A stretch of DNA of 64,000 bases from the NCBI GenBank assembly GCA_043821705.1, contig JBDRCN010000001.1, forward strand, positions 8,851 through 72,850. The letters are read 5' to 3'. The notes under the pieces were generated by a model that ran no database searches, was not told the origin of the DNA, and saw only the letters and a list, made by a program, of their open reading frames with translations. The position numbers and the translations under genes were made by a program. How positions within the stretch are numbered: position 1 is the stretch's first letter; every line of letters begins with the position of its first letter. Positions 1-64,000 of the stretch are shown piece by piece. The stretch comes from Candidatus Omnitrophota bacterium. Lineage in GTDB: Bacteria; Omnitrophota; Gorgyraeia; Gorgyraeales; Gorgyraeaceae.

Positions 1-207
1 TTCCATAGTGATGTTCATCACCTTTAGAGGCACACCAAGATCTTTACTGGCTTTCGTAGCCTGATGCATGCAACCTTTGGACGTACAAGTGCAGAACACT
101 GTCAAAAAATTCAGCGCATGCACTTCTATCCCCTGCTCCAGCATAAGTTTTATCGCCAGCATACTATCCAATCCACCAGAAAATAACGCCACAGCTTTTC
201 TATTCAT
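1..207 (-). CDS. PP-loop superfamily ATP pyrophosphatase (ThiI/QueC/MnmA-like), N-terminal 69 aa only; gene runs off window start
   Basis: Reverse translation from ATG at 205-207 gives MNRKAVALFSGGLDSMLAIKLMLEQGIEVHALNF... with the SGGxDS PP-loop motif. The ORF is open to position 1. Confidence 0.6.
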   Translation of the reverse strand, partial: MNRKAVALFSGGLDSMLAIKLMLEQGIEVHALNFLTVFCTCTSKGCMHQATKASKDLGVPLKVMNITME

Positions 208-223
208 ATAATTTCTTTCTTAT

Positions 224-311
224 AGCAGCGGGTCCTGTCCAAGATTCACCCCGCAAGTGCTCGCAAAACTCCTGCGCGCTTGCAGGGACCCCAATCTCGG
301 CCACCCGCTGC
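224..311 (-). repeat. Repeat family B copy B1 (~85 nt palindromic element, terminal IR agcagcgggt/acccgctgct)
   Basis: Reverse complement matches 57194-57272 at about 90% identity. It has nested inverted repeats (ccctgcaag / cttgcgggg). Confidence 0.8.
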
Positions 312-399
312 CACAATAATAATTTAAATGCCTCTTTCAGATACAGTTAAACAAAGTCGCGAACAAGCTCCTGAATAGCTTCTAACTATAAGTAAAAAG

Positions 400-554
400 A
401 GCAGCTTGGTTGGTTCTAGAAGCATCTTGAAAATTCGAGCGGGCATGGTCCCCGCCTATTTTAGCACGATGCGGGGGAGCGAGAATTTTCATGAAGCGCA
501 GGATTCCCACGCTGGGGGAATCCAAGCGGTGCTGATAGAATCAGCCAAGCTGCT
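400..554 (+). mobile_element. Repeat family A copy A1 (MITE-like, ~155 nt, about 10-bp terminal inverted repeats agcagcttgg / ccaagctgct)
   Basis: Shares a conserved core with 2184-2338, 19526-19803 and the reverse complement of 56868-57044. The core reads ctagaagcatcttgaaaatt-gagcgggca...gagaattttcatgaagcg-aggattYcc-Ncgctgg-ggRaatcc-Ragcggtgctgatag. Confidence 0.85.
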
Positions 555-1878
555 CCTTTTCTTTACCAGAAATGTTCCGTATCTTCTCGAGATACTCCTT
601 TAACTTCTTTTCGTAGCCGATGTCTGTCGGCTCATAATATATCTTTTTCTCTGGTATATAGTCCTGCTCTACATAATGGTCTTTGTAACTATGTGCATAT
701 TTATAGCCTTCACCTTTACCTAGTTTTTTCTCTCCGCTATAAACAGCATTTTTTAAATGCTTTGGCACTTCCATGGTCCTGCCTTCCTCAACATCCTTCA
801 TCGCTTTATTTATCCCTAGATAACTTGCATTACTTTTTGGCGCGCATGCTATGTAACACACTGCTTGAGCCAGAGGGATCCTGCATTCAGGCATACCTAC
901 AAAATCAGCTACCTGGAATGCTGCATTCGCCAGCACCAAGGCCTGCGGGTCAGCATTTCCCACATCCTCACTCGCGCATATGACTATACGACGAGCAATA
1001 AATCTCGGGTCCTCTCCTCCATAAAGCATCTTTGCAAGCCAGTAAAGAGCTGCATCTGGATCAGAACCTCGCATACTCTTAATAAAAGCTGATATAGTAT
1101 CATAGTGTTCATCTTCATCCCTGTCATAGGCAATAGCTTTTTTCTGTATACTTTCTTCTGCAACCTTTAGTGTAAAATCTATCGCACCACTCTTGCCAGG
1201 TTTTGTGGTCAAAACTCCTACCTCTAATGCGTTCAAGGCCCTTCTAGCATCCCCGTCAGAGACATCACCTAAAAATTCCAAGGCCTTTTTTTCTACATTT
1301 ATTTTTTTATTACCAAAACCTCTCTCTTGATCTTTCAGGGCATTCTCCAATATTTTAACGATCTCGGGTTTAGCTAATTTTTTTAGTTCAAAGACTATTG
1401 AGCGTGATATTAAAGGTGAGACAAGTGAAAAAAATGGATTGTGCGTCGTAGCGCCTATCAAGACAGGGTTGCCTTTTTCCACATCCCCCATCAGGACATC
1501 CTGTTGCGCTTTATTGAACCTATGGATCTCATCTATAAAAAGGATGGTCTTCTTGTTGGTAGACGACTCTCTTTCCTTTGCAGAACGAAGAGCATCCCTT
1601 AACTCCTGCACATTCGAAGAGACTGCATTTATATCATGAAAGTAACTACCTGTGATCCTGGCTACCACATGGGCAAGCGTGGTCTTGCCTGTGCCAGGAG
1701 GCCCATAAAGTATAAGAGAGGATATTCTGTCAGCGTCTATTGCGCGACGCAGAAGCTTCTCTTCTCCCAATATATGTTCCTGTCCTATAAATTCATCCAG
1801 GTTCACAGGACGCATCCTGACAGCTAAAGGAGAGAACTTACTTATAGAGTTTTTTTGAGAATAAAATAGATCCGCCAT
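541..1878 (-). CDS. rarA: Recombination factor RarA/MgsA (AAA+ ATPase)
   Basis: 445-aa ORF with a Walker A motif (GPPGTGKTT) and the MgsA C-terminal domain. The last 4 codons and the stop lie inside the A1 repeat. Confidence 0.9.
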   Translation of the reverse strand: MADLFYSQKNSISKFSPLAVRMRPVNLDEFIGQEHILGEEKLLRRAIDADRISSLILYGPPGTGKTTLAHVVARITGSYFHDINAVSSNVQELRDALRSAKERESSTNKKTILFIDEIHRFNKAQQDVLMGDVEKGNPVLIGATTHNPFFSLVSPLISRSIVFELKKLAKPEIVKILENALKDQERGFGNKKINVEKKALEFLGDVSDGDARRALNALEVGVLTTKPGKSGAIDFTLKVAEESIQKKAIAYDRDEDEHYDTISAFIKSMRGSDPDAALYWLAKMLYGGEDPRFIARRIVICASEDVGNADPQALVLANAAFQVADFVGMPECRIPLAQAVCYIACAPKSNASYLGINKAMKDVEEGRTMEVPKHLKNAVYSGEKKLGKGEGYKYAHSYKDHYVEQDYIPEKKIYYEPTDIGYEKKLKEYLEKIRNISGKEKEQLG

Positions 1879-2136
1879 GATAAGTGTTTAAAAAAAATCC
1901 CCACTGATGCCGCAAGAAAGAACGTTTTACGAACCCTTCGATCAAGTGGGCTCCTTCTTAGATATTTATTGTTTCCCTGCTCAGTTCCTGCAAGGCCTAC
2001 AGCCATATCTAAAGTCAGGCTCCCATTAACATAGTGTTGGTTCAAAAACTCTTCATTCCTGCGCACATCGTAGGGACAGTTTAATTATAACATAACTTTG
2101 ACTGTAAAGCAAAATCTTAAAATAACTCCCTTACTT

Positions 2137-2153
2137 AGCAGCCACCCGCTGCT
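2137..2153. repeat. Family B remnant (joined terminal IRs agcagc|cacccgctgct, footprint-like)
   Basis: gccacccgctgct equals the B-family terminus, and only the two ends are present back to back. Confidence 0.5.
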
Positions 2154-2183
2154 AAGCGAAAAGTTGTATGACGCTATATAGTA

Positions 2184-2338
2184 GCTGTCTTGGCTCAGAC
2201 CTAGAAGCATCTTGAAAATTAGAGCGGGCACGGTTGCCCTAGACCATACATGTCTTGCAGAGCGAGAATTTTCATGAAGCGAAGGATTTCCTCGCTGGGG
2301 AAATCCGAGCGGTGCTTATAGGGCTGAGCCAAGACAGC
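2184..2338 (+). mobile_element. Repeat family A copy A2 (15-bp TIR gctgtcttggctcag / ctgagccaagacagc)
   Basis: Core identical to A1 except for compensatory changes in the ggatttcc/ggaaatcc stem. Its 3' end abuts the pheT stop codon. Confidence 0.85.
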
Positions 2339-4399
2339 CTAACGTATCTCTACGCCCAGCTTTTTTACAAGCGCTTCTTGTACTTTCATATGAAGAGCCT
2401 GGACATCTTCATCTTTCAGGGTTTTTTCATCCGAACGATATTCTACGCTATAAGCTAAACTCTTTTTGCCATCTTGTATCTGTTGGCCCTTATATATATC
2501 AAAGATGTCAATGGAAGTTACTAGCCCTCCTCCTTCAGCCCTTATGACATTAAATATGTTTTCAGCGCTTAGATCATTACTAGCGATCATCGATATATCT
2601 CTCTTCATGGAGGGATATTTAGGAAGTGCCTTGAACCTGGTAGGTATTACGTGATCTATTAGTTCTTCAAAATCTATCTCAGCAATATAAACCTTGTCCT
2701 TGATATCGAAGAACCTGGCTGTCTTTTCCTTGACCTCTCCGAGACTACCTATCTTGATATTCCCGATCTTTAAGTCTAAGGCCATGTCTTCCCTAAAGAT
2801 AGTGTACTCGCCTTTTTCCAGCTTATAGTCTTTCACACCTAAAGAGACCAAGAATTTTTCTACCACGCCTTTCATGTCGAAGAAATCTATCTCTCGAGAA
2901 TGTTCTTTCCAATTGCCAGGAGTATTCCCGAATATAGCCATAGAGACCATGTTTTTTTCTTTTATCTCGTTCTTGGCCCTGTCTATACTATAGACCTTAT
3001 TGATCTCAAAAAGTTTGACAAGAGAATTTCTTCTATTTATATTCCAGCTTAATACCTCGAGCATCTCTGCGACAAGGGTTGGCCTCATGAATGCCTGATT
3101 CGCACTTAATGGATTTTGTAAGCGAACTACATTGTCAAATGATATGCCCAATGTCTCAATGCTAGCACGACTCGTAAGAGTATAAGTGACTACTTCGTTA
3201 AGCCCGAGTCTTGTCAATATCTCTTTTGATCTTTTTTTCAAGGCAGTGAGTGTCTTCTTTTCTTCTTCGTATAACTTCCCTATAGAAAGTCTTGGCAGTT
3301 TTGAAGGTACCTTATCATAGCCATATATACGGACGATCTCCTCTATGAGATCAATATCTCTTTCCAGATCCTGCCTATATATAGGTACTTTTACTGTTAT
3401 CTTATTCTTTGTCTTCTTGGAGATCTTAAGATCTAATCCTGCTAAAGATGCAATAACATCTTTTCTACTGATATCTATCCCTAATATCCTGGGTATCTCG
3501 CCTAGATCTAAAGATATCTCTTTTTCTTTTAAGATCTTTCCTCCTACATCAGTAAGATTTCCTGAGCACCTAGCTTTGGCAATATTCTTTATCATCTCCT
3601 GCGCTCTCATACTAGCTGAATAGACCATTGCAGGATCCACTCCTCTTTCAAATCTATAGCTTGATTCAGATGCTAGAGCTAATTTTCGTTGTGTCTTTCT
3701 TACGCTGACTGGGTCAAAATATGCGCTCTCTAAAAATATTGTCTTGGTCTCTTCAGTGATCTCAGTGTCCAGGCCTCCCATAATACCTGCTACTGCAACT
3801 GGTTTTACATCATCAGCTATTATAAGCATTGTAGGGTCAAGCTCTCTTCTTACACCGTCAATAGTGGTAAGCTCTTCTCCTTTTCTAGCGCGCCTGACAA
3901 TGATCCTTTGTTTTTCTAATTTCTCCAAGTCAAATGCATGGAGGGGCTGGCCTGTCTCAAATAATACATAATTAGTTATATCAACTATATTATTTACGCT
4001 TCTTACTCCCATGGCATTCAGTCTCTCGACGAGCCATTCAGGAGAAGGCCCTACTTTTACATTTTTCATAATGCATCCTACATACCTAGGGCAGGCTTTT
4101 TTATCCTCTATCTCTACTTTTGCCTTGCCCCTGGCTGGACCCTTTTTCATGTAAGATTTTTTTATAGACGCTGGCAGATTAAGAGTCTTCTTAGTAGCAC
4201 TGGCTAGTTCTCTAGCTACACCTATAATAGACAGGCAATCAGGCCTATTGGGCGTGATCTCTATATCCATGACATGGTCTTTACCCGTCTCTAAAGAACC
4301 TTCTACTTCAAGGCCTGTCATGGTAAGAGCTTGTTTTATCTCTTCAAGCCCTGCTTTTATATGGACAAAATCCTTTAACCAGTTTAATGTAACTCGCAT
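2339..4399 (-). CDS. pheT: Phenylalanine--tRNA ligase beta subunit (no N-terminal OB/tRNA-binding domain)
   Basis: 686-aa ORF whose N-terminus is MRVTLNWLKDFV and which has B3/4, B5 and FDX-ACB domain signatures. Confidence 0.9.
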   Translation of the reverse strand: MRVTLNWLKDFVHIKAGLEEIKQALTMTGLEVEGSLETGKDHVMDIEITPNRPDCLSIIGVARELASATKKTLNLPASIKKSYMKKGPARGKAKVEIEDKKACPRYVGCIMKNVKVGPSPEWLVERLNAMGVRSVNNIVDITNYVLFETGQPLHAFDLEKLEKQRIIVRRARKGEELTTIDGVRRELDPTMLIIADDVKPVAVAGIMGGLDTEITEETKTIFLESAYFDPVSVRKTQRKLALASESSYRFERGVDPAMVYSASMRAQEMIKNIAKARCSGNLTDVGGKILKEKEISLDLGEIPRILGIDISRKDVIASLAGLDLKISKKTKNKITVKVPIYRQDLERDIDLIEEIVRIYGYDKVPSKLPRLSIGKLYEEEKKTLTALKKRSKEILTRLGLNEVVTYTLTSRASIETLGISFDNVVRLQNPLSANQAFMRPTLVAEMLEVLSWNINRRNSLVKLFEINKVYSIDRAKNEIKEKNMVSMAIFGNTPGNWKEHSREIDFFDMKGVVEKFLVSLGVKDYKLEKGEYTIFREDMALDLKIGNIKIGSLGEVKEKTARFFDIKDKVYIAEIDFEELIDHVIPTRFKALPKYPSMKRDISMIASNDLSAENIFNVIRAEGGGLVTSIDIFDIYKGQQIQDGKKSLAYSVEYRSDEKTLKDEDVQALHMKVQEALVKKLGVEIR

Positions 4400-4441
4400 A
4401 AAAACCTACCTCTCTGGATTTAACATAAAATAAAAACCTTA

Positions 4442-4867
4442 TTACGGAGTAGTAATATCCGTAATAAGCCCGTCTTTAATAACTAGAGTTCTGGTATTTG
4501 TTATTAATGGGCCTATAACTACTTGTCGACTTGTTGTAATGCCTTGAGAATTGTCTCCTGAATAATAGTCTGCTGCTCTTACATATCCACTAGCAGTCAC
4601 ATCCCCACTAGCAGTTATAGCGCCACTAACTGTCAAGCTGCCAGGGTCGCCCGCATCTCCTATCAATACATCTCCTGGATTAGTAGTAGGATCCGGCGCA
4701 GCAGTATTAACACCTAATGTAACTGTCTGGAGTTGAGTGTACACCCCATGTGGCGATGGATAATAAGTTGTAAGCCGAAGCTCTTCTCTTGCCATAGTCT
4801 CCATGCCGAATGATAAAAGAACTGCTAAAGCCAAACAAGCTGTAAATATCTTTTTCTCTTTACTCAT
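4442..4867 (-). CDS. Hypothetical secreted Thr/Gly-rich protein (signal peptide)
   Basis: 141-aa ORF with an N-terminal hydrophobic signal. The local GC content is higher than the surroundings. Confidence 0.5.
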   Translation of the reverse strand: MSKEKKIFTACLALAVLLSFGMETMAREELRLTTYYPSPHGVYTQLQTVTLGVNTAAPDPTTNPGDVLIGDAGDPGSLTVSGAITASGDVTASGYVRAADYYSGDNSQGITTSRQVVIGPLITNTRTLVIKDGLITDITTP

Positions 4868-4891
4868 ATCCCCCTCCTTAAATGAGCACTT

Positions 4892-5060
4892 GAATTACAG
4901 TAAATTTATTTACTGTAATTCAATCTCCTCTGGTTAGCACCTCCCGAAGGTGCGAATTTAATCCCGCTCTTTTGGTAGCAACTACTAGCGTTACGGCCAA
5001 AAGGGCGGGATTAGTTCGGACAGTGACTTATGTTCACTCACTTCGTTCGTTCCATAAGTC
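4892..5060. repeat. Cluster of perfect palindromes (gaattacagtaaat/atttactgtaattc; aatcccgctcttttgg/ccaaaagggcgggatt; gtgacttatg/cataagtcac)
   Basis: Three strong inverted repeats lie in the 200-bp spacer between pheS and the upstream gene and are candidate terminators. Confidence 0.6.
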
Positions 5061-5069
5061 ACGTCCTCA

Positions 5070-6089
5070 CTAAAACTGTTTTAGAAATCTAATATCATTT
5101 TCATAAAAAAGCCTTATATCATCTATCCCGTGCTTAAGCATACAGATCCTGTCAATACCCATGCCAAACGCAAAACCAGTATATTTTAAAGGGTCATATT
5201 TTACGCATTCAAAGACCCTGGGGTTTATCATCCCGCATCCTAGTATCTCCAGCCATCCTTTATGAGAACAGACCCTGCAGCCCTTGCCTCCGCATATAAA
5301 ACATGATATATCCACTTCAGCTGATGGCTCTGTAAAAGGAAAATAATGCGGCCTGAACCTCATCTTAACATTATCCCCAAAATATTCTTTAGCGAATTTT
5401 TCTAGTAACCCCTTCAGGTCGCTGAACACTATTCCCTCATCCACCATAAATCCCTCTATCTGATAGAACATGAATGAATGCGATGCATCTACTGCATCAG
5501 GCCTATATACCTTCCCAGCATGTACTATCTGTATAGGTGGTTTTTCTTTTTCCATGATCCTGATCTGAGCAGTAGAGGTCTGGCTTCTAAGGAGCATGCC
5601 ATTTTCTACATAAAATGTATGGAATGTCTCTCGTGAAGGATGGTTGCTTGGTATGTTAAGTGCTTCAAAATTATAAAACTCTGTTTCTATCTCGGGAGAA
5701 TCCACTGATTTAAACCCAATAGAAGTAAATATGTTTATTATATCCTCCATGGTCTTCATCAGGGGATGAGCATGCCCTATCTCATTTTTTATACCAGGAA
5801 GCGATGTGTCTTTATATTCAAAGCGCGATCTCTCTTCTTCCTTGAAGGCATTTTCCTTTTCCTCTATCAAGCCGGAAACCTTGTTCTTCATCTCATTTAT
5901 AAACTGCCCTACTTTTGGTTTATCTTTTTTTGGCACGTTCTTGAGACCTTTAAAAGAAAGCGTGATCTCGCCCTTTCTGCCAAGATATTTTATCCTAAGC
6001 TCTTCAATGCCTGCTAAAGAACTTGCTTCCATCACTTCTTTCAGCGCGCTCTTTTCTATATTTTTAAATTTTTCCATTGCCTTCATCAT
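5070..6089 (-). CDS. pheS: Phenylalanine--tRNA ligase alpha subunit
   Basis: 339-aa ORF with class II aaRS motifs (FRPHYFPFTEP, GMGIDR). Confidence 0.95.
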   Translation of the reverse strand: MMKAMEKFKNIEKSALKEVMEASSLAGIEELRIKYLGRKGEITLSFKGLKNVPKKDKPKVGQFINEMKNKVSGLIEEKENAFKEEERSRFEYKDTSLPGIKNEIGHAHPLMKTMEDIINIFTSIGFKSVDSPEIETEFYNFEALNIPSNHPSRETFHTFYVENGMLLRSQTSTAQIRIMEKEKPPIQIVHAGKVYRPDAVDASHSFMFYQIEGFMVDEGIVFSDLKGLLEKFAKEYFGDNVKMRFRPHYFPFTEPSAEVDISCFICGGKGCRVCSHKGWLEILGCGMINPRVFECVKYDPLKYTGFAFGMGIDRICMLKHGIDDIRLFYENDIRFLKQF

Positions 6090-6098
6090 TACCTCCGG

Positions 6099-6776
6099 CT
6101 ATTTTTCAATATGATACTTTTTCTTGAACTTATCTAGGTGATCGTTTGAACCTATGATGATAAACACATCCTCATCTTTTACTATATAATCTGCTTTTGG
6201 CGCTACATTGATCTCTGCCTTTTCATCCGGGCCCTTTTTTCTGACTGCTATGATATTCAGATCATGCTCTGCCCTGACATCTAGATCCCTTATGGATTTA
6301 CCTATATATTCTTTTGGTACTACTGTCTCCATGATCCCGAATTCAGGAGAAAGCTCTATGTGCTCCAAGACAGAAGGAGAGACTAATGAATTAGCGACCC
6401 TGACGCCCATATCTTTTTCAAGATTAACAACCTTACTCGCCCCTACTTTCTCGAGGACCTTGCTGTGTTCATCTGTAACTGCTCTTGCTACTATATATGC
6501 AACCCCGAGCTCCTTTAAAAGAAGGGTTGTCAGCACTGATGCTTCAAGATTCGTGCCTATAGCGACTACTGCTACATCCACGTTCATAATGCCTACAGCC
6601 CTTAATGCCTTCTCGTCTGTAGAATCCACCTGGACACTTTCCGTGACAGTATCTGAAACACTCTGCACTAGTTCTTCATCTTTATCTATTGCAAGCACCT
6701 GATGGCCTTTTTCACTTAAGGTCTTAGCTACGCTTAATCCAAACCTTCCCAAGCCTATTACTGCGAACTGTCTCAT
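6099..6776 (-). CDS. trkA: Potassium uptake protein TrkA (KTN NAD-binding plus C-terminal domain)
   Basis: 225-aa ORF; the GLGRFG Rossmann motif supports the call. Confidence 0.85.
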   Translation of the reverse strand: MRQFAVIGLGRFGLSVAKTLSEKGHQVLAIDKDEELVQSVSDTVTESVQVDSTDEKALRAVGIMNVDVAVVAIGTNLEASVLTTLLLKELGVAYIVARAVTDEHSKVLEKVGASKVVNLEKDMGVRVANSLVSPSVLEHIELSPEFGIMETVVPKEYIGKSIRDLDVRAEHDLNIIAVRKKGPDEKAEINVAPKADYIVKDEDVFIIIGSNDHLDKFKKKYHIEK

Positions 6777-6793
6777 AAAAGATCTCCTTTTTA

Positions 6794-8152
6794 TTATCCT
6801 ACCATTACCTTCTCTGTAGGATATTTATAAAAGATTTTATCCTCTTTCATTGCTACTGCTAATGCGAGCGTAAGAGGGCCAACCCTCCCTACGAACATAG
6901 TTATCATTATAACTATCTTCCCAAGAACACTGAGAAGCGGGGTGATGCCTGTTGAAAGCCCTACTGTCCCAAATGCTGATGTCACTTCAAATAATATCCT
7001 TAAAAAATAATTCGGCATCAATAGATTCTTTTCTTCGATAAAACACAGTAGCATTGTGACCACTACTATCCATGTGAGCGATAATCCAGCTATCATAACT
7101 GCTTTTCTAAATATAGGCTTTGGTATAGTGCGTTTAAAGATCTGTATATGGTTCCTATTTTTTATCATGCTGAGCGCGCCTGCTATCAAGACACCGAATG
7201 TGCAGGTCTTTATGCCTCCTCCTGTAGAACCAGGAGAAGCCCCTATGAACATAAGTAAAATCATAAAAAATAACGTAGGGCTCGTAAGAGCCATCATAGG
7301 TATTGTATTGAACCCTGCTGTCCTAGTAGTCGTGGACTGAAAGAATGAAGTAAGGAATTTTTCCTTCCACGACAAACCTTCTAAAGAATAACTATTTTCC
7401 AGTATAAGAAACGCTACTGCACCCACCACCAAAAGAGACACGCTTACACTAAAAGCTATTTTTGTCTGTAAGCTCAATTTTGACATGAGCTGCTTTATGT
7501 CTTCATTCGTCCTTAAGAATATTTTTTTAAAGAACCACTTGAATATCTTTGGGATATCGATAAGTACTATAAAACCTATGCCGCCTAATATAATAAGCGC
7601 CATCATCACAATGTTCACGAACATATCAGATCTATAATTTATAAAACTGCTACTATTGAGAGAAAAACCAGCATTGCAAAAACTAGATATAGAATGGAAC
7701 ACTGAGCTATCTATGTCAGCGAACCTTCTATTGAATAATACTGCGCCTATTGCCTCTATCCCGAACGTTATCCCTAACACATAAAGGATAAGGCTCTTTA
7801 AACCCACTACGCTATGATGGTCCATTGCGCTTTTTACAACAATGTTCTCACGTAAAGTAAGCTTTCTGCCTAAAAGTATAGCAAAGAACGTGGACATGGT
7901 CATTATGCCAAGCCCGCCTATCTGCATAAGAAAGAGTATTATTCCCTTACCAAATCTCGAAAAATCCTTGCCAGTATCTCTTACTATCAGGCCTGTCACA
8001 CAAGTAGCGCTCGTTGCAGTGAACAATGCATCCACTCCACCTATAGATCTCCCATTCGCAGAACTCTGCGGCAGGGAAAGGAGGATAGCGCCTATGCATA
8101 TTGCAACAAGAAAGCTTATTAAGACCACTTGTGCTGGTTTAAGTTTACGCAT
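6794..8152 (-). CDS. trkH: Potassium transporter TrkH/KtrB family
   Basis: 452-aa polytopic membrane protein with repeated GGxG selectivity-like motifs. Confidence 0.85.
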   Translation of the reverse strand: MRKLKPAQVVLISFLVAICIGAILLSLPQSSANGRSIGGVDALFTATSATCVTGLIVRDTGKDFSRFGKGIILFLMQIGGLGIMTMSTFFAILLGRKLTLRENIVVKSAMDHHSVVGLKSLILYVLGITFGIEAIGAVLFNRRFADIDSSVFHSISSFCNAGFSLNSSSFINYRSDMFVNIVMMALIILGGIGFIVLIDIPKIFKWFFKKIFLRTNEDIKQLMSKLSLQTKIAFSVSVSLLVVGAVAFLILENSYSLEGLSWKEKFLTSFFQSTTTRTAGFNTIPMMALTSPTLFFMILLMFIGASPGSTGGGIKTCTFGVLIAGALSMIKNRNHIQIFKRTIPKPIFRKAVMIAGLSLTWIVVVTMLLCFIEEKNLLMPNYFLRILFEVTSAFGTVGLSTGITPLLSVLGKIVIMITMFVGRVGPLTLALAVAMKEDKIFYKYPTEKVMVG

Positions 8153-8502
8153 TATTTTTTATTTGCGATCTCTACTATCTTCTTAAAAGTGCTCTTATCA
8201 TTAGCTGCTATATCAGCTAAGACTTTTCTATTTAAGGCTATCTTAGAATCCTTAAGGGACTTTATAAATTTACTATATGATACCCCTAGTTCCTTACATG
8301 CATTCGAGATCCTAAGTATCCAGAGATTTCTAAATGTCCTCTTCTTTGCCCTTCTATCTCTCGTGGCATACATCAGAGCCTTGTTCACTGACTCCATTGC
8401 ATTCCTGTGCCACTTACTTCTTCCAGCCCTCTGGCCCTTAGCAAGTTTTGAGACCTTTTTTCTGCGAGCCCTTGATGCTGGGCCGTATTTTACACGTGCC
8501 AT
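8152..8502 (-). CDS. rplT: 50S ribosomal protein L20
   Basis: The 116-aa ORF begins MARVKYGPASRARRKK. Confidence 0.95.
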   Translation of the reverse strand: MARVKYGPASRARRKKVSKLAKGQRAGRSKWHRNAMESVNKALMYATRDRRAKKRTFRNLWILRISNACKELGVSYSKFIKSLKDSKIALNRKVLADIAANDKSTFKKIVEIANKK

Positions 8503-8521
8503 CTTCGTTACCTCCTAATTT

Positions 8522-8719
8522 TCAACCGTATGGTAATAATTTCTTTGTTATTCGCGCGACCTTACCTGTGATCGTGATGCCTTTTCTAAGGTGGCGCTTT
8601 CTGTTCTTTGATTTTGATGTTAAAAGATGTCTTTTTCCACCTTTATGTGCCTGCAACTTCCCCCTCTTTGATAGTTTAAAGCGTTTCCTAGCGCTCTTGT
8701 TAGTCTTTAATTTCGGCAT
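8522..8719 (-). CDS. rpmI: 50S ribosomal protein L35
   Basis: The 65-aa ORF begins MPKLKTNKSARKRFK. Confidence 0.95.
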   Translation of the reverse strand: MPKLKTNKSARKRFKLSKRGKLQAHKGGKRHLLTSKSKNRKRHLRKGITITGKVARITKKLLPYG

Positions 8720-8731
8720 TATCTTCTCCTT

Positions 8732-9268
8732 TTAATCAGCTGCTTTGGCTGAACCTCGTGTCATAAAATATGCTATTATGTTCCTTCCATCCCTGGTAGG
8801 GCCTTTTTCTATCTCACCTACATCTGATAGGTCAGCTACTATCCTGTCCATTATCTTTTTACCTAGATCTATATGGGACATCTGTCTTCCCCTGAATGTC
8901 ATTGTGACCTTCGCCTTGTCCCCTCTTCCTAAAAACCTCTTAAGGTGGTGTAGTTTCACCTGATAGTCATGCTCTTCGATGTTGGGTTTTAATTTTATCT
9001 CTTTTAGATGTATTATCTTTTGATGTTTTTTAGCTTCTTTAGCTTTTTTCTCCTGCTCGTATTTATATTTACTATAATCCATGATCCTGCAGACTGGAGG
9101 AGATGAAGCACCAGAAACCTCTACAAGGTCCAACCCTACATCCTGTGCCTTCTGTATCGCATCTTGAGTAGCTACTATCCCCATCTGTTCACCATCTGGC
9201 CCTATGAGCCTGACTTCTTTGATCCTGATCCTTTGATTGATCCTTAATTCACGTGAAATAACTACCAC
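8732..9268 (-). CDS. infC: Translation initiation factor IF-3
   Basis: 178-aa ORF with a GTG start directly after AGGAGG and an IF3 N/C domain sequence. Confidence 0.9.
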   Translation of the reverse strand: MVVISRELRINQRIRIKEVRLIGPDGEQMGIVATQDAIQKAQDVGLDLVEVSGASSPPVCRIMDYSKYKYEQEKKAKEAKKHQKIIHLKEIKLKPNIEEHDYQVKLHHLKRFLGRGDKAKVTMTFRGRQMSHIDLGKKIMDRIVADLSDVGEIEKGPTRDGRNIIAYFMTRGSAKAAD

Positions 9269-9274
9269 CTCCTG

Positions 9275-9318
9275 TTTTCGTGATTCGTAATCCGTGATTC
9301 GTGATTCGTAATCAACGT
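9275..9318 (-). promoter_or_regulatory. Tandem heptamer repeats (ACGAATC-like x4) in the thrS-infC spacer
   Basis: On the minus strand the sequence gattACGAATCACGAATCACGGATTACGAATCACGAaaacaggagg sits immediately 5' of the infC RBS. A related copy lies upstream of prs at 37925-37956. Confidence 0.5.
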
Positions 9319-9322
9319 TGGG

Positions 9323-11038
9323 TCATATTTTCTTTTCCTTAATCTCCTTTTCTATCCTAGTTAAAAATTCCTCTAGTTTTATTGTACCGGCGTTCCCGCC
9401 TTTTCTAGTCCTTAAAGAAATGGTCTTGTTCTCTTGTTCCTTGTCCCCGACGATAACTGCGTAAGGGATCTTTTGTAGTTCTATCTCTCTGATCTTATAC
9501 TGGAGTTTTTCATTCCTTTTATCAATAGTGGCGCGTATGTCTTTTGCCTGAAGCACGTTCAATATCTCATCAGCATAATCATGGGACCTGTCAGTTATAG
9601 GGATCACACTTACTTGCACTGGGCTTAGCCATACTGGAAAAGCGCCTGCGTAATGTTCTATCAGCGTACCCATAAAGCGTTCCATGCTTCCTAAAACTAC
9701 CCTATGGAGCATAACTGGTCTTTCTTTTTTGCCTTCCTTTGTCACGTAATGGAGATTAAACCTCTCGGGAAGGGCAAAGTCACACTGCACAGTCGCGCAC
9801 TGCCAAGGCCTGCCTAAAGCATCCTTGACCATGATATCTATCTTAGGCCCATAAAAAGCACCTTCACCTTTGTTCACTTCATATTGCATGCCTTTATCAT
9901 CAAGTGATTTCTTAAGCGCATCTGTAGCCCTGTCCCACATCTTCAGGTCCCCGATATATTTCGGAGGCCTTGTAGAAAGATCTATTTTATAATCTGTAAA
10001 ACCAAACACTTTCATGACATCCATTACAAAGTCTATTACTTTTTTTATCTCACTCTCTGCCTGTTCAGGGAGACAAAATATATGAGCATCATCCTGAGTA
10101 AAGCCCCTTACTCTTAAAAGCCCATGGAGAACACCTGACTTTTCTCTTCTGTGCACATTCCCTAATTCAAAATATCTTATCGGCAAATCTCTATAGCTTC
10201 TTATATCTGACTTATAGATAATCATATGAGCTGGGCAATTCATTGGTTTTATAGCATACTCTTCGCCTTCGACTTTAAAGATATACATATTTTCTTTATA
10301 GTATTCATAGTGGCCTGAGGTCACCCAGATATCTGATTTTAATATATGAGGGCCTTGGACTAGCTGATACCCTCTTTTCAAATGTTCTTTTTTCACATAA
10401 TCTTCTATGAGCATCCTTAGAAGAGCCCCTTTTGGATGGTAAAACACAAGGCCTGCGCCTACTTCTTCATGGATACTAAAAAGATCTAATTCTTTCCCTA
10501 GTTTTCTATGATCTCTTTTCTTTGCTTCTTCTCTTAAATTTAAGAATTTTTCCAGGGCTTCTTTGTCTTTAAAGCAAGTCCCATATATTCTCTGAAGCAT
10601 TGGATTTGTCTCGATCCCATGCCAGTAAGCTCCTGCAATGTTTAAAAGCTTAAATGCCTTTACTTCACTTGTCCTAGATACATGAGGGCCTTTACATAAG
10701 TCGACAAATTTTCCATGTTTATAAATAGATACCTTATCCCCTTCAATCTTTTCTATAAGTTCTTTTTTATATGGTTCGCTTTTAAATATGTTTAGAGCCT
10801 CTTTCTTGGGGATCTCTTCATGTACAAACTCAATGTCAGATCTTATAATGCTCTTCATCTCTTTTTCGATCCTTGCCAGGTCTTCTGGCTTAAATCCATC
10901 AGCAAGGTCAAAATCATAATAGAACCCGTCTTCAATAGATGGACCAATAGCGAATTTAGCTTTTGGAAAAAGCCTCTTCACTGCATCTGCCATTATATGC
11001 GAACAACTGTGTCTTAAAGCGTGTAAATCTTCTTGCAT
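9323..11038 (-). CDS. thrS: Threonine--tRNA ligase
   Basis: 571-aa ORF with TGS/second-additional domains and a class II core. Confidence 0.95.
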   Translation of the reverse strand: MQEDLHALRHSCSHIMADAVKRLFPKAKFAIGPSIEDGFYYDFDLADGFKPEDLARIEKEMKSIIRSDIEFVHEEIPKKEALNIFKSEPYKKELIEKIEGDKVSIYKHGKFVDLCKGPHVSRTSEVKAFKLLNIAGAYWHGIETNPMLQRIYGTCFKDKEALEKFLNLREEAKKRDHRKLGKELDLFSIHEEVGAGLVFYHPKGALLRMLIEDYVKKEHLKRGYQLVQGPHILKSDIWVTSGHYEYYKENMYIFKVEGEEYAIKPMNCPAHMIIYKSDIRSYRDLPIRYFELGNVHRREKSGVLHGLLRVRGFTQDDAHIFCLPEQAESEIKKVIDFVMDVMKVFGFTDYKIDLSTRPPKYIGDLKMWDRATDALKKSLDDKGMQYEVNKGEGAFYGPKIDIMVKDALGRPWQCATVQCDFALPERFNLHYVTKEGKKERPVMLHRVVLGSMERFMGTLIEHYAGAFPVWLSPVQVSVIPITDRSHDYADEILNVLQAKDIRATIDKRNEKLQYKIREIELQKIPYAVIVGDKEQENKTISLRTRKGGNAGTIKLEEFLTRIEKEIKEKKI

Positions 11039-11069
11039 ATACCTTTCTCTTCTTCTATTCTAACCATGT

Positions 11070-11121
11070 GGCCTGCCATCCGAAGCCAGACTTTCAAATC
11101 GCCTTTCGTAAAGGCGTAGGA
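11070..11121 (-). repeat. Repeat family D copy D1 (tcctacgccttt-CGAAAGGC-...-ctggcttcggatggc), immediately 3' of tRNA-Val
   Basis: Matches 36348-36399 (3' of tRNA-Gln) and 45661-45714 (3' of bamA). It contains the hairpin cgccttt-acg-aaaggcg. Confidence 0.7.
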
Positions 11122-11198
11122 TGGTGGGCTCAAGAGGACTCGAACCTCTGACCTCTTCCATGTCAAGGAAGCGCGCTATCCAACTGCGCCATGAGCCC
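11122..11198 (-). tRNA. tRNA-Val (anticodon GAC)
   Basis: Minus-strand cloverleaf with the anticodon loop ccttGACatgg and a T-arm ggttcgagtcc ending in CCA. Confidence 0.8.
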
Positions 11199-11199
11199 A

Positions 11200-11309
11200 T
11201 CAAATTTGTTCTACTTCGCTCTTCGACCTACTAATCGATGGTAGAGCTTCGTAGGAATCATTCTTCGAAGCCCCACCGGAATATTTTATACTCAAAGGGC
11301 GTAGAAGAA
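11200..11309 (-). repeat. Repeat family E copy E1 (~105 nt tRNA-trailer element)
   Basis: Its reverse complement aligns with 36534-36640 (ttcttcttcgccctttgagtataaaatactccggtggggcttcgaagaatgattcctacgaagc...). This alignment is why the six-frame ORFs 11200..11391 and 36482..36691 share the peptide ILLRPLSIKYSGGASKNDSYEA. Confidence 0.75.
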
Positions 11310-11397
11310 TGGTGCCGGGGGTGGGACTCGAACCCACAAGACCTTTTGGGCCACAGGATTTTAAGTCCTGCGTGTTTGCCAATTTCACCACCCCGGC
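11310..11397 (-). tRNA. tRNA-Leu (anticodon TAA), long variable arm
   Basis: Minus-strand sequence gccggggtggtgaaattggc...ggacTTAAaatcc...ggttcgagtcccacccccggcacca. Confidence 0.8.
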
Positions 11398-11398
11398 A

Positions 11399-11479
11399 TT
11401 CAGTTATTAGATTTTAGTTATTAGTTGTTAGAAAAACATGCAATTCTAAAAACTAAAAACTGACAACTAAAAACTAGTT
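11399..11479 (+). repeat. Repeat family F copy F1 (imperfect palindrome built of agttgttag / ctaaaaact units)
   Basis: Second copy at 41360-41457, with shared core agttgttagaaaaa-N-ttctaaaaactaaaaactgacaactaaaaact. Confidence 0.7.
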
Positions 11480-11554
11480 TGGAGGCGACGATCGGAATCG
11501 AACCGATGAATAAGAGTTTTGCAGACTCCTGCCTTCCCCCTTGGCTACGCCGCC
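11480..11554 (-). tRNA. tRNA-Cys (anticodon GCA)
   Basis: Minus-strand sequence ggcggcgtagccaaggggg...ctGCAaa...ggttcgattccgatcgtcgcctcca. Confidence 0.75.
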
Positions 11555-11573
11555 GATAAAAAAACGTGCAGTA

Positions 11574-12239
11574 TCAGGCTACACGTAACTTACTTTCATA
11601 CCATAGCTTCTGTATCTTGTCAAGCAAAACGAGCGCAATATGAGGCTTACTTTTCTTAAAAACCCTCTCTATAGCGCCTTTTTTATCAATGATCAAAACA
11701 TCTAACTTATTATCACCAAATATGTTACGTTCTTTTCTAGCCTGATTTGCCACGATCAAGTCTAATCTTTTGTCTTTTAGCTTTTTTATAGACCTGTTTT
11801 TTAGATCCTCTGTCTCAAGGCTGAACCCTACGAATATCTTCTTAGCCTTATTTTTTGACAGTTCTTTTAGCAGATCTTTGTTCGGTATAAGCTCCAGGAT
11901 CAATTTATTTTTTCTTTTTATCTTTTTCTTACATATTTTCTTTACTTTAAAATCACCTACAGCTGCGCACATTATAAGGCAATCTGAATTTTTTAAGCTT
12001 TTTTTTGTTTCTCTCAACAATTCATCCGCGGTCTCTATTTTTATAAATCTCGCGACTTTCGGTTGTTTCAGTTTAGTAGGCCCGCTGATAAGAGTGACTT
12101 TATGCCCTTTCCTAGAAGCTCCCTCAGCAATACTATAACCCATGTAACCAGTAGATCTATTTGTAATAAACCTGACTGGGTCTATTCTTTCTATTGTTGG
12201 ACCAGCTGTAACTATTATCTTAATAACCTGTTTACCTCT
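11574..12239 (-). CDS. coaB: Phosphopantothenate--cysteine ligase CoaB domain (N-terminal part has no start codon; frame-shifted relative to coaC)
   Basis: The track ORF 11574..12143 continues in frame upstream as RGKQVIKIIVTAGPTIERIDPVRFITNRSTGYM back to a stop at 12240-12242. The canonical ITAGPT motif lies in this ATG-less extension. Confidence 0.7.
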   Translation of the reverse strand, partial: RGKQVIKIIVTAGPTIERIDPVRFITNRSTGYMGYSIAEGASRKGHKVTLISGPTKLKQPKVARFIKIETADELLRETKKSLKNSDCLIMCAAVGDFKVKKICKKKIKRKNKLILELIPNKDLLKELSKNKAKKIFVGFSLETEDLKNRSIKKLKDKRLDLIVANQARKERNIFGDNKLDVLIIDKKGAIERVFKKSKPHIALVLLDKIQKLWYESKLRVA

Positions 12240-12760
12240 TTAACTACTATTTCTACGTCCTGTATATGGCCCAATCCTTCATCCCCGCAAGCTAATTTAC
12301 CTTTTATAGGACCGCTGAAGAAATAACCGAGCTTCTTAAGCTTAGCTATGTTCTCCTGCACGATCTTGTTTTTATACATGCCCTTATTCATAGCTGGGAC
12401 GAACAATACAGGAGCTTCACTAGCGCATATAGTACAAGTAAGCATATCATCACATATGCCTGCTGCGACCTTAGCGATAATATTAGCTGTTGCAGGCATT
12501 ACCACGACAAGATCTGCTTTTTTAGCAAGTGATACATGCTCTATATCCCATTTATCAGGCGTATCAAACATGTTATATGTCACTACCTTATTGCCTGATA
12601 AACCTTGGAACAATAATGGCCTTATAAATTCTTCTGTTTCTTTTGTAAGAACAATGTGTACTGATATATTCTTTTTACATAAAGACCTGACCAGCTCAGC
12701 TGATCTATAACAAGCTATGCTCCCTGTCACGCCTATCAGTACATTTTTTTTATTCATCAC
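12215..12760 (-). CDS. coaC: Phosphopantothenoylcysteine decarboxylase CoaC flavoprotein domain
   Basis: 181-aa ORF beginning NVLIGVTGSIACYRSAELVRSL; its stop overlaps the CoaB frame. Confidence 0.85.
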   Translation of the reverse strand: MMNKKNVLIGVTGSIACYRSAELVRSLCKKNISVHIVLTKETEEFIRPLLFQGLSGNKVVTYNMFDTPDKWDIEHVSLAKKADLVVVMPATANIIAKVAAGICDDMLTCTICASEAPVLFVPAMNKGMYKNKIVQENIAKLKKLGYFFSGPIKGKLACGDEGLGHIQDVEIVVKEVNRLLR

Positions 12761-12967
12761 CTATTTCTCTTCTAGTTTGATTATCTTATAACTTACTTTC
12801 CCTTGGGCTATCTCTTCTAGTGCGATCGTTGAGAATTTCTTGGAATTTGTCACTATCAGTTTCTGAGCACCATTGCTAAGCTCTACTGCCCTCTTTGCAG
12901 CTAAGAGTGTCAACTTAAAGACACTGGTCCCGTTCGGTAAAACTTGTTCCCTTGGAATATACGACAT
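12761..12967 (-). CDS. rpoZ: DNA-directed RNA polymerase subunit omega
   Basis: 68-aa ORF with the KFELVLLAAKRA-like motif, located next to gmk. Confidence 0.85.
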   Translation of the reverse strand: MSYIPREQVLPNGTSVFKLTLLAAKRAVELSNGAQKLIVTNSKKFSTIALEEIAQGKVSYKIIKLEEK

Positions 12968-13570
12968 TCACTTCCTCCTTATTCTACAGCGTTCTGCAAC
13001 TATAATAGCCCTAAGTTCATCCAGGGCTGATTTTAAAACATTATTGACGACCACATAATCATATTTTGGAAGGTCCTTTAATTCTTTCTTCGCGACTCTA
13101 AGCCTTTTTGCTATCTCTGTTTTGGTATCTGTCGATCTATTAAAAAGCCTTTCTTTTAGCATGGCCATAGACGGTGGCAGGATAAATATATACACTGCCT
13201 GAAGTTTTTTCATGCGCTTTATCTTCATGGCTCCCTGCACATCAATGCTCACAATCACGTCCTGGCCTTTTGATATAAGATGTGTCACGTATTTTTTTGG
13301 GGTGCCATAATATTCATCAAACACCTTTGCCCATTCTAAGAATTCATTCCTATTCTTTCTTTTTAGGAATTCGTCTTTTTCTATGAAAATATAATCCATC
13401 CCGTCGCGTTCTCCTGCTCTAGGAGACCTTGTGGTCATTGATATGGAACGGCCAACGCTGTCTAGAGACTCCACTAACCTGCTGCATAGAGTGGTCTTGC
13501 CTGAACCTGACGGAGCTGAGATCACAAAAAGTATGCCTTTTCTCTTCTTATCTAATGTCCTACTCAACAT
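12968..13570 (-). CDS. gmk: Guanylate kinase
   Basis: 200-aa ORF with a SAPSGSGKTT P-loop. Confidence 0.95.
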   Translation of the reverse strand: MLSRTLDKKRKGILFVISAPSGSGKTTLCSRLVESLDSVGRSISMTTRSPRAGERDGMDYIFIEKDEFLKRKNRNEFLEWAKVFDEYYGTPKKYVTHLISKGQDVIVSIDVQGAMKIKRMKKLQAVYIFILPPSMAMLKERLFNRSTDTKTEIAKRLRVAKKELKDLPKYDYVVVNNVLKSALDELRAIIVAERCRIRRK

Positions 13571-14444
13571 TCTGCACCTGCTCCCTTATTTTTTCTATCT
13601 CGCTCTTTATGTCCACGACTAGATCAGATATCTTGGTATATCCTACTTTAGAGCCAAGTGTGTTTATCTCTCTCTGGAGTTCCTGCAAGATAAATTCCAG
13701 CTTTCTTCCAACCTCTTGGTTTGAAAAAAAAGTATTTTTTAAAGAAGCTAAATGGCTCTTTGCCCTCACTATCTCCTCAGAGACATCACTCTGTCTTGCA
13801 AATAAAGCGATCTCCGTCTCAAGACGAGCCCTGTCTACTGGGATATTCTTGCCTTTTAAGAGATCATTTATCCTGGAGTCTAATTTACGTTTGTATCTAG
13901 ATATTGTAGCTGGTATATATCTAGAGATCGCATTTACATTTCTGGATATTTTTTCTACTCTATTTTCCATATCTCTATATATCGCTTTGCCCTCTTTCTC
14001 CCTCATCTTATTGCATCCGATAAGCGCTATGTCTATCGCCTGTTCTATGATAGGCCACGTCGTAGATATATTATAATCTTTCTGCTCCTGTATTATTACG
14101 TCCGGGAAAGAAAGTAGGTGCGATAAAGAGATATTTTCTCTCAGGTTGAGTTTATTCTTAAGTTTTGAGAGCATATTATAGTATGACCTTACCTTTTCCT
14201 CGTCGAGCTTTGTATAATCAAGGTTCTTCCCGTTCTTCTTGTGAGAGATGGAAAAATTCACTTTTCCTCTTTTTATACGCTTATGTAGATAGATCTTTAT
14301 CTTGTCTTCTAGCTGGCTCAGGCTGTTCGGTATCCTGGAAGACAGGTCAAAATATCTATGGTTCACTGTCCTTATCTCTACCGTAAACCTGCCTATTTTA
14401 CTTAAGGCCTCTCCTTTGCCAAAACCAGTCATGCTTTTTATCAT
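13560..14444 (-). CDS. yicC: YicC family stress-induced protein
   Basis: 294-aa ORF whose N-terminus is MIKSMTGFGKGE. Confidence 0.85.
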   Translation of the reverse strand: MIKSMTGFGKGEALSKIGRFTVEIRTVNHRYFDLSSRIPNSLSQLEDKIKIYLHKRIKRGKVNFSISHKKNGKNLDYTKLDEEKVRSYYNMLSKLKNKLNLRENISLSHLLSFPDVIIQEQKDYNISTTWPIIEQAIDIALIGCNKMREKEGKAIYRDMENRVEKISRNVNAISRYIPATISRYKRKLDSRINDLLKGKNIPVDRARLETEIALFARQSDVSEEIVRAKSHLASLKNTFFSNQEVGRKLEFILQELQREINTLGSKVGYTKISDLVVDIKSEIEKIREQVQNVE

Positions 14445-14450
14445 AAGTCC

Positions 14451-14954
14451 CTACGCCCAAACATGTTTTTTAATATTATTGAATTCTTGTATCTTTGTGG
14501 GATATAGATTTACTATTATATCATCTGGTTCAAACCACAGTTTTATTTCCCTTTCAGCATCTTCTTTATTAGCTGAAGCATGCAGCACATTCTCGTACAC
14601 GCCCCTGGTAGTGATCCTCCCGAACGAACCCCTTATGCTAGTAGAATCTGCTTCTTCTGGGTTTGTTGAGCCTGCAAGCGCTTTAACCTTACTGATCGCA
14701 TCAACCCCCCAATATACCATAGCCATGACTTTTCTGCGGTCATGATACTCACCTTGTATATATTGGACAAGTTCACTAAAGAAAGGTTTATCCTTCAAAT
14801 GCCTATAATGTTCTTCAGCAAGCTCCTTATTTACCCTAACCATTTTAGCTGCCACTATTTCCAGCTTTGTCTCTGAAAGCCTGGTTAATATATTGCCAGT
14901 TAAAGATTTTTTAAGGCCATCTGGCTTTACTAAGACAAGGGTTTGTTGTTCCAT
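14451..14954 (-). CDS. ndk: Nucleoside diphosphate kinase
   Basis: 167-aa ORF beginning TLVLVKPDG with an NDK fold. Confidence 0.85.
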   Translation of the reverse strand: MEQQTLVLVKPDGLKKSLTGNILTRLSETKLEIVAAKMVRVNKELAEEHYRHLKDKPFFSELVQYIQGEYHDRRKVMAMVYWGVDAISKVKALAGSTNPEEADSTSIRGSFGRITTRGVYENVLHASANKEDAEREIKLWFEPDDIIVNLYPTKIQEFNNIKKHVWA

Positions 14955-14978
14955 AGTTCTTTCCTCCAGAAATTTGTT

Positions 14979-15845
14979 CTATCTATTTGATTTTAAAAGA
15001 GTTATAATCTTTTCCAGATCATTATCCGAGTAAAATTCTATCTCTATCTTCCCACCTTTTTTTGATCTTATGATCTTTACTTTTGTGCCTAATGCATTTC
15101 TAAGCTCTTCTTCAAGAGAAGTCAAGTTTGGATCTTTTTCTTTGATAGTCTTCTTTTGTCCAGTTGATATATTTTTTGCGTATCTCTCTGTGTCTCTTAC
15201 AGATAGGTCATTTTTTACTAATTTTGTAAAAAGCCTCATCTGCTCTTGCGGATCTTGCAATCCAAGAATAGCTTTTGCATGCCCCATTGAAATTGTTCCA
15301 CGTGAAACATTTTCCTGTATCTTCTGAGGAAGCTTAAGAAGCCTCACGATATTAGCTACAGTAGCTCTATCCTTGCCAATAGTGTCAGCTATCTTTTCCT
15401 GTGTAAGGTTAAACTCATCTATAAGGCGTTTATAAGCTTTTGCCTGGTCAATAGGATTAAGGTTCTCACGTTGGACATTCTCGATAATAGCTAACTCAAA
15501 AGAATCCAGGTCCGATACATCCTTGATAATAGCTGGGATATGTGTTAGATTAAGTGATTTCGCAGCTCTATACCTTCTCTCGCCTGCTATTAACTCATAT
15601 TCACTGCCTTTTGCCCTTACAAGAACAGGCTGTATGACTCCTTTTTCGCGTATTGAAGCAGCTAGGTCTTCAAGCGATTGCTTGTCAAAGCCTTCTCTAG
15701 GCTGATATTTGTTAGCATTGATCTTGTCGATCGGTATATTAGCTATGCCTTGTATGATGCTTGAATCTAGTATCTTTGATTGACTTTGGGATGCTTTATC
15801 TGGTATTAAAGCTCCTAAACCTCTTCCGAGAACTCTTTTTTCCAT
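14979..15845 (-). CDS. parB: Chromosome partitioning protein ParB
   Basis: 288-aa ORF with the ParB box GERRYRAA. Confidence 0.9.
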   Translation of the reverse strand: MEKRVLGRGLGALIPDKASQSQSKILDSSIIQGIANIPIDKINANKYQPREGFDKQSLEDLAASIREKGVIQPVLVRAKGSEYELIAGERRYRAAKSLNLTHIPAIIKDVSDLDSFELAIIENVQRENLNPIDQAKAYKRLIDEFNLTQEKIADTIGKDRATVANIVRLLKLPQKIQENVSRGTISMGHAKAILGLQDPQEQMRLFTKLVKNDLSVRDTERYAKNISTGQKKTIKEKDPNLTSLEEELRNALGTKVKIIRSKKGGKIEIEFYSDNDLEKIITLLKSNR

Positions 15846-16663
15846 TCTTGTTCTCCTCCTTCAGTTATGGGCTCTGTAGTTTCTGTAGTTATGTTAGATC
15901 CTGATCGTTCCCCTAAAACTTCCTTAGCAAGGCTTTCATATGTCTTCGCCCCACTAGAATTCTTATCGTATAAGTGTATTGGCCTGCCAAACCCAGGTGC
16001 TTCGCTTAATCTTATGCTACGTGGTATAGTAGTAACAAAAACCTTTTCTTTAAAATAATCCCTAGCTTCTTTAATTACCTCTGCTGTCAGATTAGTCCTA
16101 AAATCTGCCATAGTGAGAAGCACTCCTTCTACTTCCAGTTCTGGGTTAAGATTCTCTCTTGCTATATTAATTGTATTGAGCAATTGGCTAAGTCCTTCAA
16201 GTGCATAATATTCACATTGTATTGGGATTAAAACAGAATTACATGCAGCTAGAGCATTGATCGTCAATAATCCTAGTGATGGTGGAGAATCAATAATAAT
16301 AAAATCAAACTCATCCTCAAGGCCTTTAAGAGCATTCTTCAAACGATATTCTCTATTCATCAAACTGATAAGTTCGATCTCAGCGCCTGTTAAATTAATA
16401 TTAGAAGGTGCTAATTTTAGATACTCACTATGCACTTCAAGTATTATATCTTTAATGTTCACATTATTAATCAATACATCATATATGTTTTCAGATATAT
16501 CTGCTTTATTAATGCCAAGACCGCTAGTAGCATTCCCTTGAGGGTCAAAATCTATCAACAGGACCTTTTTCTGATTAAGCGCTAGATAAAAGCTTAGATT
16601 GATCGCAGTAGTTGTTTTTCCTACTCCGCCCTTTTGATTACATATAGCTATAATTTTGCCCAT
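15815..16663 (-). CDS. parA: Chromosome partitioning ATPase ParA/Soj (acidic C-terminal extension)
   Basis: The 282-aa ORF carries the deviant Walker A motif KGGVGKTT. Confidence 0.9.
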   Translation of the reverse strand: MGKIIAICNQKGGVGKTTTAINLSFYLALNQKKVLLIDFDPQGNATSGLGINKADISENIYDVLINNVNIKDIILEVHSEYLKLAPSNINLTGAEIELISLMNREYRLKNALKGLEDEFDFIIIDSPPSLGLLTINALAACNSVLIPIQCEYYALEGLSQLLNTINIARENLNPELEVEGVLLTMADFRTNLTAEVIKEARDYFKEKVFVTTIPRSIRLSEAPGFGRPIHLYDKNSSGAKTYESLAKEVLGERSGSNITTETTEPITEGGEQEWKKEFSEEV

Positions 16664-16690
16664 AAAAACCGTATCAAAACCGTATCAAAA

Positions 16691-16903
16691 TTAATGTAAC
16701 TTCTTTTTAACATTAACCTTAGCAAGTTTCGCCCCATGCATGCTAAAAAGGCCTTTATTTTCTTCCCTAAGCACCCTTATGTCAACTTGCGACTTCTCTG
16801 CCTTAAGCTCAGTCAATGCTATTCTTATAGCTTCCTGAGCTGTGCTTGCTTCTACTTCAAGCTCTAAGTCTTCTTTTATAATACTTACTTTATTCCTATT
16901 CAT
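16691..16903 (-). CDS. jag: Jag/KhpB N-terminal domain protein (truncated form)
   Basis: Located downstream of yidC. Likely start MNRNKVSIIKEDLELEV; only about 70 aa; the tandem 11-mer ccgtatcaaaa x2 follows. Confidence 0.55.
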   Translation of the reverse strand: MNRNKVSIIKEDLELEVEASTAQEAIRIALTELKAEKSQVDIRVLREENKGLFSMHGAKLAKVNVKKKLH

Positions 16904-18498
16904 GACCTTGTCTTTCTTAAAAGTATTGACTGCATTGAACTGCTTAAGACAGTGTTTATCAGCCAATACATGACCAGCCCCGACGGTAATGAATAGAAGA
17001 TAAACCCAAACATAACCGGCATTATCGAAGACATCATCTTCTGTTGGTCAGTCTGAACACTTGCCTTAGCCATTGAAAGCTTTTGTTGTAATATCATAGC
17101 ACCGATCATCAAAATTGGCAACACATTTATTGCATCCCCCAATAAAGGCAGGGTAACTGGCAAGGTAAACGCTCTATCAGGCATTGATAGGTCCTTTATC
17201 CATAAAAAGCTGGAGCCCTTAAGCTCTACTGATCTCATAAGCGTCTGGTAGAGCGCAATAAAGATCGGCATCTGTAGAAGCATTGGGAAGCACCCACCCA
17301 TGGGATTTACTTTATGCTTTTTATATAACTCCATCATTTCCTTATTTAGTTTCTGATGGTTATCTTTATAGTCTGCCCTAAGCTTTTCCATCTTCGGCTG
17401 AAGCTCCTGCATCTTGCGCATTGACTGCATGCTCTTAAATGAAAGAGGGAAGAGGAGTACGCTTACGCAACACGTGAGGAAAATTATTGCTAACCCATAG
17501 TTATGAAATATGTTATAGAAAAACTTAAGTACGCTTAAAAGCACCATGCTGATGCCTGTAAGCATCCCAAAATTTAATGCCTTACCAAAAGACTGCTCAA
17601 CTTTTTCTAATTCATCCACATCAGTTGGCCCAATATACACTAACATATTATATTGTCTTGTCTCCCCAGGCATAATAACTTCTTCGCCTGAAGACAGCCC
17701 GATGATCGGCTTATTATCTATATTATTTGTAAAGACCCCACTTATTTTAAAATCAGGCTTTGCGATAATAGAATAATATTTATTTTTTAAAGCAACCCAT
17801 TCTATGTTCTCTGGGTAAGTAAAATAGCTATCTTTAAATTTACCTCCAGCTATTTTTTTGAACTTACTGCTGGAAAAATACACATCACCCTCTATATATC
17901 TTCCTTCAAATTTTTCCTTGTTTGATATGTTAGATGCAGTCACTAGATCAAATGAATAAGGCCTAGCCGTGTTACTTGTGTTTGTGATCTCTACAGAAGA
18001 CCTAAGAGCATAATTGTCTTCGATAAAGTCTATGGTTTTCTCAACCAATAGACCATTTATAGATGCTACAAAAGTATTCGTATCTTCTTTTATAGTAAAG
18101 AGTTGCGTATCTATGCCTAACAGGGAACCACGTCCTTTCATGGAAAAAACACCAGCTTGATTCAATGCATCTTCGACCAACAGGACATCAAACCTAGTAT
18201 GGTCCTTTATTTCGATAGACGACACAGAAGCTCCTAGATTGGTCATATTAATAACATATCTGTTGTTAGATAGAACTTTTTCCGCCACATTTAAATCAAA
18301 TAAAACCTTATCATTAACTATGGGTTTTTCCTCATCTATAGCGAGCTTTGTTTGTTTTATAGGCTCTGCCAATGACTCACTATCTGAGATGTCTTCATAA
18401 AGGACTTCTTGTGGAGGATAGAACTTTGATACGAACATGGGATAGAAGATGAGCATTAAGATCGAGATAACTATTGCAATAATTGTCCGTTTTTCCAT
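16900..18498 (-). CDS. yidC: Membrane protein insertase YidC
   Basis: 532-aa ORF with an N-terminal TM segment, a periplasmic domain and a C-terminal 5-TM core. Confidence 0.9.
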   Translation of the reverse strand: MEKRTIIAIVISILMLIFYPMFVSKFYPPQEVLYEDISDSESLAEPIKQTKLAIDEEKPIVNDKVLFDLNVAEKVLSNNRYVINMTNLGASVSSIEIKDHTRFDVLLVEDALNQAGVFSMKGRGSLLGIDTQLFTIKEDTNTFVASINGLLVEKTIDFIEDNYALRSSVEITNTSNTARPYSFDLVTASNISNKEKFEGRYIEGDVYFSSSKFKKIAGGKFKDSYFTYPENIEWVALKNKYYSIIAKPDFKISGVFTNNIDNKPIIGLSSGEEVIMPGETRQYNMLVYIGPTDVDELEKVEQSFGKALNFGMLTGISMVLLSVLKFFYNIFHNYGLAIIFLTCCVSVLLFPLSFKSMQSMRKMQELQPKMEKLRADYKDNHQKLNKEMMELYKKHKVNPMGGCFPMLLQMPIFIALYQTLMRSVELKGSSFLWIKDLSMPDRAFTLPVTLPLLGDAINVLPILMIGAMILQQKLSMAKASVQTDQQKMMSSIMPVMFGFIFYSLPSGLVMYWLINTVLSSSMQSILLRKTRS

Positions 18499-18508
18499 TA
18501 TAAACCTT

Positions 18509-18730
18509 TCACTGTTTTTTGTAAGGATCTGGGCCGCCTTTAAAAAATGGGTTGCACTTCATGATCCTTTTAAGTCCTATTAATAGTCCTAAGAAAATAC
18601 CTTTATCATCTATTGCTTCTATAGTATATTGAGAGCATGATGGGTAATATCTGCATTTATATAACATTAATGGAGATAAGTAGTTATGATAAAAATTAAT
18701 CGCTTTTTTTAATAAATTTCTTAAAAACAT
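18509..18730 (-). CDS. yidD: Membrane protein insertion efficiency factor YidD
   Basis: 73-aa ORF with the YPSCSQY motif. Confidence 0.85.
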   Translation of the reverse strand: MFLRNLLKKAINFYHNYLSPLMLYKCRYYPSCSQYTIEAIDDKGIFLGLLIGLKRIMKCNPFFKGGPDPYKKQ

Positions 18731-19061
18731 TTTCTAGGTCCTTTTGGACTTCAGGGCCTCTAGTATTTTCTTGCAGGCTTTGAGCCAATATGACAATATC
18801 TAAAGGTCTATTTAAAACATGCTTGTTTAATCTATACGCTTCTCTTAAAAGGCGCCTGTAGCGATTCCTTAGAACTGAATTTTTATTACATAAGCGCTTG
18901 CTTATTACAAAAGCAACCCGCTTTTTAGGTAAGCCGTCATCTCTCTTATGGATATATAGCTTTAGGAACCTGCCTTTTATTGGGGTACCAGTACGGAAAA
19001 TATCCTTGATCTGGTCATATTTTCGTAGGCGTTCTTCTTTTAAGAAGGCGTTTCGCTTCAT
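18696..19061 (-). CDS. rnpA: RNase P protein component
   Basis: 121-aa basic ORF placed between rpmH and yidD. Confidence 0.85.
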   Translation of the reverse strand: MKRNAFLKEERLRKYDQIKDIFRTGTPIKGRFLKLYIHKRDDGLPKKRVAFVISKRLCNKNSVLRNRYRRLLREAYRLNKHVLNRPLDIVILAQSLQENTRGPEVQKDLENVFKKFIKKSD

Positions 19062-19198
19062 TAAACTGTAAGCTTTTTCTTGCCTTTTCGCCTTCGGCGC
19101 TTCAGTACTCTTCTGCCGTTAGCGCTTTTCATCTTGCGTCTAAAACCATGCTTACGCTTACGTTTTAAATTGCTTTTCCTGGTAAGATTCTTTTTCAC
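19061..19198 (-). CDS. rpmH: 50S ribosomal protein L34 (GTG start; absent from ORF track because <60 aa)
   Basis: Reverse-complement translation gives [45 protein letters not shown]. Its stop overlaps the rnpA ATG by 1 nt. Confidence 0.9.
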
Positions 19199-19278
19199 GT
19201 TATTCTCCTTGTAAGGGTAGCATTATAACACAATGCGTTTTATCGTCAAGAAAAAAATGGTTGCTTTACATCAAGGAA

Positions 19279-19290
19279 CGGGTCCTGTCC
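19279..19290. repeat. Family B terminal fragment (cgggtcctgtcc)
   Basis: Matches the B1/B2 terminus and lies adjacent to C1. Confidence 0.45.
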
Positions 19291-19309
19291 GCCTTAATAG
19301 CCACACCAA

Positions 19310-19492
19310 CCTAACCCTAGCCTGTGACCTTTGGCGCTGGAACACCGCGCCGTGTTCTACGGTTTAGAGCTCGCTCTACGAATAGAGCTTTCGCCTTTAG
19401 TCAGGCTCGATCTCGCTCTAAAGCCTTGAACACTTCATGTTTAAATACTACGGGATGCCGCTATGTTCCTGATGCGCCAAAGGCTCTCAGCC
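19310..19492 (+). mobile_element. Repeat family C copy C1 (~185 nt, 28-bp TIR cctaaacccagcctgtgacctttggcgc)
   Basis: About 90% identical to 53469-53660. Internal hairpins include gaacac-cgcgcc-gtgttc and ctcgctcta direct repeats. Confidence 0.85.
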
Positions 19493-19525
19493 TAGGTTTG
19501 GTTAGCATATAGCTATTAGCGGATG

Positions 19526-19803
19526 GCTTGGCTCATCCCTAGAAGCATCTTGAAAATTTAGAGCGGCCTGCCCGCCGAAGCTTTAGCGTAGGAGGGGCAC
19601 GGTTGATAAAGCGAAGTTTCCTGCTCTTACGCATTAGTTATTTGAAGATTATTGCACTGTAAAAGCTATTATTAATTGTATATCAGTAACCATGGTTCGC
19701 AGGGAACCAGCATATCTATTAATTATAAGGCTGGTTTCATGAAGCGCAGGATTCCCACGCTGGGGGAATCCAAGCGGTGCTGATAGGGGTGAGACAAGAC
19801 AGG
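19526..19803 (+). mobile_element. Repeat family A copy A3 (with ~150-nt internal insertion)
   Basis: The 5' and 3' conserved blocks are identical to A1/A2, and the middle is expanded (19563-19735). Confidence 0.8.
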
Positions 19804-19825
19804 CCGCTAATAAATATATTTTCCT

Positions 19826-19853
19826 TGAAATGGAAAAATCTTACTGTTATAAT
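19826..19853 (+). promoter_or_regulatory. Candidate sigma70 promoter for dnaA (TTGAAA-16/17-TATAAT)
   Basis: The sequence ttgaaatggaaaaatcttactgttataat ends about 10 nt before the dnaA ATG, which implies a near-leaderless transcript. Confidence 0.5.
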
Positions 19854-19862
19854 GTTTGACCT

Positions 19863-21203
19863 ATGGCAATAGACATAATAGATATATGGGATAAAATCCT
19901 GGCGCGCACAAAGGACGAGATAGGGGAAAGGGCTTTTGAGAACTGGTTCACCCAGACCAATCTCCAGACTTTAAACGATGACAGCATCGTTGTCGAGACC
20001 CCGTCTAATTTTATAAAAGATTGGATATACGACCATTACCGCGATGCATTGAACATTGCTATTCTAAAAACCATCGGTAAGATAGTCCCTGTAAAATTCG
20101 AAGTAAGGCCATCCAGCGCCCCTGGGAAAAACCGCAGCATTGAGAAAAATAATCCCCCAGCACCCCAATCCATCACTAAAAAAGCTTCTTATTTAAACCC
20201 AAGTTATACATTTGAAGGTTTTGTAGTAGGGTCTTCAAATCGTTTTGCGCACGCAGCTACAATGGCTATCGCAGAATCTCCTGCAAAAGCATACAACCCT
20301 TTGTTTATATACGGAGGGGTCGGGCTAGGAAAAACCCACCTTATGCAAGCTGCCTGCCATTATATCTCCGAGATGCACAAGGGGCTCAAGACGTTTTATA
20401 CTTCGAGCGAAAGCTTTACTAACGAATTGATAAACTCCATAAAAAATAGAACTTCTTCTAATTTCAGGGAAAAATACAGAAAAGTAGATGTCCTTCTTAT
20501 AGATGATGTACATTTTATTGCTGGGAAAGAATCCACCCAGGAAGAGTTTTTTCATACGTTTAATGCTCTTTACGACGCGCACAAACAGATCGTGCTTTCA
20601 AGTGATAGGCCGCCCAAGACCATTCCAGGCCTTGAAGAAAGGCTTGTCTCAAGGTTTGAATGGGGGCTCGTAACTGATGTACAGCCACCGGACCTCGAGA
20701 CTCGTATGGCTATCATAAATAAAAAAGCTGAAAAGACAAACGCCCAACTTCCTTCTGATGTGATGTACTTGATAGCTGAGAAGATCCGTACAAATATACG
20801 TGAGCTTGAAGGAGCTCTTATAAAGGTCATCGCCTATGCATCTCTCCAAAACAAAAAAATAGACCTGGCGCTTGCCCAAGATGTCTTAAAAGATGTGATA
20901 TCGGAAAAAGAAAAAAGAATATCGGTTGAACTCATCCAAAAAAAGGTCGCAGACTATTTTGGCATCAAGACCTCTGATCTTAAGGCAAAGAAGCGAAGTA
21001 GGCAGGTCGTCTACCCTAGGCAAATAGCTATGTATCTTACCAGGGAACTTACTAGTCTCACGCTCCCGGATATTGGCGCAAATTTTGGCGGCAGGGATCA
21101 TTCTACGGTCATACATTCTTGCGATAAGATACAGAAGGAATTGAAGAAGAGCCAGAATGTTAAGAATGTTATCAACCGCTTGACATTGGAGATAAATAGT
21201 TAA
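19863..21203 (+). CDS. dnaA: Chromosomal replication initiator DnaA
   Basis: 446-aa ORF with AAA+ Walker A (GGVGLGKTHL) and a C-terminal DnaA-box-binding HTH. Confidence 0.95.
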   Translation: MAIDIIDIWDKILARTKDEIGERAFENWFTQTNLQTLNDDSIVVETPSNFIKDWIYDHYRDALNIAILKTIGKIVPVKFEVRPSSAPGKNRSIEKNNPPAPQSITKKASYLNPSYTFEGFVVGSSNRFAHAATMAIAESPAKAYNPLFIYGGVGLGKTHLMQAACHYISEMHKGLKTFYTSSESFTNELINSIKNRTSSNFREKYRKVDVLLIDDVHFIAGKESTQEEFFHTFNALYDAHKQIVLSSDRPPKTIPGLEERLVSRFEWGLVTDVQPPDLETRMAIINKKAEKTNAQLPSDVMYLIAEKIRTNIRELEGALIKVIAYASLQNKKIDLALAQDVLKDVISEKEKRISVELIQKKVADYFGIKTSDLKAKKRSRQVVYPRQIAMYLTRELTSLTLPDIGANFGGRDHSTVIHSCDKIQKELKKSQNVKNVINRLTLEINS

Positions 21204-21358
21204 TAGTGTTGATAATATGTATTTTTTTGTGGATTATTTTTGAATTGTAACTATAATAGGATAATTGAGTTTGGGATTTATCAACATATCAACACTACTT
21301 AGTATTACGACTACTACTTTTCAATATAAAAGATAAGTAGAAAGGCTTAGGAGGGACT
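21204..21358. other. Candidate oriC/DUE segment between dnaA and dnaN with three DnaA-box-like 9-mers
   Basis: tgttgataa and ttatcaaca (TTATCAACA, 1 mismatch, inverted pair) plus tgtggatta (TAATCCACA) in an AT-rich context. Confidence 0.45.
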
Positions 21359-22446
21359 GTGAAAGTAAAAGTACTTAAAAACGACCTTATTAAAAACATA
21401 CAGAACGTGCAGAATGTGATATCTGCCAAAAGCAGCCTCCCAATACTTTCGAATATCTTAATAGAGACAAAAGATAATAAATTACAACTTACAAGTACAG
21501 ACCTTGACATAGGCATATCATCTGTAGTTTCAGCTGAGATAGAAGAAGAAGGGGCTATAACAGTTCCTGCAAAAAGATTTAATGATATTATAAAGGAACT
21601 TCCTAATGAAGATATATCTATAGCTACAATGAAAAATAATTCTGTGGTTATAAAATGTAGTAAATGTTTTTTTAAGATACTTGGCCTTCCAAAAGAAGAT
21701 TTTCCTAAACTACCTGAATTTAAAGACGAAAAGAGCGTGGTTATTAAACAAGATATATTAAAAAAGATGATCTCTATGACACATTTTTCTATATCACACG
21801 ACGAGGCTAGGTATATACTTAATGGGGCTTTGTTTTTATTTACCCCACAGAAATTTATAATAGTCACCACAGACGGAAAAAGATTAAGCCTTATAAAACA
21901 AGACCTGGAGAACTGCACATTGAATAGATCTATTATTGTCCCGTCTAAAACAATATATGAATTAAACAGAGTCCTGCAGGATGAGGGAGAAGTAGGTGTG
22001 ACTCTCAGTGAAAACCAAGCAAGGTTTGAATTGGGGAATGTCACCATAATATCCCGTCTCATAGAAGGGGAGTTCCCTAATTACGAACAGGTGATACCAA
22101 ATGAAAGCAAAGATAAGGCATTAGTACAAAGAGAAGGATTTTTATCCAGCGTGAGAAGAGCAGCACTTCTTACTACACAAGATTCAAGGTCTATAAAGAT
22201 AGATGTTTTAAAAAATAAGATGGTCATCTCAAAGACCAGCCCTAACATAGGCGAAGTAAAGGAAGAGTTGGAGATAAGTTATAAAGGCCACGAGACCACA
22301 ATAGGTTTCAACCCTGGCTATCTTATAGATGTATTGAAAGTACTACCCAAAGACGAGTTTGAGATAGATATAGTCGGTTCTGATAAACCAGCAGTTATCA
22401 GGATAGATGATTGGTATGTCTACCTAGTACTTCCTATGCAGTTAGC

Positions 22447-22450
<4 letters not shown>
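21359..22450 (+). CDS. dnaN: DNA polymerase III beta sliding clamp
   Basis: 363-aa three-domain clamp. Confidence 0.9.
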
Positions 22451-25184
<2,734 letters not shown>

Positions 25185-25362
25185 TGAGGCCATAACTTAC
25201 GGAGCACGAAGTGTGACGTAAGTTATTTGGCCGAACATACCCCACACCCAACATTTATTGTGTCTGTTTTAAGGGGTATTGAAAATAACTAAAACACCAC
25301 GCTCAAGCATTAACAACAAAATGATAAATGCTGGGTGTGGGGTTTAACTCGCGCATTGACTT
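25185..25362 (+). other. Structured gyrB-gyrA spacer (hairpin ataacttacg...cgtaagttat; long-range IR ccccacacccaac...ctgggtgtgggg)
   Basis: Inverted repeats were read directly from the sequence. Confidence 0.5.
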
Positions 25363-28300
25363 ATGTCGCATTTTATGCTCCATAAGCCAAGCGCTCGTAA
25401 AATGTACACACAAAATGAAAAATTAGTCCCAGTCTATATTGAAGATGAAATGAAGAATTCCTATATTACGTATGCAATGAGCGTAATAGTAGGAAGAGCT
25501 CTTCCTGATGTCAGGGATGGTCTAAAGCCAGTACATAGAAGGATCCTCTATGCAATGAGAGAGCTGGGGCTGGAACATAGCAAGGCTTATAAAAAATCAG
25601 CCAGGATCGTTGGAGAATGCTTTGTAAAAGATACTCTGGTATTGACACAAAAGGGCCTGGTCCCTATTCAGGAAATCGAGCGGGGCGACAAGGTATTCAC
25701 GCAAAACGCGGCAAGGAGTGTTAGCGAGTTATACGAGATGCCAAAGAGAGAACTCCTTAAAATCACACTGGAAAACGGTACCAGCAACATAGCTACATTT
25801 TCGCAAAAATTTAAGGTATTGAATAAAAATCTAGAGTTTGTATGGAAAGAGGCAAAGGAACTCAATAAAAATGATTATATTGTTATAAGAGCGCATTATC
25901 CTGAAATTAAAGATATGGCAGGTTTGAAGCGCTCGGCAGCAAGGCATCCGTTTTATTTGAATGAAGATATAGCGTATATTTTAGGGCTTTTAATATCAGA
26001 TGGCTGGATCGAGAGGCCCAACGGAAGGCAGCGGAACAGGATGTGCTTTTATTCTGCCAATAGAAAAGTTATGGAGAAAGTGAGTTCGATGTTCGAAAGA
26101 GCGTTTGGTTATAGGCCGAATATCGAGGAGAAGATACATAAAGGAACCACAAAGGACGGCAAGCCATTAAAGAAGGGATATTCAGTAAGGATTAATAGGC
26201 AGGCTATAAATGATTTCTTTGCGGCAAATTTTCACTTGGAAGGACTTAAGGCGAAAACCAAGATAATCCCGCAACAGATATTTGTTTCTCCAAAGAGAAT
26301 AATATTTGCTTTTGTTGCGGGGCTTCTTGAAGGAGATGGCAGCATTCATCGCGGAAGAAATGTTGTACATTATGGATCTATTTCAGAGAAATTGATAGAT
26401 GGTTTGGCAGTGCTTTTACAGCACCAGGGTATTTTTGGCAGGAAATACAAGGCAAGATCTTCAGCGTCTAGTAGTTATATAGGAGGCAGGCTAGTTGCAC
26501 GCAGAGAGGTTTTTTATAGCTTGGAATTCAGAAGCTCTAACGCATTACTATTAGCGTCCAATATTAATCTTGTTGATAAAAAGAAGAACGCCAGGCTGCG
26601 CAACCTTTTTACCAATAGAATAATTCCTTCGGGCCAGGATATTATACCTTATGGAGGGGCCAGGATATTTGAAGAACTTAGCGCAAGACATATAGGAGGC
26701 GGCTGGTACAAGGGGGTTAATGGCAGCAAATTTAAACAAGGCATAAAATATCCTGATGGAGCTAAGATAAGATATTCGCATAATCTTCTAGAAAAACCTT
26801 TGAGAAAATCTCAAGTTCTAGAATGGGGGATTAAAGAAAAATTAGAAAGATTAGGATCGCCCCTCTCTGTTTTTATTGACAATATAGTAGATAATAAAAT
26901 TTATTTCTCGAAAGTTTCATCGGTAGAAAAATCAGCCCCGCAAGTAACATACGATATCCAGGTTGAACAGGATCACGAGTTTATCGCAAACGGGATGATT
27001 TCTCATAATTGTCTTGGTAAATATCATCCTCATGGAGATACAGCAGTATATGACTCGCTAGTCAGGATGGTGCAGGATTTTTCATTGAGGTATCCTTTGG
27101 TGGATGGACAGGGGAACTTCGGGTCTGTCGACGGTGATGCTCCTGCAGCAATGAGGTATACTGAAGCTCGCATGGCATCTATCGCGGATGAGATGCTCTC
27201 GGATATTGACAAAGGCACAGTAGATTTTACTCCTAATTTCGATGAAACACTGGAAGAACCGACTGTCCTGCCTGCGAAATTGCCAGGGCTATTAGTAAAT
27301 GGCTCCAGCGGTATAGCTGTGGGCATGGCAACTAATGTCCCACCACATAATCTATCTGAGATAGTGGATGCTATTGTAAAATTGATCAGCGACCCAGGGT
27401 GTTCTATTAAAGATCTGATGAAAATTGTTAAAGGGCCTGATTTTCCAACAGGAGGGATCATCTGCGGCAGAGAAGGCATTAAAAAAGCTTATGAAACAGG
27501 CAGAGGCCTTTTAAAGCTTCATGCAAAAGCAGCAATAGAGCAGCAAAAAGGCAACAAAGAAGCTATTATTATTACAGAGATCCCTTACCAAGTAAATAAA
27601 TCAAAGCTCATTGAGAATATGGCAAGCCTTGTACAGGATAAAAAAATAGAAGGCATTGCTGACATAAGGGACGAGTCCGATAAAGATGGTATGAGGATAG
27701 TAGTCGATCTAAAGAGAGACCAGAACGCACAGATCGTTTTAAACCAACTCTATAAACGTACCCAGATGGAGATGACCTTTGGCGTCATCACATTAGCATT
27801 AGTGGATCTCAGGCCAAAGGTATTGAACTTAAAAGAAGTACTTGAATTATACATAAAACATAGAATTGAGATCATAAAAAGAAGAACACAATTCGAACTG
27901 AATAAAGCTGAAAGAAGAGCTCATATATTAGAAGGGCTGAAAATAGCAATAGACAATCTCACTAAGATCATAAAGACCATAAGAGAATCAAAAGATCCTA
28001 AGATAGCCAAAGACGCATTAATGAAAAATTTTGATCTTTCAGAGGTCCAGGCGCAGGCTATTTTAGAGATGCAGCTTCAGCGTCTTACTGCACTTGAGAG
28101 AGGGAAGATAGAAAAAGAATACCTGGAGCTATTAAAGAGAATAGAGATGTTAAAATCTATATTAAAGAGCGAGAAGAAGATATTAGAGATCATAAAGGAC
28201 GAAGCATTAGAGGTTAAGAAAAAATACGGGGATGAACGTAGAACTGAAATAGTAGCGAGGCAGGAAGAGATCGAGATAGAAGACCTGATAGCAGAAGAAG

Positions 28301-29223
28301 ACATGGTTATCACAATAAGCCATTCTGGTTATATAAAACGCCTCCCAACAGGTTCTTACAAAAAACAAAAACGAGGGGGAGTAGGCGTAACAGGCATGGA
28401 TATGAAAGATGAAGATTTTATCGAGCATCTTTTTATCGCTTCTACTCATGAATATATACTATTTTTTACTAATCAAGGGAGAGTGCATTGGTTAAAGGTA
28501 TATGAGATACCACAGGCTTCCCGCTCCGGAAGAGGCAAGGCAGTAGTAAACTTATTACAGCTTTCATCAGGGGAAAAGATCTCTTCTTATGTCAGGGTAA
28601 AAGAATTCAAAGAAGGATTATATCTTGTGATGGCTACCAAGAACGGCCTTATCAAGAAGACAGATCTGATGGCTTATTCAAACCCAAGAAAAGGCGGGAT
28701 AATAGGCATTACTATCGAGAAGGATGACGAACTTATAGAAGTTAAGTGGACAGATGGCAGCCATGAAATAATGTTGGCGTCCAAAGAAGGAAAGGCTATC
28801 TGTTTTTCAGAAAAGCAAGTCAGGGATATGGGTAGAGGCGCAAAAGGAGTAAAAGGGATAAAGCTTGGTAAGAAGGATGAGCTTATAGCAATGGACATAG
28901 CGAGAAAAGACGCGACTGTCTTAACAGTTGCTTCTCAAGGTTTTGCAAAGCGTACATCTATAAACGAATATAGAAAACAGTCTAGGGGCGGCAAGGGTGT
29001 AAAGAATATAAGCGTTACGAGTAAAACCGGAGAAGCTGTAGGTGTATTGATGGTACATGACAATGACGAGCTTATGGTCATGACTGTGAAAGGAATGATC
29101 GTAAGGTTCGCTGTGAAAGATGTCCGCGCTACAGGCAGAAGCACCCAGGGGGTCCGCATAATAAAACTTGATCCTGGCGACAAGGTAGCAAATGTTGCTC
29201 GAGTGATCCCAGAAGAAGAATAG
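25363..29223 (+). CDS. gyrA: DNA gyrase subunit A containing an in-frame intein (mature GyrA is 822 aa)
   Basis: 1286-aa ORF. Extein motifs: [44 protein letters not shown]. The true start is probably M14 (25402). Confidence 0.95.
25618..27009 (+). other. GyrA intein (464 aa) with LAGLIDADG homing-endonuclease domain
   Basis: Begins with Cys ([10 protein letters not shown]) right after RIVGE and ends in ...ISHN followed by +1 Cys ([10 protein letters not shown]). Two LAGLIDADG blocks are present: [11 protein letters not shown] and [10 protein letters not shown]. Confidence 0.9.
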
Positions 29224-29332
29224 CCTTGACAATAAGTTCTTTTTATTTTAAACTTTAAACCTTTGGACATATTTTGAGGCGCTTTAGTGTCCTAAAGCTA
29301 TAAACTATAAACCATCAACTATCAACTAAAGT

Positions 29333-29410
29333 GTCCCCATCGTCTAGCCTGGCCTAGGACATCAGATTTTCGATCTGACGACCGGGGTTCAAATCCCCGT
29401 GGGGACGCCA
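29333..29410 (+). tRNA. tRNA-Glu (anticodon TTC)
   Basis: Sequence gtccccatcgtctagcctggcctaggacatcagatTTCgatctga...ggttcaaatccccgtggggacgcca. Confidence 0.8.
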
Positions 29411-29487
29411 TTTCTTTTATCTCAAAGTTGTTGACGCATCAACATCAAATATACTATAATCTAGAAAATAACCTACGGAGGTGTTGT

Positions 29488-30273
29488 ATGAAAAGACTTG
29501 TGATAGTCTTTACTGCTTTATTTTTATTATGCGCGTTTACTGTCTATGTAAATGCTGCGCCTGTGACTTGTCCTGCCAGTGTTAAAGAGATGAAAGGGAA
29601 TGATTATATAGACAAGGATTCTAACATAGCTTTTTTAGTATCTCTCGAATCTGATTTTATAACTGAGAAAGACTTAGACGAAAGCGATGGACAAGTAGAA
29701 GGAACTATGCACGTAGGCAAATTAGTAGTAAGCTTTGACAAAGTTGATTTTTATGCACTTTTAGGGGGAACTGGGAACCTAGAATACAGCGCAAGCATTT
29801 CTGGTGCGAATGTTTTATATGAATTAGAAGATAAATTTTTATGGGGCCTAGGAGCAAGTGGTCTGATCAAGAAATGGGACAAACACGGTATACAGCTTTT
29901 TGGGGACCTTTCTTATAGAACAACAGGCGATATGGAATATGACATAGTGACTTTAAATGGTACCCAGTTTTCTAAATCACAGCTTACACCTGCGACAGAT
30001 GCCAAATATGAAGAATGGCAGATAGCTCTTAGTGTGGCAAAAAAGTTCCAGTATATGACACCTTACGCTGGTATTAAATATTCAAATCTTGATGCATCAG
30101 CTGATGTAACGATCTCCAGTACTCGCTACGCATTAAGCGATGCTGAAAACGATAATCCTGTGGGTATATTTTTAGGGTGCGCTCTCATGCCTTTGGACAA
30201 TATGTCCATAGACCTAGAAGGCCGCTTTATTGACGAAGAGGCTTTTAGCGTATCTCTGAACTACGAGTTCTAA
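29488..30273 (+). CDS. Outer-membrane beta-barrel protein (signal peptide, C-terminal ...LNYEF)
   Basis: RBS ggagg lies upstream of the ATG at 29488; the track ORF starts at 29428. The terminal aromatic Phe is typical of BamA substrates. Confidence 0.65.
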   Translation: MKRLVIVFTALFLLCAFTVYVNAAPVTCPASVKEMKGNDYIDKDSNIAFLVSLESDFITEKDLDESDGQVEGTMHVGKLVVSFDKVDFYALLGGTGNLEYSASISGANVLYELEDKFLWGLGASGLIKKWDKHGIQLFGDLSYRTTGDMEYDIVTLNGTQFSKSQLTPATDAKYEEWQIALSVAKKFQYMTPYAGIKYSNLDASADVTISSTRYALSDAENDNPVGIFLGCALMPLDNMSIDLEGRFIDEEAFSVSLNYEF

Positions 30274-30421
30274 TGGATGAAGAAAAAACATCGTTTTTTT
30301 AGGCTGAACAGGGTAAGAGCCTATTTATTGGTAAAAAACATAAAAGAAAGACTAAGAAAACAGGAAGCAAAGCTTAGAAAAAACCATAAAGCCTAAGAGA
30401 TATATTCTCTAACTTTCCTCT

Positions 30422-30450
30422 TTACAAAGTCTTACCCGCCTTGTATAATA
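30422..30450 (+). promoter_or_regulatory. Near-consensus sigma70 promoter TTTACA-17-TATAAT
   Basis: The sequence ctttacaaagtcttacccgccttgtataat lies about 125 nt upstream of hisG. Confidence 0.6.
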
Positions 30451-30576
30451 ACTTCGCTATGCGGAAAAAGGCTAAAAAGCCCAAAATACGTAAGTCTTGG
30501 TCTATAAACCCTAAGACTAAGGTAAAAAAGAGTAAAAAACTTTATAGTAGGCATGAAAAAAAGAAGGAATTAAAAG

Positions 30577-31449
30577 ATGAAGTTAAAATTTGGTCTTCCA
30601 AAAGGCAGCCTCCAAGAAGCTACAACTAGGATGTTCAAAAAAGCAGGTTTTAATGTATCTATAAGCTCAAGAAGCTATTTCCCATCTATAGATGATAAAT
30701 ATATAGAGCCTTTTCTCCTAAGAGCTCAGGAGATGGCTAGGTATGTTGCTGATGGCGTGCTTGACTGCGGCATAACAGGAGATGATTGGTCAAATGAGAG
30801 CGGTAGAGAGGTCGTCAAGGTCTGTAAGCTTATATATAGCAAGCAAGGCCTAAGGCCAGTCCGGTGGGTATTAGCAGTACCTAATGACTCTAAGATAAAA
30901 AGTGTAAAAGACATGAAAGGAAAGAGAATAGCAACAGAGCTGGTTAATGTGACGAAAGAATATTTTAAGAAAAAAAAGATAGATATTGATATAGAATTCA
31001 GCTGGGGAGCAACTGAGGCAAAGGTCAGCGCAGGATTAGTGGACGCTATAGTAGAACTGACTGAGACAGGGGCAAGCCTTAGAGCAAATAATCTGAGGAT
31101 AGTTGATACTGTTTGTGAATCAACGACTCTTATAGTTGCAAATAAAAAAAGCTGGGAAAACAATTGGAAAAGACAGAAGATAGAACAGATAGCGCTTCTT
31201 CTCCAAGGCGCATTAGCTGCTGAAGAAAAAGTAGGACTTAAGATGAACATACAAGAAAAGGACCTAAAAAAGATCCTTGCTATCTTGCCAGCTATGAAGA
31301 AGCCGACCATCTCAAAGCTTACAGAAGCAAATTGGTGTGCTATTGAGACGATCGTTGATGAGGCTATAGTCAGAAAGATCATACCAGAACTAAAAAAAGA
31401 AGGGGCTCAAGGGATCATAGAGTACCCTCTTAATAAAGTAATAGATTAA
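30577..31449 (+). CDS. hisG: ATP phosphoribosyltransferase, long form
   Basis: 290-aa ORF beginning [12 protein letters not shown] with a C-terminal regulatory domain. Confidence 0.85.
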
Positions 31450-31471
31450 AAAAATTTCAGGAGGTAGTAAA

Positions 31472-31567
31472 ATGCCTTGTGGGCGCAAAAGAAAACGACG
31501 TAAGATATCTACACATAAGAGAAAAAAGAGACGAAGAAGAGACAGACACAAGAAGAAGAATAGATAA
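31472..31567 (+). CDS. Tiny highly basic protein, ribosomal bS22-like (31 aa)
   Basis: aggaggtagtaaa precedes the ATG. The translation MPCGRKRKRRKISTHKRKKRRRRDRHKKKNR* resembles the mycobacterial/Bacteroidetes bS22 pattern KRRKxMSxKKHRKLLRRTR. Confidence 0.5.
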   Translation: MPCGRKRKRRKISTHKRKKRRRRDRHKKKNR

Positions 31568-31601
31568 GATAGTTTAGTTTAATATTAGATTATCTTCATC
31601 A

Positions 31602-33167
31602 GTGATAATGACTTCTAGAACGTTTTTTATATCAGCATTAATTGGAATCTTAGCTATAGAGCTATGCGGCTGTGCATCTAGCGGAAGGCTTAAAAAGACT
31701 GCAATAAAAAGCCCTACGAAAGAGATCAAAAGGATAGCAGAAGGGAAAAGAACATTCCCCCCGATATCCCCTAAGGCCTATGCCCATTATTCGATGGGCA
31801 TGATATATGACAATGAAGGCGCTACAGATAAGGCATTGACAGAATATCTAAAGGCTAGTGATCTTGATCCTGTCTCGAGTCAGATCTATTATCAATTAGG
31901 CGCTTCATATGTAAAGCTTGGCAAAATTAAAGAGGCCATGGCTTCTTTAAGCAAGGCAATTGAATATAATGAGTTTCATGCAAAGGCAAGGTTCTTGCTG
32001 GCACTTGTATACATGTCAGAGAAGCGTTTTGATGAAGCTAGCAAGCAGTATGAAGAGATCTTAAAGCATGACCCAGGGGATCTAGCTGTCTTGACATCTC
32101 TTGCTGATCTGTATATTTTAGGGGATGATCTAGAAAAGGCCATAGGGTTATATGAAAACCTGGTCAAAGAAAAAGAGGATTCTTCAATAATCCATTTTAA
32201 TCTGGCAATACTTTACACCAGGGCATCTAGGATAGAAGATGGCATAAAAGAACTTAAAAAAGCAATAGAATTAAAACCAGATTACCTTGAAGCTCATCTA
32301 GCGCTTGCTGTACTTTATGAGCTGGATAAGAACCTGGGGGATGCTACAAAATATTATAAAGAGGCCTTGAAATTAGACCCTACTAATACTAGGCTTCGTC
32401 GTCAGCTGGGGCAACTTTATTTTAGAATGGACGAGCCTGAAGAAGCAATAGTAGAATACAGGTCTTTGTTAAAATATTATCCAGAAGACGTGGTGCCTTA
32501 TATAGAGCTTAGTTATATGTATGTCTCGATCTCCAGGATAGAGGATGCGATAAAAGTCCTGGAAGAGGCATTTATATTGGACCAGAGAAGAGAAGATGTG
32601 CATATTGCGCTGGGTTTTTGTTACAATGAAAAAGGGGATAAGGCAAGGGCAATAGAAGAATACGAAAAGAGCATAGAGATAGATTCTTTTAATCCAAAAG
32701 CCTACTTTTATCTGGGGGCCATGCTTGAAGAGTCTGGGAAAACAAAAGAAGCAATAGAGAGATTAAAGAAGGCAGTAGAACTTGACCCATATGATGCAGA
32801 GTCGCTTAATTATCTTGGTTATATTTATGCTGAAGAGAACATGGCGCTTGATGAAGCAGGCAGTTTAATAAAAAGGGCTTTGGAATTAGACCCTGACAAT
32901 GGGGCTTATATAGATAGTTTAGGATGGGTCTATTTTAAACAAGGCCTGTTCGAGGAAGCTAAAGAAAATCTTGAAAAAGCGAGCGGGATCATTGGAGAAG
33001 ATCCTGTGATCTATGATCATCTTGGGGAGGTATATTTTACGATCGGTAGCTACGATAAAGCAAAAGAGGCTTGGGAAAGATCCCTAAACTTAAAACACAG
33101 TGAGGATGTTAAGAAAAAGATAGATAAACTAGAAGAGAACCACAACGTGAGGATAGATAAAAAATGA
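31602..33167 (+). CDS. TPR-repeat protein with signal/lipoprotein-like N-terminus
   Basis: 521-aa ORF with more than 10 TPR units. Confidence 0.8.
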   Translation: MIMTSRTFFISALIGILAIELCGCASSGRLKKTAIKSPTKEIKRIAEGKRTFPPISPKAYAHYSMGMIYDNEGATDKALTEYLKASDLDPVSSQIYYQLGASYVKLGKIKEAMASLSKAIEYNEFHAKARFLLALVYMSEKRFDEASKQYEEILKHDPGDLAVLTSLADLYILGDDLEKAIGLYENLVKEKEDSSIIHFNLAILYTRASRIEDGIKELKKAIELKPDYLEAHLALAVLYELDKNLGDATKYYKEALKLDPTNTRLRRQLGQLYFRMDEPEEAIVEYRSLLKYYPEDVVPYIELSYMYVSISRIEDAIKVLEEAFILDQRREDVHIALGFCYNEKGDKARAIEEYEKSIEIDSFNPKAYFYLGAMLEESGKTKEAIERLKKAVELDPYDAESLNYLGYIYAEENMALDEAGSLIKRALELDPDNGAYIDSLGWVYFKQGLFEEAKENLEKASGIIGEDPVIYDHLGEVYFTIGSYDKAKEAWERSLNLKHSEDVKKKIDKLEENHNVRIDKK

Positions 33168-33994
33168 AAAAAAGACCTCAGCTAAAAACATTGGAAAAAA
33201 TAGCCAGAGACATCCGTATTGAGATCGTGACTATGTTGCATTGTGCTGGTTCAGGCCATACAGGAGGGTCGCTTTCTTTGGTAGAGATATTGGTCAGTCT
33301 GTATTTTTATAAATTTAAATGTGAACCAGATAAACCGCTTTGCGACACTAGAGACATATTTATTTTATCAAAGGGCCATGGCTGTCCAGCGCTTTATTCA
33401 GTCCTAGCTCACATGAATTTTTTTGATAAAAAAGAATTATGCACTCTTAGACAGACAGGTACCCGTCTTCAGGGCCATCCTCAAAGAGGATTGCCTGGGA
33501 TAGAGGTTTCCAGTGGTTCTTTAGGCCAAGGCCTTTCCATAGCTAATGGTTTTGCACTAGGTTCCAGACTAAACAAAGATAGTAGAAATATCTATTGCGT
33601 AATGGGCGATGGAGAGCTTGATGAAGGCCAAGTCTGGGAAGCTGCTTTAACAAGTGCTCATCATAAACTAGACAAAGTGTGCGCTATAGTGGATTTTAAT
33701 AAGTTTCAAATAGACGGCCCAATAAAAGAAGTTAAAAATTTAGAACCCCTAGGTAAAAAGTGGCTTGCTTTTGGTTGGAATGTGATCGAAGTAAATGGGC
33801 ATAAGATAACTGAACTTATGGATGCATATGATAAAGCAGAAAAAGTAAAAGGTAGACCTACGATCATCCTAGCGCACACAGTCAAAGGAAAAGGTGTTTC
33901 TTTTTTTGAAAATCAGAACAAATATCATGGGGTTGCTCCTACAAAAGAAGAGCTGGAGAAAGCGATAAAAGAACTAACAAAAGAAGGTAATTAA
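33164..33994 (+). CDS. tktA: Transketolase, N-terminal (TPP-binding) subunit
   Basis: 276-aa ORF with GHTGGSLS and GDGELDEG motifs. Confidence 0.9.
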   Translation: MKKRPQLKTLEKIARDIRIEIVTMLHCAGSGHTGGSLSLVEILVSLYFYKFKCEPDKPLCDTRDIFILSKGHGCPALYSVLAHMNFFDKKELCTLRQTGTRLQGHPQRGLPGIEVSSGSLGQGLSIANGFALGSRLNKDSRNIYCVMGDGELDEGQVWEAALTSAHHKLDKVCAIVDFNKFQIDGPIKEVKNLEPLGKKWLAFGWNVIEVNGHKITELMDAYDKAEKVKGRPTIILAHTVKGKGVSFFENQNKYHGVAPTKEELEKAIKELTKEGN

Positions 33995-33998
33995 TCTT

Positions 33999-34937
33999 AT
34001 GGATAAAAAACCAACAAGAGATGGGTTTGGCGAGGGAGTAGTAGAGCTAGGAGAACAGAGAGAGGACATCGTAGTTCTTTCAGCAGACCTAACAGAGTCT
34101 ACGAGAGCAGGATGGTTTAAGAAGAGATTTCCTGATAGATTTTTTTCTATGGGAGTGAGCGAACAGGACATGATCTCTACTGCAGCAGGGCTTGCTCTTT
34201 CAGGTAAGGTGCCTTTTGCGTGTACGTTTGGCGTATTTGCTGCTGGCAGGGCTTGGGACCAGATAAGAGTGTCAGTAGCGTATATGAATTTAAATGTAAA
34301 TATAATTGGTACCCATGGGGGTATTTCTGTAGGCCCAGATGGCCCAACTCATCAGGCAATAGAAGAGATAACGCTTATGAGAGTTTTACCCAATATGACA
34401 GTGATAGTCCCTTGCGATGCTGTAGAAGCAAAGAAAGCGACTATTGAAAGCGCTTCACTCGAAGGGCCGTGTTATCATAGATTAGGCAGAAGCGGGGTCC
34501 CTATCATCACAAAACCCGAAGATGATTTTAAGATAGGTAAGGCCTCGATCCTGAAAGAAGGAAGTGATGTTTCGATCTTTGCTTGCGGGCAGGAAGTATA
34601 CGAAGCATTGTTAGCGCACGATATCCTAAAAAAAGATGGGATATCGTCAAGTGTTATCAATCTACATACATTAAAACCAATTGACCGAGACGCGATCATA
34701 AAAGAAGCTAAAAAGACAGGAGCGATAGTTACTGCAGAGGAGCATTCAATATTAGGCGGACTTGGAGGCGCTGTCAGTGAAGTGATAGTCCAAGAGTTCC
34801 CTGTGCCTATGGAATTTATAGGAGTCAATGATAGGTTTGGTGAATCAGGTTCTGCAGAAGAACTCTTCAAGATATTTGGCCTTACTGCAGAGGATATTGC
34901 TAAAAAAGCAAAAAAGGCCATCAGTAGAAAGAAGTAA
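33999..34937 (+). CDS. tktB: Transketolase, C-terminal (pyrimidine-binding) subunit
   Basis: 312 aa, in the split two-gene arrangement. Confidence 0.9.
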   Translation: MDKKPTRDGFGEGVVELGEQREDIVVLSADLTESTRAGWFKKRFPDRFFSMGVSEQDMISTAAGLALSGKVPFACTFGVFAAGRAWDQIRVSVAYMNLNVNIIGTHGGISVGPDGPTHQAIEEITLMRVLPNMTVIVPCDAVEAKKATIESASLEGPCYHRLGRSGVPIITKPEDDFKIGKASILKEGSDVSIFACGQEVYEALLAHDILKKDGISSSVINLHTLKPIDRDAIIKEAKKTGAIVTAEEHSILGGLGGAVSEVIVQEFPVPMEFIGVNDRFGESGSAEELFKIFGLTAEDIAKKAKKAISRKK

Positions 34938-34952
34938 TACAAATAGTTCTTT

Positions 34953-35837
34953 ATGCAAGAATTTAAAGTTTATGCACCAGCAAAATTAAATCTATATCTG
35001 GATGTAGTAGGGAAAAGGCCAGATGGAAATCATAATATAGAAACGCTCTTTGAAAAAATAGATCTAAAGGATGAGATAGTTATAAAAGAATCCAAGGAAG
35101 GTATAAAAGTAGATGTCTTTAATTCATCTTGTCCTTCTGGAGAAAAGAATATTGTTTACAAAGCCCTTGTCGCGCTTTTAAATGAGGCAGACATTAAACT
35201 TGGCTTGGAAGTGTCAATAAATAAGAAAATCCCAGTTTCAGCTGGGCTTGGAGGCGGTTCTAGTGATGCTGCGTCAGCATTACGTTCAGTTAATGATAAG
35301 TTTAAACTGGGGGTTCCAAAAGCAAGACTCTTAGATATAGCGAAAGGACTAGGAAAAGATGTGCCTTTTTTTATGATCGATGAGCCTTTTGCTATAGGGA
35401 CAGAGTGTGGGGACGAGTTGAAAATAATTGATAGTGATATCTCCCTCGCGCATGTAGTGATAAAACCAGATACCTCTATATCAACAGCTTTAGCATATAG
35501 CAGAGTTGACCTAGGAAAAAGACAGAAAATAGACAAAGGTATCAATAAACTGATCACTGCTCTTAAAAGCAAAGACATATCTTCCATAGAAAAGAATTGT
35601 TATAATATCTTTGAAGAAGCATTGGGCGAGGACAAAGATAACATAGAAAGTATTAAAGGCCAGGCCTCTAGAGATACTAAAAAAGAATTTTTCTTATCCG
35701 GAAGCGGGCCGGCTATATTTTGTATCATAGAAGGAAGAGATATGGCAAAAGCTATTTTGGGGAATGTGCAAAAAATAAACAACATGGAATATTTTTTAGC
35801 AACAACTTACAAAGGAGGCATCTATGGAGATAACTGA
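34953..35837 (+). CDS. ispE: 4-diphosphocytidyl-2-C-methyl-D-erythritol kinase
   Basis: 294-aa ORF with a GHMP kinase motif (PVSAGLGGGSSDAA). Confidence 0.9.
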   Translation: MQEFKVYAPAKLNLYLDVVGKRPDGNHNIETLFEKIDLKDEIVIKESKEGIKVDVFNSSCPSGEKNIVYKALVALLNEADIKLGLEVSINKKIPVSAGLGGGSSDAASALRSVNDKFKLGVPKARLLDIAKGLGKDVPFFMIDEPFAIGTECGDELKIIDSDISLAHVVIKPDTSISTALAYSRVDLGKRQKIDKGINKLITALKSKDISSIEKNCYNIFEEALGEDKDNIESIKGQASRDTKKEFFLSGSGPAIFCIIEGRDMAKAILGNVQKINNMEYFLATTYKGGIYGDN

Positions 35838-36249
35838 AGTCAGGATATTTCCTAAGGAGGGGCTTAACAACAAGCTGCGCGCGTATGCTACTATAACTAT
35901 AGAAAACGCATTTGTTGTAAGAAACATCAAGGTTATAGAAGGCAAGAGCGGACTTTTTGTTGCAATGCCATCGCGCAAGATGAAATACTCTTGCCCAAAA
36001 TGCAACCATAAGAACGAGGTAAGGAGTAAATTTTGCAATTCATGCGGAGGCAGCCTTCCTCAAGCGCATCATGAGCCCAAGACGCCAGAAGAACAACAAG
36101 ACGCAAGGCAGTCAGAACATAAGGATATTGCGCATCCCATAAGTGTCCAGTGCAGGGAATACATACAGAAAAAAGTACTGGATGCCTATGAAGCTGAAAA
36201 GAAAAAAGGCCCTGGCGTACCTAGAATGAGCGAAGAGTACCACGAATAA
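35824..36249 (+). CDS. spoVG: SpoVG family protein with inserted CxxC...CxxC zinc-ribbon and extended C-terminus
   Basis: MEITEVRIFP...GLFVAMPSRK, then the insert MKYSCPKCNHKNEVRSKFCNSCGG, then DIAHPI. Canonical SpoVG is about 95 aa; this ORF is 141 aa. Confidence 0.8.
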   Translation: MEITEVRIFPKEGLNNKLRAYATITIENAFVVRNIKVIEGKSGLFVAMPSRKMKYSCPKCNHKNEVRSKFCNSCGGSLPQAHHEPKTPEEQQDARQSEHKDIAHPISVQCREYIQKKVLDAYEAEKKKGPGVPRMSEEYHE

Positions 36250-36273
36250 TCGCACGACGCAATACGGATACAT

Positions 36274-36347
36274 TGCCTGGTAGTGTAATGGTAACACATC
36301 AGCTTTTGGAGCTGAGTTTCTAGGTTCGAATCCTAGCCGGGCAGCCA
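36274..36347 (+). tRNA. tRNA-Gln (anticodon TTG)
   Basis: Sequence tgcctggtagtgtaatggtaacacatcagctTTTGgagctga...ggttcgaatcctagccgggcagcca. Confidence 0.8.
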
Positions 36348-36399
36348 TCCTACGCCTTTCACGAATAGCGAATAGAACGTCTGGCTTCGGATGGCGAGG
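36348..36399 (+). repeat. Repeat family D copy D2 (immediately 3' of tRNA-Gln)
   Basis: The sequence tcctacgcctttcacgaatagcgaatagaacgtctggcttcggatggcgagg aligns with D1 and D3. Confidence 0.7.
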
Positions 36400-36512
36400 T
36401 AGTATTAGGATTCGAATGGAGTCCCGCGCTGACGAATAGGAAGAAAAGCTACGACGAAAAGGAGTAGCACCAGCGGGACGGATGGCCGACCCTGAGCGGA
36501 TGCGAAGGGCGC

Positions 36513-36533
36513 CGAATCCTAGCCGGGCAGCCA
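36513..36533 (+). repeat. 21-nt duplicate of the tRNA-Gln 3' end (cgaatcctagccgggcagcca)
   Basis: Identical to 36327-36347 but without the upstream T-stem or the remainder of a tRNA. The result is direct repeats 166 bp apart, resembling attL/attR. Confidence 0.7.
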
Positions 36534-36640
36534 TTCTTCTTCGCCCTTTGAGTATAAAATACTCCGGTGGGGCTTCGAAGAATGATTCCTACGAAGCCAT
36601 ACCGTCGATTAATAAGTTGAATGGCGTAGTAGAACATATT
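36534..36640 (+). repeat. Repeat family E copy E2
   Basis: Aligns with the reverse complement of 11200-11309. Confidence 0.75.
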
Positions 36641-36653
36641 AAAAAGGTGAATT

Positions 36654-37916
36654 ATGCAAAAGATTGCGTCAATTATACTTGCTGCGGGTGAAGGGACAAG
36701 GATGAAATCATCCATGTCTAAGGTCTTACATCCAGTATGCAATAGGCCAATGATAAATCATTCTATAGATGCTATAAATTCTATAGGAATAAAAAATATT
36801 ATCTTGGTAGTGGGGCACAAGGCAGATCAGGTAAAGAAGGCTTTGCCAGGTTTTAGCTTTGTAATGCAAAAAGAGATGCTCGGTACAGGAGATGCAGTCT
36901 TGCGTACTAAAAATATTGTTTTAAAGGATAGATCAATAGATTCTGTTCTTGTATCATGCGGGGATTCTCCTCTTTTAACAGGGGCTACCTTGAAAAAGGT
37001 CGTTGATAAACATATTGCTACTAGATCCGGGTGCACGCTTCTTACAGCAAAATTGAAAAATCCCACTGGGTACGGGAGGATCTTGCGCAGAGAAGATGAT
37101 AAAGTTGTTGGGATAGTAGAGGAACTAGATGCGGATATTTACAGTAAAGTAAATGAAGAGATAAACGTAGGGGTGTATTGCTTTAAAAAAGACATGCTTT
37201 TTGATGCCTTAAGTAAGCTCAAGCCTAACAATAAAAAGAACGAATATTATTTAACAGATGTCATAGAAATACTAGCAAAAACAGACATCTTAGTTAATTC
37301 AGTCTCAACAGATGATATAGATGAGTTTTTAGGAGTAAATACAAGGAAAGATCTAGCTAAAGCAAATCATGTAGCCAATATCAGGATAATGAACCGTCTT
37401 ATGGAAGAAGGCGTGACCATAGTGGACCCATTGAATACCTACATAGAAGAGGGGGTAGAAGTTGGCAAAGATACCATAATATATCCCTATACTTTTATAG
37501 AGAAAAATGTTAAAATAGGTTCGCGCTGTAAAATAGGCCCATCTGCAAGGCTGCGCCCTGGAACAGTTATCGATGATGAGGTTAAAATAGGAAATTTCGC
37601 AGAGCTTGTTCGTTCTCATGTAGGCAAGCATTCAAGGGTCAATCATCAGTGCTATATCGGGGACACTACTATAGGAAAACATGTGAATATAGGCGCTGGA
37701 ACCATAATAGCTAATTATGACGGGAAACATAAGTACAAGACTATTATAGAAGACAAGGCATTTATAGGTTCAGGGAGTATCTTAGTAGCACCTGTTAAAG
37801 TAGGCAAAGGCGCTGTGACTGGCGCGGGAAGCGTGCTTACAAAGAATAAGAATGTTCCTCCAGGAAAGATAGTAGTGGGGGTCCCTGCAAGAATTTTAAA
37901 GAAACATAACGTATAG
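36654..37916 (+). CDS. glmU: Bifunctional GlcNAc-1-P uridyltransferase / GlcN-1-P acetyltransferase
   Basis: 420-aa ORF with an N-terminal nucleotidyltransferase domain (LAAGEGTRMKS) and C-terminal hexapeptide repeats. Confidence 0.9.
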   Translation: MQKIASIILAAGEGTRMKSSMSKVLHPVCNRPMINHSIDAINSIGIKNIILVVGHKADQVKKALPGFSFVMQKEMLGTGDAVLRTKNIVLKDRSIDSVLVSCGDSPLLTGATLKKVVDKHIATRSGCTLLTAKLKNPTGYGRILRREDDKVVGIVEELDADIYSKVNEEINVGVYCFKKDMLFDALSKLKPNNKKNEYYLTDVIEILAKTDILVNSVSTDDIDEFLGVNTRKDLAKANHVANIRIMNRLMEEGVTIVDPLNTYIEEGVEVGKDTIIYPYTFIEKNVKIGSRCKIGPSARLRPGTVIDDEVKIGNFAELVRSHVGKHSRVNHQCYIGDTTIGKHVNIGAGTIIANYDGKHKYKTIIEDKAFIGSGSILVAPVKVGKGAVTGAGSVLTKNKNVPPGKIVVGVPARILKKHNV

Positions 37917-37924
37917 CTCTATTA

Positions 37925-37956
37925 CTGATTACGGTTCACGAATTACGAATCACGAT
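37925..37956 (+). promoter_or_regulatory. Tandem heptamer repeats upstream of prs (gattACGGTTCACGAATTACGAATCACGAtaaaaggag)
   Basis: Same motif family as 9275-9318 and the same position relative to the RBS. Confidence 0.5.
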
Positions 37957-37970
37957 AAAAGGAGAGACGT

Positions 37971-38915
37971 ATGAATAGAACTGCTGCTATATTTACTGGT
38001 AATTCAAATCCGGAATTAGCAAAAGAGATAGTACGTTATTTAAGTATGAGTCTCGGCAAGGCATATGTCGGTGCTTTTAGCGAAGGGGAGCTAAAGGTCA
38101 TGATAGATGAGAATGTAAGAGGCAAGGATGTATTCATCGTTCAATCCACATGCACCCCTCCAAACAGAAATCTTATGGAGCTTCTTATCCTGATAGATGC
38201 CTTAAGAAGGGCTTCTGCAAAAAGGATCACAGCAGTCCTCCCGTATTTTGGATATGCAAGGCAGGACAGAAAAGATCAGCCGAGAGTTCCGATCACTGCT
38301 AAGTTAGTAGCAAACCTTTTGACAACCGCAGGCGCTGACAGGGTGTTGACAGTGGACTTACACGCAGGACAGATCCAAGGGTTTTTTGATATACCATTAG
38401 ACCATCTATACGCTGTGACTACATTTGTCAATTATCTGACCAAGTTGAAATTAAAGGACCTTGTAGTAGTATCCCCTGATGTGGGCGGCATAAAAACAGC
38501 AAGGTCTTATGCTAAGAGACTAGGAGTACCTTTAGCTATCGTTGATAAACGGAGAGTTAATGGAGAGGATACTGCTGTTATGAATATATTAGGAGAAGAA
38601 GAGATAAAAAAGAAGAATGTTCTTTTAATAGACGACATCGTAGCAACAGCAGGTTCTCTGGTAGAAGCTGCAACTGCGCTGAAGAAAAAAGGCGCTAAAG
38701 ACGTGTACGCTGCTATAACCCATGCTGTGCTTTCAGGCCCAGCAATACAACGTATCAACAGTTCTCCTATAAAAAAGATCTTTGTTACAAATAGTATACC
38801 GCTAGGTAGAAAAGAAAAGAATAAAAAGATAAAAGTATTGACTATCGCACCTCTTTTAGCAGAGGCTATAAGAAGGATACACAATGAAGAATCAGTAAGT
38901 TGTTTATTTGATTAA
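37971..38915 (+). CDS. prs: Ribose-phosphate pyrophosphokinase
   Basis: The 314-aa ORF contains the PRPP-binding loop. Confidence 0.95.
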   Translation: MNRTAAIFTGNSNPELAKEIVRYLSMSLGKAYVGAFSEGELKVMIDENVRGKDVFIVQSTCTPPNRNLMELLILIDALRRASAKRITAVLPYFGYARQDRKDQPRVPITAKLVANLLTTAGADRVLTVDLHAGQIQGFFDIPLDHLYAVTTFVNYLTKLKLKDLVVVSPDVGGIKTARSYAKRLGVPLAIVDKRRVNGEDTAVMNILGEEEIKKKNVLLIDDIVATAGSLVEAATALKKKGAKDVYAAITHAVLSGPAIQRINSSPIKKIFVTNSIPLGRKEKNKKIKVLTIAPLLAEAIRRIHNEESVSCLFD

Positions 38916-38935
38916 TAGAAAGGAAGTGTTTAGTT

Positions 38936-39652
38936 ATGGAGTTTGTAGATCTAAATGTTAGCTTGAGAGAAGGAACAGGTAAAGAGAAAAATAAAAAATT
39001 GCGTCAATCCGGGCTTGTCCCAGCTGTTGTGTACAGAAAAGGCGAGGAGACTGTAATCCTTAAGATAGACAAAAAGATACTTGGCAAAGCCCTTCACACA
39101 GAAGCAGGAGAGAACGTAATATTAAAGCTTCACATAGAAGGAGCAAAGAAGAAAAAAGAGAGGACAGTTGTCATAAAAGAGATACAGAGAGATCCAGTAA
39201 AAGATATAGTCCTTCATGCAGATTTTCAGGAAATATCTCTGACTGAAAAACTTAAGGTAAAGGTCCAGATCTTGTCAAAAGGCGAAGCTAAAGGCGTAAA
39301 ACAAGACGGAGGAGTGCTACAGCATGTATTGTGGGAGGCAGAGGTAGAGTGCCTACCTACTAACATACCTGAAAAGATAGAAGTCGATATAAAAGACCTT
39401 AAAATTGGGGACTCTATACACGTAAAAGATGTTATAGCCCCAGAAGGTGTCGCGATCTTGAATGACCCAGAAGAAGTAGTCTTTAGCGTAGAACATCCTA
39501 AGAGTGTAGAAGATCTTGTAGCTGCTGAGCCAGTTGAAGGCGAAGCGCAGGAACCTGAGCTTATAAGAGAAAAGAAAGAAAAGGAGCTTGAGGCAGAAGA
39601 AGAAGCACAAGAACCTGAAACGAAGAAAGAAAAAGAAGAGGGTTCTAAATAA
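38936..39652 (+). CDS. rplY: 50S ribosomal protein L25 / general stress protein Ctc (long form, acidic tail)
   Basis: 238-aa ORF with an L25 beta-barrel N-terminus and an E/K-rich C-terminus. Confidence 0.85.
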   Translation: MEFVDLNVSLREGTGKEKNKKLRQSGLVPAVVYRKGEETVILKIDKKILGKALHTEAGENVILKLHIEGAKKKKERTVVIKEIQRDPVKDIVLHADFQEISLTEKLKVKVQILSKGEAKGVKQDGGVLQHVLWEAEVECLPTNIPEKIEVDIKDLKIGDSIHVKDVIAPEGVAILNDPEEVVFSVEHPKSVEDLVAAEPVEGEAQEPELIREKKEKELEAEEEAQEPETKKEKEEGSK

Positions 39653-39775
39653 CAAATGTCAAATTTCAAATGTCAAATCAATTACTAAATTCCAATGCCA
39701 AATTGGAAATTAAGAAATTTGGATTTTATTTGGTTTTTGTCATTAGACATTTAGAATTAACAGGAATTTATAATA

Positions 39776-40360
39776 ATGAAGCTTATCGTTGGCCTGGGAA
39801 ACCCTGGGGAAGAATACACTCTTACTCGTCATAATATAGGGTTTTTAGTAGTCGAAGATATAGCCAGATCCAATAATCTAGATTTAAAAAAAAAGAAGAA
39901 ATTTGAAGGGGAGACAGGCGAAGGTGTAATAAAAGGTGAGATGTCCATTATATTCAAGCCTCACACTTACATGAATCTTTCAGGAAACAGCGTGCATAAG
40001 CTCATAAATTGGCTCTCGCTGGACCTAAATGATCTTTTGGTTATTTTTGACGACATATCTCTTTTTTTCGAAGATATAAGGATAAGGCCAAAAGGCAGTG
40101 ACGGAGGCCATAAAGGGCTGAGGTCGATAATAGATTGTCTTGGCACAGATGAATTTTCCAGGATCAGGGTAGGGATAAAAGGCAACAAAGAGATCAGTAA
40201 CTACCCGAGATATGTTTTGAACAGGTTCACTAAAAAGGAACAGATAATTTTACCTGATATTATCAAAAGGACTGCTTCAGCATGCGAATGTTGGGTTAAA
40301 GAAGGAGTTGAAGAGACAATGAATACATTTAATATGAAAAAATTAAAGGGGAGGAACTAG
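39776..40360 (+). CDS. pth: Peptidyl-tRNA hydrolase
   Basis: 194-aa ORF beginning MKLIVGLGNPG. Confidence 0.9.
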   Translation: MKLIVGLGNPGEEYTLTRHNIGFLVVEDIARSNNLDLKKKKKFEGETGEGVIKGEMSIIFKPHTYMNLSGNSVHKLINWLSLDLNDLLVIFDDISLFFEDIRIRPKGSDGGHKGLRSIIDCLGTDEFSRIRVGIKGNKEISNYPRYVLNRFTKKEQIILPDIIKRTASACECWVKEGVEETMNTFNMKKLKGRN

Positions 40361-40641
40361 TGAAAAGTTATGAAGCAATGTTTATACTGAGAAGTGATCT
40401 ACCTGAGGACAAGTTTGATAAGACCTTGACCCAGATCAAAGATGTCCTATCAAAGCATAAAACTTCTGTTGATGAGATGAAAGAATGGGGCAAGCAAAAG
40501 TTAGCTTATCCCATCAAGAAAAAAGAAGAAGGTATCTATTATCTTGTAAATTTTCATGCTGACACAGATACTATCAATAAGATGAGGAAGATATTCAACC
40601 TCAATGATGCGATACTAAGGACACTGATCATTGCAGTATAA
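40360..40641 (+). CDS. rpsF: 30S ribosomal protein S6
   Basis: The 93-aa ORF begins YEAMFIL. Confidence 0.9.
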   Translation: MKSYEAMFILRSDLPEDKFDKTLTQIKDVLSKHKTSVDEMKEWGKQKLAYPIKKKEEGIYYLVNFHADTDTINKMRKIFNLNDAILRTLIIAV

Positions 40642-40661
40642 AGTGAGGACCGAAGGAGGAT

Positions 40662-41075
40662 ATGATGGCGAGTCTTAATAAGGTATTTTTAATAGGCAAC
40701 TTAACAAGAGATCCTGAACTTAGATATGTACCGAGCGGAGCTCCTGTAGCTACTTTTGGTCTAGCTGTAAATAGGCGCTATGTAATGCAGAGCGGAGAAA
40801 AGAAAGACGAAGTATGTTTTGTGCGCATAGTTGTCTTTGGGAAACAAGCAGAGAGCTGTAGCCAGCATTTAAGCAAAGGCCGCCTTATCTTTGTAGAAGG
40901 CAGGCTCCAATATCGTTCATGGGAACAGGAAGGACAGAAAAGAAGTACTCTGGATATTATAGCAGACAGGGTGCAGTTTTTAGGAAGCCCGAAACCACAA
41001 GGTCAGGAACAAGAAGAATCCATGGATTCTATGAAAGAAGTAGAGATAAAAACCGACGAAGAAGTCCCGTTTTAA
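40662..41075 (+). CDS. ssb: Single-stranded DNA-binding protein
   Basis: 137-aa OB fold with an acidic C-terminal tip (DEEVPF). Confidence 0.9.
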   Translation: MMASLNKVFLIGNLTRDPELRYVPSGAPVATFGLAVNRRYVMQSGEKKDEVCFVRIVVFGKQAESCSQHLSKGRLIFVEGRLQYRSWEQEGQKRSTLDIIADRVQFLGSPKPQGQEQEESMDSMKEVEIKTDEEVPF

Positions 41076-41086
41076 GGAGGAGTTAG

Positions 41087-41359
41087 ATGTTTAAGCCGTT
41101 CAAGCCGAAGGATAAGAAATTTGATAAAAAAAGACCATCTAAGAAGAAGATCTTTATCAAGAAAAGCTGTAGGTTTTGCACAGAGAATCTTCCAGATATA
41201 GATTATAAGGACGCTGCAAGGCTTAGAAGGTTTACAACTGAAAAGGGAAAGATACTACCTAGCCGCATTACCGGAAATTGCGCTAAACATCAGAGGGCGA
41301 CCGCTGAGTCTATAAAAAAATCAAGGTTTATAGCGCTTCTACCGTATGTAGCAGAATGA
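41087..41359 (+). CDS. rpsR: 30S ribosomal protein S18
   Basis: 90-aa ORF; gene order S6-SSB-S18-L9. Confidence 0.9.
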   Translation: MFKPFKPKDKKFDKKRPSKKKIFIKKSCRFCTENLPDIDYKDAARLRRFTTEKGKILPSRITGNCAKHQRATAESIKKSRFIALLPYVAE

Positions 41360-41457
41360 AACAGTTGTTAGTTTTTAGTTGTTAGAAAAAAACAGGTACT
41401 TCTAAAAACTAAAAACTGACAACTAAAAACTGATTAACTGACAACTAACAACTAAAA
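41360..41457 (+). repeat. Repeat family F copy F2
   Basis: See F1. Confidence 0.7.
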
Positions 41458-41469
41458 CGAGGTATAGAC

Positions 41470-41913
41470 ATGAAAGTAATACTTATAGAGAATGTAGAAA
41501 AGGTAGGTTCTATGGGAGATGTAGTGCAGGTGAAGGATGGTTATGCTAGGAATTTTTTATTCCCTAACAATCTAGCAAAGCCAGCCACAGGCTCTAATCT
41601 AAAGATCATAGATCAGATAAAGAAGAAGCAGGCATTGGCGCTAGAAAAAGAGAAAAAACTGCAGGAAGAGCTTAGGGATAAACTTACTAGTGTATCTTGT
41701 ACTCTAGCAGTGGAGGCAGGAGACGATGATAAGATATTTGGTAGTGTAAACAATCAAGATATATCCCAGGCACTAGAGCAGGAAGGTTATGATATAGATA
41801 AAAGAAAGATCTCTCTTCTAGAGCCGATCAAAAAACTCGGGGTTTACCACGTCTTTGTGAAACTTCATCCTGAAGTCACAGCAGATGTAAAGGTGTGGGT
41901 TGTAAAAAAATGA
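41470..41913 (+). CDS. rplI: 50S ribosomal protein L9
   Basis: The 147-aa ORF begins MKVILIENVEKVG. Confidence 0.9.
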   Translation: MKVILIENVEKVGSMGDVVQVKDGYARNFLFPNNLAKPATGSNLKIIDQIKKKQALALEKEKKLQEELRDKLTSVSCTLAVEAGDDDKIFGSVNNQDISQALEQEGYDIDKRKISLLEPIKKLGVYHVFVKLHPEVTADVKVWVVKK

Positions 41914-43268
41914 CAATGGATAGGATAGATATAAATCTTGAAAAGATGCCTCCCCAAAATCTAGAGGCAGAAATGGCTGTTCTGGGCTCCATGCTGATAG
42001 AAGAGCATGCTATAGCAGATGCTATAGAGTTTTTAGAGTCAACTTCTTTCTACAGCGATAAGAACCGCAAGGTATTTGAAAGTATTTTAAAGCTTTATGC
42101 TGAAAATAAGGCTGTTGATATCCTTACATTGACAGAAGAGCTTAAAAGGATAAAAGAGCTGGAAAACGTAGGTGCGACTTACATAACAAACTTGACAACA
42201 GTAGTGCCTACAGCAGCTAATATAAAACACTACGCCAGTATAGTAAAAGAAAAAAGCATATTGCGCAATCTGATATCTACCGCGACCAGCATAATCTCTG
42301 AAAGCTATGATTCGCAAGGAGATGTAGAAAAGATACTCGATAGAGCAGAAAGAACTATTTTTGAGATCTCTAGCAAAAAAATAGATACGAATTTTTCCAC
42401 GATAAAAGAGATCATAAAAGACAGCATAGAGACCATAGATAACCTATATCAGAAAAAAGCCCATGTGACTGGCATAGGGACTGGTTTTACTGATCTAGAC
42501 GCACTTACTGCAGGGCTTCATCCATCGGATCTCATAATATTTGCAGGCAGGCCTAGTATGGGCAAGAGCGCGTTCTTAGCCTCACTTGCAGAACATGTAG
42601 GGCTTGTGGAGAAAAAACCATTAGTGCTTTTTAGTCTTGAAATGTCCAAAGAACAACTTGTACAGAGAATGCTGTGTTCTCACGCCAGGGTAAATGCCCA
42701 TAATGTAAGGACTGGTTTTCTTTCTCAATCTGATTGGCCGCGCCTTACTAATGCTGCGGGAAAACTTTCAGAAGCCCAGATATTCATAGATGATACAGCT
42801 GGACTTTCTGTCCTGGAGCTCAGGGCAAAGGCAAGGAGATTAAAATCACAGCATGATATCCAACTTATAATGGTCGATTATCTGCAACTTATGCAGGGGC
42901 CGCCTGGTTCTGAGAACAGGCAGCAGGAGATCTCTGAGATATCTCGTTCTTTAAAAGCGCTTGCAAGGGAACTCAGGGTACCTCTTATAGCAGTAAGTCA
43001 ATTGTCAAGGGCAGTTGAGAGCAGGCAGGACCATAGGCCACAGTTGTCTGACCTAAGAGAATCAGGAGCAATAGAACAGGATGCTGATCTGGTCGGTCTT
43101 TTATTAAGAGAAGAATATTACAATCCCACTGAAGAAAACAGGGGCATAGGAGAACTGATCATTGCTAAGCAAAGAAATGGACCAATAGGTTCAGTCAAGC
43201 TTACTTTTATCAGGGATTATGCGCGCTTTGAGAACATGACAAGGGAGGGCGAAGAAATTATTGAATAA
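41910..43268 (+). CDS. dnaB: Replicative DNA helicase DnaB (no intein)
   Basis: ATG overlaps the rplI stop (ATGA). Walker A (GRPSMGKSA) and RecA-like fold are present. Confidence 0.9.
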   Translation: MTMDRIDINLEKMPPQNLEAEMAVLGSMLIEEHAIADAIEFLESTSFYSDKNRKVFESILKLYAENKAVDILTLTEELKRIKELENVGATYITNLTTVVPTAANIKHYASIVKEKSILRNLISTATSIISESYDSQGDVEKILDRAERTIFEISSKKIDTNFSTIKEIIKDSIETIDNLYQKKAHVTGIGTGFTDLDALTAGLHPSDLIIFAGRPSMGKSAFLASLAEHVGLVEKKPLVLFSLEMSKEQLVQRMLCSHARVNAHNVRTGFLSQSDWPRLTNAAGKLSEAQIFIDDTAGLSVLELRAKARRLKSQHDIQLIMVDYLQLMQGPPGSENRQQEISEISRSLKALARELRVPLIAVSQLSRAVESRQDHRPQLSDLRESGAIEQDADLVGLLLREEYYNPTEENRGIGELIIAKQRNGPIGSVKLTFIRDYARFENMTREGEEIIE

Positions 43269-43325
43269 GATACCTTAGTTTGCATTGACAGTATCTTATA
43301 TCTATGATATATTCGTAATAATAAG

Positions 43326-45659
43326 ATGAAAATAAAAAGTTTTTTTAGTGCAACTTGCTTGGTTTTATTTATCTCGCTGATACTTTCTATCAGTTTCTGC
43401 CATACCTCCTTTTCCGAAGAAGAATATGCAAACAAGATCATAAAATATGTAAGCGTAAAAAACAATAAGACTATTTCTGAGGCCAAGATCTTATCAAAGC
43501 TGAAGACCAAAAAGGGAGAACTCTTTCTAGAAAAGGTAGTAAATGAAGATGTAAAAAGATTATACCTTTTAGGGTTCTTTAGTGATGTAGAGGTCTCTAT
43601 AGAAGAGGTCTATGATGGCATAGGGATTGTTTTTATAGTCACAGAAAAATCCCCATTAAGTTCGATCACCTTTAAAGGCAACAAGGTGTATAACGCACAG
43701 AAATTGTTAGCTGTTGTAAAATCCAAATCAAGCGAACTAGTGGATGAGAAAAAGCTTAGAAAGGATTCTGAAGCAATAGAGGATCTTTATAAAAGAGCTG
43801 GGTATCCCTGGATCACTGTACACCACGAGTTAAAGTCTATTAACGAACAAGGGGAAGGCGAGGTAGTGTTTGTAATAGATGAAGGACCAAAGGCAGTGGT
43901 GAGGGGGATAAGCATACTTGATAATGTGGCTTTCAGTGACAAGAGGATCTTGAAAATAATAAAAAGCAGGACCTCTGGGTTCTTTAGGTCAGGTGTTTAC
44001 AAGCAGGATGTGATAGAAGATGATATGGAGCGTATCAAGGCATTTTATAGGAATGAGGGTTTTCTTGATGTAGAGTCAAATTACGAATTATTGTCCCATG
44101 AAAAAAGAAGCAAAAAGTGGATAGAACTTGTTATGAGGATAGATGAGGGAAAGCAATATATAACAGGAGAGACTAAGATAACTGGGAATTCAATATTTTC
44201 CCAAGAAGAACTGAAAAGCCTTCTTAAATTAAGAAGAGATGATGTGTTTACTGAGAGTGCGTTACATAAAGAAGTCACGACGCTTCAGGAGAATTATTTT
44301 GACAAAGGCTATATCATGGCAAAGGTCAAACCTGACACTGTCCTCAACATAGAGACCGATAAAGTGGATGTTATCTATAATATTTTTGAAGGAGAGGTAT
44401 GCTACGTCAACAAGGTCAATATACAAGGGAACACCAAGACAAAAGATATTGTTGTCAGGAGAGAACTAAGGCTCAATCCAGGGGACAGGTATGACGGGAA
44501 TAAACTTAGAAAGAGTAAAGAACGCCTTTATAATCTGGGATTTTTTGAGGACATAGCGTTCAATATAGACGACACAGAAACATCCAATAAAAAAGATATG
44601 GAGATAGAAGTAAAGGAGTCCAAGACAGGAGAATTTAGTTTCGGTGGTGGATTTTCATCTATAGATAAGCTGATCGGATTTATTGAAATTGAGCAGAAAA
44701 ATTTTGATCTCTTTAACTTTCCTACTTTTACCGGTGATGGGCAAGACCTTAAGCTAAGAGCAGAACTCGGAAGTGTGCGCAAGAATTATCTATTAAGCTG
44801 GACAGAGCCATGGATATTTGATCATCCTGTTTCATTCGGTTTCGACCTCTATGCTACAGAGAGGAGCAGGAGTGGTTCTACTGGCTATGCATATGATGAA
44901 GCAAAAGAAGGGGTAACGCTAAGGCTTGCGAAATGGTTCAATGATTTCCTGAGAGGGGACCTTTCTTATAGGCTAGAGTCAGTTGACATATCAGACCTGT
45001 CTGTAGACGCATCCCAGTCGCTGAAAGATGAAGCAGGTAAGAATACTATTAGCAGTGTCTTTATGCAGCTTACAAGAGATACAAGGGACAATAGATTTAA
45101 TCCTTCAAAAGGGCTTCTTGTGAGTGGTGCTTTTGAAGTAGCAGGGGGGGCCATAGGAGGAGATAAAGATTTTGCAAAATTCTCAGATTCTATAAGCCGT
45201 TATTCTACAATAGGTCCTTTTGTCTTAGAGTTAAAGGGGAGAAGCGGGGTGGTCACATCTTTTGGCGACTCGACAACAGTCCCTATATATGAAAGATTTT
45301 TTGCAGGAGGTACTTACACTGTCCGTGGCTATAAAGAAAGAGACATAGGCCCTAAAGATGTTTCAGGAGACCCTGTTGGTGGCGGAACAATGGTAGTGGG
45401 TAATGCAGAGCTGACTATGTCGATAATAGAAAATTTAAAAGGTGCTATATTTCTTGATGCTGGAAATGTTTGGGCTACACCTGACAGCAAGCCAAAGGAA
45501 GGCATGTTGACTAGAGGTATAAAAGTTGGTACTGGCGTAGGCGTGAGGATAAAGACTCCTATAGGGCCAGTAAAGCTTGATTATGGATTCCCCATGAATC
45601 CTGATGATAATCAGGAGGATACAGGTAGGTTCCATTTTAGTATGAGTAGAGGATTTTAA
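43326..45659 (+). CDS. bamA: Outer membrane protein assembly factor BamA
   Basis: 777-aa ORF with a signal peptide, five POTRA repeats and a C-terminal barrel ending HFSMSRGF. Confidence 0.9.
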   Translation: MKIKSFFSATCLVLFISLILSISFCHTSFSEEEYANKIIKYVSVKNNKTISEAKILSKLKTKKGELFLEKVVNEDVKRLYLLGFFSDVEVSIEEVYDGIGIVFIVTEKSPLSSITFKGNKVYNAQKLLAVVKSKSSELVDEKKLRKDSEAIEDLYKRAGYPWITVHHELKSINEQGEGEVVFVIDEGPKAVVRGISILDNVAFSDKRILKIIKSRTSGFFRSGVYKQDVIEDDMERIKAFYRNEGFLDVESNYELLSHEKRSKKWIELVMRIDEGKQYITGETKITGNSIFSQEELKSLLKLRRDDVFTESALHKEVTTLQENYFDKGYIMAKVKPDTVLNIETDKVDVIYNIFEGEVCYVNKVNIQGNTKTKDIVVRRELRLNPGDRYDGNKLRKSKERLYNLGFFEDIAFNIDDTETSNKKDMEIEVKESKTGEFSFGGGFSSIDKLIGFIEIEQKNFDLFNFPTFTGDGQDLKLRAELGSVRKNYLLSWTEPWIFDHPVSFGFDLYATERSRSGSTGYAYDEAKEGVTLRLAKWFNDFLRGDLSYRLESVDISDLSVDASQSLKDEAGKNTISSVFMQLTRDTRDNRFNPSKGLLVSGAFEVAGGAIGGDKDFAKFSDSISRYSTIGPFVLELKGRSGVVTSFGDSTTVPIYERFFAGGTYTVRGYKERDIGPKDVSGDPVGGGTMVVGNAELTMSIIENLKGAIFLDAGNVWATPDSKPKEGMLTRGIKVGTGVGVRIKTPIGPVKLDYGFPMNPDDNQEDTGRFHFSMSRGF

Positions 45660-45660
45660 C

Positions 45661-45714
45661 CCTCCTACGCCTTTGCGAAAGGCTATTCGAAAGGCTGGCT
45701 TCGGAGGGTAGGCG
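45661..45714 (+). repeat. Repeat family D copy D3 (immediately 3' of bamA)
   Basis: The sequence cctcctacgcctttgcgaaaggctattcgaaaggctggcttcggagggtaggcgg aligns with D1 and D2. Confidence 0.7.
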
Positions 45715-45750
45715 GATTAGAAAAAATCAATGTAATGTCAGGAGGATTTG

Positions 45751-46257
45751 ATGAAGAAATTTTTAATTGCCGGTATAATTTTTATTTTTACATTTTGTTT
45801 GTTGGCATCAGCTTGTGTGGCTGAAGAAAAGATTGGCTTTGTGGATCTTTCAAAGGCATTCGACGAGTATCAAAAGACAAAAGATTTTGATAAATCACTT
45901 GAACAAAAAGGATCGACAAAACAGGATCAAAGAGAAAAATTAGTCAAAGATATAAGAAAGATGAGAGATGAGTTAGAGCTCCTCAATGAAGTAACCAGAA
46001 AATCAAAAGAGGGAGATATCGAATCTAAGATGAAGATTCTCCAGGAATTTGACCAAGAGGCAAAGACAGAACTAGTAAAAGAAAGAGATAATATGGTAAG
46101 AGACATCTTGGGAGAGATGAACGATGTCATAGAAGAGTATGGCAAGCAAAATGGATATTCTATGATATTAAATGACAGGGTCCTTCTTTACGGCAAGGAT
46201 ACGTTTAATATTACTGACGAGATAATAAATATCCTCAATGCAAAGTATAAAAAATAA
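45751..46257 (+). CDS. skp: Periplasmic chaperone Skp/OmpH
   Basis: 168-aa coiled-coil protein with a signal peptide. ATG at 45751 follows caggagg; the track ORF begins 1 codon earlier, at 45748. Confidence 0.8.
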   Translation: MKKFLIAGIIFIFTFCLLASACVAEEKIGFVDLSKAFDEYQKTKDFDKSLEQKGSTKQDQREKLVKDIRKMRDELELLNEVTRKSKEGDIESKMKILQEFDQEAKTELVKERDNMVRDILGEMNDVIEEYGKQNGYSMILNDRVLLYGKDTFNITDEIINILNAKYKK

Positions 46258-46272
46258 GGGAATCAAAAGAAG

Positions 46273-47307
46273 ATGAAAAAGACATTAGAAGAAATAGCTG
46301 CGATCGTTGATGGGGAAATAATAGGGGACAAGGATACAATAGTAACCGGCATATGCGGGATAAAAGAGGCTCAAAAAGGAGACCTTACATTTGTTGCAAA
46401 TTCCAGATATGTATCCCTCATGAACCAGACCAAGGCATCAGCTATAATTACATCTAAGGATGTGAAATCTTCTCCCAAGCCGATCATACGTACAGAAAAC
46501 CCTTCGATCGCCTTTGCTAAAATGGTATCACTTATGGCCCCCAATGAGAACAAGAGGCCTAAAGGCATACATCCAACAGCTGTTATAGGAGAAAAAGTAA
46601 AACTTGGGAGGAATGTAGCTATACAGCCATATGTAGTCATAGAAGATAATGTTGAGATAAAAGATAATACTATAATTTATGCAGGGGTCTACATAGGGCA
46701 TCATTCAAAGATAGGGAAAGATTGCAAACTTTACCCTTATGTGATAATAAGAGAAAGAGTAGAGATAGCAGATAGGGTCATAATACACAGCGGCACTGTG
46801 ATAGGTAGTGATGGTTTTGGGTTTTCAACAGTAAAGGGAGTACATCATAGAATACCGCAGATAGGAAATGTGATTATAGAAGATGATGTAGAAATAGGAG
46901 TTAATGTTAGCATTGATAGAGCTAGATTTGACAAGACCTTGATTAAAAAAGGAACAAAGATAGATAATCTTGTCCAGATCGCACATAATGTTATAGTGGG
47001 AGAACATTCTATAATAGTGGCCCAAAGCGGCATATCAGGCAGTACGACAATCGGAAATAACGTTACGCTGGCTGGCCAATCAGGTGTGATCGGCCATGTC
47101 TCTATAGGAGACAATACAGTAGTTGCTGGAAGGGCAGGTGTAACAAAAGCTGTGCCTCCGAATTCGTGCGTTTCTGGATTCCCAGCAAAACCGCATAGCA
47201 TAGCAAAGAGGATCAATGCATGCGTGCAAACCCTTCCGGATATGTATAAGAGAGTGAAGTGCCTGGAAGAAGAAATAGATAAATTAAAATCAAAAAAATT
47301 AGACTAA
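46273..47307 (+). CDS. lpxD: UDP-3-O-acylglucosamine N-acyltransferase
   Basis: The 344-aa ORF contains left-handed beta-helix hexapeptide repeats. Confidence 0.9.
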   Translation: MKKTLEEIAAIVDGEIIGDKDTIVTGICGIKEAQKGDLTFVANSRYVSLMNQTKASAIITSKDVKSSPKPIIRTENPSIAFAKMVSLMAPNENKRPKGIHPTAVIGEKVKLGRNVAIQPYVVIEDNVEIKDNTIIYAGVYIGHHSKIGKDCKLYPYVIIRERVEIADRVIIHSGTVIGSDGFGFSTVKGVHHRIPQIGNVIIEDDVEIGVNVSIDRARFDKTLIKKGTKIDNLVQIAHNVIVGEHSIIVAQSGISGSTTIGNNVTLAGQSGVIGHVSIGDNTVVAGRAGVTKAVPPNSCVSGFPAKPHSIAKRINACVQTLPDMYKRVKCLEEEIDKLKSKKLD

Positions 47308-47376
47308 TGAACCATTTTGCGATAGATAGCTCCTTAAAAGATAGAGGGCTATCTATCGTTATCTAAAAAGGAAATT

Positions 47377-48690
47377 ATGGAACAGAAGACAATAAAAAAA
47401 CCTATTAAACTTAGCGGCATAGGCCTGCACACAGGTGTGAAGGTAAACCTTAAATTTAAACCAGCCCCGTCTAATACAGGAATAAATTTTATCAGGATAG
47501 ATGAACCAGATTCTCCGATGATAAAGGCTGATATATTGAATATATTAGACCAGGAAAAAAGTCCAAGACGTACTTCTATCGGGAATGGTTCTGTAGAAGT
47601 ACATACTATAGAACATCTCATGGCAGCATTATTTGCCCTTGGCATAGATAATATGCTTATAGAGATCGATGGCCCAGAACTACCAGGGCTCGATGGCAGT
47701 GCAATAGGTTTTATAGAGAGCTTGAGAGAAGCTGGGATAGAATCACAAGGCGTGTCTAAAAAAGTATATCAAGTGCGTTCTCCTATATGGGATGAACAAA
47801 ATGGGGCTATGATAATGGTGCTTCCTGATAATCAGTTTAGAGTGTCATATACCTTAAATTATGAGCACCCGCTTTTACAAGCGCAGTATATCTCCTTCGT
47901 GATGAACGAGGGAACATTTGAAAAAGAGATAGCGACTTCCAGGACATTTTGCCTCGAGAGAGAAGTAAGGGAGCTGAAAGGACAAGGTCTTGGCAAAGGC
48001 GCTAATTATGAAAATACTGTTGTGGTAGGGCAAGATAGGGTCATAGATAATAAACTTAGATTTGACGATGAATTTGCAAGACATAAGATATTGGATCTAT
48101 TAGGGGACCTATATCTACTTGGTAGCAGCATAACAGGACACATTATAGCAGTTCGTAGTGGACATCCTTTAAACATAAGACTTGTCAGCAAGATCAATAA
48201 ACAGCGTGGGAAAACCCAAGCTGGAGGCCTTAAAGGTGTATATGTCGAGACAGACGGCAATACTCTAGATACTAGTGATATACAGAAAATACTTCCGCAC
48301 CGCTATCCGTTTCTGTTAGTAGATAAGATAATAGAATTAGAACCTGACAAAAGAGCTGTTGGTATAAAAAATGTAACATTTAATGAGCATTTTTTTACAG
48401 GACATTTCCCAGGAAAACCTGTTATGCCGGGTGTTTTGATAATTGAGGCAATGGCTCAGGTTGCAGGAGTTTTGATGCTCAATAAGAAAGAAAACGTTGG
48501 AAAGATCGCTTATTTTGTAAGTTTAGATAAGGCAAAGTTCAGGAAGATGGTTGTTCCTGGAGATCAATTAAGATTAGAGGCCGAGGTAATAAAATTACGT
48601 TCAAAGACAGGCCAGGTACGTACAAAGGCATTAGTAGATGGGCAGGTTGTTAGCGAAGCAGAACTTATGTTCGCTTTAGGTGATGCTTAA
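47377..48690 (+). CDS. lpxC-fabZ: Bifunctional LpxC deacetylase / FabZ dehydratase fusion
   Basis: N-terminal LpxC motifs ([16 protein letters not shown], HxxxD) are followed by the FabZ hot-dog domain ([13 protein letters not shown]...[12 protein letters not shown]). Confidence 0.9.
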
Positions 48691-48700
48691 TGAAGGAAAA

Positions 48701-49480
48701 ATGAAGATCCATCCGACAGCAGTGATAGAAAAAGGGGCGAAGTTGGCCGACCAAATAAAAGTCGGCCCTTATGCTATTATAGGGCCCAATGTAGAAATAG
48801 GCAAAGGTACAGTAGTGGGCTCTCATGTAGTTTTAGAGGGCTATACTATTATAGGAGAGAATTGCCGGATCTTTACAGGCGCGTGCGTAGGCACTCCTCC
48901 ACAGGACCTTAAATATAAAGGTGTTAAGAGTTTTTTAAAGATAGGGAACAATAATACCATCAGAGAGTATGTCACTATTAATCCAGGGACAAGCGAAGGT
49001 AGTGATACTAAGATAGGAAATGATAATCTATTGATGGCATATTCTCATGTAGCGCATGACTGTAGTGTCGGAGATGGGTGTGTAATAGCTAATTCCGGGA
49101 CATTGGCTGGCCATGTAACACTTCAAGATAAGATTGTCATAGGAGGCCTTACAGCTATACATCAATTTGTAAAGATCGGAAGCCTAGCAATATTAGGAGG
49201 GTGTTCCAAGGTAGTCAAAGATATCCCTCCTTTTTCAACATGTGATGGCCACCCTGCAAGGGTCTATGGCCTCAATGTTATAGGGCTGGACAGGTCAGGC
49301 GTATCAAAAGAAACACAGAATGCACTTAAAAAAGCTTTTAAGATATTGTTCCATTCAAAACTTTCTTTTAAAAATGGGATAGAGAAAGTTAGGGCCGAGA
49401 TAAAAGGCAATAAAGAAGTCGATTACCTGATAGATTTCATTGAGAATTCAGAGAGAGGGATGTCTAGAGGTGACAAATAG
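48701..49480 (+). CDS. lpxA: Acyl-ACP--UDP-GlcNAc O-acyltransferase
   Basis: Likely start MKIHPTAVIEKGA after aggaaaa; the track ORF begins at 48680. Confidence 0.9.
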   Translation: MKIHPTAVIEKGAKLADQIKVGPYAIIGPNVEIGKGTVVGSHVVLEGYTIIGENCRIFTGACVGTPPQDLKYKGVKSFLKIGNNNTIREYVTINPGTSEGSDTKIGNDNLLMAYSHVAHDCSVGDGCVIANSGTLAGHVTLQDKIVIGGLTAIHQFVKIGSLAILGGCSKVVKDIPPFSTCDGHPARVYGLNVIGLDRSGVSKETQNALKKAFKILFHSKLSFKNGIEKVRAEIKGNKEVDYLIDFIENSERGMSRGDK

Positions 49481-50276
49481 AATAGGTCTTTTAGCAGGCA
49501 ATGGAAGATTCCCTATACTCTTTGCTAAAGAAGCAAAGAAAAAAGCTGTAGAAGTAATAGCTATAGCTATAAACGAAGAGACTTCAAAGGACCTTTCAAA
49601 ATATGTAGATAAGATATATTGGCTAGGAGTAGGAGAGCTAGAAAAACTTTTTATAATCCTCGCTCAAGAAAAACTCACCTCGATAATAATGGCAGGGCAG
49701 GTAAGGCATAAGCTTATCTTCGATAAAAGTATAAAACTTGACTCTAAGATGTCAGAGCTTTTAGGGAGCGTAAAGAATAAAAAGACAGATTCTCTTATAG
49801 GCGCAGTAGCTGGTATCTTGGAGTCCAAAGGCATTAAAGTACTTGATTCAACATCATTTTTAAGCGACTATCTTCCAAAAAAAGGACTATTGACAAGAGC
49901 TCCTTTAGACAAAGATATATTGTCTGATATTGATTTTGGACTGAATATTGCAAAAGAGATAGCAGGCCTGGATATTGGGCAGAGTATTGTCGTAAAAGAT
50001 AAAACAGTCCTGGCAGTAGAGAGTATTGAAGGCACTGATGAAGCTATAAAAAGGGGAGCTCATTACGGCAGAGAAGGTATTGTAGTTATCAAGGTAAGTA
50101 AACCTGGCCAGGATATGAGGTTCGATGTGCCAGTGATCGGGCCAGAGACCATAAATCTATTAAGTGAAGTGAAAGCAAAGGCGATCTCAATAGAAGCTAA
50201 TAGAACACTTATAATCGATAAGGATGAAACATTAAAGTTAGCGAATGATCTAGGCATAGGGATAATTGCTGTATGA
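49440..50276 (+). CDS. lpxI: UDP-2,3-diacylglucosamine hydrolase LpxI (DUF1009)
   Basis: 278-aa ORF with GLLAGNGRFP N-terminus; an alternative GTG start lies at about 49470. Confidence 0.75.
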   Translation: MRIQREGCLEVTNRIGLLAGNGRFPILFAKEAKKKAVEVIAIAINEETSKDLSKYVDKIYWLGVGELEKLFIILAQEKLTSIIMAGQVRHKLIFDKSIKLDSKMSELLGSVKNKKTDSLIGAVAGILESKGIKVLDSTSFLSDYLPKKGLLTRAPLDKDILSDIDFGLNIAKEIAGLDIGQSIVVKDKTVLAVESIEGTDEAIKRGAHYGREGIVVIKVSKPGQDMRFDVPVIGPETINLLSEVKAKAISIEANRTLIIDKDETLKLANDLGIGIIAV

Positions 50277-50983
50277 CAAAGAAAAAAAAGAAAGTTAGAG
50301 TGACAGACACTATAGAGGCTCTTTCAAAGATCTCTAGAGCTATATCAAGTGAATTATATCTAGAAGACATTCTAAAGCTCATAGTAACTGTTACAGCTGA
50401 AGTAATGAATTCAAGGATCTGCACTCTTATGCTTCTTGATGAGAAGAAAGAACATTTAGTGATAAGAGCCACCCAGAGTATAAGCGAAGAGTATATAAAG
50501 AAAAACCCTTTAAGAAGGAACGAAGGCATAGCATGGGAAGTTGTAAAGAAAAACAAACCTTTAGTAGTAGCAGATGTATTGAAGGAAAAGGAATATAAAT
50601 ATAAAGATATTGCTAAAAAAGAAGGACTCGTGTCCCTTCTATGTGTACCAATGGCAGTTAAAAATAGAGCGATAGGAGTGCTTAACTGTTATACTTCAAA
50701 GCCTCATAAATTTTCAAAGACAGAGATAAATGTTCTTATAAGCGTAGCTAATCAAGCAGCCATATCTATCGAGAATACAGAACTCTTAGTAAAGACAAAA
50801 GTAATACAGGAAGAACTTGAGACGAGAAAAGTCGTTGAGAAAGCAAAAGGTATCTTGATGAAAGAAGAAAATCTTTCAGAAGAAGAGGCTTTTCGAAAAA
50901 TACAGAAATTCAGCATGGATAGGCGTAAGCCCATGAAAGAAGTTGCTGAGGCAATAGTAATAATGCATGACATGAAGCAATGA
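50273..50983 (+). CDS. GAF-ANTAR RNA-binding antitermination regulator
   Basis: The N-terminal GAF domain is followed by a C-terminal ANTAR signature (ETRKVVEKAKGILMKEENLSEEEAFRKIQKFSMDRRKPMKEVAEAIV). Confidence 0.8.
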   Translation: MTKKKKKVRVTDTIEALSKISRAISSELYLEDILKLIVTVTAEVMNSRICTLMLLDEKKEHLVIRATQSISEEYIKKNPLRRNEGIAWEVVKKNKPLVVADVLKEKEYKYKDIAKKEGLVSLLCVPMAVKNRAIGVLNCYTSKPHKFSKTEINVLISVANQAAISIENTELLVKTKVIQEELETRKVVEKAKGILMKEENLSEEEAFRKIQKFSMDRRKPMKEVAEAIVIMHDMKQ

Positions 50984-51381
50984 AAAAGAAAACATACAAA
51001 AACCTACAAAATAATATACGCACTTTAAAGACGCCTAATATAGATGTCTGGAAGAATCAATACTCTGATAAGGATTATGTTATTGAACTCGAGAACCGTG
51101 AATTTACTTGTGTATGCCCTAAGACAGGTCTTCCTGATTTTGCAACTATAACTTTAAGATATAGTCCAGATAAAACTTGTATTGAATTGAAGTCTTTAAA
51201 GATGTATATGCTTAGTTTTAGGAATATGGGCATATTCCATGAACACGTGATAAACAGGATATTGGATGATCTTGTCAAGGCCTGTAAGCCACGCTATGTA
51301 TATATTAAAGGAGAGTTTGGTGTAAGAGGTGGGATAAAAACAGTAGTTGAAAGTGAATATAAGGGGAGTGGAGCATGTTAG
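50980..51381 (+). CDS. queF: NADPH-dependent 7-cyano-7-deazaguanine reductase
   Basis: 133-aa ORF with the Cys motif FTCVCPKTGLPDF. Confidence 0.85.
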   Translation: MKKKTYKNLQNNIRTLKTPNIDVWKNQYSDKDYVIELENREFTCVCPKTGLPDFATITLRYSPDKTCIELKSLKMYMLSFRNMGIFHEHVINRILDDLVKACKPRYVYIKGEFGVRGGIKTVVESEYKGSGAC

Positions 51382-52709
51382 TAAAAACTAAAAAAGATGT
51401 CATAAAATTAGTAAAAAAACATAATGTTAGATTTATAAAACTCTGGTTCACAGATGTTCTGGGGTTTCAAAAAGGTGTTTCTATTACAAGGAGTGAACTT
51501 GAGAGGGCTCTTTATGATGGTATGGGATTTGATGGTTCATCCATAGAAGGGTTCGCCCGTATTGAAGAAAGCGATATGGTAGCAATGCCTGATGTATCGA
51601 CTTTTCAGATGATACCTTGGAGGTCTAAAAAAGAAGGGCTTTCTGCAAGGATGTTCTGTGATGTGCTCCAGCCAAATGGAAAACCTTTTGAAGGAGACCC
51701 AAGATTTGTATTAAAGAAGAATTTGAAGTTAGCAAATGACATGGGATATACGAATTATTATGTAGGGCCTGAACTGGAGTATTTTTATTTCAACAACCCC
51801 AAGAATACTATCATATTGGACAGGGGAGGATATTTTGACCTTACGCCTTTAGATGTGGCGCAAGATCTGAGAAGAGATACAGTCTTGATGCTGGAAAAGA
51901 TGGGGATAGACGTAGAATATTCTCATCATGAAGTAGCTACATCACAGCACGAGATAGATCTTAGATATAATGATGTGCTCAAGATGGCAGACAATGTAAT
52001 GACCTATCGCATGGTCGTAAAAGAAGTAGCGAGGAAGAATGGGGCCTACGCGACATTTATGCCTAAGCCGATACACGGGATAAATGGAAGTGGTATGCAT
52101 GTACACCAATCTTTATTTAAAGGCAAGAAAAATGCTTTTTTTAGCAAGACTGACAAGAGGCATCTTTCTAACGAAGCCAAATATTTTATAGCAGGCATAT
52201 TAAAGCATGCACCTGAGATGGCAGCAGTAACGAATCAGTGGGTCAATTCTTATAAGAGACTTATCCCTGGTTATGAAGCGCCAGTATACATATGCTGGGC
52301 ACAGATGAATAGAAGTGCTCTTGTGAGAGTACCTATGTATAAGCCTGGGAAAGAACATGCTACTAGGATAGAATTCCGCTCGCCTGACCCAGCTTGCAAT
52401 CCTTACCTTGCGTTTTCAGTCATGCTTAGGGCTGGATTAGAAGGAATAAAGAATAAATATAAATTACAGGAACCTTCAGAAGATAATATTTATCATATGA
52501 CAGAGGAGGCAAGAGAAAAGGCCAACATAAAGTCTCTGCCTGAAGATCTATACGAAGCTATCAAGATCGCAGAAAAAAGCCAGCTTTTAAAGGACGCATT
52601 AGGAGATAAGGTCTTCAAATACTTCATAAGAAATAAATATATGGAATGGGACGAGTATAAGGCTCAAGTATCCCAATATGAAATAGACAAATATCTCCCT
52701 ATACTTTAA
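51375..52709 (+). CDS. glnA: Glutamine synthetase (copy 1)
   Basis: 444-aa ORF with GS beta-grasp and catalytic domains. Confidence 0.9.
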   Translation: MLVKTKKDVIKLVKKHNVRFIKLWFTDVLGFQKGVSITRSELERALYDGMGFDGSSIEGFARIEESDMVAMPDVSTFQMIPWRSKKEGLSARMFCDVLQPNGKPFEGDPRFVLKKNLKLANDMGYTNYYVGPELEYFYFNNPKNTIILDRGGYFDLTPLDVAQDLRRDTVLMLEKMGIDVEYSHHEVATSQHEIDLRYNDVLKMADNVMTYRMVVKEVARKNGAYATFMPKPIHGINGSGMHVHQSLFKGKKNAFFSKTDKRHLSNEAKYFIAGILKHAPEMAAVTNQWVNSYKRLIPGYEAPVYICWAQMNRSALVRVPMYKPGKEHATRIEFRSPDPACNPYLAFSVMLRAGLEGIKNKYKLQEPSEDNIYHMTEEAREKANIKSLPEDLYEAIKIAEKSQLLKDALGDKVFKYFIRNKYMEWDEYKAQVSQYEIDKYLPIL

Positions 52710-52721
52710 TACCAATAAAAA

Positions 52722-53459
52722 ATGAAAAAACTTATCACATTTTCACTAATAATATTATCTTGCCTGATCTTGTATTCTACGATAGATTTTAGCAAGAATG
52801 GCCATGCATTAGAAGGGATATTAAATAGCAGCTCAGGGGAATTACCTTTCTCAAAAGGCGAGAGATTAATGTATGATGTTAAGTTGAACGGTGTAACGAT
52901 AGGCAGCTCGATACTTACATTTTACGGAGAAAAAGAGATAAATGGAAAGGCTGCGCATCACATTAATTTTTATACCCTTATCCCATCTCTTAAGGATTCA
53001 GAAGATATTTACGGAGATACTGAAAGTTTTTTACCAATGGAGGTTCATAGAAACCTTAAGAAGAAGCTGGGATTTAATGAGACAATAATAGAGGTATATG
53101 ATCAGGAGAATTTTAGGATAGATATCACCTCAAAGAGCAAGCTTCGCAGCAGAAAACTTTCTATTGAAAGAGATGCTCCGGTCCACAATCCCATACTCTT
53201 AAGTTATTTCTGTAGAGCTAAAGCGAGCTTTACTAAAGAAGATAGCTTCGACATTACTTTATCAAGGACAAAGTTTCAAGTTTATTATGATGGGAAGAAA
53301 GAGATAAAAACACCTTTAGGAAAACAGCTTGCCCATGTATTTACAAGTGACCCCAAGAAGTTTACGCTCTACCTAAGTGATGATGATAGGAAGACCCCAC
53401 TCATGATAGATAGCCCTGGCACCCTCGGCTACTCCCTTGTAATCCGCTCCATCGAATAA
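52722..53459 (+). CDS. Hypothetical secreted protein
   Basis: 245-aa ORF with an N-terminal signal/TM segment. Confidence 0.5.
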   Translation: MKKLITFSLIILSCLILYSTIDFSKNGHALEGILNSSSGELPFSKGERLMYDVKLNGVTIGSSILTFYGEKEINGKAAHHINFYTLIPSLKDSEDIYGDTESFLPMEVHRNLKKKLGFNETIIEVYDQENFRIDITSKSKLRSRKLSIERDAPVHNPILLSYFCRAKASFTKEDSFDITLSRTKFQVYYDGKKEIKTPLGKQLAHVFTSDPKKFTLYLSDDDRKTPLMIDSPGTLGYSLVIRSIE

Positions 53460-53468
53460 CTACCTTAA

Positions 53469-53660
53469 CCTAAACCCAGCCTGTGACCTTTGGCGCTGGA
53501 ACACCGCGCCGTGTTCTACGGTTTAGAGCTCGCTCTACGAATAGAGCTTTCGCCTTTAGTTAGGCTCGATCTCGCTCTAAAGCCTTGAACACTTCATGCT
53601 TAAATATTACTGGATGCCGCTATGTTCCTTATGCGCCAAAGGTCACAGGCTGGGTTTAGG
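53469..53660 (+). mobile_element. Repeat family C copy C2 (perfect 28-bp TIRs)
   Basis: cctaaacccagcctgtgacctttggcgc ... gcgccaaaggtcacaggctgggtttagg. Confidence 0.85.
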
Positions 53661-53728
53661 TTGCTATGGCTTTAAGCTATAATTACATTGACTCAATGGC
53701 TGGGGTGTGGTATATTTATAATATAAGG

Positions 53729-53799
53729 GCACAAAGTATGTGCTATAAGAGATAATGAAGTCCTTTTTGGTAGTAAGAGACTACTGAAAAGGACTTTTT
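53729..53799 (+). promoter_or_regulatory. Leader L1: palindrome GCACAAAGTATGTGC plus intrinsic terminator (gtccttttt...aaaaggac-TTTTT) upstream of sigma-like gene
   Basis: The palindrome is at 53729-53743 and the terminator at 53760-53799. The block gatAATGAAgtccttttt is paralogous to the glnA2 leader. Confidence 0.6.
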
Positions 53800-53811
53800 G
53801 CTTTAGAGAAG

Positions 53812-54330
53812 GTGATCTTAATGGATCTTAGGATATTACTTGAGAGAATAACCCCTACGCTTAGGCTTATTGCTAGAAGACACCTCTTGAGAGGGTTTTA
53901 TAGTGAAGATGACCTCTATCAGGAGATGTGCTTATATCTATTAGAGCATTATAAATATGGTCTTCCTATAGGCAAGAATGAGAGTTATGTTATTAAGGGG
54001 TGTGAGTTTCATCTGCAGAATTTTTTGAGAAAAGGTCGCTCTAAGGTATCATTCTCTAGCCTTGATCAGGTCATATCTCCTAGAGGTCTTACATTGGGTG
54101 AGATCCTTGAAGATAAAAGAGAGGATCTTTCTTCAAGCCTATCTAATAGACTGACAGTCGATGAATTAAATTCTATAGGGCTAACTGAGATGGAAAAAAA
54201 AGTCATAACATCTCTCTTAAAAGGAAATACTGTCCGTGAAGTAGGAAAAGAGCTTGGCATTTCTCATGTAATGGTGTTAAAGTATAAGAAGAATATTAAG
54301 AAAAAATGGCAAAAGAAGTTTAATCAGTAA
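53812..54330 (+). CDS. ECF-type sigma-70 family factor (regions 2 and 4)
   Basis: 172-aa ORF. Region 2-like DLYQEMCLYLLEHY; C-terminal HTH VREVGKELGISHVMVLKYKKN. GTG start at 53812 or ATG at 53821. Confidence 0.6.
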   Translation: MILMDLRILLERITPTLRLIARRHLLRGFYSEDDLYQEMCLYLLEHYKYGLPIGKNESYVIKGCEFHLQNFLRKGRSKVSFSSLDQVISPRGLTLGEILEDKREDLSSSLSNRLTVDELNSIGLTEMEKKVITSLLKGNTVREVGKELGISHVMVLKYKKNIKKKWQKKFNQ

Positions 54331-54346
54331 ACAGAAAGGAACTAAT

Positions 54347-55099
54347 ATGAAACACGTTAAAAATCTAGCATTAATAACTATGCTGTTTTCAATTATCATC
54401 TTAGCTGGAACTGTTTTTGCTGGGGAGGTGCTTTTAGAAGAAACTGATATAAGCATATCCTCTGATATAGGTTTTTTCTCAAAGTATATGTGGAGAGGCA
54501 TGAAGCTAGATGATGATCCTGTAATGCAACCAGGAGTTTATATCTCGGGTTATGGATTTGAGGTAAGTGTTTGGGGCAATATTGACATGGATTCAGATGA
54601 TTCTTTGACAAGCGAAGAAGTGGATTATGCAATAAGTTATAGTTACTCTATTCCTGAAACACCAGTTTCATTATCAGGAGGCTTTACATATTATGATTTC
54701 CCAAAAGCGGATTCAGCTAGCAGGGAGTGGTTTGTGGGAGTAAGTCTAGATACTATACTTTCTCCTTCTTTGACACTGTATCATGATTTCGGAGAAGAAG
54801 ATTCAGGAGGGGGAAGCGGTGATTATTTATACTTAGGGCTTAGTCATTCTGAACCTATAGGTGATTCCCCAGTCAGTTTAGACCTATCTGGGGGGATCGG
54901 ATATAACGAAGAGCTATTTATTAATGGAGAAGGCGGCCATGTTAATCTGGGAGCAGGTTTTACTATACAATTGACAGATATTTGTTCAGTTTCTCCAACT
55001 GTAAACTACGATATACCATTTGGAGATATGGAAGATGAAGATGATGGTAATTATGACGATGAGTTTTATGGCGGAGCAACTGTGGCTTTTAGTCTATAA
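54347..55099 (+). CDS. Secreted outer-membrane beta-barrel-like protein adjacent to amt (acidic Gly/Asp-rich loops)
   Basis: 250-aa ORF with signal peptide, YMWRG motif and alternating beta-strand pattern. Confidence 0.55.
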   Translation: MKHVKNLALITMLFSIIILAGTVFAGEVLLEETDISISSDIGFFSKYMWRGMKLDDDPVMQPGVYISGYGFEVSVWGNIDMDSDDSLTSEEVDYAISYSYSIPETPVSLSGGFTYYDFPKADSASREWFVGVSLDTILSPSLTLYHDFGEEDSGGGSGDYLYLGLSHSEPIGDSPVSLDLSGGIGYNEELFINGEGGHVNLGAGFTIQLTDICSVSPTVNYDIPFGDMEDEDDGNYDDEFYGGATVAFSL

Positions 55100-55177
55100 A
55101 GGCACAAAAGCAATAGATTAGAACTTATTAAGGGGTTACCAAAATAAGCCAATTTTTACTTGTATAAGTGACGGAAG

Positions 55178-55233
55178 ACACATAGTTGTGTTTATACAAA
55201 GGCGTTCTTTATTGGAAAGAACGCCTTTTTTAT
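55178..55233 (+). promoter_or_regulatory. Leader L2: hairpin acac-ATAGTT-gtgt plus intrinsic terminator ggcgttcttt-attgg-aaagaacgcc-TTTTTT upstream of amt
   Basis: The upstream block ggttaccaaaaTaagcc..tttttacttgtataagt (55136-55170) is shared with the glnA2 leader. Confidence 0.65.
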
Positions 55234-55247
55234 TTAAGGAGGATATT

Positions 55248-56504
55248 GTGGAAAATTTAGCTAGTTTTACGAGAGGTCTTGATACCATGTGGGTCCTGAT
55301 AGCAGCATTTCTAGTGTTCTTTATGCAAGCAGGATTTGGCATGGTAGAAGCAGGATTTATAAGAGCAAAGAACACTTGCAATATATTGACAAAGAATTTC
55401 TTGGATTTTTGCATGGCATCTTTAGGGTTTTTCGTTTTTGGTTATGCAATAATGTTCGGAGAAGGAAATCCTTTTATAGGAATGAAGGGATGGTTTCTGA
55501 GCGGGGCGGTATCTGGTGCAGGCGTACCTTTATATGCATTTTGGCTGTTTCAGGCAGCATTCTGCGGAGCTGCTGCGACTATAGTCGCAGGAGGCATGGC
55601 TGAACGTATGAAATTTCAAGCTTACTTAATATATTCCTTTCTGATTTCCGCTTTTATTTACCCGATCGTCGGCCATTGGATATGGGGAGGAGGATGGTTA
55701 GCTGGATTAGGTTTTAGTGATTTTGCAGGTTCTACAGTTGTACATTTAGTAGGCGGAGTTGCTGCTCTTATCGGGACTATTATGCTTGGCCCTAGAATGG
55801 GAAAATATAGTCCTGATGGGTCAGCGAATGCTATTGCGGGGCACAGTATACCATTAGCATCTTTAGGAGTGTTTATACTCTGGTTCGGATGGTTTGGTTT
55901 TAACCCAGGGTCTACATTGAGCGTAGGAAATGGAGATCTGATAGCAAGGGTAGCTATAAATACTAACCTGGCAGCTGCGCTCGGAGGGATAGCAGCTATG
56001 TTAACTGTATGGAAGATGTTTGGAAAACCTGATCTATCTATGGCAATGAATGGCGCGCTTGCAGGACTTGTAGCGATAACAGCACCATGCGCTTTTGTAG
56101 ACCCATGGGCAGCTATTATTATAGGTATAGTAGCTGGAATTATCGTTGTTTTAGGAGTAACTCTATTAGATAGATTACATATAGACGATCCAGTAGGGGC
56201 TTTTCCAGTACACGGTATCAATGGTATTTGGGGAACTCTTGCCATAGGATTGTTTGGTCAAAAAGCGCTTGGCCTTGCAAATAATGGCCTCTTTTATGGA
56301 GGGGGATTTCTGCAACTCGGTATCCAGGTTTTAGGTGTATTATCAGTAGCAGGATTTATTATTGTTTCAATGGGCCTAATCTTTAAGGCAATAAATTCCA
56401 CTATTGGTTTAAGGGTGTCAAAAGAAGAAGAGCTAAAAGGCCTAGATATAGGAGAGCATGGGATGGAGTCGTATTCTGGGTTCCAGGTTTTTACTACTCA
56501 GTAA
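55248..56504 (+). CDS. amt: Ammonium transporter
   Basis: Amt/MEP 11-TM protein. A GTG at 55248 follows aaggagg; the track ORF begins at 55188, but the terminator hairpin lies inside that extension. Confidence 0.85.
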   Translation: MENLASFTRGLDTMWVLIAAFLVFFMQAGFGMVEAGFIRAKNTCNILTKNFLDFCMASLGFFVFGYAIMFGEGNPFIGMKGWFLSGAVSGAGVPLYAFWLFQAAFCGAAATIVAGGMAERMKFQAYLIYSFLISAFIYPIVGHWIWGGGWLAGLGFSDFAGSTVVHLVGGVAALIGTIMLGPRMGKYSPDGSANAIAGHSIPLASLGVFILWFGWFGFNPGSTLSVGNGDLIARVAINTNLAAALGGIAAMLTVWKMFGKPDLSMAMNGALAGLVAITAPCAFVDPWAAIIIGIVAGIIVVLGVTLLDRLHIDDPVGAFPVHGINGIWGTLAIGLFGQKALGLANNGLFYGGGFLQLGIQVLGVLSVAGFIIVSMGLIFKAINSTIGLRVSKEEELKGLDIGEHGMESYSGFQVFTTQ

Positions 56505-56513
56505 AAGGAGGAC

Positions 56514-56858
56514 ATGATGAAACTAATAATCGCAATGATACAACCGCATAAATTACCAGATGTAAAAAAAGCCTTATTTGATGCCGAGGTCTACAAGATG
56601 ACAGTTACAAATGCCTTAGGCTGTGGCCAGCAAAAAGGCTTTACAGAGACTTATAGAGGCGTAATACATGATGTGAATCTCCTGAAGAAAGTAAGGCTTG
56701 AGATAGCTGTCAATGAAGACTTTGTTCAACCTACTATAGATGCGATAATCAGCGGCGCTAGAACAGGTGAAATAGGAGATGGTAAGATATTTATACTTGA
56801 CCTGCCAGAATGCATCAGGATACGTACTGGAGAAAGAGGCAATGAGGCAATAGGTTAG
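56514..56858 (+). CDS. glnB: Nitrogen regulatory protein P-II
   Basis: [20 protein letters not shown]...; the T-loop region is present. Confidence 0.9.
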
Positions 56859-56867
56859 GACTTGCTG

Positions 56868-57044
56868 GCTGTCTTGGCCTGGCTCTATCAGCACCGCTCG
56901 GATTTCCCCAGCGAGGAAATCCTTCGCTTCATGATAATTTTCGCTCCCCGCCATTTTGTAACGTCTATTTGATAGTAGTTAAAATGGCGGGACCATGCCC
57001 GCTCAAATTCTCAAGATGCTGCTAGAGCCAGACCAAGCCAGCCT
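56868..57044 (-). mobile_element. Repeat family A copy A4 (minus orientation, long GC hairpin variant)
   Basis: The reverse complement reads ...ctagcagcatcttgagaatttgagcgggca...gagcgaaaattatcatgaagcgaaggatttcctcgctggggaaatccgagcggtgctgatag... Confidence 0.85.
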
Positions 57045-57193
57045 TTACTCAAACCTATAGGCTTATTGCGATTTCCAGGTCTCTTAGGCTGTCAGCATGA
57101 ATGAGATTTTCAAATTCATGAACATAGTCTTGATTTAGCTTGCTTGAACAGCATTTTGCAGATTACTTTTAACCTGATTAGAAGTAGCAGATT

Positions 57194-57272
57194 AGCAGTG
57201 GGTGGCCGAGATTGGGGTCCCTACAAGCGCGCAGGCAAATGCCGAGCACTTGCGGGGTGAATCTCGGACAGG
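57194..57272 (+). repeat. Repeat family B copy B2
   Basis: Matches the reverse complement of 224-311. Confidence 0.8.
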
Positions 57273-57310
57273 ACCCACTGCTAAGATAGTTAAAGGTGCG
57301 GAGAATACGA

Positions 57311-57336
57311 GTGGTGCTGATAGGGGTAAGACAGGG
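57311..57336 (+). repeat. Family A 3'-end fragment (gtggtgctgataggggtaagacagggc)
   Basis: Matches the A3 3' terminus. Confidence 0.5.
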
Positions 57337-57360
57337 CAGTTCGCTAGGGATAAAAAAGAG

Positions 57361-57490
57361 GTTACCAAAAAGCCTTGTTTTTTACTTGTATAAGTAGTAA
57401 TCTACCAGTGTGGGTAGATAAACACAAAGTTTGTGAATAGGATAATGGCGTCCTTTTTAGCGGCTGGTTCTAGCTAAGAAGGACTTTTTT
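57361..57490 (+). promoter_or_regulatory. Leader L3 upstream of glnA2: P1 hairpin ctacc-AGTGTG-ggtag, palindrome ACACAAAGTTTGTG, P2 hairpin aggat-AATGGC-gtcct overlapping the terminator gtcctttttagc-11nt-gctaagaaggac-TTTTTT
   Basis: Both small hairpins have hexaloops with A1/G4, and the P2 3' arm forms the 5' arm of the terminator. This is the architecture described for ANTAR target RNAs. Confidence 0.6.
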
Positions 57491-57515
57491 ATTTTAACCA
57501 AAAAAAGGAGGAAAA

Positions 57516-58844
57516 ATGGTTATGACAAAGAAAGATGTATTGAAGCTGGTAAAGGAAAATGACGTAAAATTTATCAGGCTTTGGTTCACAGATCTCTTAG
57601 GCCAGGTTAAAAGCTTTGCAATATTAGACAGTGAATTGGAAGGCGCTTTAGAAAATGGTATGGGATTTGATGGTTCATCTATTACAGGCTACCAGGATAT
57701 TGAAGAAAGCGATATGATCGCTCTTCCTGACCCTAGCACATTTTGTTTGCTTCCATGGAGGCCAGGAGAAAAAGCTGTAGCAAGGATGATATGCGATGTT
57801 CTAACGCCAGACAAACAGCCTTATGAAGGTGACCCAAGGTATGTTTTGAAAAAGGCCCTAAAAAGAGCATCTGATATGGGATTTGATCATTTTTATCTAG
57901 GGCCAGAATTAGAGTTTTTCTATTTCAGGAATGACTCAGGCACGGAGATCCTTGATAAAGGAGGGTATTTTGACCTTACGACCTTGGATGTGGCAAGTGA
58001 TCTAAGAAGAGAGACAGTCTTGGCTTTAGAGAAGATGGGTATCAAGATAGAGTATTCTCATCATGAAGTCGCACCGTCTCAACATGAAGTTGACATGAGA
58101 TACGATGATGCATTAAAAATGGCAGATAATGTCATTACCTATAGAATAGCAGTAAAAGAGATCGCTAGTAAATTCGGGGTGTACGCTACTTTTATGCCTA
58201 AACCTATTTTTGGACAGAATGGTTCAGGTATGCACACTCACCAGTCACTATTTAAAGGTGAGAAAAACGCATTTTTTGATAAAAGCACAAAGGATAACCT
58301 GTCTGATACAGCGCGTTCCTACATAGCAGGTCTATTAAAACATTCAAAAGAGATCTGTTCGATATTTGCTCAAACTACAAATTCTTATAAGAGGCTAGTG
58401 CCTGGTTACGAAGCGCCTGTATATGTCGCATGGTCTCGCAGAAACAGGTCAGCTCTTGTCAGAGTTCCTTTATATCATCCTGGTATGGAAAAAGCTACAA
58501 GGTGTGAATTCAGGGCATGTGATCCAGCATGTAACCCATATCTCACATTTGCAGCAATGCTTCACGCAGGATTAGAGGGAATAGAGAAAGGCTATAAATG
58601 CCCTGATGCAATGGAAGGCAATCTATATCATCTAAGCGACAATGAAAGAAAAGCGCGAGGTATAGAGACCTTACCTGATAACTTAGGCCAGGCTATTAAT
58701 ATTACAGAAGGAAGTGAACTAGTTAAAAAGACCCTTGGGACACATATTTTCCCGAGATTCATAGAGCTGAAGAAAAAGGAATGGGATAGTTACAGGATAC
58801 AGGTACCTCAGTACGAATTAGATAAGTATTTATCTATTCTTTAA
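57516..58844 (+). CDS. glnA: Glutamine synthetase (copy 2)
   Basis: 442-aa ORF, about 70% identical to copy 1. Confidence 0.9.
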   Translation: MVMTKKDVLKLVKENDVKFIRLWFTDLLGQVKSFAILDSELEGALENGMGFDGSSITGYQDIEESDMIALPDPSTFCLLPWRPGEKAVARMICDVLTPDKQPYEGDPRYVLKKALKRASDMGFDHFYLGPELEFFYFRNDSGTEILDKGGYFDLTTLDVASDLRRETVLALEKMGIKIEYSHHEVAPSQHEVDMRYDDALKMADNVITYRIAVKEIASKFGVYATFMPKPIFGQNGSGMHTHQSLFKGEKNAFFDKSTKDNLSDTARSYIAGLLKHSKEICSIFAQTTNSYKRLVPGYEAPVYVAWSRRNRSALVRVPLYHPGMEKATRCEFRACDPACNPYLTFAAMLHAGLEGIEKGYKCPDAMEGNLYHLSDNERKARGIETLPDNLGQAINITEGSELVKKTLGTHIFPRFIELKKKEWDSYRIQVPQYELDKYLSIL

Positions 58845-58867
58845 GTGGTAGATTTGCCTGGCGGGAA

Positions 58868-58905
58868 AAGATCCAGTTTCCCGCCAGGTGTCAAATTTTT
58901 TGTAT
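58868..58905 (+). terminator. Intrinsic terminator after glnA2 (cctggcgggaaa-agatccag-tttcccgccagg, then T-run)
   Basis: Perfect 12-bp stem. Confidence 0.7.
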
Positions 58906-58931
58906 AGCTATGCACATGATTTAAGCAGGAT

Positions 58932-59168
58932 TTGAATAAGAGGGAAGACTATATGATAGATAAGATCGATGATGATTTTTTAATGGTCAACAGAGGCCAT
59001 ATATACGAGACTGCTATGGGGAGCCTAGAAAAGCTCATCATTGAAAAAGCCCTTGAAAAATCATTTGGCAATAAGATAATAGCTGCAAAGATCCTTGGTA
59101 TCCATAGGAACACACTATATACTAAGGTAAAGAAATTATGTATTAATTCGGAGCGTTATAAGATATGA
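58932..59168 (+). CDS. Fis-family / NtrC-C-terminal-type HTH protein (stand-alone)
   Basis: The C-terminus AAKILGIHRNTLYTKVKKL is an HTH_8 motif. The stop overlaps the gltB ATG. Confidence 0.6.
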   Translation: MNKREDYMIDKIDDDFLMVNRGHIYETAMGSLEKLIIEKALEKSFGNKIIAAKILGIHRNTLYTKVKKLCINSERYKI

Positions 59169-62100
59169 AAAGGACACATTTTCCAGAAAAACAGGGGCTA
59201 TATGATCCGCAGTTCGAGAAGGATGCTTGCGGCGTAGGGTTTGTCTGCAGTATTAAAGGGGAAAAGTCCAACTCTATTGTAAAACAAGGCATAGAGGTCC
59301 TGAATCGTCTTTCTCATCGAGGCGCAGTAGGATCTGATCCAAAGACAGGGGACGGCGCTGGGATCCTTATACAAACTCCGCATGAATTTTTTGTTAAGAT
59401 AGCTAAAAGAGCTAATATCGATCTGCCAGGACCAGGCTCTTATGGTACTGGACTTATATTTTTACCTCAAGACCCTCAAGACAGAAAGTCATGTAAAGGC
59501 ATATTTGAAGATACAATAAAAGAACATGGCCAAGTCCTTTTAGGCTGGAGGGATGTGCCAGTAGATGAAACTAACATTGGGAAGACTGCAAAAGACAGCA
59601 AACCCATATTCCAGCAGATATTTATAGGTAGAAGCAAGGATGTGAACGATGTCTTGGCTTTTGAAAGAAAGCTTTATGTCATAAGAAAACATGTCGAAAG
59701 CAGTATCAGCTTGTCTGGTTTAAAGGAGAAAAGATCATTTTATATAACTAATATATCTTGCTGTACATTTTCTTATAAGGGGCTTCTGATGCCAAGCCAG
59801 CTTGAGGAATTTTTTCTTGACCTTAAAGATGATTCGCTCAAAAGTGCCTTGTGTCTAGTACATTCGCGTTATAGTACTAATACATTTCCTACTTGGGACC
59901 TCTCACAGCCGTTTAGATTTTTAGCCCACAATGGAGAGATCAATACCATCAGAGGTAATGTAAATTGGGTAAGCGCTAGGGAAAGGCTTTTAGCAAGCGG
60001 ACTATTCGATCTAGACATAGAAAAGCTTAAACCTATTATTGTTGAAGGTGGAAGTGATTCAGCGCAAATAGATAATTTTTTTGAACTTTTAGTCCTGTCA
60101 GGTAGATCTCTTGGCCATGCTATGATGATGCTTATACCAGAGGCATGGGAAGGCAATAGTTCTATCAAGAAAGAGCTTAAGGAGTTTTATAGATATCATG
60201 CATGTTTTATGGAGCCGTGGGATGGGCCTGCTGCAATAGCATTTACTGACGGCCGATCTATAGGGGCAGTTCTGGACAGGAATGGGCTTCGTCCTGCGCG
60301 CTATATTGTGACTAACAATGATTTTGTTGTAATGGCATCTGAAGTAGGGGGTGCTGGATATACCAGCGAAAGATATAAAGCTTTCAGGAAGACTTGAACC
60401 AGGGAAGATCTTCTTTATTGATACTGAGGCTGGCAAGATCATACATGATTCCGAGATCAAAGAAGGACTTTCAGCGCGCTCCCCATATGAAGAATGGAAT
60501 AAAAATAACATAGTATATCTTGATAAGATGGTCAGTAGCCGGAGAGGAGGTCAAAAATTAGATGACCTCATCTCTAATCTTAAAGCATTTGGCTATTCTC
60601 GCGAAGACCTGAAGATCATCCTAAAACCTATGGCTGAGGAAGGGAAAGAACCTGTTGGTTCTATGGGCAATGATACTCCTCACGCATTTTTATCTAACAA
60701 ATCACAGCTTATATATAATTATTTCAGACAACTCTTTGCCCAAGTCACTAATCCAGCTATAGACCCTATAAGGGAAAAACTTGTGATGAGCCTTGATAGT
60801 TTTATAGGGCCTGAACAGAATATCCTGGAAGAAACGCCGCTACATAGCCATAAGATCATGGTAAAAAACCCGATCCTCACAAACGATGAACTTGAGAAGC
60901 TGCAGGATATAAGTATGAATGGTTTTAAGGCAAAGACCATATATACATTTTTTGATAAAAATACAGGAAAAGAAGGTTTTGTAAAAGCGCTTGAAAGGAT
61001 ATGTTTTGAAGCAGAATATGCTATTGAGAAAGGATATTCCTTTATTATATTGAGCGACAGAGGAGCTGATAAAGATAATATCGCGCTTCCCTCGCTTTTA
61101 GCTACAAGCGCTGTGCATCAACATCTTGTCAGGAAAACTATACGTTCCCAGGTAGCTTTGATAGTTGAAAGCGCAGAACCAAGAGAGGTCCATCATTTTG
61201 CACTTCTCTTTGCTTATGGAGCAGGTTGTATCAATCCATATCTGGCATATGAAGCGATCGACTATCTTATCTCACAAAATGAGATCCATGTAGACATCAA
61301 AAGCGCTATAAAGAATTACAATAAGGCAATAAGGGACGGGATACTAAAGATACTCTCGAAGATGGGTATATGCACTCTCAGGAGTTATAAAGGCGCTCAG
61401 ATATTTGAAGCGCTAGGTTTAGATGACTCTGTGATAGAAAAATATTTTACTGGCACTGTCTCTAGGATAGGCGGGGTTGATATCGAGGGCATAGCAGAAG
61501 AGACTATAGATAGGCACAAAGAAGCATATCCTGCCAGGGATGTCGGGAATGACCACCTGACAAGCGGAGGGGTCTATCAATATAAAAAAGACGGAGAATT
61601 CCATCTATGGAATCCTGATACAATATCGAGCCTGCAGGATGCCACAAGAAATAATGACTATGAAAAATATAAAAAGTTCGCAGGTTTTATAAATGACCAG
61701 TCAGGAAATCCTACGACACTAAGAAGCCTTTTTAAGTTTAAAAAAACACGATCTATCCCTATAGATAAGGTAGAGCCTATTGAAGACATCATGAAACGTT
61801 TTGCAACAGGTGCGATGAGCTTTGGTTCTATCTCAAGCTCAGCTCACGAGACTATTGCTATTGCGATGAATAGGATCGGAGGAAAATCTAATACAGGAGA
61901 AGGCGGTGAAGACCCGAACAGGTTTATAACATTACCAACTGGAGATTCAAGAAGGAGTGCTATAAAACAGGTCGCATCAGGCAGGTTCGGGGTCACTATA
62001 AATTATCTTACAAACGCAGATGAGATACAGATAAAGATCGCTCAAGGTGCTAAGCCAGGAGAAGGAGGACAGCTTCCAGGGCATAAGGTAAGCGAGGTGA

Positions 62101-63698
62101 TCGCGAGGACTAGATACACCACTCAAGGAGTGACTCTTATTTCACCTCCGCCACATCACGATATATATTCTATAGAAGATCTTGCGCAGCTTATCTTTGA
62201 TCTAAAGAACGCTAATCCTTACGCAAGGATCAGCGTCAAACTTGTTTCAGAAGTAGGGGTAGGCACTGTTGCAGCTGGTGTAGCAAAAGGCCATGCTGAT
62301 ATGATCCTTATCTCAGGTGGAGATGGCGGCACAGGTGCTTCTCCCAGGAGTTCTATAAGATACGCAGGCCTTCCCTGGGAGTTAGGCCTCTCTGAAACCC
62401 ATCAGATATTAGTATTAAATAATCTGCGCTCAAGGGTCAGACTACAGACTGATGGCCAGATGAGGACAGGAAAAGATGTTGCTATCGCAGCTATGCTTGG
62501 AGCAGAGGAATATGGTTTTTGTACAGCATGTTTGATAATAATGGGTTGTGTGATGCTCAGGCATTGCCATCTGAATAATTGTTCAGTAGGTGTTGCGACT
62601 CAGGACAGCATATTGCAGAAGAAATTCATGGGAAAACCAGAACATATTGTTAATTATTTTCATTTTATAGCAAAGGAAATACGCGAGATCTTGGCTTCTC
62701 TAGGAATTGAGAAGATGGACAATCTCATAGGTAGATGTGATCTTATAGAGGTGGATAAAAGCCTAGCTCCTAAAAAAGCAAAAAATATAGATTATTCAAG
62801 GATACTTTATAGTTTAAATGTCCCTAAGAACATTGGCAGGCGTTATGAGCCTAAGAAGGAAGAGCCTTTAAAACATGTTCTTGATAGAGAGCTTATAAAG
62901 AGATGCGAGCCTCTATTTAAAGAAAACAAACCAGTGAATATATCGCTGGGGATCAATAACACAAATAGAGCTACAGGTACTATGCTCAGTGGTGAAATAA
63001 ATAGAAGATGTGGGGACGGTGTGCTTCTAGAGGATACAGTTATCTGTAAATTCAAGGGTATTGCTGGCCAGAGTTTTGGCGCATGGCTTGCAAAAGGAGT
63101 TACATTCCATCTTGAAGGCATGGCAAATGATTATACAGGAAAAGGTATTTCAGGAGGAAAGATCATTATATACCCTGACAAGGACGCAAGATATAAAAGC
63201 GATGAGAATGTAATAATAGGTAATACTACTTTTTATGGAGCTATCCAAGGAGAAGCATATATCAGAGGGATAGCTGGGGAGAGGTTCTGCATACGCAATT
63301 CTGGGCTATATGCTGTCTGCGAAGGCGTAGGAGACCACGCTTGCGAATATATGACAGGTGGAAGGGTCGTCATATTAGGAAGGACAGGAAGGAATTTTGC
63401 AGCTGGTATGTCTGGCGGGATAGCATATGTATATGATGAAGATAATTCTTTTAAGGATAGATGCAATACTGATATGGTAGAACTAGAAAGCATAAAAGAA
63501 AAAGACAAAGATACGATATATCACCTTCTCCATAACCATTTTAAATATACAGGCAGTGAGAAGGCAAAAAATATCCTCGATGACCTGAATAAAGAACTGA
63601 AAAGATTCATAAGGGTCATCCCAATGGAATATAAGAGGATAGTAGAAGGTATCGAGGTAGAAGAGAAGCTAGACTTATTGGAGGAATCTGATGGGTGA
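59165..63698 (+). CDS. gltB: Glutamate synthase large subunit GltB, interrupted by a +1 frameshift in a G5 run (ORFs 59165..60397 and 60351..63698)
   Basis: The amidotransferase domain ends ...MASEVGG, and the rest continues in the +1 frame as [18 protein letters not shown]. Removing one G from 60346-60350 restores the canonical SEVGVLDIP. Confidence 0.85.
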
Positions 63699-64000
63699 TC
63701 CAAAAGGTTTTTTAAAACTCTCCCGTAAAGAAGGAGACTATAGAGCAGTGTGTGAAAGGATCCAGGATTTCAAGGATGTCTCTAAGGTGCGCTCTCAGGC
63801 AGCATCGCAGGAGCAGGCATCGCGTTGCATGGATTGCGGGACACCATTTTGCCATTCTGCTTGTCCAATAGGGAACTATATACCAGAATGGAACGATCAT
63901 ATGTTCCATGGGCGCTGGAAAGACGCATTGCTTCTATTGGAGGCCACTAATAATCTGCCAGAAGTGACAGGAAGGGTATGTCCTGCGATCTGTGAATACG
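63691..64000 (+). CDS. gltD: Glutamate synthase small subunit GltD (5' part; continues beyond window)
   Basis: ATG overlaps the gltB stop. The translation is [15 protein letters not shown]...[11 protein letters not shown]...[10 protein letters not shown]. Confidence 0.85.

Follow-up and report, generated by a model that had tools for sequence, protein, structure and literature searches.

Why should the last 21 nucleotides of a tRNA gene reappear a short distance downstream, where no tRNA stands? In the window, which is the whole 64,000-nucleotide stretch of Omnitrophota DNA analyzed here, the 3′ end of tRNA-Gln(UUG), CGAATCCTAGCCGGGCAGCCA, is present in exactly two copies, at 36327–36347 and at 36513–36533 (Table 1). 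By chance, no copy is expected (100 shuffles, three mismatches tolerated). The repeat starts within the T-loop (TT/CGAAT, with the slash here and below marking a junction) and stretches to 25 nt with one mismatch.

The duplicated 3′ end of tRNA-Gln

The first-pass annotation had noted that this 3′ end recurs without a tRNA body, and so it does: the repeat is exact, ARAGORN and Rfam make no tRNA call on the second copy, and neither a tRNA body nor the 5′ strand of a T-stem stands in front of it. A search of the locus found no further tRNA at the duplicate and no fold resembling one. We propose, with a probability of roughly 0.6, that at 36327–36512 the T-loop of the tRNA-Gln gene was invaded by a non-coding, structured element of a family referred to here as X. 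The boundaries of the insertion can equivalently be placed after the CCA, at 36348–36533.

The 165 nt that separate the two repeats are fully accounted for by a hairpin repeat, D, and the core of X. The ~117 nt from D to the duplicate (36396–36512) form a conserved structured element, which opens with the T-loop and T-stem of the tRNA in reverse complement (inverted repeat I4, 36406–36416). Direct repeats of a tRNA 3′ end flank the segment as they would flank a genomic island, but there is no integrase or cargo gene between them, and the open reading frames called there are mechanical ones that overlap a covarying structure. In the closest relative, L035, an identical tRNA-Gln is followed by just a 24-nt spacer to glmU. 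L011 has the same tRNA as the X-bearing locus L008, with a spacer of 17 nt.

A tandem duplication of tRNA-Gln in which the second copy then lost its 5′ two-thirds to decay, with D and a second hairpin repeat, E, as ordinary trailers, would agree with the frequency of tandem tRNA genes and with the presence of a trailer hairpin after each 3′ end. We find this hardly conceivable, as a conserved X core rather than a degenerate tRNA precedes the partial copy, the left boundary falls exactly at C56 in nearly every measured member and isotype, and two tRNA-Gln genes are found at none of 27 related tRNA-Gln loci.

Table 1. Coordinates of the features discussed, numbered along the window
Feature	Position	Strand	Description and evidence
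tRNA-Gln(UUG)	36274–36347	+	Complete, CCA-encoding; ARAGORN and Rfam calls agree; Rfam RF00005 cloverleaf at 36274–36344, 66 bits (threshold, 29)
Inserted segment (186 nt) if read as a T-loop insertion	36327–36512	+	Replacement tRNA 3′ end, D, short spacer, X arm and core; direct repeat, comparison with L035, analogy to the pyrC–tRNA-Arg site
Repeat D, hairpin	36348–36395 (repeat match 36345–36395)	+	5′ arm includes the tRNA CCA (CCAUCC...GGAUGG); 3x3 internal loop
X 5′ arm ("inverse")	36405–36416	+	Reverse complement of the T-loop and 3′ T-stem strand of tRNA-Gln; I4, 11/11
X core	36417–36512	+	Covariance model R1, 36407–36520, 91.7 bits, E 2e-19
J0/2 of X core			AUGGAG
P2 of X core	36421–36479	+	Apical loop CGACGAAAAGGAG
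J2/3 of X core	36480–36489	+	GGAUGGCCGA
P3 of X core, hairpin	36490–36509	+	
J3/0 of X core	36510–36512	+	CGC
Displaced original tRNA-Gln 3′ end, C56 to A76 (interpretation)	36513–36533	+	Exact 21-nt repeat; family-wide junction GGCGC/C56
Repeat E, two hairpins (about 36532–36584 and 36589–36632)	36534–36640	+	Probably the native trailer of tRNA-Gln
D copy 2	11075–11124	−	Directly after the CCA of tRNA-Val(GAC); 88% identity
E copy 2	11203–11309	−	Directly after the CCA of tRNA-Leu(UAA), before tRNA-Val; 86% identity
D copy 3	45660–45708	+	After the stop codon of a bamA-like gene, no adjoining tRNA; 78% identity

The X family

Members of X were collected with the pattern CGACRAWWAGGAG-N(10-30)-GGRTGGCCGAC, and a stringent motif scan returned 78 metagenome loci. 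There are 83 motif instances, 81 of them in these loci and 2 in the genome locus L008, and about 55 of the 83 lie within ~115 nt downstream of a tRNA on the same strand. The associated tRNAs represent 23 anticodon types and 14 amino acids, and the elements fall into a size class of about 115–190 nt. In all three lineages checked (that of the window, a peat subfamily, and a high-GC subfamily) the host belongs to Omnitrophota; because the motif was derived from two sequences, both the breadth of the family and this restriction are under-sampled. A run of N in one locus, L026, was considered as deliberate masking and discarded, since the four runs there are each of exactly 100 N and represent scaffold gaps.

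The covariance model built for the family, R1, matches 90 copies in the collected loci and a single copy in the window, where it aligns at 36407–36520 over model positions 1–104; the window sequence was part of the R1 seed, and the independent homologue in L008 aligns with compensatory changes. The window element also has the complementary arm and the family's right-hand junction, with GGGCGC at the end of the core running directly into CGAATCCTAGCCGGGCAGCCA (36507–36533, a 21/21 match to tRNA-Gln), and its membership of X is demonstrated by these three features.

Rfam 15 contains no family that matches 36348–36653 at the gathering threshold in a search of the whole window, and at E<=10 it gives only chance-level noise across 36200–36700; 20 other loci that hold X are likewise without a match at E<=1. 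By eye, we know of no HDV-like, hammerhead, or other ribozyme topology that X resembles. Full-text literature searches returned no description of such an element. X is seemingly an undescribed family of tiny folded elements in tRNA T-loops.

The first-pass annotation took the repeat for the signature of integration into a tRNA 3′ end and the segment for the deletion remnant of an island. Its first half stands, as the segment does bear the footprint of an insertion in the 3′ part of the gene. The second half, by which a large tRNA-Gln island would have lost almost all of its interior, is most improbable. A scar of this kind would leave the tRNA 3′ end directly repeated, with no tRNA body before the second copy, as is found here. 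Yet ~90 copies of the same architecture, on 23 tRNA types, share a size class, junctions, and a covarying fold, and therefore independent deletions cannot explain X. ORF fragments are absent, and at a clean pair of filled and empty sites (see below) the element alone distinguishes the two. The small tRNA-targeting element that the annotation had offered as its alternative was essentially the right idea, the segment being a complete member of a conserved ~115–190-nt family.

Predicted fold and complementarity to the host tRNA

Four parts recur in every X: a short spacer, an arm, a core that folds as a three-way junction, and a copy of the tRNA 3′ end. The loop CGACGAAUAGGAG and the junction GGGUGGCCGAC are the conserved features of the core. 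The arm is complementary to the T-loop and T-stem of the element's own tRNA; across the family, 365 of 376 arm positions form Watson–Crick pairs and 7 more form G-U pairs, and T-loop positions 57 and 59 covary. The start of the duplicate is fixed as well, at C56 in nearly all measured instances (GGTT/C in the tRNA, GGCGC/C in the element), and the few exceptions reflect copies that are misregistered or degenerate. Its end is the discriminator or the CCA. In the window, 36405–36414 pairs with 36513–36522 to form helix P0 (10 bp, one G-U), and in this predicted fold the displaced 3′ end doubles as the 3′ arm of P0 and a single-stranded tail.

The fold is demonstrated by covariation. Paired cells make up 91.4% compared with 71% in shuffles, with double changes in 19 of 24 pairs; for 80 distinct sequences, the values are 87.4% compared with 66%, with double changes in 23 of 24 pairs. 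For P0, P2, and P3, the observed covariation was reached in none of 500 shuffles, and slid controls are 32–46% paired. The excess of G-U over A-C, which bears on the strand that folds, is weak (40 versus 24 overall, 9 versus 9 in P0). RNAalifold suggested a pairing of GGGUGGCC with GGCGCC that we have not adopted because it shows no covariation and is in competition with P0, which covaries strongly. We also considered a promoter within the AT-rich spacer; it is not a general feature because some spacers are as short as 9–10 nt.

A compact three-way junction whose junctions and loops contain invariant nucleotides is typical of ribozymes, aptamers, and protein-binding RNAs, and X might be chiefly a functional RNA (a small RNA or ribozyme) whose tail and arm serve in tRNA processing, as a decoy or spare 3′ fragment, or in sensing, with its spread being secondary. 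X always follows the tRNA directly and in the same orientation, and where the spacer is so short it would necessarily be co-transcribed with it. On the sense strand, P2 and P3 contain more G-U than A-C, and the same loop motif appears in simpler "Y" hairpins after tRNAs. We nevertheless consider this explanation unlikely. X is patchy among close relatives and dispensable, because empty sites exist at 89–93% protein identity; it is carried by one of the five tRNAs in the window; the displaced copy decays; divergent stacked copies look like repeated insertion; and no Rfam relative hints at a known activity.

Direction of insertion and probable mobility

A presence/absence polymorphism is seen directly at the orthologous pyrC–tRNA-Arg(CCG)–LOG locus, which is filled in L145, L206, and L207 and empty in L208–L217 and L218–L219 (PyrC identity 89–93%). 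Filled and empty sites differ by a clean insertion (~148 nt, 18-bp repeat), and the native trailer stands after the downstream partial copy. Such a comparison cannot by itself tell gain from loss, since a precise deletion through an 18-bp repeat would look the same. Direction comes from the two 3′-end copies themselves. Where only one of them has the CCA, it is the downstream copy in six cases and the upstream copy in none. Where the copies differ, the decayed one is the downstream copy. In L205, the 5′ acceptor strand of the tRNA matches the displaced copy and not the contiguous one, such that the tRNA is a chimera; as the single case of its kind, it could also come from homologous recombination between strains. 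Judged from these sequences, the downstream copy is the original tRNA 3′ end, because of the CCA asymmetry, the native trailer that follows the partial copy, and the L205 chimera. For the window, the family-wide CCA asymmetry, the empty and filled sites, and the L205 chimera lead us to infer that the last 21 nt of tRNA-Gln (36327–36347) came from the inserted element. If staggered cuts of a casposase- or TPRT-like kind simply duplicated the target site, the junctions would fit, but this reading is contradicted by the L205 chimera.

Cores on different isotypes are 90–94% identical, which in some strains exceeds the identity of orthologous copies, although gene conversion between cores in one genome could mimic such "recent jumps." Copies, identical or divergent, are stacked in tandem in L008, L142, L128, L175, L194, L203, L134, L180, and L141. 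X is probably a mobile structured element that inserts into T-loops.

Could a conventional tyrosine integrase move X in trans, with X as a miniature, non-autonomous, double-stranded attP module and its core as protein-binding arm sites? The 18–21-bp repeat from the T-loop to the tRNA end, the element-borne 3′ end, and the tandem accretion are the classical signature of islands in tRNA genes, and xis and int genes adjoin X-bearing tRNAs in L161, L143, and L138. These are just 3 of the 78 loci, however, and the genes lie on the 5′ side of the tRNA; with its excisionase, the integrase probably belongs to an unrelated island, and we have rejected it as a partner of X. Compensatory changes in the core point to a folded single strand rather than to double-stranded binding sites, and a double-stranded circle of 115–150 bp would presumably make a very poor recombination substrate. 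Viral or plasmid copies with X as attP were not found: the core pattern is absent from IMG/VR, and blastn searches of phages and plasmids gave no X. A looser pattern gave 47 matches in IMG/VR, all of them chance matches in GC-rich coding DNA. No ORF or integrase lies within X, and all-against-all clustering of 781 ORFs from the 78 loci gave no partner protein family beyond local synteny. We judge the integrase explanation improbable and return to X as a T-loop-inserting element that folds as a single strand.

Repeats D and E

The two hairpin repeats beside the X core are a separate matter. Both open with the tRNA's own CCA. The stem of D is preserved in the copy near bamA through CCCUCC/GGAGGG, and E has the same fold in both of its copies (z −4.4 and −3.95), with compensatory changes in its second hairpin. 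Feet resembling CUAC...GUAG are present on D and E; REP elements, extragenic palindromes that accompany a RAYT transposase, have a conserved GTAG/CTAC. The first-pass annotation had reported the copies of D and E beside tRNA-Val and tRNA-Leu on the other strand and of D after bamA, and these are real hairpin repeats (Table 1). Its suggestion that they are mobile modules is not supported, as D/E-like hairpins trail tRNA-Gln in L007, L010, and L019, relatives without any duplicate. Comparison of the tRNA-Gln locus among relatives was the check that the annotation had proposed, and L035, which has the same tRNA-Gln without the insertion, counts in favor of an insertion in the window.

The alternative suggestion of terminator cassettes is not supported either. 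Folding does give hairpins, but an intrinsic (Rho-independent) terminator is rejected for D and E as neither has a U-tract (the sequence after D is GAGGUAG and that after E is AACAUAUUAAAAAGG), and no terminator-like sites are found in 36100–36800. D gave no match in GTDB genomes in a gapped-pattern scan. E-like hairpins stand directly 3′ of tRNA-Gln in L007, L010, L019, and L008, and E is probably the native trailer of tRNA-Gln. D lies inside the insertion, in the place where other members of X carry a 9–35-nt AT-rich spacer. D and E are lineage-typical hairpins unrelated to X, and the duplicate is not generated by them.

Proposed explanation

We propose that X enters a tRNA gene between T55 and C56. 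Its left end would bring replacement tRNA nucleotides 56–73 (or 56–76 with CCA), and with this replacement carried by X the tRNA would therefore stay intact. The original 3′ end, together with the native trailer (here E), would be pushed to the right end of the element, where it would form the 21-nt duplicate. Between the two copies would lie the spacer (here hairpin D), the arm that complements the T-loop and 3′ T-stem, and the conserved core. One strand of X is predicted to fold as a three-way junction whose closing helix, P0, would be a double-stranded replica of the T-loop and T-stem of the tRNA gene.

How X would move is more doubtful. By analogy, it may move as a folded single strand, either single-stranded DNA or RNA copied to DNA, with P0 offering a mimic of the target site to a putative trans-acting site-specific recombinase or nuclease and with strand exchange at T55/C56. 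Use of folded X by a host recombinase would resemble that of CTX-phi or integron attC hairpins. We give this specific mechanism a low probability. No protein family is enriched beside X and none is encoded inside it. Also, an X that brings its own tRNA 3′ end should yield non-functional chimeras in other tRNAs, yet it is correctly matched on 23 anticodon types.

A further possibility, which we hold tentatively, is that X is a new type of programmable, nucleic acid–guided insertion system. A folded RNA or single-stranded DNA scaffold of ~100 nt would select a tRNA T-loop through pairing of its 5′ arm, and its 3′ end would be the target itself. The scaffold may be moved by a putative Omnitrophota enzyme, be partly self-catalyzed, or resemble an intron that can be removed from the T-loop. 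A system of this type could be retargeted to any tRNA, with the gene kept functional.

Implications

Large integrative elements classically land in tRNA genes, and X looks like the smallest version of this life-style: a folded scaffold of ~100 nt with no gene, a target-matched arm, and a built-in tRNA repair part. If this is true, X would define a new class, either of mobile elements without coding capacity or of RNA motifs, in a poorly known phylum, would account for stray tRNA 3′-end fragments and for assembly gaps beside tRNAs in Omnitrophota genomes, and would point to a site-specific activity at T55/C56 of tRNA genes. It would also provide a natural case of sequence-addressed insertion, in which specificity changes on a constant scaffold, and the reading of the target would become directly testable. 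R1 can be used in annotation at once, to mask X and to avoid calling pseudo-tRNAs or "att scars."

Comparison with known systems

Genomic islands, prophages, and integrative and conjugative elements use a tyrosine integrase to enter the 3′ part of tRNA genes, with P4-type sites reaching from the T-loop to the 3′ end. Like X, tRNA-integrating islands repeat the last 18–21 nt from the T-loop, supply a 3′ end that keeps the tRNA functional, displace the original 3′ end and trailer to the far side, and form tandem stacks by repeated insertion. X differs in measuring 115–190 nt rather than kilobases, in carrying no integrase or ORF, and in having a single-strand fold supported by covariation, an internal arm complementary to the target, and one core lineage on many isotypes.

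In architecture, X is also similar to folded single-stranded substrates that borrow the recombinase of a host or partner, such as attP(+) of CTX-phi with XerCD, other IMEX, and integron attC sites. In these systems, as in X, inverted arms ~90–100 nt apart can pair and so rebuild the target duplex, the substrate is non-coding, structure is conserved over sequence, insertion is oriented and strand-specific, and arrays arise by successive insertion. The likeness is architectural only. IntI or XerCD acts on the folded strand of those substrates at conserved core sites (G/TT or dif arms), whereas X lacks dif and Xer sites, IntI, and the G/TT crossover, and its junction is T55/C56.

X also shares features with MITEs, PATEs derived from IS200/IS605, and REP/BIME sequences, which are small, non-coding, multi-copy, rich in hairpins, and reliant on functions encoded elsewhere. 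IS200/IS605 elements use a short guide, located beside a hairpin, that pairs with the site to be cleaved or targeted, and the arm of X could pair with its target in the same way. Unlike these elements, X has an 18–21-nt repeat bounded by tRNA landmarks instead of a 2–10-bp duplication or none, and its arm of 8–15 nt is matched to the target. X is not a MITE in the usual sense, its sole inverted arms being the target-matched arms of P0 and a short target-site duplication of fixed length being absent; ORF clustering of the 78 loci found no autonomous relative or transposase. The bridge RNA of IS110 and the EBS–IBS pairing of group II introns are similar to X in that a segment of the element is complementary to the target and specificity varies on a near-identical scaffold. 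Unlike them, X has no recombinase or reverse-transcriptase ORF, and its arm and identical 3′ segment address the same stretch of target, not two flanks.

Transposons that favor tRNA genes are known as well. Casposons are large, protein-coding DNA transposons that prefer tRNA genes. Dada elements are eukaryotic DNA transposons with this preference that duplicate 6–7 bp of the A box or anticodon arm and disrupt multicopy genes, and related Dada elements strike orthologous positions in different tRNA types (PMC8869645). For Dada and casposons, as for X, tRNA genes are safe and conserved landing sites. Unlike either of them, X is non-coding and restores a tRNA that is present in a single copy.

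The locus and its duplicated tRNA end

The 21-nt duplicate of the tRNA-Gln 3′ end reported by the first-pass annotation is confirmed. Its sequence, CGAATCCTAGCCGGGCAGCCA, is absent elsewhere in the window even at three mismatches, where the chance expectation is none, and identity between the two copies extends to 25 nt with one mismatch. The duplicate starts within the T-loop, where the tRNA reads TTCGAAT and the copy reads GC and then CGAAT. The host is an Omnitrophota MAG whose closest GlmU relative is only 70% identical, and the gene order around the tRNA is conserved (ispE, spoVG, tRNA-Gln, glmU, prs).

Features of the tRNA-Gln locus, repeats D and E, and other features of the window
Feature	Position	Strand	Remark
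tRNA-Gln(UUG)	36274-36347	+	ARAGORN; Rfam tRNA, 66 bits
Duplicate of tRNA-Gln 3′ end	36513-36533		copy of last 21 nt; original tRNA-Gln end by family polarity
Inserted segment	36327-36512		by family polarity
X, window copy	36407-36520		91.7 bits
D	36345-36395	+	after tRNA-Gln
D copy	11124-11075	−	after tRNA-Val
D copy	45660-45708		after bamA-like gene
E	36534-36640	+	after duplicate
E copy	11309-11203	−	between tRNA-Leu and tRNA-Val
SpoVG homologue	35824-36249	+	5′ of tRNA-Gln; zinc-ribbon insertion, residues ~54-79, within SpoVG domain
6S (SsrS) RNA gene	1894-2079	−	94.4 bits; full model covered

The approximately 117 nt separating hairpin repeat D from the duplicate are strongly structured and begin with TAGGATTCGAA, which matches the reverse complement of the tRNA-Gln T-loop and 3′ T-stem strand exactly. 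Comparison with 27 related tRNA-Gln/glmU loci of GTDB genomes shows that the two genes are usually 17-144 nt apart; one locus (L035) has a tRNA-Gln identical to that of the window and a spacer of just 24 nt. A single-cell genome (L008) carries two identical 138-nt units 3′ of tRNA-Gln, each terminating in that genome's own tRNA-Gln 3′ end. These units are homologous to window positions 36396-36533, with compensatory changes in the stems, and L026 has the same arrangement spanning a scaffold gap. The middle segment and the duplicate are therefore a conserved module and not a random residue. The earlier suggestion of a deletion remnant is rejected and its alternative, a small tRNA-targeting element, is upheld.

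The repeats D and E, noted in the first pass also beside tRNA-Val and tRNA-Leu (both) and after bamA (D), are real. They are hairpin repeats in their own right, having CUAC/GUAG-like feet and a 3x3 internal loop. The tRNA CCA forms the start of each and is paired with the 3′ arm. In the copy of D after bamA the stem is preserved (CCAUCC/GGAUGG becomes CCCUCC/GGAGGG), and the two E copies have an identical fold with compensatory changes. The proposal that they are terminator cassettes does not hold, as no U-tract follows either and a scan finds no terminator-like site. Trailers of this type are typical of the clade; D and E could be REP-like, or hairpins that serve in processing or stability. 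A pattern scan of GTDB, a collection without the host genome, gave no match to D. E-like hairpins lie directly 3′ of tRNA-Gln in L007, L010, L019 and L008, and E is probably the native trailer of the window's tRNA-Gln. At L019:5731-6000, two tandem E-like double hairpins of ~125 nt directly follow tRNA-Gln without a tRNA duplicate, which shows that trailer hairpins amplify on their own.

A family of small elements at tRNA 3′ ends

The module belongs to a family of small folded elements, here called X. A pattern from two homologues (hairpin loop CGACRAWWAGGAG, then GGRTGGCCGAC) was scanned against JGI metagenome contigs and found 78 loci with 81 motif instances, or 83 with the two L008 copies. 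In about 55 of these 83, a same-strand tRNA gene lies within ~115 nt upstream, and X-bearing tRNAs represent 23 anticodon types and 14 amino acids. Members are ordered as tRNA, spacer, arm, junction GAAGGGAG, P2, junction CGGGUGGCCGA, P3, CGC and tRNA 3′-end copy. The spacer is 9-35 nt and mostly AT-rich, a position that D fills in the window, either as cargo or as a later insertion after the new CCA. The arm (8-15 nt) is the reverse complement of the T-loop and T-stem of its own tRNA, P2 is a long hairpin with a 13-nt loop, and P3 is a variable hairpin. In almost every instance measured, the first base of the tRNA copy is C56 (tRNA, GGTT|C; X, GGCGC|C), and the copy runs to the discriminator (18 nt) or CCA (21 nt). 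All five tRNA genes of the window (11122-11554 on the minus strand, 29333-29410 and 36274-36347) encode CCA; X copies from CCA-encoding genomes have it on both tRNA 3′-end copies.

A covariance model built for the family (R1) finds the window copy and no second one in the 64 kb, and L008 is its sole match among 80 genome loci. The three lineages with checked taxonomy (window, peat subfamily and high-GC subfamily) are all Omnitrophota. Rfam 15 has no family matching X, either at the window locus or at 20 further loci, nothing similar occurs in the phage, plasmid and IMG/VR collections, and a full-text literature search found no description of such an element. Assembly gaps fall within X beside tRNAs at L026:1386-1485 (runs of exactly 100 N) and L207:~1540 (10 N), indicating that X repeats break short-read assemblies; X is probably under-represented in MAGs.

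Insertion and its polarity

On an Omnitrophota contig (L145), X lies directly 3′ of pyrC and tRNA-Arg(CCG). This locus is filled in L206 and L207 (PyrC 93%) and empty in L208-L217 (PyrC 89%) and L218-L219 (92%). Empty sites read ...GGTTCGAATCCCGCTAGGCGCG, then the trailer and the next gene. In filled sites, the same tRNA-Arg is followed by a 16-nt spacer, arm GGGATTCGAA, the core (the conserved part past the arm) and GGGCGC|CGAATCCCGCTAGGCGCG, past which the trailer is homologous to that of the empty sites. Filled and empty sites thus differ by a clean insertion, ~148 nt long, with a repeat of 18 bp.

Three independent observations establish that the downstream copy is the original tRNA 3′ end. 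Where CCA is on one copy only, it is on the downstream copy (six cases, against none upstream). Where the copies differ, it is always the upstream one that agrees with the 5′ strands of the tRNA, and the mutation lies in the downstream one. Finally, the tRNA-Arg(CCG) of L205 (244-455) is a natural chimera of two alleles (A7xC66, U6.G67): the 3′ end that fits its 5′ acceptor strand (GCGCCTA) is the displaced downstream copy behind X, CTAGGCGCG, and the contiguous 3′ end, CCGGGCGCG, is another strain's allele, present in empty site L218. X therefore brought along the 18 nt by which the tRNA is now completed, and the insertion junction lies inside the tRNA gene. Applying this polarity to the window gives the inserted segment and original tRNA-Gln end listed in the table.

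Fold and covariation

X folds as a three-way junction of P0 (arm and tRNA copy), P2 and P3. Arm and copy form 365 Watson-Crick and 7 G-U pairs over 376 positions and covary at variable T-loop positions 57 and 59. In a 26-sequence alignment, 91.4% of cells are paired versus 71% in shuffles, 19 of 24 pairs change on both sides, and sliding the partners drops pairing to 33-46%. Over 80 distinct sequences aligned to the model, pairing is 87.4% versus 66%, with both-side changes in 23 of 24 pairs; none of 500 shuffles reached these values. The ratio of G-U to A-C (40:24 overall; P2, 8:1; P3, 17:5; P0, 9:9) only weakly indicates the folding strand, so that RNA and single-stranded DNA are both possible as the folded form. 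With a spacer of only 9-10 nt, X is certain to be co-transcribed with its tRNA.

Signs of activity and related elements

X cores are near-identical across tRNA isotypes while the arms differ: identity is 94% between Arg-CCG and a Tyr-type site, 90% between Arg-CCG and Leu-GAG, and 93% between Ala-CGC and Val-CAC. Orthologous copies from different strains can be less similar (89%). Tandem stacks are common, with identical copies in L008 and L142 and divergent ones in L194, L203, L134/L155, L180 and L141, and variant cores and a separate small element, 'Z', likewise terminate in partial tRNA copies. At L134:157-991, and likewise in L155, three small elements are stacked behind a tRNA that contains a group I intron (Rfam, 82.8 bits): first 'Z', which closes with a partial tRNA copy of 15 nt, and then two X of different sequence, each terminating in the tRNA 3′ end. 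A variant core, GAAACGAGCGAACGCCGAGCGAAGCGAGGAAAAG..., at L142:4566-4760 and L128:~3050-3090 (minus strand) is likewise flanked by an arm complementary to the T-loop and by a partial tRNA copy, which suggests several related scaffolds with a common life-style.

A second, simpler family, the 'Y' hairpins, has an outer stem GAUCCUGAGCG...CGAAGGACC, internal loops that are symmetric and rich in purines, and the apical loop CGACGAAUAGGAG, which it shares with X. These hairpins (L009:1-260; L018, L026, L015, L038, L027 on the minus strand, L199, L130 and L174) sit in spacers 3′ of tRNA or 5′ of glmU, in both orientations and clustered, often preceded by a small hairpin pairing with the CA of the tRNA CCA; their matches to the X model are weak (22-25 bits).

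Possible mechanism and comparison with known systems

X appears too small to encode anything or to form a duplex DNA circle readily, and it is conserved in the manner of a folded single strand. Hairpins of this kind have precedents in CTX-phi and integron attC, which are used by host recombinases. By analogy, the most economical reading is that P0, a double-stranded replica of the T-loop/T-stem segment of the tRNA gene joined to a conserved three-way junction, would be presented as a target mimic to a putative trans-acting site-specific enzyme, with strand exchange at T55|C56. Replication would make the insertion permanent and restore an intact T-loop open to a further one, yielding stacks. 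No protein family is enriched near X copies. In L161 (minus strand, int at rc 580-1714), L143 and L138, the X-bearing tRNA is preceded at 15-100 nt, on the same strand, by genes for an AlpA-like excisionase and a tyrosine integrase of ~375 aa; being on the 5′ side of the tRNA, these genes probably belong to an unrelated island using the same tRNAs. Arm and carried 3′ end could have been matched to 23 tRNAs by core gene conversion between resident elements, by hairpin-templated correction, or by a templated step of the mechanism itself.

With its fixed T55|C56 junction, element-borne replacement 3′ end, covarying fold and polymorphism, X is filed as a miniature, structured, non-coding tRNA-integrating element that behaves like a much-reduced island. 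We consider it rather unlikely that X represents a nucleic-acid-guided insertion system of a categorically new kind. X does not qualify as a MITE, an intrinsic terminator or a member of any Rfam family. Like tRNA-integrating islands, it has a direct repeat from T-loop to 3′ end, restores the tRNA, displaces the original end and shows accretion; unlike them, it is a non-coding scaffold of ~100 nt, and it is not an island by definition because it has no integrase or genes. Folded single-strand recombination sites would be architecturally closest, and X may also be likened to the guide-bearing IS110 elements and group II introns in that it likewise carries a target-complementary arm.

Follow-up and report, generated by a model that had tools for sequence, protein, structure and literature searches.

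The question raised by this locus is whether the short inverted-repeat element that occurs twice in the window, the whole 64-kb stretch of DNA analysed here, is a mobile element, and with which kinds of small intergenic repeats it should be compared. The two copies lie in direct orientation, 34 kb apart. They had been described in an earlier note as ~90% identical sequences of ~190 nt at 19310-19492 and 53469-53660; the presence of two copies stands, while the unit itself proves to be longer. A window-wide repeat search gave an ungapped 188-nt match between 19296-19483 and 53455-53642 with 94% identity, and gapped blastn a match of 225 nt between 19296-19520 and 53455-53677 (89.8% identity, E = 1e-69). 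According to the gapped alignments copy A, located in the rpmH-dnaA spacer, occupies 19295-19520 (+ strand; full extent ~224-226 nt), and copy B, homologous to it over its full ~224 nt, occupies 53454-53677 (+ strand). When the four half-elements were aligned, all four ends were homologous out to about TAATAGCC, i.e., over ~46 nt, with the inner block CCTTTGGCGC conserved in every end and GTGACCTTTGGCGC in three ends only. Because the homology, both between the copies and among the four halves, passes the perfect terminal inverted repeat (TIR) by ~13-16 nt, the unit is one of ~224 nt and not of ~190 nt. The flanks of the two copies are unrelated, and in the alignment the homology ends with the palindrome. 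For a TIR-derived 19-mer, AGCCTGTGACCTTTGGCGC, three occurrences were counted in the window, as compared with 0.01 expected from shuffled sequences.

Perfect TIRs of 28 bp had been ascribed to both copies; they are perfect in copy B only, where their length is 30 bp. The left TIR of copy B (AACCTAAACCCAGCCTGTGACCTTTGGCGC, 30 nt, 53467-53496) is 100% complementary to the right one (53633-53662), the distance between their outer edges being 196 nt. Its core (53497-53632, + strand, 136 nt) contains two nested inverted repeats, one of 11 nt (53498-53508/53618-53628) and one of 19 nt (53511-53529/53574-53592), which are found in the core of copy A (19338-19473, + strand) at 19339-19349/19459-19469 and 19352-19370/19415-19433. 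The left TIR of copy A (19308-19337) is identical to that of copy B at 28 of 30 positions, while its right TIR (19474-19504) is decayed by an indel and several substitutions and matches that of copy B in 26 of 32 aligned columns, so that gap-free perfect pairing of the ends of copy A is limited to 10 nt (CCTTTGGCGC/GCGCCAAAGG). The internal details noticed earlier were confirmed: copy A has the hairpin GAACAC-CGCGCC-GTGTTC at 19340 and copy B at 53499-53516, and the direct repeats CTCGCTCTA occur twice per copy, at 19370 and 19412 and at 53529 and 53571. The entire unit is an imperfect palindrome: when compared with its reverse complement, it is 65% identical over 210 nt. The predicted folding energy of the 196-nt unit of copy B is -103.4 kcal/mol for the + strand and -106.3 kcal/mol for the - strand (z about -13 relative to dinucleotide shuffles), and since both strands fold equally, a DNA palindrome is indicated rather than a strand-specific RNA. 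Both copies are intergenic, and the GC content of the element (48-49%) is higher than that of the window (39%).

The element is, as had been supposed, without coding capacity. Its internal open reading frames are of at most 62 aa, and the longest of them has no homologue in a collection of 5.8 billion proteins, a search that was also meant to catch other copies translated by gene callers. Neither copy is covered by any Rfam 15 match at the gathering threshold; with E <= 1, two matches far below their gathering scores were obtained around copy B, one of which clips the outer right end of the repeat, while none covers 53467-53662. No sigma-70-like promoter was predicted within either copy, and the only intrinsic-terminator pattern inside the element, a weak one with a stem of 5 bp, belongs to copy A, where it lies in the decayed right arm. 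Several other assignments were considered and dropped. A sigma-54 promoter in the TIR (TGGCGC-N5) was rejected by eye, its -12 element being missing; ATAGCCACA, in the outer end of copy A, fits a DnaA box at seven of nine positions, which was judged a chance resemblance; a retron or CRISPR nature was set aside since none of the 40 window ORFs scanned has an RT or cas domain, and a tRNA-derived origin since neither copy was matched in tRNA or Rfam searches.

Taken together, these features make us moderately confident that the element is a small, non-autonomous, TIR-bounded foldback, a piece of MITE-like selfish DNA, and that it represents a new, unclassified family specific to this Omnitrophota lineage. 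Prokaryotic MITEs have been defined as sequences of 50-800 bp or 50-500 bp, with TIRs of at least 10-15 bp, target-site duplications (TSDs) of 2-10 bp, and no transposase gene (PMC11602168, PMC10969869). The element agrees with these definitions in its size, in its TIRs (30 bp and perfect in copy B, imperfect in copy A), and in its non-coding nature, whereas agreement in TSD and copy number is not demonstrable. The MITE reading implied earlier is upheld in part, by the size, the long TIRs, the absence of coding sequence, the intergenic location, the presence of more than one copy, and the position of copy A within a block that relatives lack, but not by a shared TSD of 2-9 bp or by a transposase gene in the window. 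The mobility of the element is only partly demonstrated.

Copy A is situated between divergently oriented genes: yidC, rnpA, and rpmH on the - strand, and dnaA, dnaN, dciA, gyrB, and gyrA on the + strand, of which dnaN, dciA, and gyrB were named from synteny with annotated relatives. The rpmH/dnaA layout indicates that this copy adjoins the region of the replication origin; the sign of GC skew switches around 19-21 kb. The DnaA protein encoded at 19863-21203 is 100% identical to that of a Candidatus Omnitrophota MAG (NCBI MFH1782026.1; DUF3108 protein, MFH1782056.1), and the next best DnaA is only 79% identical, indicating that no close relative has been sampled. With the use of DnaA we reached three related Omnitrophota contigs: L010 (GCA_043814965.1), L019 (Logan), and L020/L021. 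The distance between rnpA and dnaA, including rpmH, is 242-288 bp in these three relatives as compared with 801 bp in the window, and the rpmH-dnaA spacer is of 99 bp in L010, where rpmH was called, as compared with 664 bp in the window. Multiple alignment shows that in the relatives the conserved ...TATCGTCAAGAAAAA, the -35 region of rpmH on the - strand, directly adjoins the dnaA promoter, ATTTTNCTTGAAA...TGTTATAATG...ATG. In the window, the two are separated by a lineage-specific block of ~556 nt (19259-19814), delimited by alignment of the spacer with those of the three relatives and composed of 36 nt, copy A (19295-19520), a repeat of a second family (family 2; 19519-19811), and ~5 nt. 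The family-2 repeat is unrelated to copy A and abuts it on the right. Promoter-like sites at 19249-19222 (- strand) and 19825-19853 (+ strand) remain intact outside the block.

The copy A block is thus a filled site relative to three empty ones, although the comparison is made across genera and not within a population. As the relatives are distant (DnaA 75-79% identical), the insertion is deduced from different genera and was not seen as a polymorphism. Since the relatives are without the element, copy A is not needed for origin function, and its location, upstream of each of the two divergent promoters, means that it is not required by any known transcript. A compact promoter spacer near the origin has taken up ~0.55 kb of inserted repeats with both promoters retained. 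To the left of copy A, the stretch 19259-19294 (TGGTTGCTTTACATCAAGGAACGGGTCCTGTCCGCCT) resembles the -35 region and spacer of the relatives' dnaA promoter (TTGCTT...GGTCCTTGT). It may have arisen when part of the target region was duplicated in the course of insertion, the intact dnaA promoter being to the right of the block.

The search for further copies was negative in every collection. No additional full copy, solo end, or diverged copy was found in the 64-kb window, nor any copy in ~188 kb of fetched loci, including ~110 kb of related Omnitrophota contigs, and an nhmmer profile built of the four half-elements recovered only the four known arms from the window and all the fetched loci. Scans of GTDB genome contigs, JGI metagenome contigs, and IMG/VR, seeded with 18-19 nt of the TIR and, for IMG/VR, additionally with 22 nt of the core, returned matches of up to 34 nt in about the number expected by chance, some of them inside coding regions. 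Distant-mode blastn against plasmid and phage collections gave no match. By sequence comparison, then, the element has no relatives in any collection searched, and our literature search for MITEs or inverted repeats in Omnitrophota found nothing. A scan of TSDs at all boundary offsets detected no direct repeat at the homologous boundaries of both copies, the edges being blurred by the degenerate outer part of the TIR and the right flank of copy A being occupied by another repeat. A TA dinucleotide is readable at both ends of copy A and has no counterpart in copy B. No transposase, integrase, or Y1 enzyme was identified among the 40 window ORFs scanned with Pfam, the remaining ORFs being housekeeping genes syntenic in the relatives. 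It had been suggested that the cognate transposase would be of IS630/Tc1-like or IS5-like type; nothing points to IS630 or IS5 in particular.

If the element is of the MITE-like kind, a transposase encoded elsewhere in the genome would bind its inverted ends of ~30 bp and would shift the unit into AT-rich intergenic DNA. Copy B, with its perfect 30-bp ends, could still be mobile, while copy A, with the decayed right end, is probably a fossil. This genome appears to tolerate such elements, as the window contains several other intergenic repeat families.

Among the known systems, the Correia element, a MITE of Neisseria whose target duplication is TA, is similar in being intergenic and non-coding, in its long TIRs, and in the long hairpin that is formed upon transcription. 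There is no sequence similarity between the two, and the element described here is known in two copies, with no TSD seen and no internal promoter predicted, whereas Correia elements are present in more than 100 copies per genome and carry sigma-70-like promoters and an IHF site (PMC10969869). TIR duplexes of Correia elements in mRNAs are cut by RNase III (PMC10969869). Elements of the ERIC/IRU type in Enterobacteriaceae resemble our unit in that the entire unit is an imperfect palindrome located in transcribed intergenic DNA near the 3' ends of genes. However, their sequence is unrelated, they are shorter (about 127 bp), and we found no enterobacterial or plasmid match. At 3' ends, ERIC changes mRNA decay (PMC10969869). 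The TIMEs, Tn3-derived inverted-repeat miniature elements (PMC4133298), share with the element a size of a few hundred bp and unusually long TIRs of 30-40 bp. The ends of the element read AACCTAAACCC... or TAATAGCC..., in contrast, and no 5-bp TSD was found. Ends of the Tn3 family start with GGGG, and their TSDs are of 5 bp.

The site of copy B differs from that of copy A in its relation to transcription. Its first bases supply the final codon and the stop (TAA, 53457-53459) to a DUF3108 gene (ORF 52722-53459), which closes a co-directional block of bamA, ompH, lpxD, lpxC/fabZ, lpxA, lpxI, a GAF-ANTAR gene, queF, glnA, and DUF3108 (the genes from bamA to lpxI were named from synteny with relatives). 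In the relatives found with the use of the DUF3108 protein, the gene order upstream is kept, while downstream there are genes for DUF2490 and a Na/H exchanger, or for PHO4, and from these relatives an empty site of copy B could not be reconstructed. This change of order downstream of DUF3108 indicates that copy B marks a synteny breakpoint, and it separates a gene block that is conserved from a nitrogen-assimilation cluster that is variable and includes a second glnA. The placement of copy B immediately upstream of the leader of the nitrogen genes, as reported in the earlier note, proved correct: a promoter-like site, TTGACT-17-TATATT (53688-53716), begins 11 nt past its right end. Beyond this site there is a leader, which contains a terminator-like hairpin (53757-53797), and then come a LuxR-type ORF, a Gcw_chp-family ORF, amtB, and glnB. 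As no terminator was predicted between the stop codon of DUF3108 and copy B, the latter should be co-transcribed with glnA-DUF3108. Its transcript would then contain a perfect RNA duplex of 30 bp, and such a duplex, if cut by RNase III by analogy with the Correia element, could set the 3' end or the stability of the glnA-DUF3108 mRNA.

Certain features around copy B deserve mention in their own right. Within 53688-53811, the promoter-like site is followed by a leader which, just before the LuxR-type ORF, contains two hairpins with loops starting with AAG, namely GCACA-AAGTA-TGTGC and the long terminator-like stem at 53757-53797. The gene for an antiterminator-type regulator, GAF-ANTAR, is located 3 kb upstream (50273-50983), and the leader may act on the nitrogen cluster as an attenuator under ANTAR control. 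The two glutamine synthetase paralogues (51375-52709 and 57516-58844), which have a nucleotide identity of 67.5% over 1.09 kb, flank the cluster of the LuxR-like ORF, the Gcw_chp-family ORF, amtB, and glnB. The borders of this cluster are formed by copy B and, at the opposite end, by a family-2 repeat, and two sampled relatives are without it at the corresponding position.

The position of copy B and the distribution of differences between the copies bear on an alternative that we hold to be rather unlikely, namely, that the element is a functional structured RNA or DNA module, with a conserved core closed by a long stem, which was duplicated to two sites and would act in cis, for example by stabilising the 3' end, by offering a site for RNase III processing, or by insulating transcription downstream of glnA-DUF3108. 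The divergence is concentrated in the ends. The cores of the two copies are identical at 131 of 136 positions (96%), the left TIRs at 28 of 30, and the right TIRs at 26 of 32, while in the outer 16 nt the identity is 10 of 16 and 12 of 16 on the respective sides; altogether the ends differ at 18 of 94 positions and the core at 5 of 136 (Fisher p = 2e-4). Such end-heavy divergence is not what neutral decay of a dead transposon predicts, and a conserved core with a variable closing stem and ends speaks for a structured module. Possibly, the core is constrained or homogenised; other possible readings are that a preferred target accounts for the outer 16 nt, which would then not belong to the mobile unit, or that the ends of copy A decayed once this copy became immobilised.

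Further support for a structured module comes from the predicted fold, in which four of the five core substitutions fall at unpaired positions, and from one TIR pair that in copy A is changed from C-G to T-A on both sides. The start of copy B at a stop codon, where a terminator is expected and no other is predicted, can be read in the same direction, and the 11 compensatory pairs among the four copies of the family-2 repeat, which adjoins copy A, indicate that structured repeats do exist in this genome. On the other hand, most stem changes of copy A break pairs instead of compensating, two copies give almost no statistical power, and the equal folding of both strands points to a symmetry of DNA. 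Moreover, copy A has no promoter of its own and lies upstream of both flanking ones, and is therefore probably untranscribed; related genomes are without the element at this site; and no Rfam family matches it. A more particular form of this proposal, in which the core with its faster-evolving stem is one of several Omnitrophota-specific structured intergenic repeats, the family-2 repeat being another, with a role in RNA processing, insulation, or protein binding, seems to us improbable. If this were so, such repeats, located at the ends of operons and in regions upstream of promoters, would form a hitherto undescribed class of cis-acting elements in a phylum without cultured members.

The MITE-like foldback was also weighed against the possibility that the unit is not a classical TIR transposon but a REPIN-like repeat, or an extragenic palindrome of another type, which was dispersed by a non-DDE mechanism such as the action of RAYT/Y1 enzymes (IS200/IS605-type) on hairpin DNA, recombination, or gene conversion, which we regard as quite unlikely. 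REPINs, i.e., REP doublets mobilised by RAYT, are likewise hairpin-forming extragenic repeats and have no TSD, and the organisation of our entire unit as a foldback with nested inverted repeats, the apparent co-evolution of its arms at one position, and the failure to find a consistent TSD, the absence of which is expected under Y1-type mobilisation, are all compatible with such an origin. However, REPINs are about half of ~200-225 nt, the size of the element, and this we counted against the assignment. Its arms of 30-46 nt are not short REP-type hairpins that fold on themselves, no Y1_Tnp or RAYT gene was found among the window ORFs scanned, and the copy number, two here, is low as compared with tens to hundreds.

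Least probable is that there is no element at all and that chance similarity, local segmental duplication, or an artefact of MAG assembly is responsible: while the source is a metagenome-assembled genome with just two copies, the 225-nt match at 90% identity (E = 1e-69 within the window), the end of homology at the palindrome with unrelated flanks, and the fold z-score of -13 effectively exclude it, and as ~10% of positions differ, the copies are not a collapsed or duplicated read artefact.

The MITE-like reading, which we prefer, places the element among repeats that are common in bacteria and commonplace in architecture; it would be one more of them, in a phylum known only from metagenomes. 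Repeat-rich intergenic DNA of this kind can break or mis-join MAG assemblies.

The family-2 repeat is present in four copies, at 398-556 (+), 2181-2341 (+), 19519-19811 (+, with an internal insertion of ~130 nt), and 56862-57032 (-). Its core is highly conserved (CTAGAAGCATCTTGAAAATT ... TTCATGAAGCGnAGGATTnCC..GGnAATCC.AGCGGTGCTGATAG), while the outer closing stem varies between the copies yet stays paired; RNAalifold predicts 40 pairs, 11 of which show compensatory double changes. Three copies are located right after stop codons (of a rarA/mgsA-like ORF, pheT, and glnB), each in antisense orientation to the given gene. No Rfam match was obtained for this repeat, which looks more like a structured element than like a plain TIR transposon.

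The gyr genes downstream of copy A show two further peculiarities. GyrA (25363-29223, +) is of 1286 aa, as compared with 808-811 aa in three relatives, and its N-terminal part contains an inserted intein splicing domain and LAGLIDADG homing-endonuclease domains (Pfam). The gyrB-gyrA spacer (25185-25362) is of 178 bp, as compared with 2-130 bp in relatives, and is associated with a 63-nt imperfect inverted repeat (25196-25258/25324-25386). A 59-nt stretch of this spacer resembles positions 557-615 of the relative L018, just after a bamA fragment, and the repeat may represent another small palindromic insertion family.

Other repeats are connected with tRNA genes. A hairpin repeat of ~50 nt, CCATCCTACGCCTTT...GTCTGGCTTCGGATGG, occurs at 11071-11125, 36345-36396, and 45659-45713, after the genes for tRNA-Val and tRNA-Gln and after bamA, respectively. 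A 118-nt repeat is found at 11203-11319, after tRNA-Leu, and at 36523-36640, after a duplicated 25-nt 3' end of tRNA-Gln (36327-36351/36513-36537). These repeats either are of a terminator-like type or have been left behind by insertion targeted at tRNA genes. Two more families of short intergenic repeats are an AT-rich palindrome, AGTTGTTAGTTTTTAGTT...AAAAACTAAAAACTGACAACT (11400-11475/41363-41453), and a heptamer-rich tract, GTGATTCGTAATCC... (9269-9312/37921-37964).

The ORF at 4442-4867 (-, 141 aa), between pheS and pheT, is the only one in the window without a Pfam match, and by inspection of its hydrophobic, signal-peptide-like N-terminus its putative product looks like a small secreted protein. 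Just upstream of this ORF there is a near-perfect palindrome of 34 nt (4890-4923), and more long hairpins follow the stop codon of pheS.

Follow-up and report, generated by a model that had tools for sequence, protein, structure and literature searches.

Predicted ANTAR-type transcription attenuators on nitrogen genes and a sigma-like gene of a Candidatus Omnitrophota bacterium, with a GAF-ANTAR protein as candidate regulator

Three 5′ leaders in a nitrogen gene cluster of an uncultivated Candidatus Omnitrophota bacterium, which precede a gene for a divergent ECF-type sigma-70 family protein, the amt-glnB operon, and the glutamine synthetase gene glnA2, are in our judgement probably transcription attenuators of the ANTAR type, a reading that we base on sequence, folding, and comparison with relatives. 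Each leader carries a pair of small hairpins, the second of which (P2) overlaps an intrinsic terminator, and the gene for a GAF-ANTAR protein lies close by. All positions refer to the window, the whole stretch of DNA that was analysed (64 kb of a 145-kb contig).

Gene cluster and leader architecture

The features of the cluster are collected in Table 1. Pfam confirmed both domains of the GAF-ANTAR protein that a first-pass annotation of this DNA had placed there. The sigma-like protein matched TIGR02937 (sigma70-ECF) over its full length with an E-value of 7.7e-10 and 38.6 bits, below the 42.9-bit cut-off, and its best Foldseek matches were sigma factors, weakly; its start, previously put at 53812, was relocated to the ATG at 53821 by comparison with homologues. 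A small Fis-like HTH_8 product is encoded beside glnA2, and its gene is conserved in the cluster.

Table 1 Genes and leader elements of the nitrogen cluster, by position in the window
Feature	Position	Strand	Details
lpxI-like ORF			directly upstream of GAF-ANTAR gene; stop overlaps GAF-ANTAR start
GAF-ANTAR gene	50273-50983	+	236 aa; Pfam ANTAR 1.3e-22, GAF_2 6.9e-21
queF, then glnA1			downstream of GAF-ANTAR gene
glnA1 (GlnA)	51375-52709		Pfam
Leader 1, sigma-70-type promoter	53688-53716	+	TTGACT, 17-nt spacer, TATATT, extended -10 TG
Leader 1, P1 hairpin	53729-53743	+	GCAC-AAAGUAU-GUGC; 7-nt loop, A1 + G4; aligned as P1 by R1 and R2
Leader 1, P2 hairpin	53751-53762	+	GAU-AAUGAA-GUC; hexaloop, A1 + G4; R2 alignment; 3′ arm inside terminator
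Leader 1, intrinsic terminator	53757-53799	+	18-bp stem + U-run; folding and terminator scan
Sigma-like gene (divergent ECF-type sigma-70 family)	53821-54330	+	169 aa; Pfam GerE; first gene under leader 1
Gcw_chp/TorF porin-like gene	54347-55099		directly 3′ of sigma-like gene
Leader 2 (amt), promoter-like block	55134-55168	+	GGTTACCAA…TTTTTACTTGTATAAG
Leader 2, P1 hairpin	55178-55191	+	ACAC-AUAGUU-GUGU; hexaloop, A1 + G4; R2 alignment
Leader 2, weak P2	55196-55205	+	AC-AAAGGC-GU; hexaloop, A1 + G4; inside terminator 5′ arm
Leader 2, intrinsic terminator	55198-55231	+	13-bp stem + U-run; folding and terminator scan
amt (Amt)	55248-56504	+	Pfam; GTG start 55248; operon under leader 2
glnB/P-II	56514-56858	+	Pfam; same operon as amt, under leader 2
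Leader 3 (glnA2), promoter-like block	57360-57395	+	GGTTACCAA…TTTTTACTTGTATAAGT
Leader 3, extra hairpin P0	57400-57419	+	AUCUACC-AGUGUG-GGUAGAU; folding
Leader 3, P1 hairpin	57423-57435	+	CAC-AAAGUUU-GUG; 7-nt loop, A1 + G4
Leader 3, P2 hairpin	57440-57453	+	GGAU-AAUGGC-GUCC; hexaloop, A1 + G4; 3′ arm GUCC begins terminator
Leader 3, intrinsic terminator	57450-57490	+	12-bp stem, 11-nt loop, U6; stem-loop 57450-57484
glnA2, glutamine synthetase	57516-58844	+	Pfam; gene under leader 3

The three leaders, with the sequence features attributed to them in the first-pass annotation, were all found at their given places. The CACA-TGTG hairpin recurs in each of them: the motif CACAWAGT(N)TGTG had three matches in the 64-kb window against 0.01 expected by chance, one per leader and all on the + strand (53730-53742, 55179-55190, 57423-57435). 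The GATAATG block that had been ascribed to two leaders is exact in both (GATAATGRMGTCC at 53751 and 57441, the only exact matches in the window; with two mismatches allowed, its count there was not above chance). The block is P2, whose 3′ arm falls in the 5′ arm of the terminator, and the amt leader has a counterpart of it, AC-AAAGGC-GU. The upstream block said to be common to leaders 2 and 3 was also recovered, TTTTACTTGTATAAGT being present in exactly two copies in the window (55154 and 57380) and the 36-nt blocks that start at GGTTACC (55134 and 57360) aligning without gaps at 28 of 36 identical positions; its phylum-wide consensus is GGTTACCAAA-N…-TTTTTACTTatata with fixed spacing. The promoter of leader 1 is the best promoter-like site in 53400-59000 (10/12 matches, TG present), and relatives carry TTGACA-N17-TATACT at its position.

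On folding, each of the three leaders gave a small hairpin and then a long one with a U-run after it (z-scores of −6.3, −5.7, and −2.9). The terminators proposed just upstream of the ribosome-binding sites were borne out by folding and by a terminator scan, which matched 53757-53797 and 55198-55228 and missed the terminator of the glnA2 leader, shown by folding, because its loop is 11 nt long. Between the terminator and the ribosome-binding site lie about 9 nt in leader 1 (sigma-like gene) and 4 nt in leader 2, where the amt site reads AAGGAGG.

All six P1 and P2 loops have A at the first position (A1) and G at the fourth (G4), and the P1 loop is 7 rather than 6 nt long in leaders 1 and 3. Orthologues of the P2 of leader 1 read GGAC-AAUGAA-GUCC (locus L081, the closest relative) and GGGC-AAAGAA-GCCC (L082). 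The P2 stem of leader 2 has only 2 Watson-Crick pairs, the literature criterion being at least 3; the alignment to R1, a covariance model built from glnA leaders, marks mismatches in it, and R2, a covariance model built from published ANTAR targets only (27 from Firmicutes and Proteobacteria), took the terminator itself as P2 of this leader. The P2 of the amt leader is also present in L081 and L083 (AUAC-RAAGGY-GUUC).

In the glnA2 leader, two hexaloop hairpins had been put forward as the ANTAR pair. The second (AAUGGC) stands as P2 overlapping the terminator. The first (AGUGUG, P0 in Table 1) was rejected as P1: a hairpin recurs at this position among relatives with a variable loop (CUACC-AGUAUA-GGUAG in L081) and is different or absent elsewhere. 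The CACA hairpin is kept everywhere, being nearly invariant as GCAC-AANGUUU-GUGC in the glnA-leader alignment A2, and this palindrome, earlier treated as an element apart from the dual hexaloops or as a DNA operator, is the canonical ANTAR P1 hairpin.

Covariance models and conservation among relatives

The published consensus of ANTAR targets is SYAC-AAHGRH-GUDB … RRGY-AAHGDV-GCYY, with P2 overlapping the terminator (Ramesh 2012, PMC3369931); the usual P1 stems in published targets are GCAC/GUGC, ACAC/GUGU, and GUAC/GUAC. Searched against both strands of the window, R2 ranked the three leaders 2nd, 4th, and 5th, with weak scores (13.3, 12.5, and 9.9 bits) that all fall below the cut-off of 14-15 bits used in the literature and that are no better than those of two unrelated matches at 12862-12903 (− strand, 13.6 bits) and 23925-23963 (12.9 bits). 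A search of the leaders against the Rfam families, known nitrogen riboswitches included, gave no match even at E<=10. R1 connected the three leaders of the window, with E-values of 4.8e-8 for the one in its seed and of 0.03 and 0.66 for the other two.

Across related Omnitrophota loci (0.48 Mb), R2 produced 79 matches at E<=1, of which 78 lay on the gene strand and 62 scored at least 15 bits; a control set of Amt loci belonging to other phyla, 1.23 Mb in all, produced 4, so that the related loci are enriched about 50-fold per base. R1 produced 95 matches in relatives, 93 of them on the gene strand. In alignments that were fitted to these models, G4 was present in 64/65 P1 loops and 86/87 P2 loops and A1 in 73/87 P2 loops (R1-aligned units), and 93.7% of cells were paired in the R2-derived alignment vs 77.8% after shuffling (none of 500 shuffles reached 93.7%; slid controls attained 46% at most), with changes on both sides in 7 of 8 pairs. 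Of 88 related units, 86 have the 3′ arm of P2 engaged in a downstream hairpin that precedes a U-run. The genes downstream of the 114 merged matches were sigma-like (64), glnA (27), amt (6), porin (6), GAF-ANTAR (5), and others (6); the N-terminus of one of these others was read as glutamate dehydrogenase. Both the cluster and the leaders are conserved phylum-wide in Omnitrophota, and the GAF-ANTAR gene often adjoins the sigma-like gene.

These data bear on two alternatives. Were the attenuators controlled by a metabolite riboswitch (e.g., for glutamine) or a different RNA-binding protein, or did they terminate partially without control, their likeness to ANTAR targets would be coincidental; the weak individual scores in the window, the 7-nt P1 loops and 2-bp P2 that deviate from the canonical motif, and the little information that short hairpin motifs hold fit such a reading. 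We consider it quite unlikely, given the lack of Rfam matches, a structured part too small to hold a ligand pocket, the enrichment and strand bias of the R2 matches, and the ANTAR-recognition hallmark of a near-invariant G4 together with covarying stems. It is highly improbable that CACA-N-TGTG is instead a DNA operator at which a dimeric repressor or activator, such as the HTH_8 protein, acts on initiation while the terminators go unregulated. The inverted repeat is near-perfect and, in leaders 1 and 2, follows the −10 region closely, and conservation of the HTH_8 gene would agree with this, but the motif is strand-specific in both searches, the asymmetric A-N-N-G loop is kept while stem letters vary, and stem pairing is maintained by G-U wobbles (GCAC/GUGU, GUAC/GUGC, GCGC/GUGC) that a DNA palindrome would not tolerate. 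Nor is its distance from the promoter block constant, at 9 nt past TATAAG in leader 2 vs 28 nt in leader 3, and the palindrome equals the published ANTAR P1 consensus.

The GAF-ANTAR protein as candidate regulator

The most likely regulator of the three ANTAR-type leaders would be the one-component GAF-ANTAR protein, a candidacy suggested by its sequence and gene neighbourhood. It is the sole ANTAR-like ORF within the 64-kb window, and it keeps all of the EutV RNA-contact residues R142, K143, K147, K149, E160, M172, and R175 (as R185, K186, K190, K192, E203, M215, and R218, respectively), among which R142, K149, and E160 contact G4 in EutV and M172 is essential (Walshaw et al. 2022, PMC8934654). 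The best matches of its GAF domain were PtsP (2.6e-17) and NifA (1.3e-15) in NCBIfam and 3ci6/3trc in the PDB. In PtsP (EI-Ntr) and NifA, the GAF domain is a nitrogen-status sensor responding to 2-oxoglutarate and/or glutamine, and from this resemblance we speculate that the GAF-ANTAR protein would sense the same metabolites and turn its regulon on under nitrogen limitation. The output differs, being an AAA+/HTH activator or a phosphotransferase in NifA and PtsP vs an RNA-binding ANTAR domain here.

Identity among the 120 best-scoring homologues was 75-86%, the named ones being Omnitrophota. At least 12 loci have the gene next to glnA1 or the sigma-like gene, the order lpxI - GAF-ANTAR - queF - glnA1 … sigma cluster is retained in L081 and L110, and some relatives carry pairs of paralogues, as in L141, where two flank the sigma-like gene. 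In several relatives whose loci extend 7 to 8 kb to either side of the cluster (e.g., L082, L083, L095, L098), no GAF-ANTAR gene was found near it, so the proposed pairing of the protein with the leader RNAs draws on a synteny that is frequent, not universal. These loci, the paralogue pairs, and the restriction of the window to part of the contig would be compatible with another ANTAR protein, e.g., a response-regulator ANTAR or a second GAF-ANTAR paralogue encoded outside the window, binding the leaders while the protein encoded at 50273 targets something else. We regard this as unlikely; the absence of any other ANTAR ORF in the window, the retained synteny, and the very strong conservation of the protein all speak against it.

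Comparison with known ANTAR systems

Further ANTAR nitrogen regulons are Clostridium saccharobutylicum glnA-nitR and that of Geobacter GnfK/GnfR, a two-component system. That amt, P-II, and glnA come under ANTAR control was already a prediction in 2012, for Firmicutes and Deltaproteobacteria (Ramesh 2012, Table S2, PMC3369931), with ammonium transporters mentioned 25 times, P-II 18 times, and glutamine synthetase 26 times; examples are the amt-P-II leaders of Desulfotomaculum acetoxidans and glnA of Alkaliphilus metalliredigens, which has an adjacent ANTAR gene. Those regulons resemble the window in having an ANTAR motif and terminator upstream of these genes and an ANTAR gene beside glnA, and they differ in belonging to other phyla, in having no mention of a sigma-factor gene among the targets, and in lacking an associated GGTTACC-type promoter.

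The eut leaders of Enterococcus faecalis and Listeria, which EutV/EutW control (PMC3369931, PMC8934654), are dual-hexaloop antiterminators that share with the window tandem small hairpins with A1 + G4 loops, P1 stems that close with …AC/GU… (GCAC/GUGC, ACAC/GUGU), an intrinsic terminator whose 5′ arm is overlapped by P2, more than one attenuator in the regulon, and conserved G4-contact residues in the regulator. Their regulator, however, is a phosphorylated response regulator (REC-ANTAR), their targets are ethanolamine-use genes, their loops have strictly 6 nt whereas P1 often has 7 in Omnitrophota, and their P2 stems are mostly RRGC/GCYY vs GAAC/GUUC, GGAU/GUCC, or AAAAC/GUUUU. NasR of Klebsiella oxytoca, like the GAF-ANTAR protein, is a one-component sensor-ANTAR protein on a nitrogen-assimilation leader, and the nasF P2 (GGAU-AAAGGC-GUCC) is one loop base apart from that of glnA2; its sensor is a NIT domain (nitrate, nitrite), and it has a single target operon, with Sigma-54/NtrC acting upstream (PMC12591593).

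Proposed mechanism and significance

The first-pass proposal of a regulon of terminator leaders governed by ANTAR-mediated read-through, with the GAF-ANTAR protein as candidate, is supported by the consensus, the published-target model, covariation, the P2/terminator overlap, synteny, and the contact residues. In the proposed mechanism, the nascent leader RNA would first fold P1, with a (G/A)CAC/GUG(C/U) stem and a loop beginning A-N-N-G; by default the strong intrinsic terminator would form next, ending transcription upstream of the ribosome-binding site. An active ANTAR dimer would bind P1 and then stabilise P2 with its hexaloop (AAWGRM), and since the terminator's 5′ arm begins with the loop and 3′ arm of P2, a stabilised P2 should prevent the terminator, allowing RNA polymerase to read into the sigma-like and porin genes, amt-glnB, or glnA2. 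Because the leaders combine the ANTAR-typical hairpin pair with a terminator and have a GAF-ANTAR gene nearby, they are a new example of a known switch, not a new switch type; novelty would lie in the phylum, in GAF as the sensor, and in predicted ANTAR control of an ECF-like sigma gene.

Materials and methods

The interval 49800-59500 of the window was read, its open reading frames were listed, and gene content was assigned with Pfam. Relatives with the same gene cluster comprised three NCBI contigs (L081-L083, of which L081 is the closest relative) and 80 metagenome loci (L084-L163), and 80 loci from a genome scan with the Amt protein were retained as a negative control only. Published ANTAR targets consist of two tandem hairpins (hereafter P1 and P2) with hexanucleotide loops bearing A1 and G4, stems no shorter than 3 bp, a 2-25-nt linker, and a P2 that overlaps an intrinsic terminator (PMC3369931, PMC8934654, PMC8164766); the linker criterion used here was that of PMC8164766, and one point variation is tolerated in the hexaloops of members. 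Two covariance models were used: R1, built from 23 glnA leaders, and R2, built from 27 published ANTAR targets, Firmicute and Proteobacterial only, which was constructed because no ANTAR-named Rfam family matched and which was run on the window with filters off.

Results

Gene neighbourhood

The three leaders under study precede the sigma-like gene (leader 1), amt-glnB (leader 2), and glnA2 (leader 3). At gathering score, the Rfam matches in the window were limited to one 6S RNA (94 bits) and five tRNA genes. The GAF-ANTAR start codon overlaps the stop of an ORF matching lpxI of L081 (ATGA, 50273-50276; region 49440-51381), and queF and glnA1 come after the GAF-ANTAR gene without a leader in an order identical to that of L081, so that the GAF-ANTAR gene and glnA1 appear to share a transcript with lipid A genes and to stand outside the ANTAR switch. 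The ORF at 58932-59168, between glnA2 and gltB, encodes a 78-aa protein that is a Fis/NtrC-type HTH_8 domain alone; it is kept in nearly all related loci, and this nitrogen circuit may include it as a DNA-binding partner.

MITE-like repeats, with further copies at other places in the window, fill the long intergenic regions 5' of leaders 1 and 3; they are unrelated to the switch. One of them, 196 bp long and bounded by 30-nt terminal inverted repeats without a mismatch, looks like a MITE; it has a predicted fold energy of -105 kcal/mol, no Rfam match, and a 94% identical copy at 19308-19503. Between glnB and the promoter block of glnA2, the 500-nt spacer is made of GC-richer inverted-repeat elements, which appear to be dispersed repeats outside the leader, with related pieces at 223-549 (-), 2184-2339 (-), and 19737-19809; one copy adjoins the 6S RNA gene.

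Features of the nitrogen cluster, its leaders, and related elements (window positions unless a locus handle is given)
Feature	Position	Basis or remark
GAF+ANTAR gene	50273-50983	Pfam
QueF gene	after GAF-ANTAR gene, before GlnA1	Pfam
GlnA1	51375-52709	Pfam
DUF3108 gene	between GlnA1 and sigma-like gene	Pfam
196-bp element	53467-53662	
Leader 1 promoter, sigma-70 type	53688-53716	pattern scan, extended -10
Leader 1 P1-P2 linker	53744-53750	7 nt
Leader 1 terminator	53757-53797	pattern scan
Leader 1 P2 3' arm	53760-53762	within terminator stem
Sigma-like protein, GerE-type	true start ATG 53821	Pfam
Gcw_chp/TorF porin-like protein	54347-55099	Pfam
Leader 2 upstream block	55134-55168	
Leader 2 P1-P2 linker	55192-55195	4 nt
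Leader 2 terminator	55198-55228	pattern scan
Leader 2 P2 3' arm	55204-55205	within terminator stem
Amt	55248-56504	Pfam; start GTG 55248
P-II	56514-56858	Pfam
glnB-glnA2 spacer repeats	56867-57339	
Leader 3 upstream block	57360-57395	
Leader 3 P0 hairpin	57400-57419	
Leader 3 P1-P2 linker	57436-57439	4 nt
Leader 3 P2 3' arm	57450-57453	within terminator stem
GlnA2	57516-58844	Pfam
Small HTH_8 protein, then GltB	3' of GlnA2	Pfam
6S RNA	1894-2079 (-)	Rfam, gathering score
tRNA genes	11125-11554 (-), 29333-29407, 36274-36344	Rfam, gathering score
Second GAF-ANTAR leaders	L139:967-1012, L141:7561-7606, L150:1687-1732, L154:1380-1425, L158:6351-6396	

Leader anatomy in the window

The motifs, folds, and terminators that a first-pass annotation had described were all present where it placed them. 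The pattern CACAWAGT(N)TGTG has three matches in 64 kb (0.01 expected), all on the + strand and all in the three leaders, and both the promoter-like block and GATAATGRMGTCC occur exactly twice in the window, the latter comprising P2 and the start of the terminator. Every leader folds as a small hairpin and a long hairpin followed by a U-run, with z-scores against shuffled sequence of -6.3 (leader 1), -5.7 (leader 2), and a moderate -2.9 (leader 3). The CACA palindrome had been read as an element in its own right; the hairpin is there, and it is the P1 of a dual motif rather than a separate element.

The six loops (AAAGUAU and AAUGAA, AUAGUU and AAAGGC, AAAGUUU and AAUGGC) all carry A1 and G4, with P2 loops of 6 nt throughout and P1 loops of 6 nt in amt and 7 nt in sigma and glnA2. 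The linkers span 4 to 7 nt, inside the 2-25 nt range, and the 3' arm of each P2 lies within the terminator stem, making the two folds mutually exclusive. Stems of P1/P2 reach at least 3 bp in leader 1 (4/3 bp) and leader 3 (3/4 bp). The amt leader has a canonical P1 and a P2 stem of 2 bp (AC/GU), which falls under the 3-bp criterion, and we rate this leader the least secure of the three. L081 and L083 retain its P2, AUAC-RAAGGY-GUUC, which may therefore be a deliberately weak, strongly protein-dependent antiterminator.

The hairpin AUCUACC-AGUGUG-GGUAGAU (P0), between the promoter block and P1 of the glnA2 leader, had been proposed as the first hexaloop. It did not hold up in that role: the stem recurs in some relatives with a different loop, which in L081 is AGUAUA and has lost G4. 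P0, whose linker to P2 is 20 nt, could be an extra binding site, and is not the conserved element. In many glnA leaders a hairpin occupies this position with covarying stems and unrelated loops, and P0 may be a stabilising 5' stem-loop.

Conservation of the leaders in related loci

The cluster order in L081-L163 is sigma-like gene, optional porin, amt, P-II, glnA, HTH_8, and gltB; the GAF-ANTAR - queF - glnA1 group is also retained in L081 and L110, and in ten loci (L114, L139-L141, L145, L150, L152, L154, L155, and L158) a GAF-ANTAR gene directly adjoins the sigma-like gene. Upstream of the sigma-like and glnA genes, one common five-part plan was found, consisting of a promoter, P1 of the form (G/A)C(A/G)C - A-N-N-G-U-W-(W) - G(U/C)G(C/U), a short linker, P2 with the loop [A/G]-A-N-G-R-Y, and a long hairpin with a U-run that starts inside P2. 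The stems vary with pairing retained, both in P1 (GCAC/GUGC, GCGC/GCGC, ACAC/GUGU, GUAC/GUAC) and in P2 (GAAC/GUUC, GGAC/GUCC, UAAAAC/GUUUUA, GGC/GCC, GGGC/GCCC). When folding begins at the P2 loop, the P2 3' arm pairs downstream into a hairpin with a U-run in 86 of 88 units, those of the window included.

These observations bear on the alternative raised in the first-pass annotation, that the palindrome is a DNA operator. Such a site would be conserved as symmetric half-sites, independently of strand and at a fixed distance; the element found here is palindromic and, within the window, confined to the leaders, and is strand-specific, has an asymmetric conserved centre, and stands at varying distances from the promoter. 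The range of stem types, with its G-U wobbles, is what an RNA helix would predict and a DNA palindrome would not, and we set the operator reading aside in favour of paired RNA hairpins.

The sigma-gene leaders of relatives carry two or three tandem attenuators, and leader 1 of the window carries one, which looks like a shortened form in which the P1 of a first attenuator has been joined to the P2 and terminator of a second. Tandem units were seen at L081:7741-8000, L083:7741-8000, L141:6741-7000, and in many other loci, the later ones often without a P1 of their own. In five loci, a second GAF-ANTAR paralogue lies 3' of the sigma-like gene and has its own GGTTACC block and P1/P2 leader, an arrangement suggesting that in some lineages the antiterminator is auto- or cross-regulated. 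Where about 7 kb of unrelated genes lies 5' of the sigma-like gene, the only R2 match in that flank was in L123 (5375-5415), 5' of a gene (from 5471) with a glutamate dehydrogenase-like N-terminus, identified by reading, which may belong to the regulon. Four other matches (L082, L091, L099, and L103) precede genes with apparent signal-peptide starts, which suggests secreted or outer-membrane proteins.

The exact motifs were found in none of the 80 loci of the Amt-protein scan, and L001, the closest species representative in that scan (81% identical, high-GC Omnitrophota), has an amt without a leader.

Covariance models

Rfam gave no match in the leaders and no ANTAR-named match in the whole window at gathering score, and a search of 53400-57600 at E<=10 returned only spurious PyrR (25.7 bits, cut-off 54), Ref1C, and microRNA matches, which we dismissed as terminator look-alikes far under their cut-offs. 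A nitrogen riboswitch or other Rfam cis-regulator (glnA RNA and the like) was likewise rejected, no such family model matching the leaders.

R2 ranked the leaders second, fourth, and fifth over both strands of the window with 13.3, 12.5, and 9.9 bits; these scores are individually weak, lie under the 14-15 bits of the literature, and are similar to those of two unrelated sites, and three pre-specified sites falling in the top five of 128,000 positions by chance is very unlikely. The unrelated matches, at 12862-12903 (- strand, inside an ORF) and at 23925-23963 (on score alone), were treated as background. In 0.48 Mb of Omnitrophota loci, R2 returned 79 matches at E<=1, of which the gene strand accounts for 78 and 62 score at least 15 bits (best 24 bits), as against four in 1.23 Mb of control Amt loci of other phyla, two of which lie just 5' of clostridial amt; the enrichment per base is about 50-fold.

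R1 recovered the other two window leaders (E 0.03 and 0.66) and made 95 matches in relatives, 93 on the gene strand. A window match at 16741-16780 (- strand) has no P1 and was taken as a terminator-like chance match. In the R1-aligned units, an alignment fitted to the model, G4 is present in 64/65 P1 loops and 86/87 P2 loops and A1 in 55/65 and 73/87, respectively, with G1 in all remaining P2 loops and 9/10 remaining P1 loops; P2 loops are 6 nt in 71/87 units and P1 loops 7 nt in 59/65. In the R2-derived alignment, 93.7% of cells are paired, compared with 77.8% ± 1.3 after shuffling (0/500 shuffles reach the observed value), both sides change in 7/8 pairs, and double-change cells number 79 against 27 expected, figures which, like the loop counts, come from alignments fitted to models and lean towards structure. 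Sliding the partner by 1-3 columns reduced pairing to 46% or less.

The GAF-ANTAR protein

The window holds a single ANTAR ORF (PF03861, E 1.3e-22), so that a candidate regulator is encoded in the same genome as the leaders. Its ANTAR domain aligns ungapped to EutV, Rv1626, and NasR (EutV, 6wsh/6ww6, E 4.8e-12). In EutV, R142, K149, and E160 hydrogen-bond G4 and M172 is an essential "plug" (PMC8934654). All four are conserved in the window protein together with K143, K147, and R175, and EutV R168, N173, and R177 are replaced by Q, D, and P, the first two replacements being found in Rv1626 as well. The best 120 of >7,400 homologues (E<=1e-10) are 75-86% identical, and the named ones are from Omnitrophota. 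In family and PDB comparisons, the GAF domain best matched those of PtsP/EI-Ntr and NifA. These domains respond to 2-oxoglutarate and/or glutamine. From this resemblance and the content of the regulon, we infer that the GAF-ANTAR protein may sense nitrogen status.

Discussion

Predicted ANTAR attenuation of nitrogen genes

The ANTAR-regulon interpretation of the first-pass annotation was supported with its P1 assignment corrected, and we consider it quite probable that the leaders are attenuators of the ANTAR type on which the neighbouring GAF-ANTAR protein acts. By default, the terminator would form and transcription would halt 4-20 nt 5' of the ribosome-binding site. Nitrogen limitation is the probable activating signal; under it, a dimer of the GAF-ANTAR protein would bind P1 and capture P2 on its emergence. 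The terminator would thereby be deprived of the first 3-8 nt of its 5' arm, and RNA polymerase would read through.

The upstream block and a putative sigma tier

Leaders 2 and 3 had been noted to share an upstream block, here 36 nt long, and this proved to be a phylum-wide element with the consensus aaaaaaaaGGTTACCAAAa-N8-tTtTTTACTTatata and 73 instances in L081-L163. In 64 of 68 instances, the distance from the first G to TACTT is fixed at 23 nt, and the core pattern occurs, in the fetched related loci, on the gene strand only and downstream of the sigma-like gene only. Reading GGTTACC...GC as a sigma-54 promoter was rejected on the GG-to-GC spacing, 10 nt in one block and 12 nt in the other, and a sigma-70 promoter with TATAAG as -10 on the lack of a -35-like hexamer 16-18 nt upstream. 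The sigma-like gene's own promoter is an ordinary TTGACA-N17-TATACT.

The sigma-like protein is identical to one encoded on a 145-kb contig of an Omnitrophota MAG. Its homologues at 60-70% identity number in the hundreds and come almost entirely from Omnitrophota. TIGR02937 aligns to residues 3-166 of 169 (E 7.7e-10; 38.6 bits, under the 42.9 cut-off), Pfam gives a GerE match only, and the top PDB matches of an AlphaFold2 model (pLDDT 73) are sigma factors, weakly (E>=3.5e-3, TM about 0.3). GGTTACC and TACTT are 16 nt apart, a spacing consistent with the -35/-10 geometry of an alternative sigma factor, and we suggest that the cluster's ECF-like sigma factor may drive the block as a candidate -35/-10 promoter.

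A two-tier circuit can be built on this, which we offer tentatively and judge on balance improbable. The GAF-ANTAR protein, directly sensing 2-oxoglutarate and/or glutamine, would license synthesis of the divergent ECF-like sigma factor by way of its leader, which has a single attenuator here and as many as three in relatives; the sigma factor would drive a phylum-specific promoter, GGTTACC-N16-TACTTatata, 5' of amt, porin, glnA, gdhA, and the second GAF-ANTAR gene; and those transcripts would again need the same antiterminator, giving a coherent feed-forward AND gate. If true, the circuit could take the place of one of the NtrBC/sigma-54 type in the phylum, and no GAF-ANTAR protein would have been assigned a function before; a real sigma tier would also supply, for the first time, a promoter motif and regulon for an alternative sigma factor of the Omnitrophota.

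Comparison with known ANTAR systems

The published consensus is SYAC-AAHGRH-GUDB ... RRGY-AAHGDV-GCYY, with typical P1 hairpins of GCAC-AAAGAC-GUGU, ACAC-AAUGGC-GUGU, and GUAC-AAAGGC-GUAC (Ramesh 2012 Fig S1/S2 alignments), and the CAC...GUG hairpin of published P1 is the one also seen in the window. The P2 of nasF, GGAU-AAAGGC-GUCC, compares with GGAU-AAUGGC-GUCC in glnA2 of the window. In 2012, ANTAR attenuators were predicted 5' of ammonium transporter, P-II, glutamine synthetase, and glutamate synthase genes in Firmicutes and Proteobacteria, as were ANTAR genes adjoining glnA; the mechanism and its link to nitrogen genes were therefore already known. No sigma genes are in the 2012 target tables. 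According to Ramesh et al. (2012), no GAF-ANTAR protein had been characterised by then, our literature search for GAF-ANTAR found no later characterisation, and a search for Omnitrophota with ANTAR found no previous description of the system. New here are the phylum, the GAF-ANTAR architecture as a candidate regulator, the 7-nt P1 loops, and a sigma-factor gene as the most heavily attenuated target; novelty as a variant is possible only if the sigma cascade holds.

To our knowledge, almost nothing is known of gene regulation in the Omnitrophota. The predicted attenuators would extend ANTAR control of nitrogen assimilation to this uncultivated phylum, and a compact, highly conserved GAF-ANTAR protein with predicted RNA targets would be a tractable system for the signal that it senses. 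For annotation, the motif would account for terminators between promoters and nitrogen genes that gene callers might otherwise mistake for operon ends.
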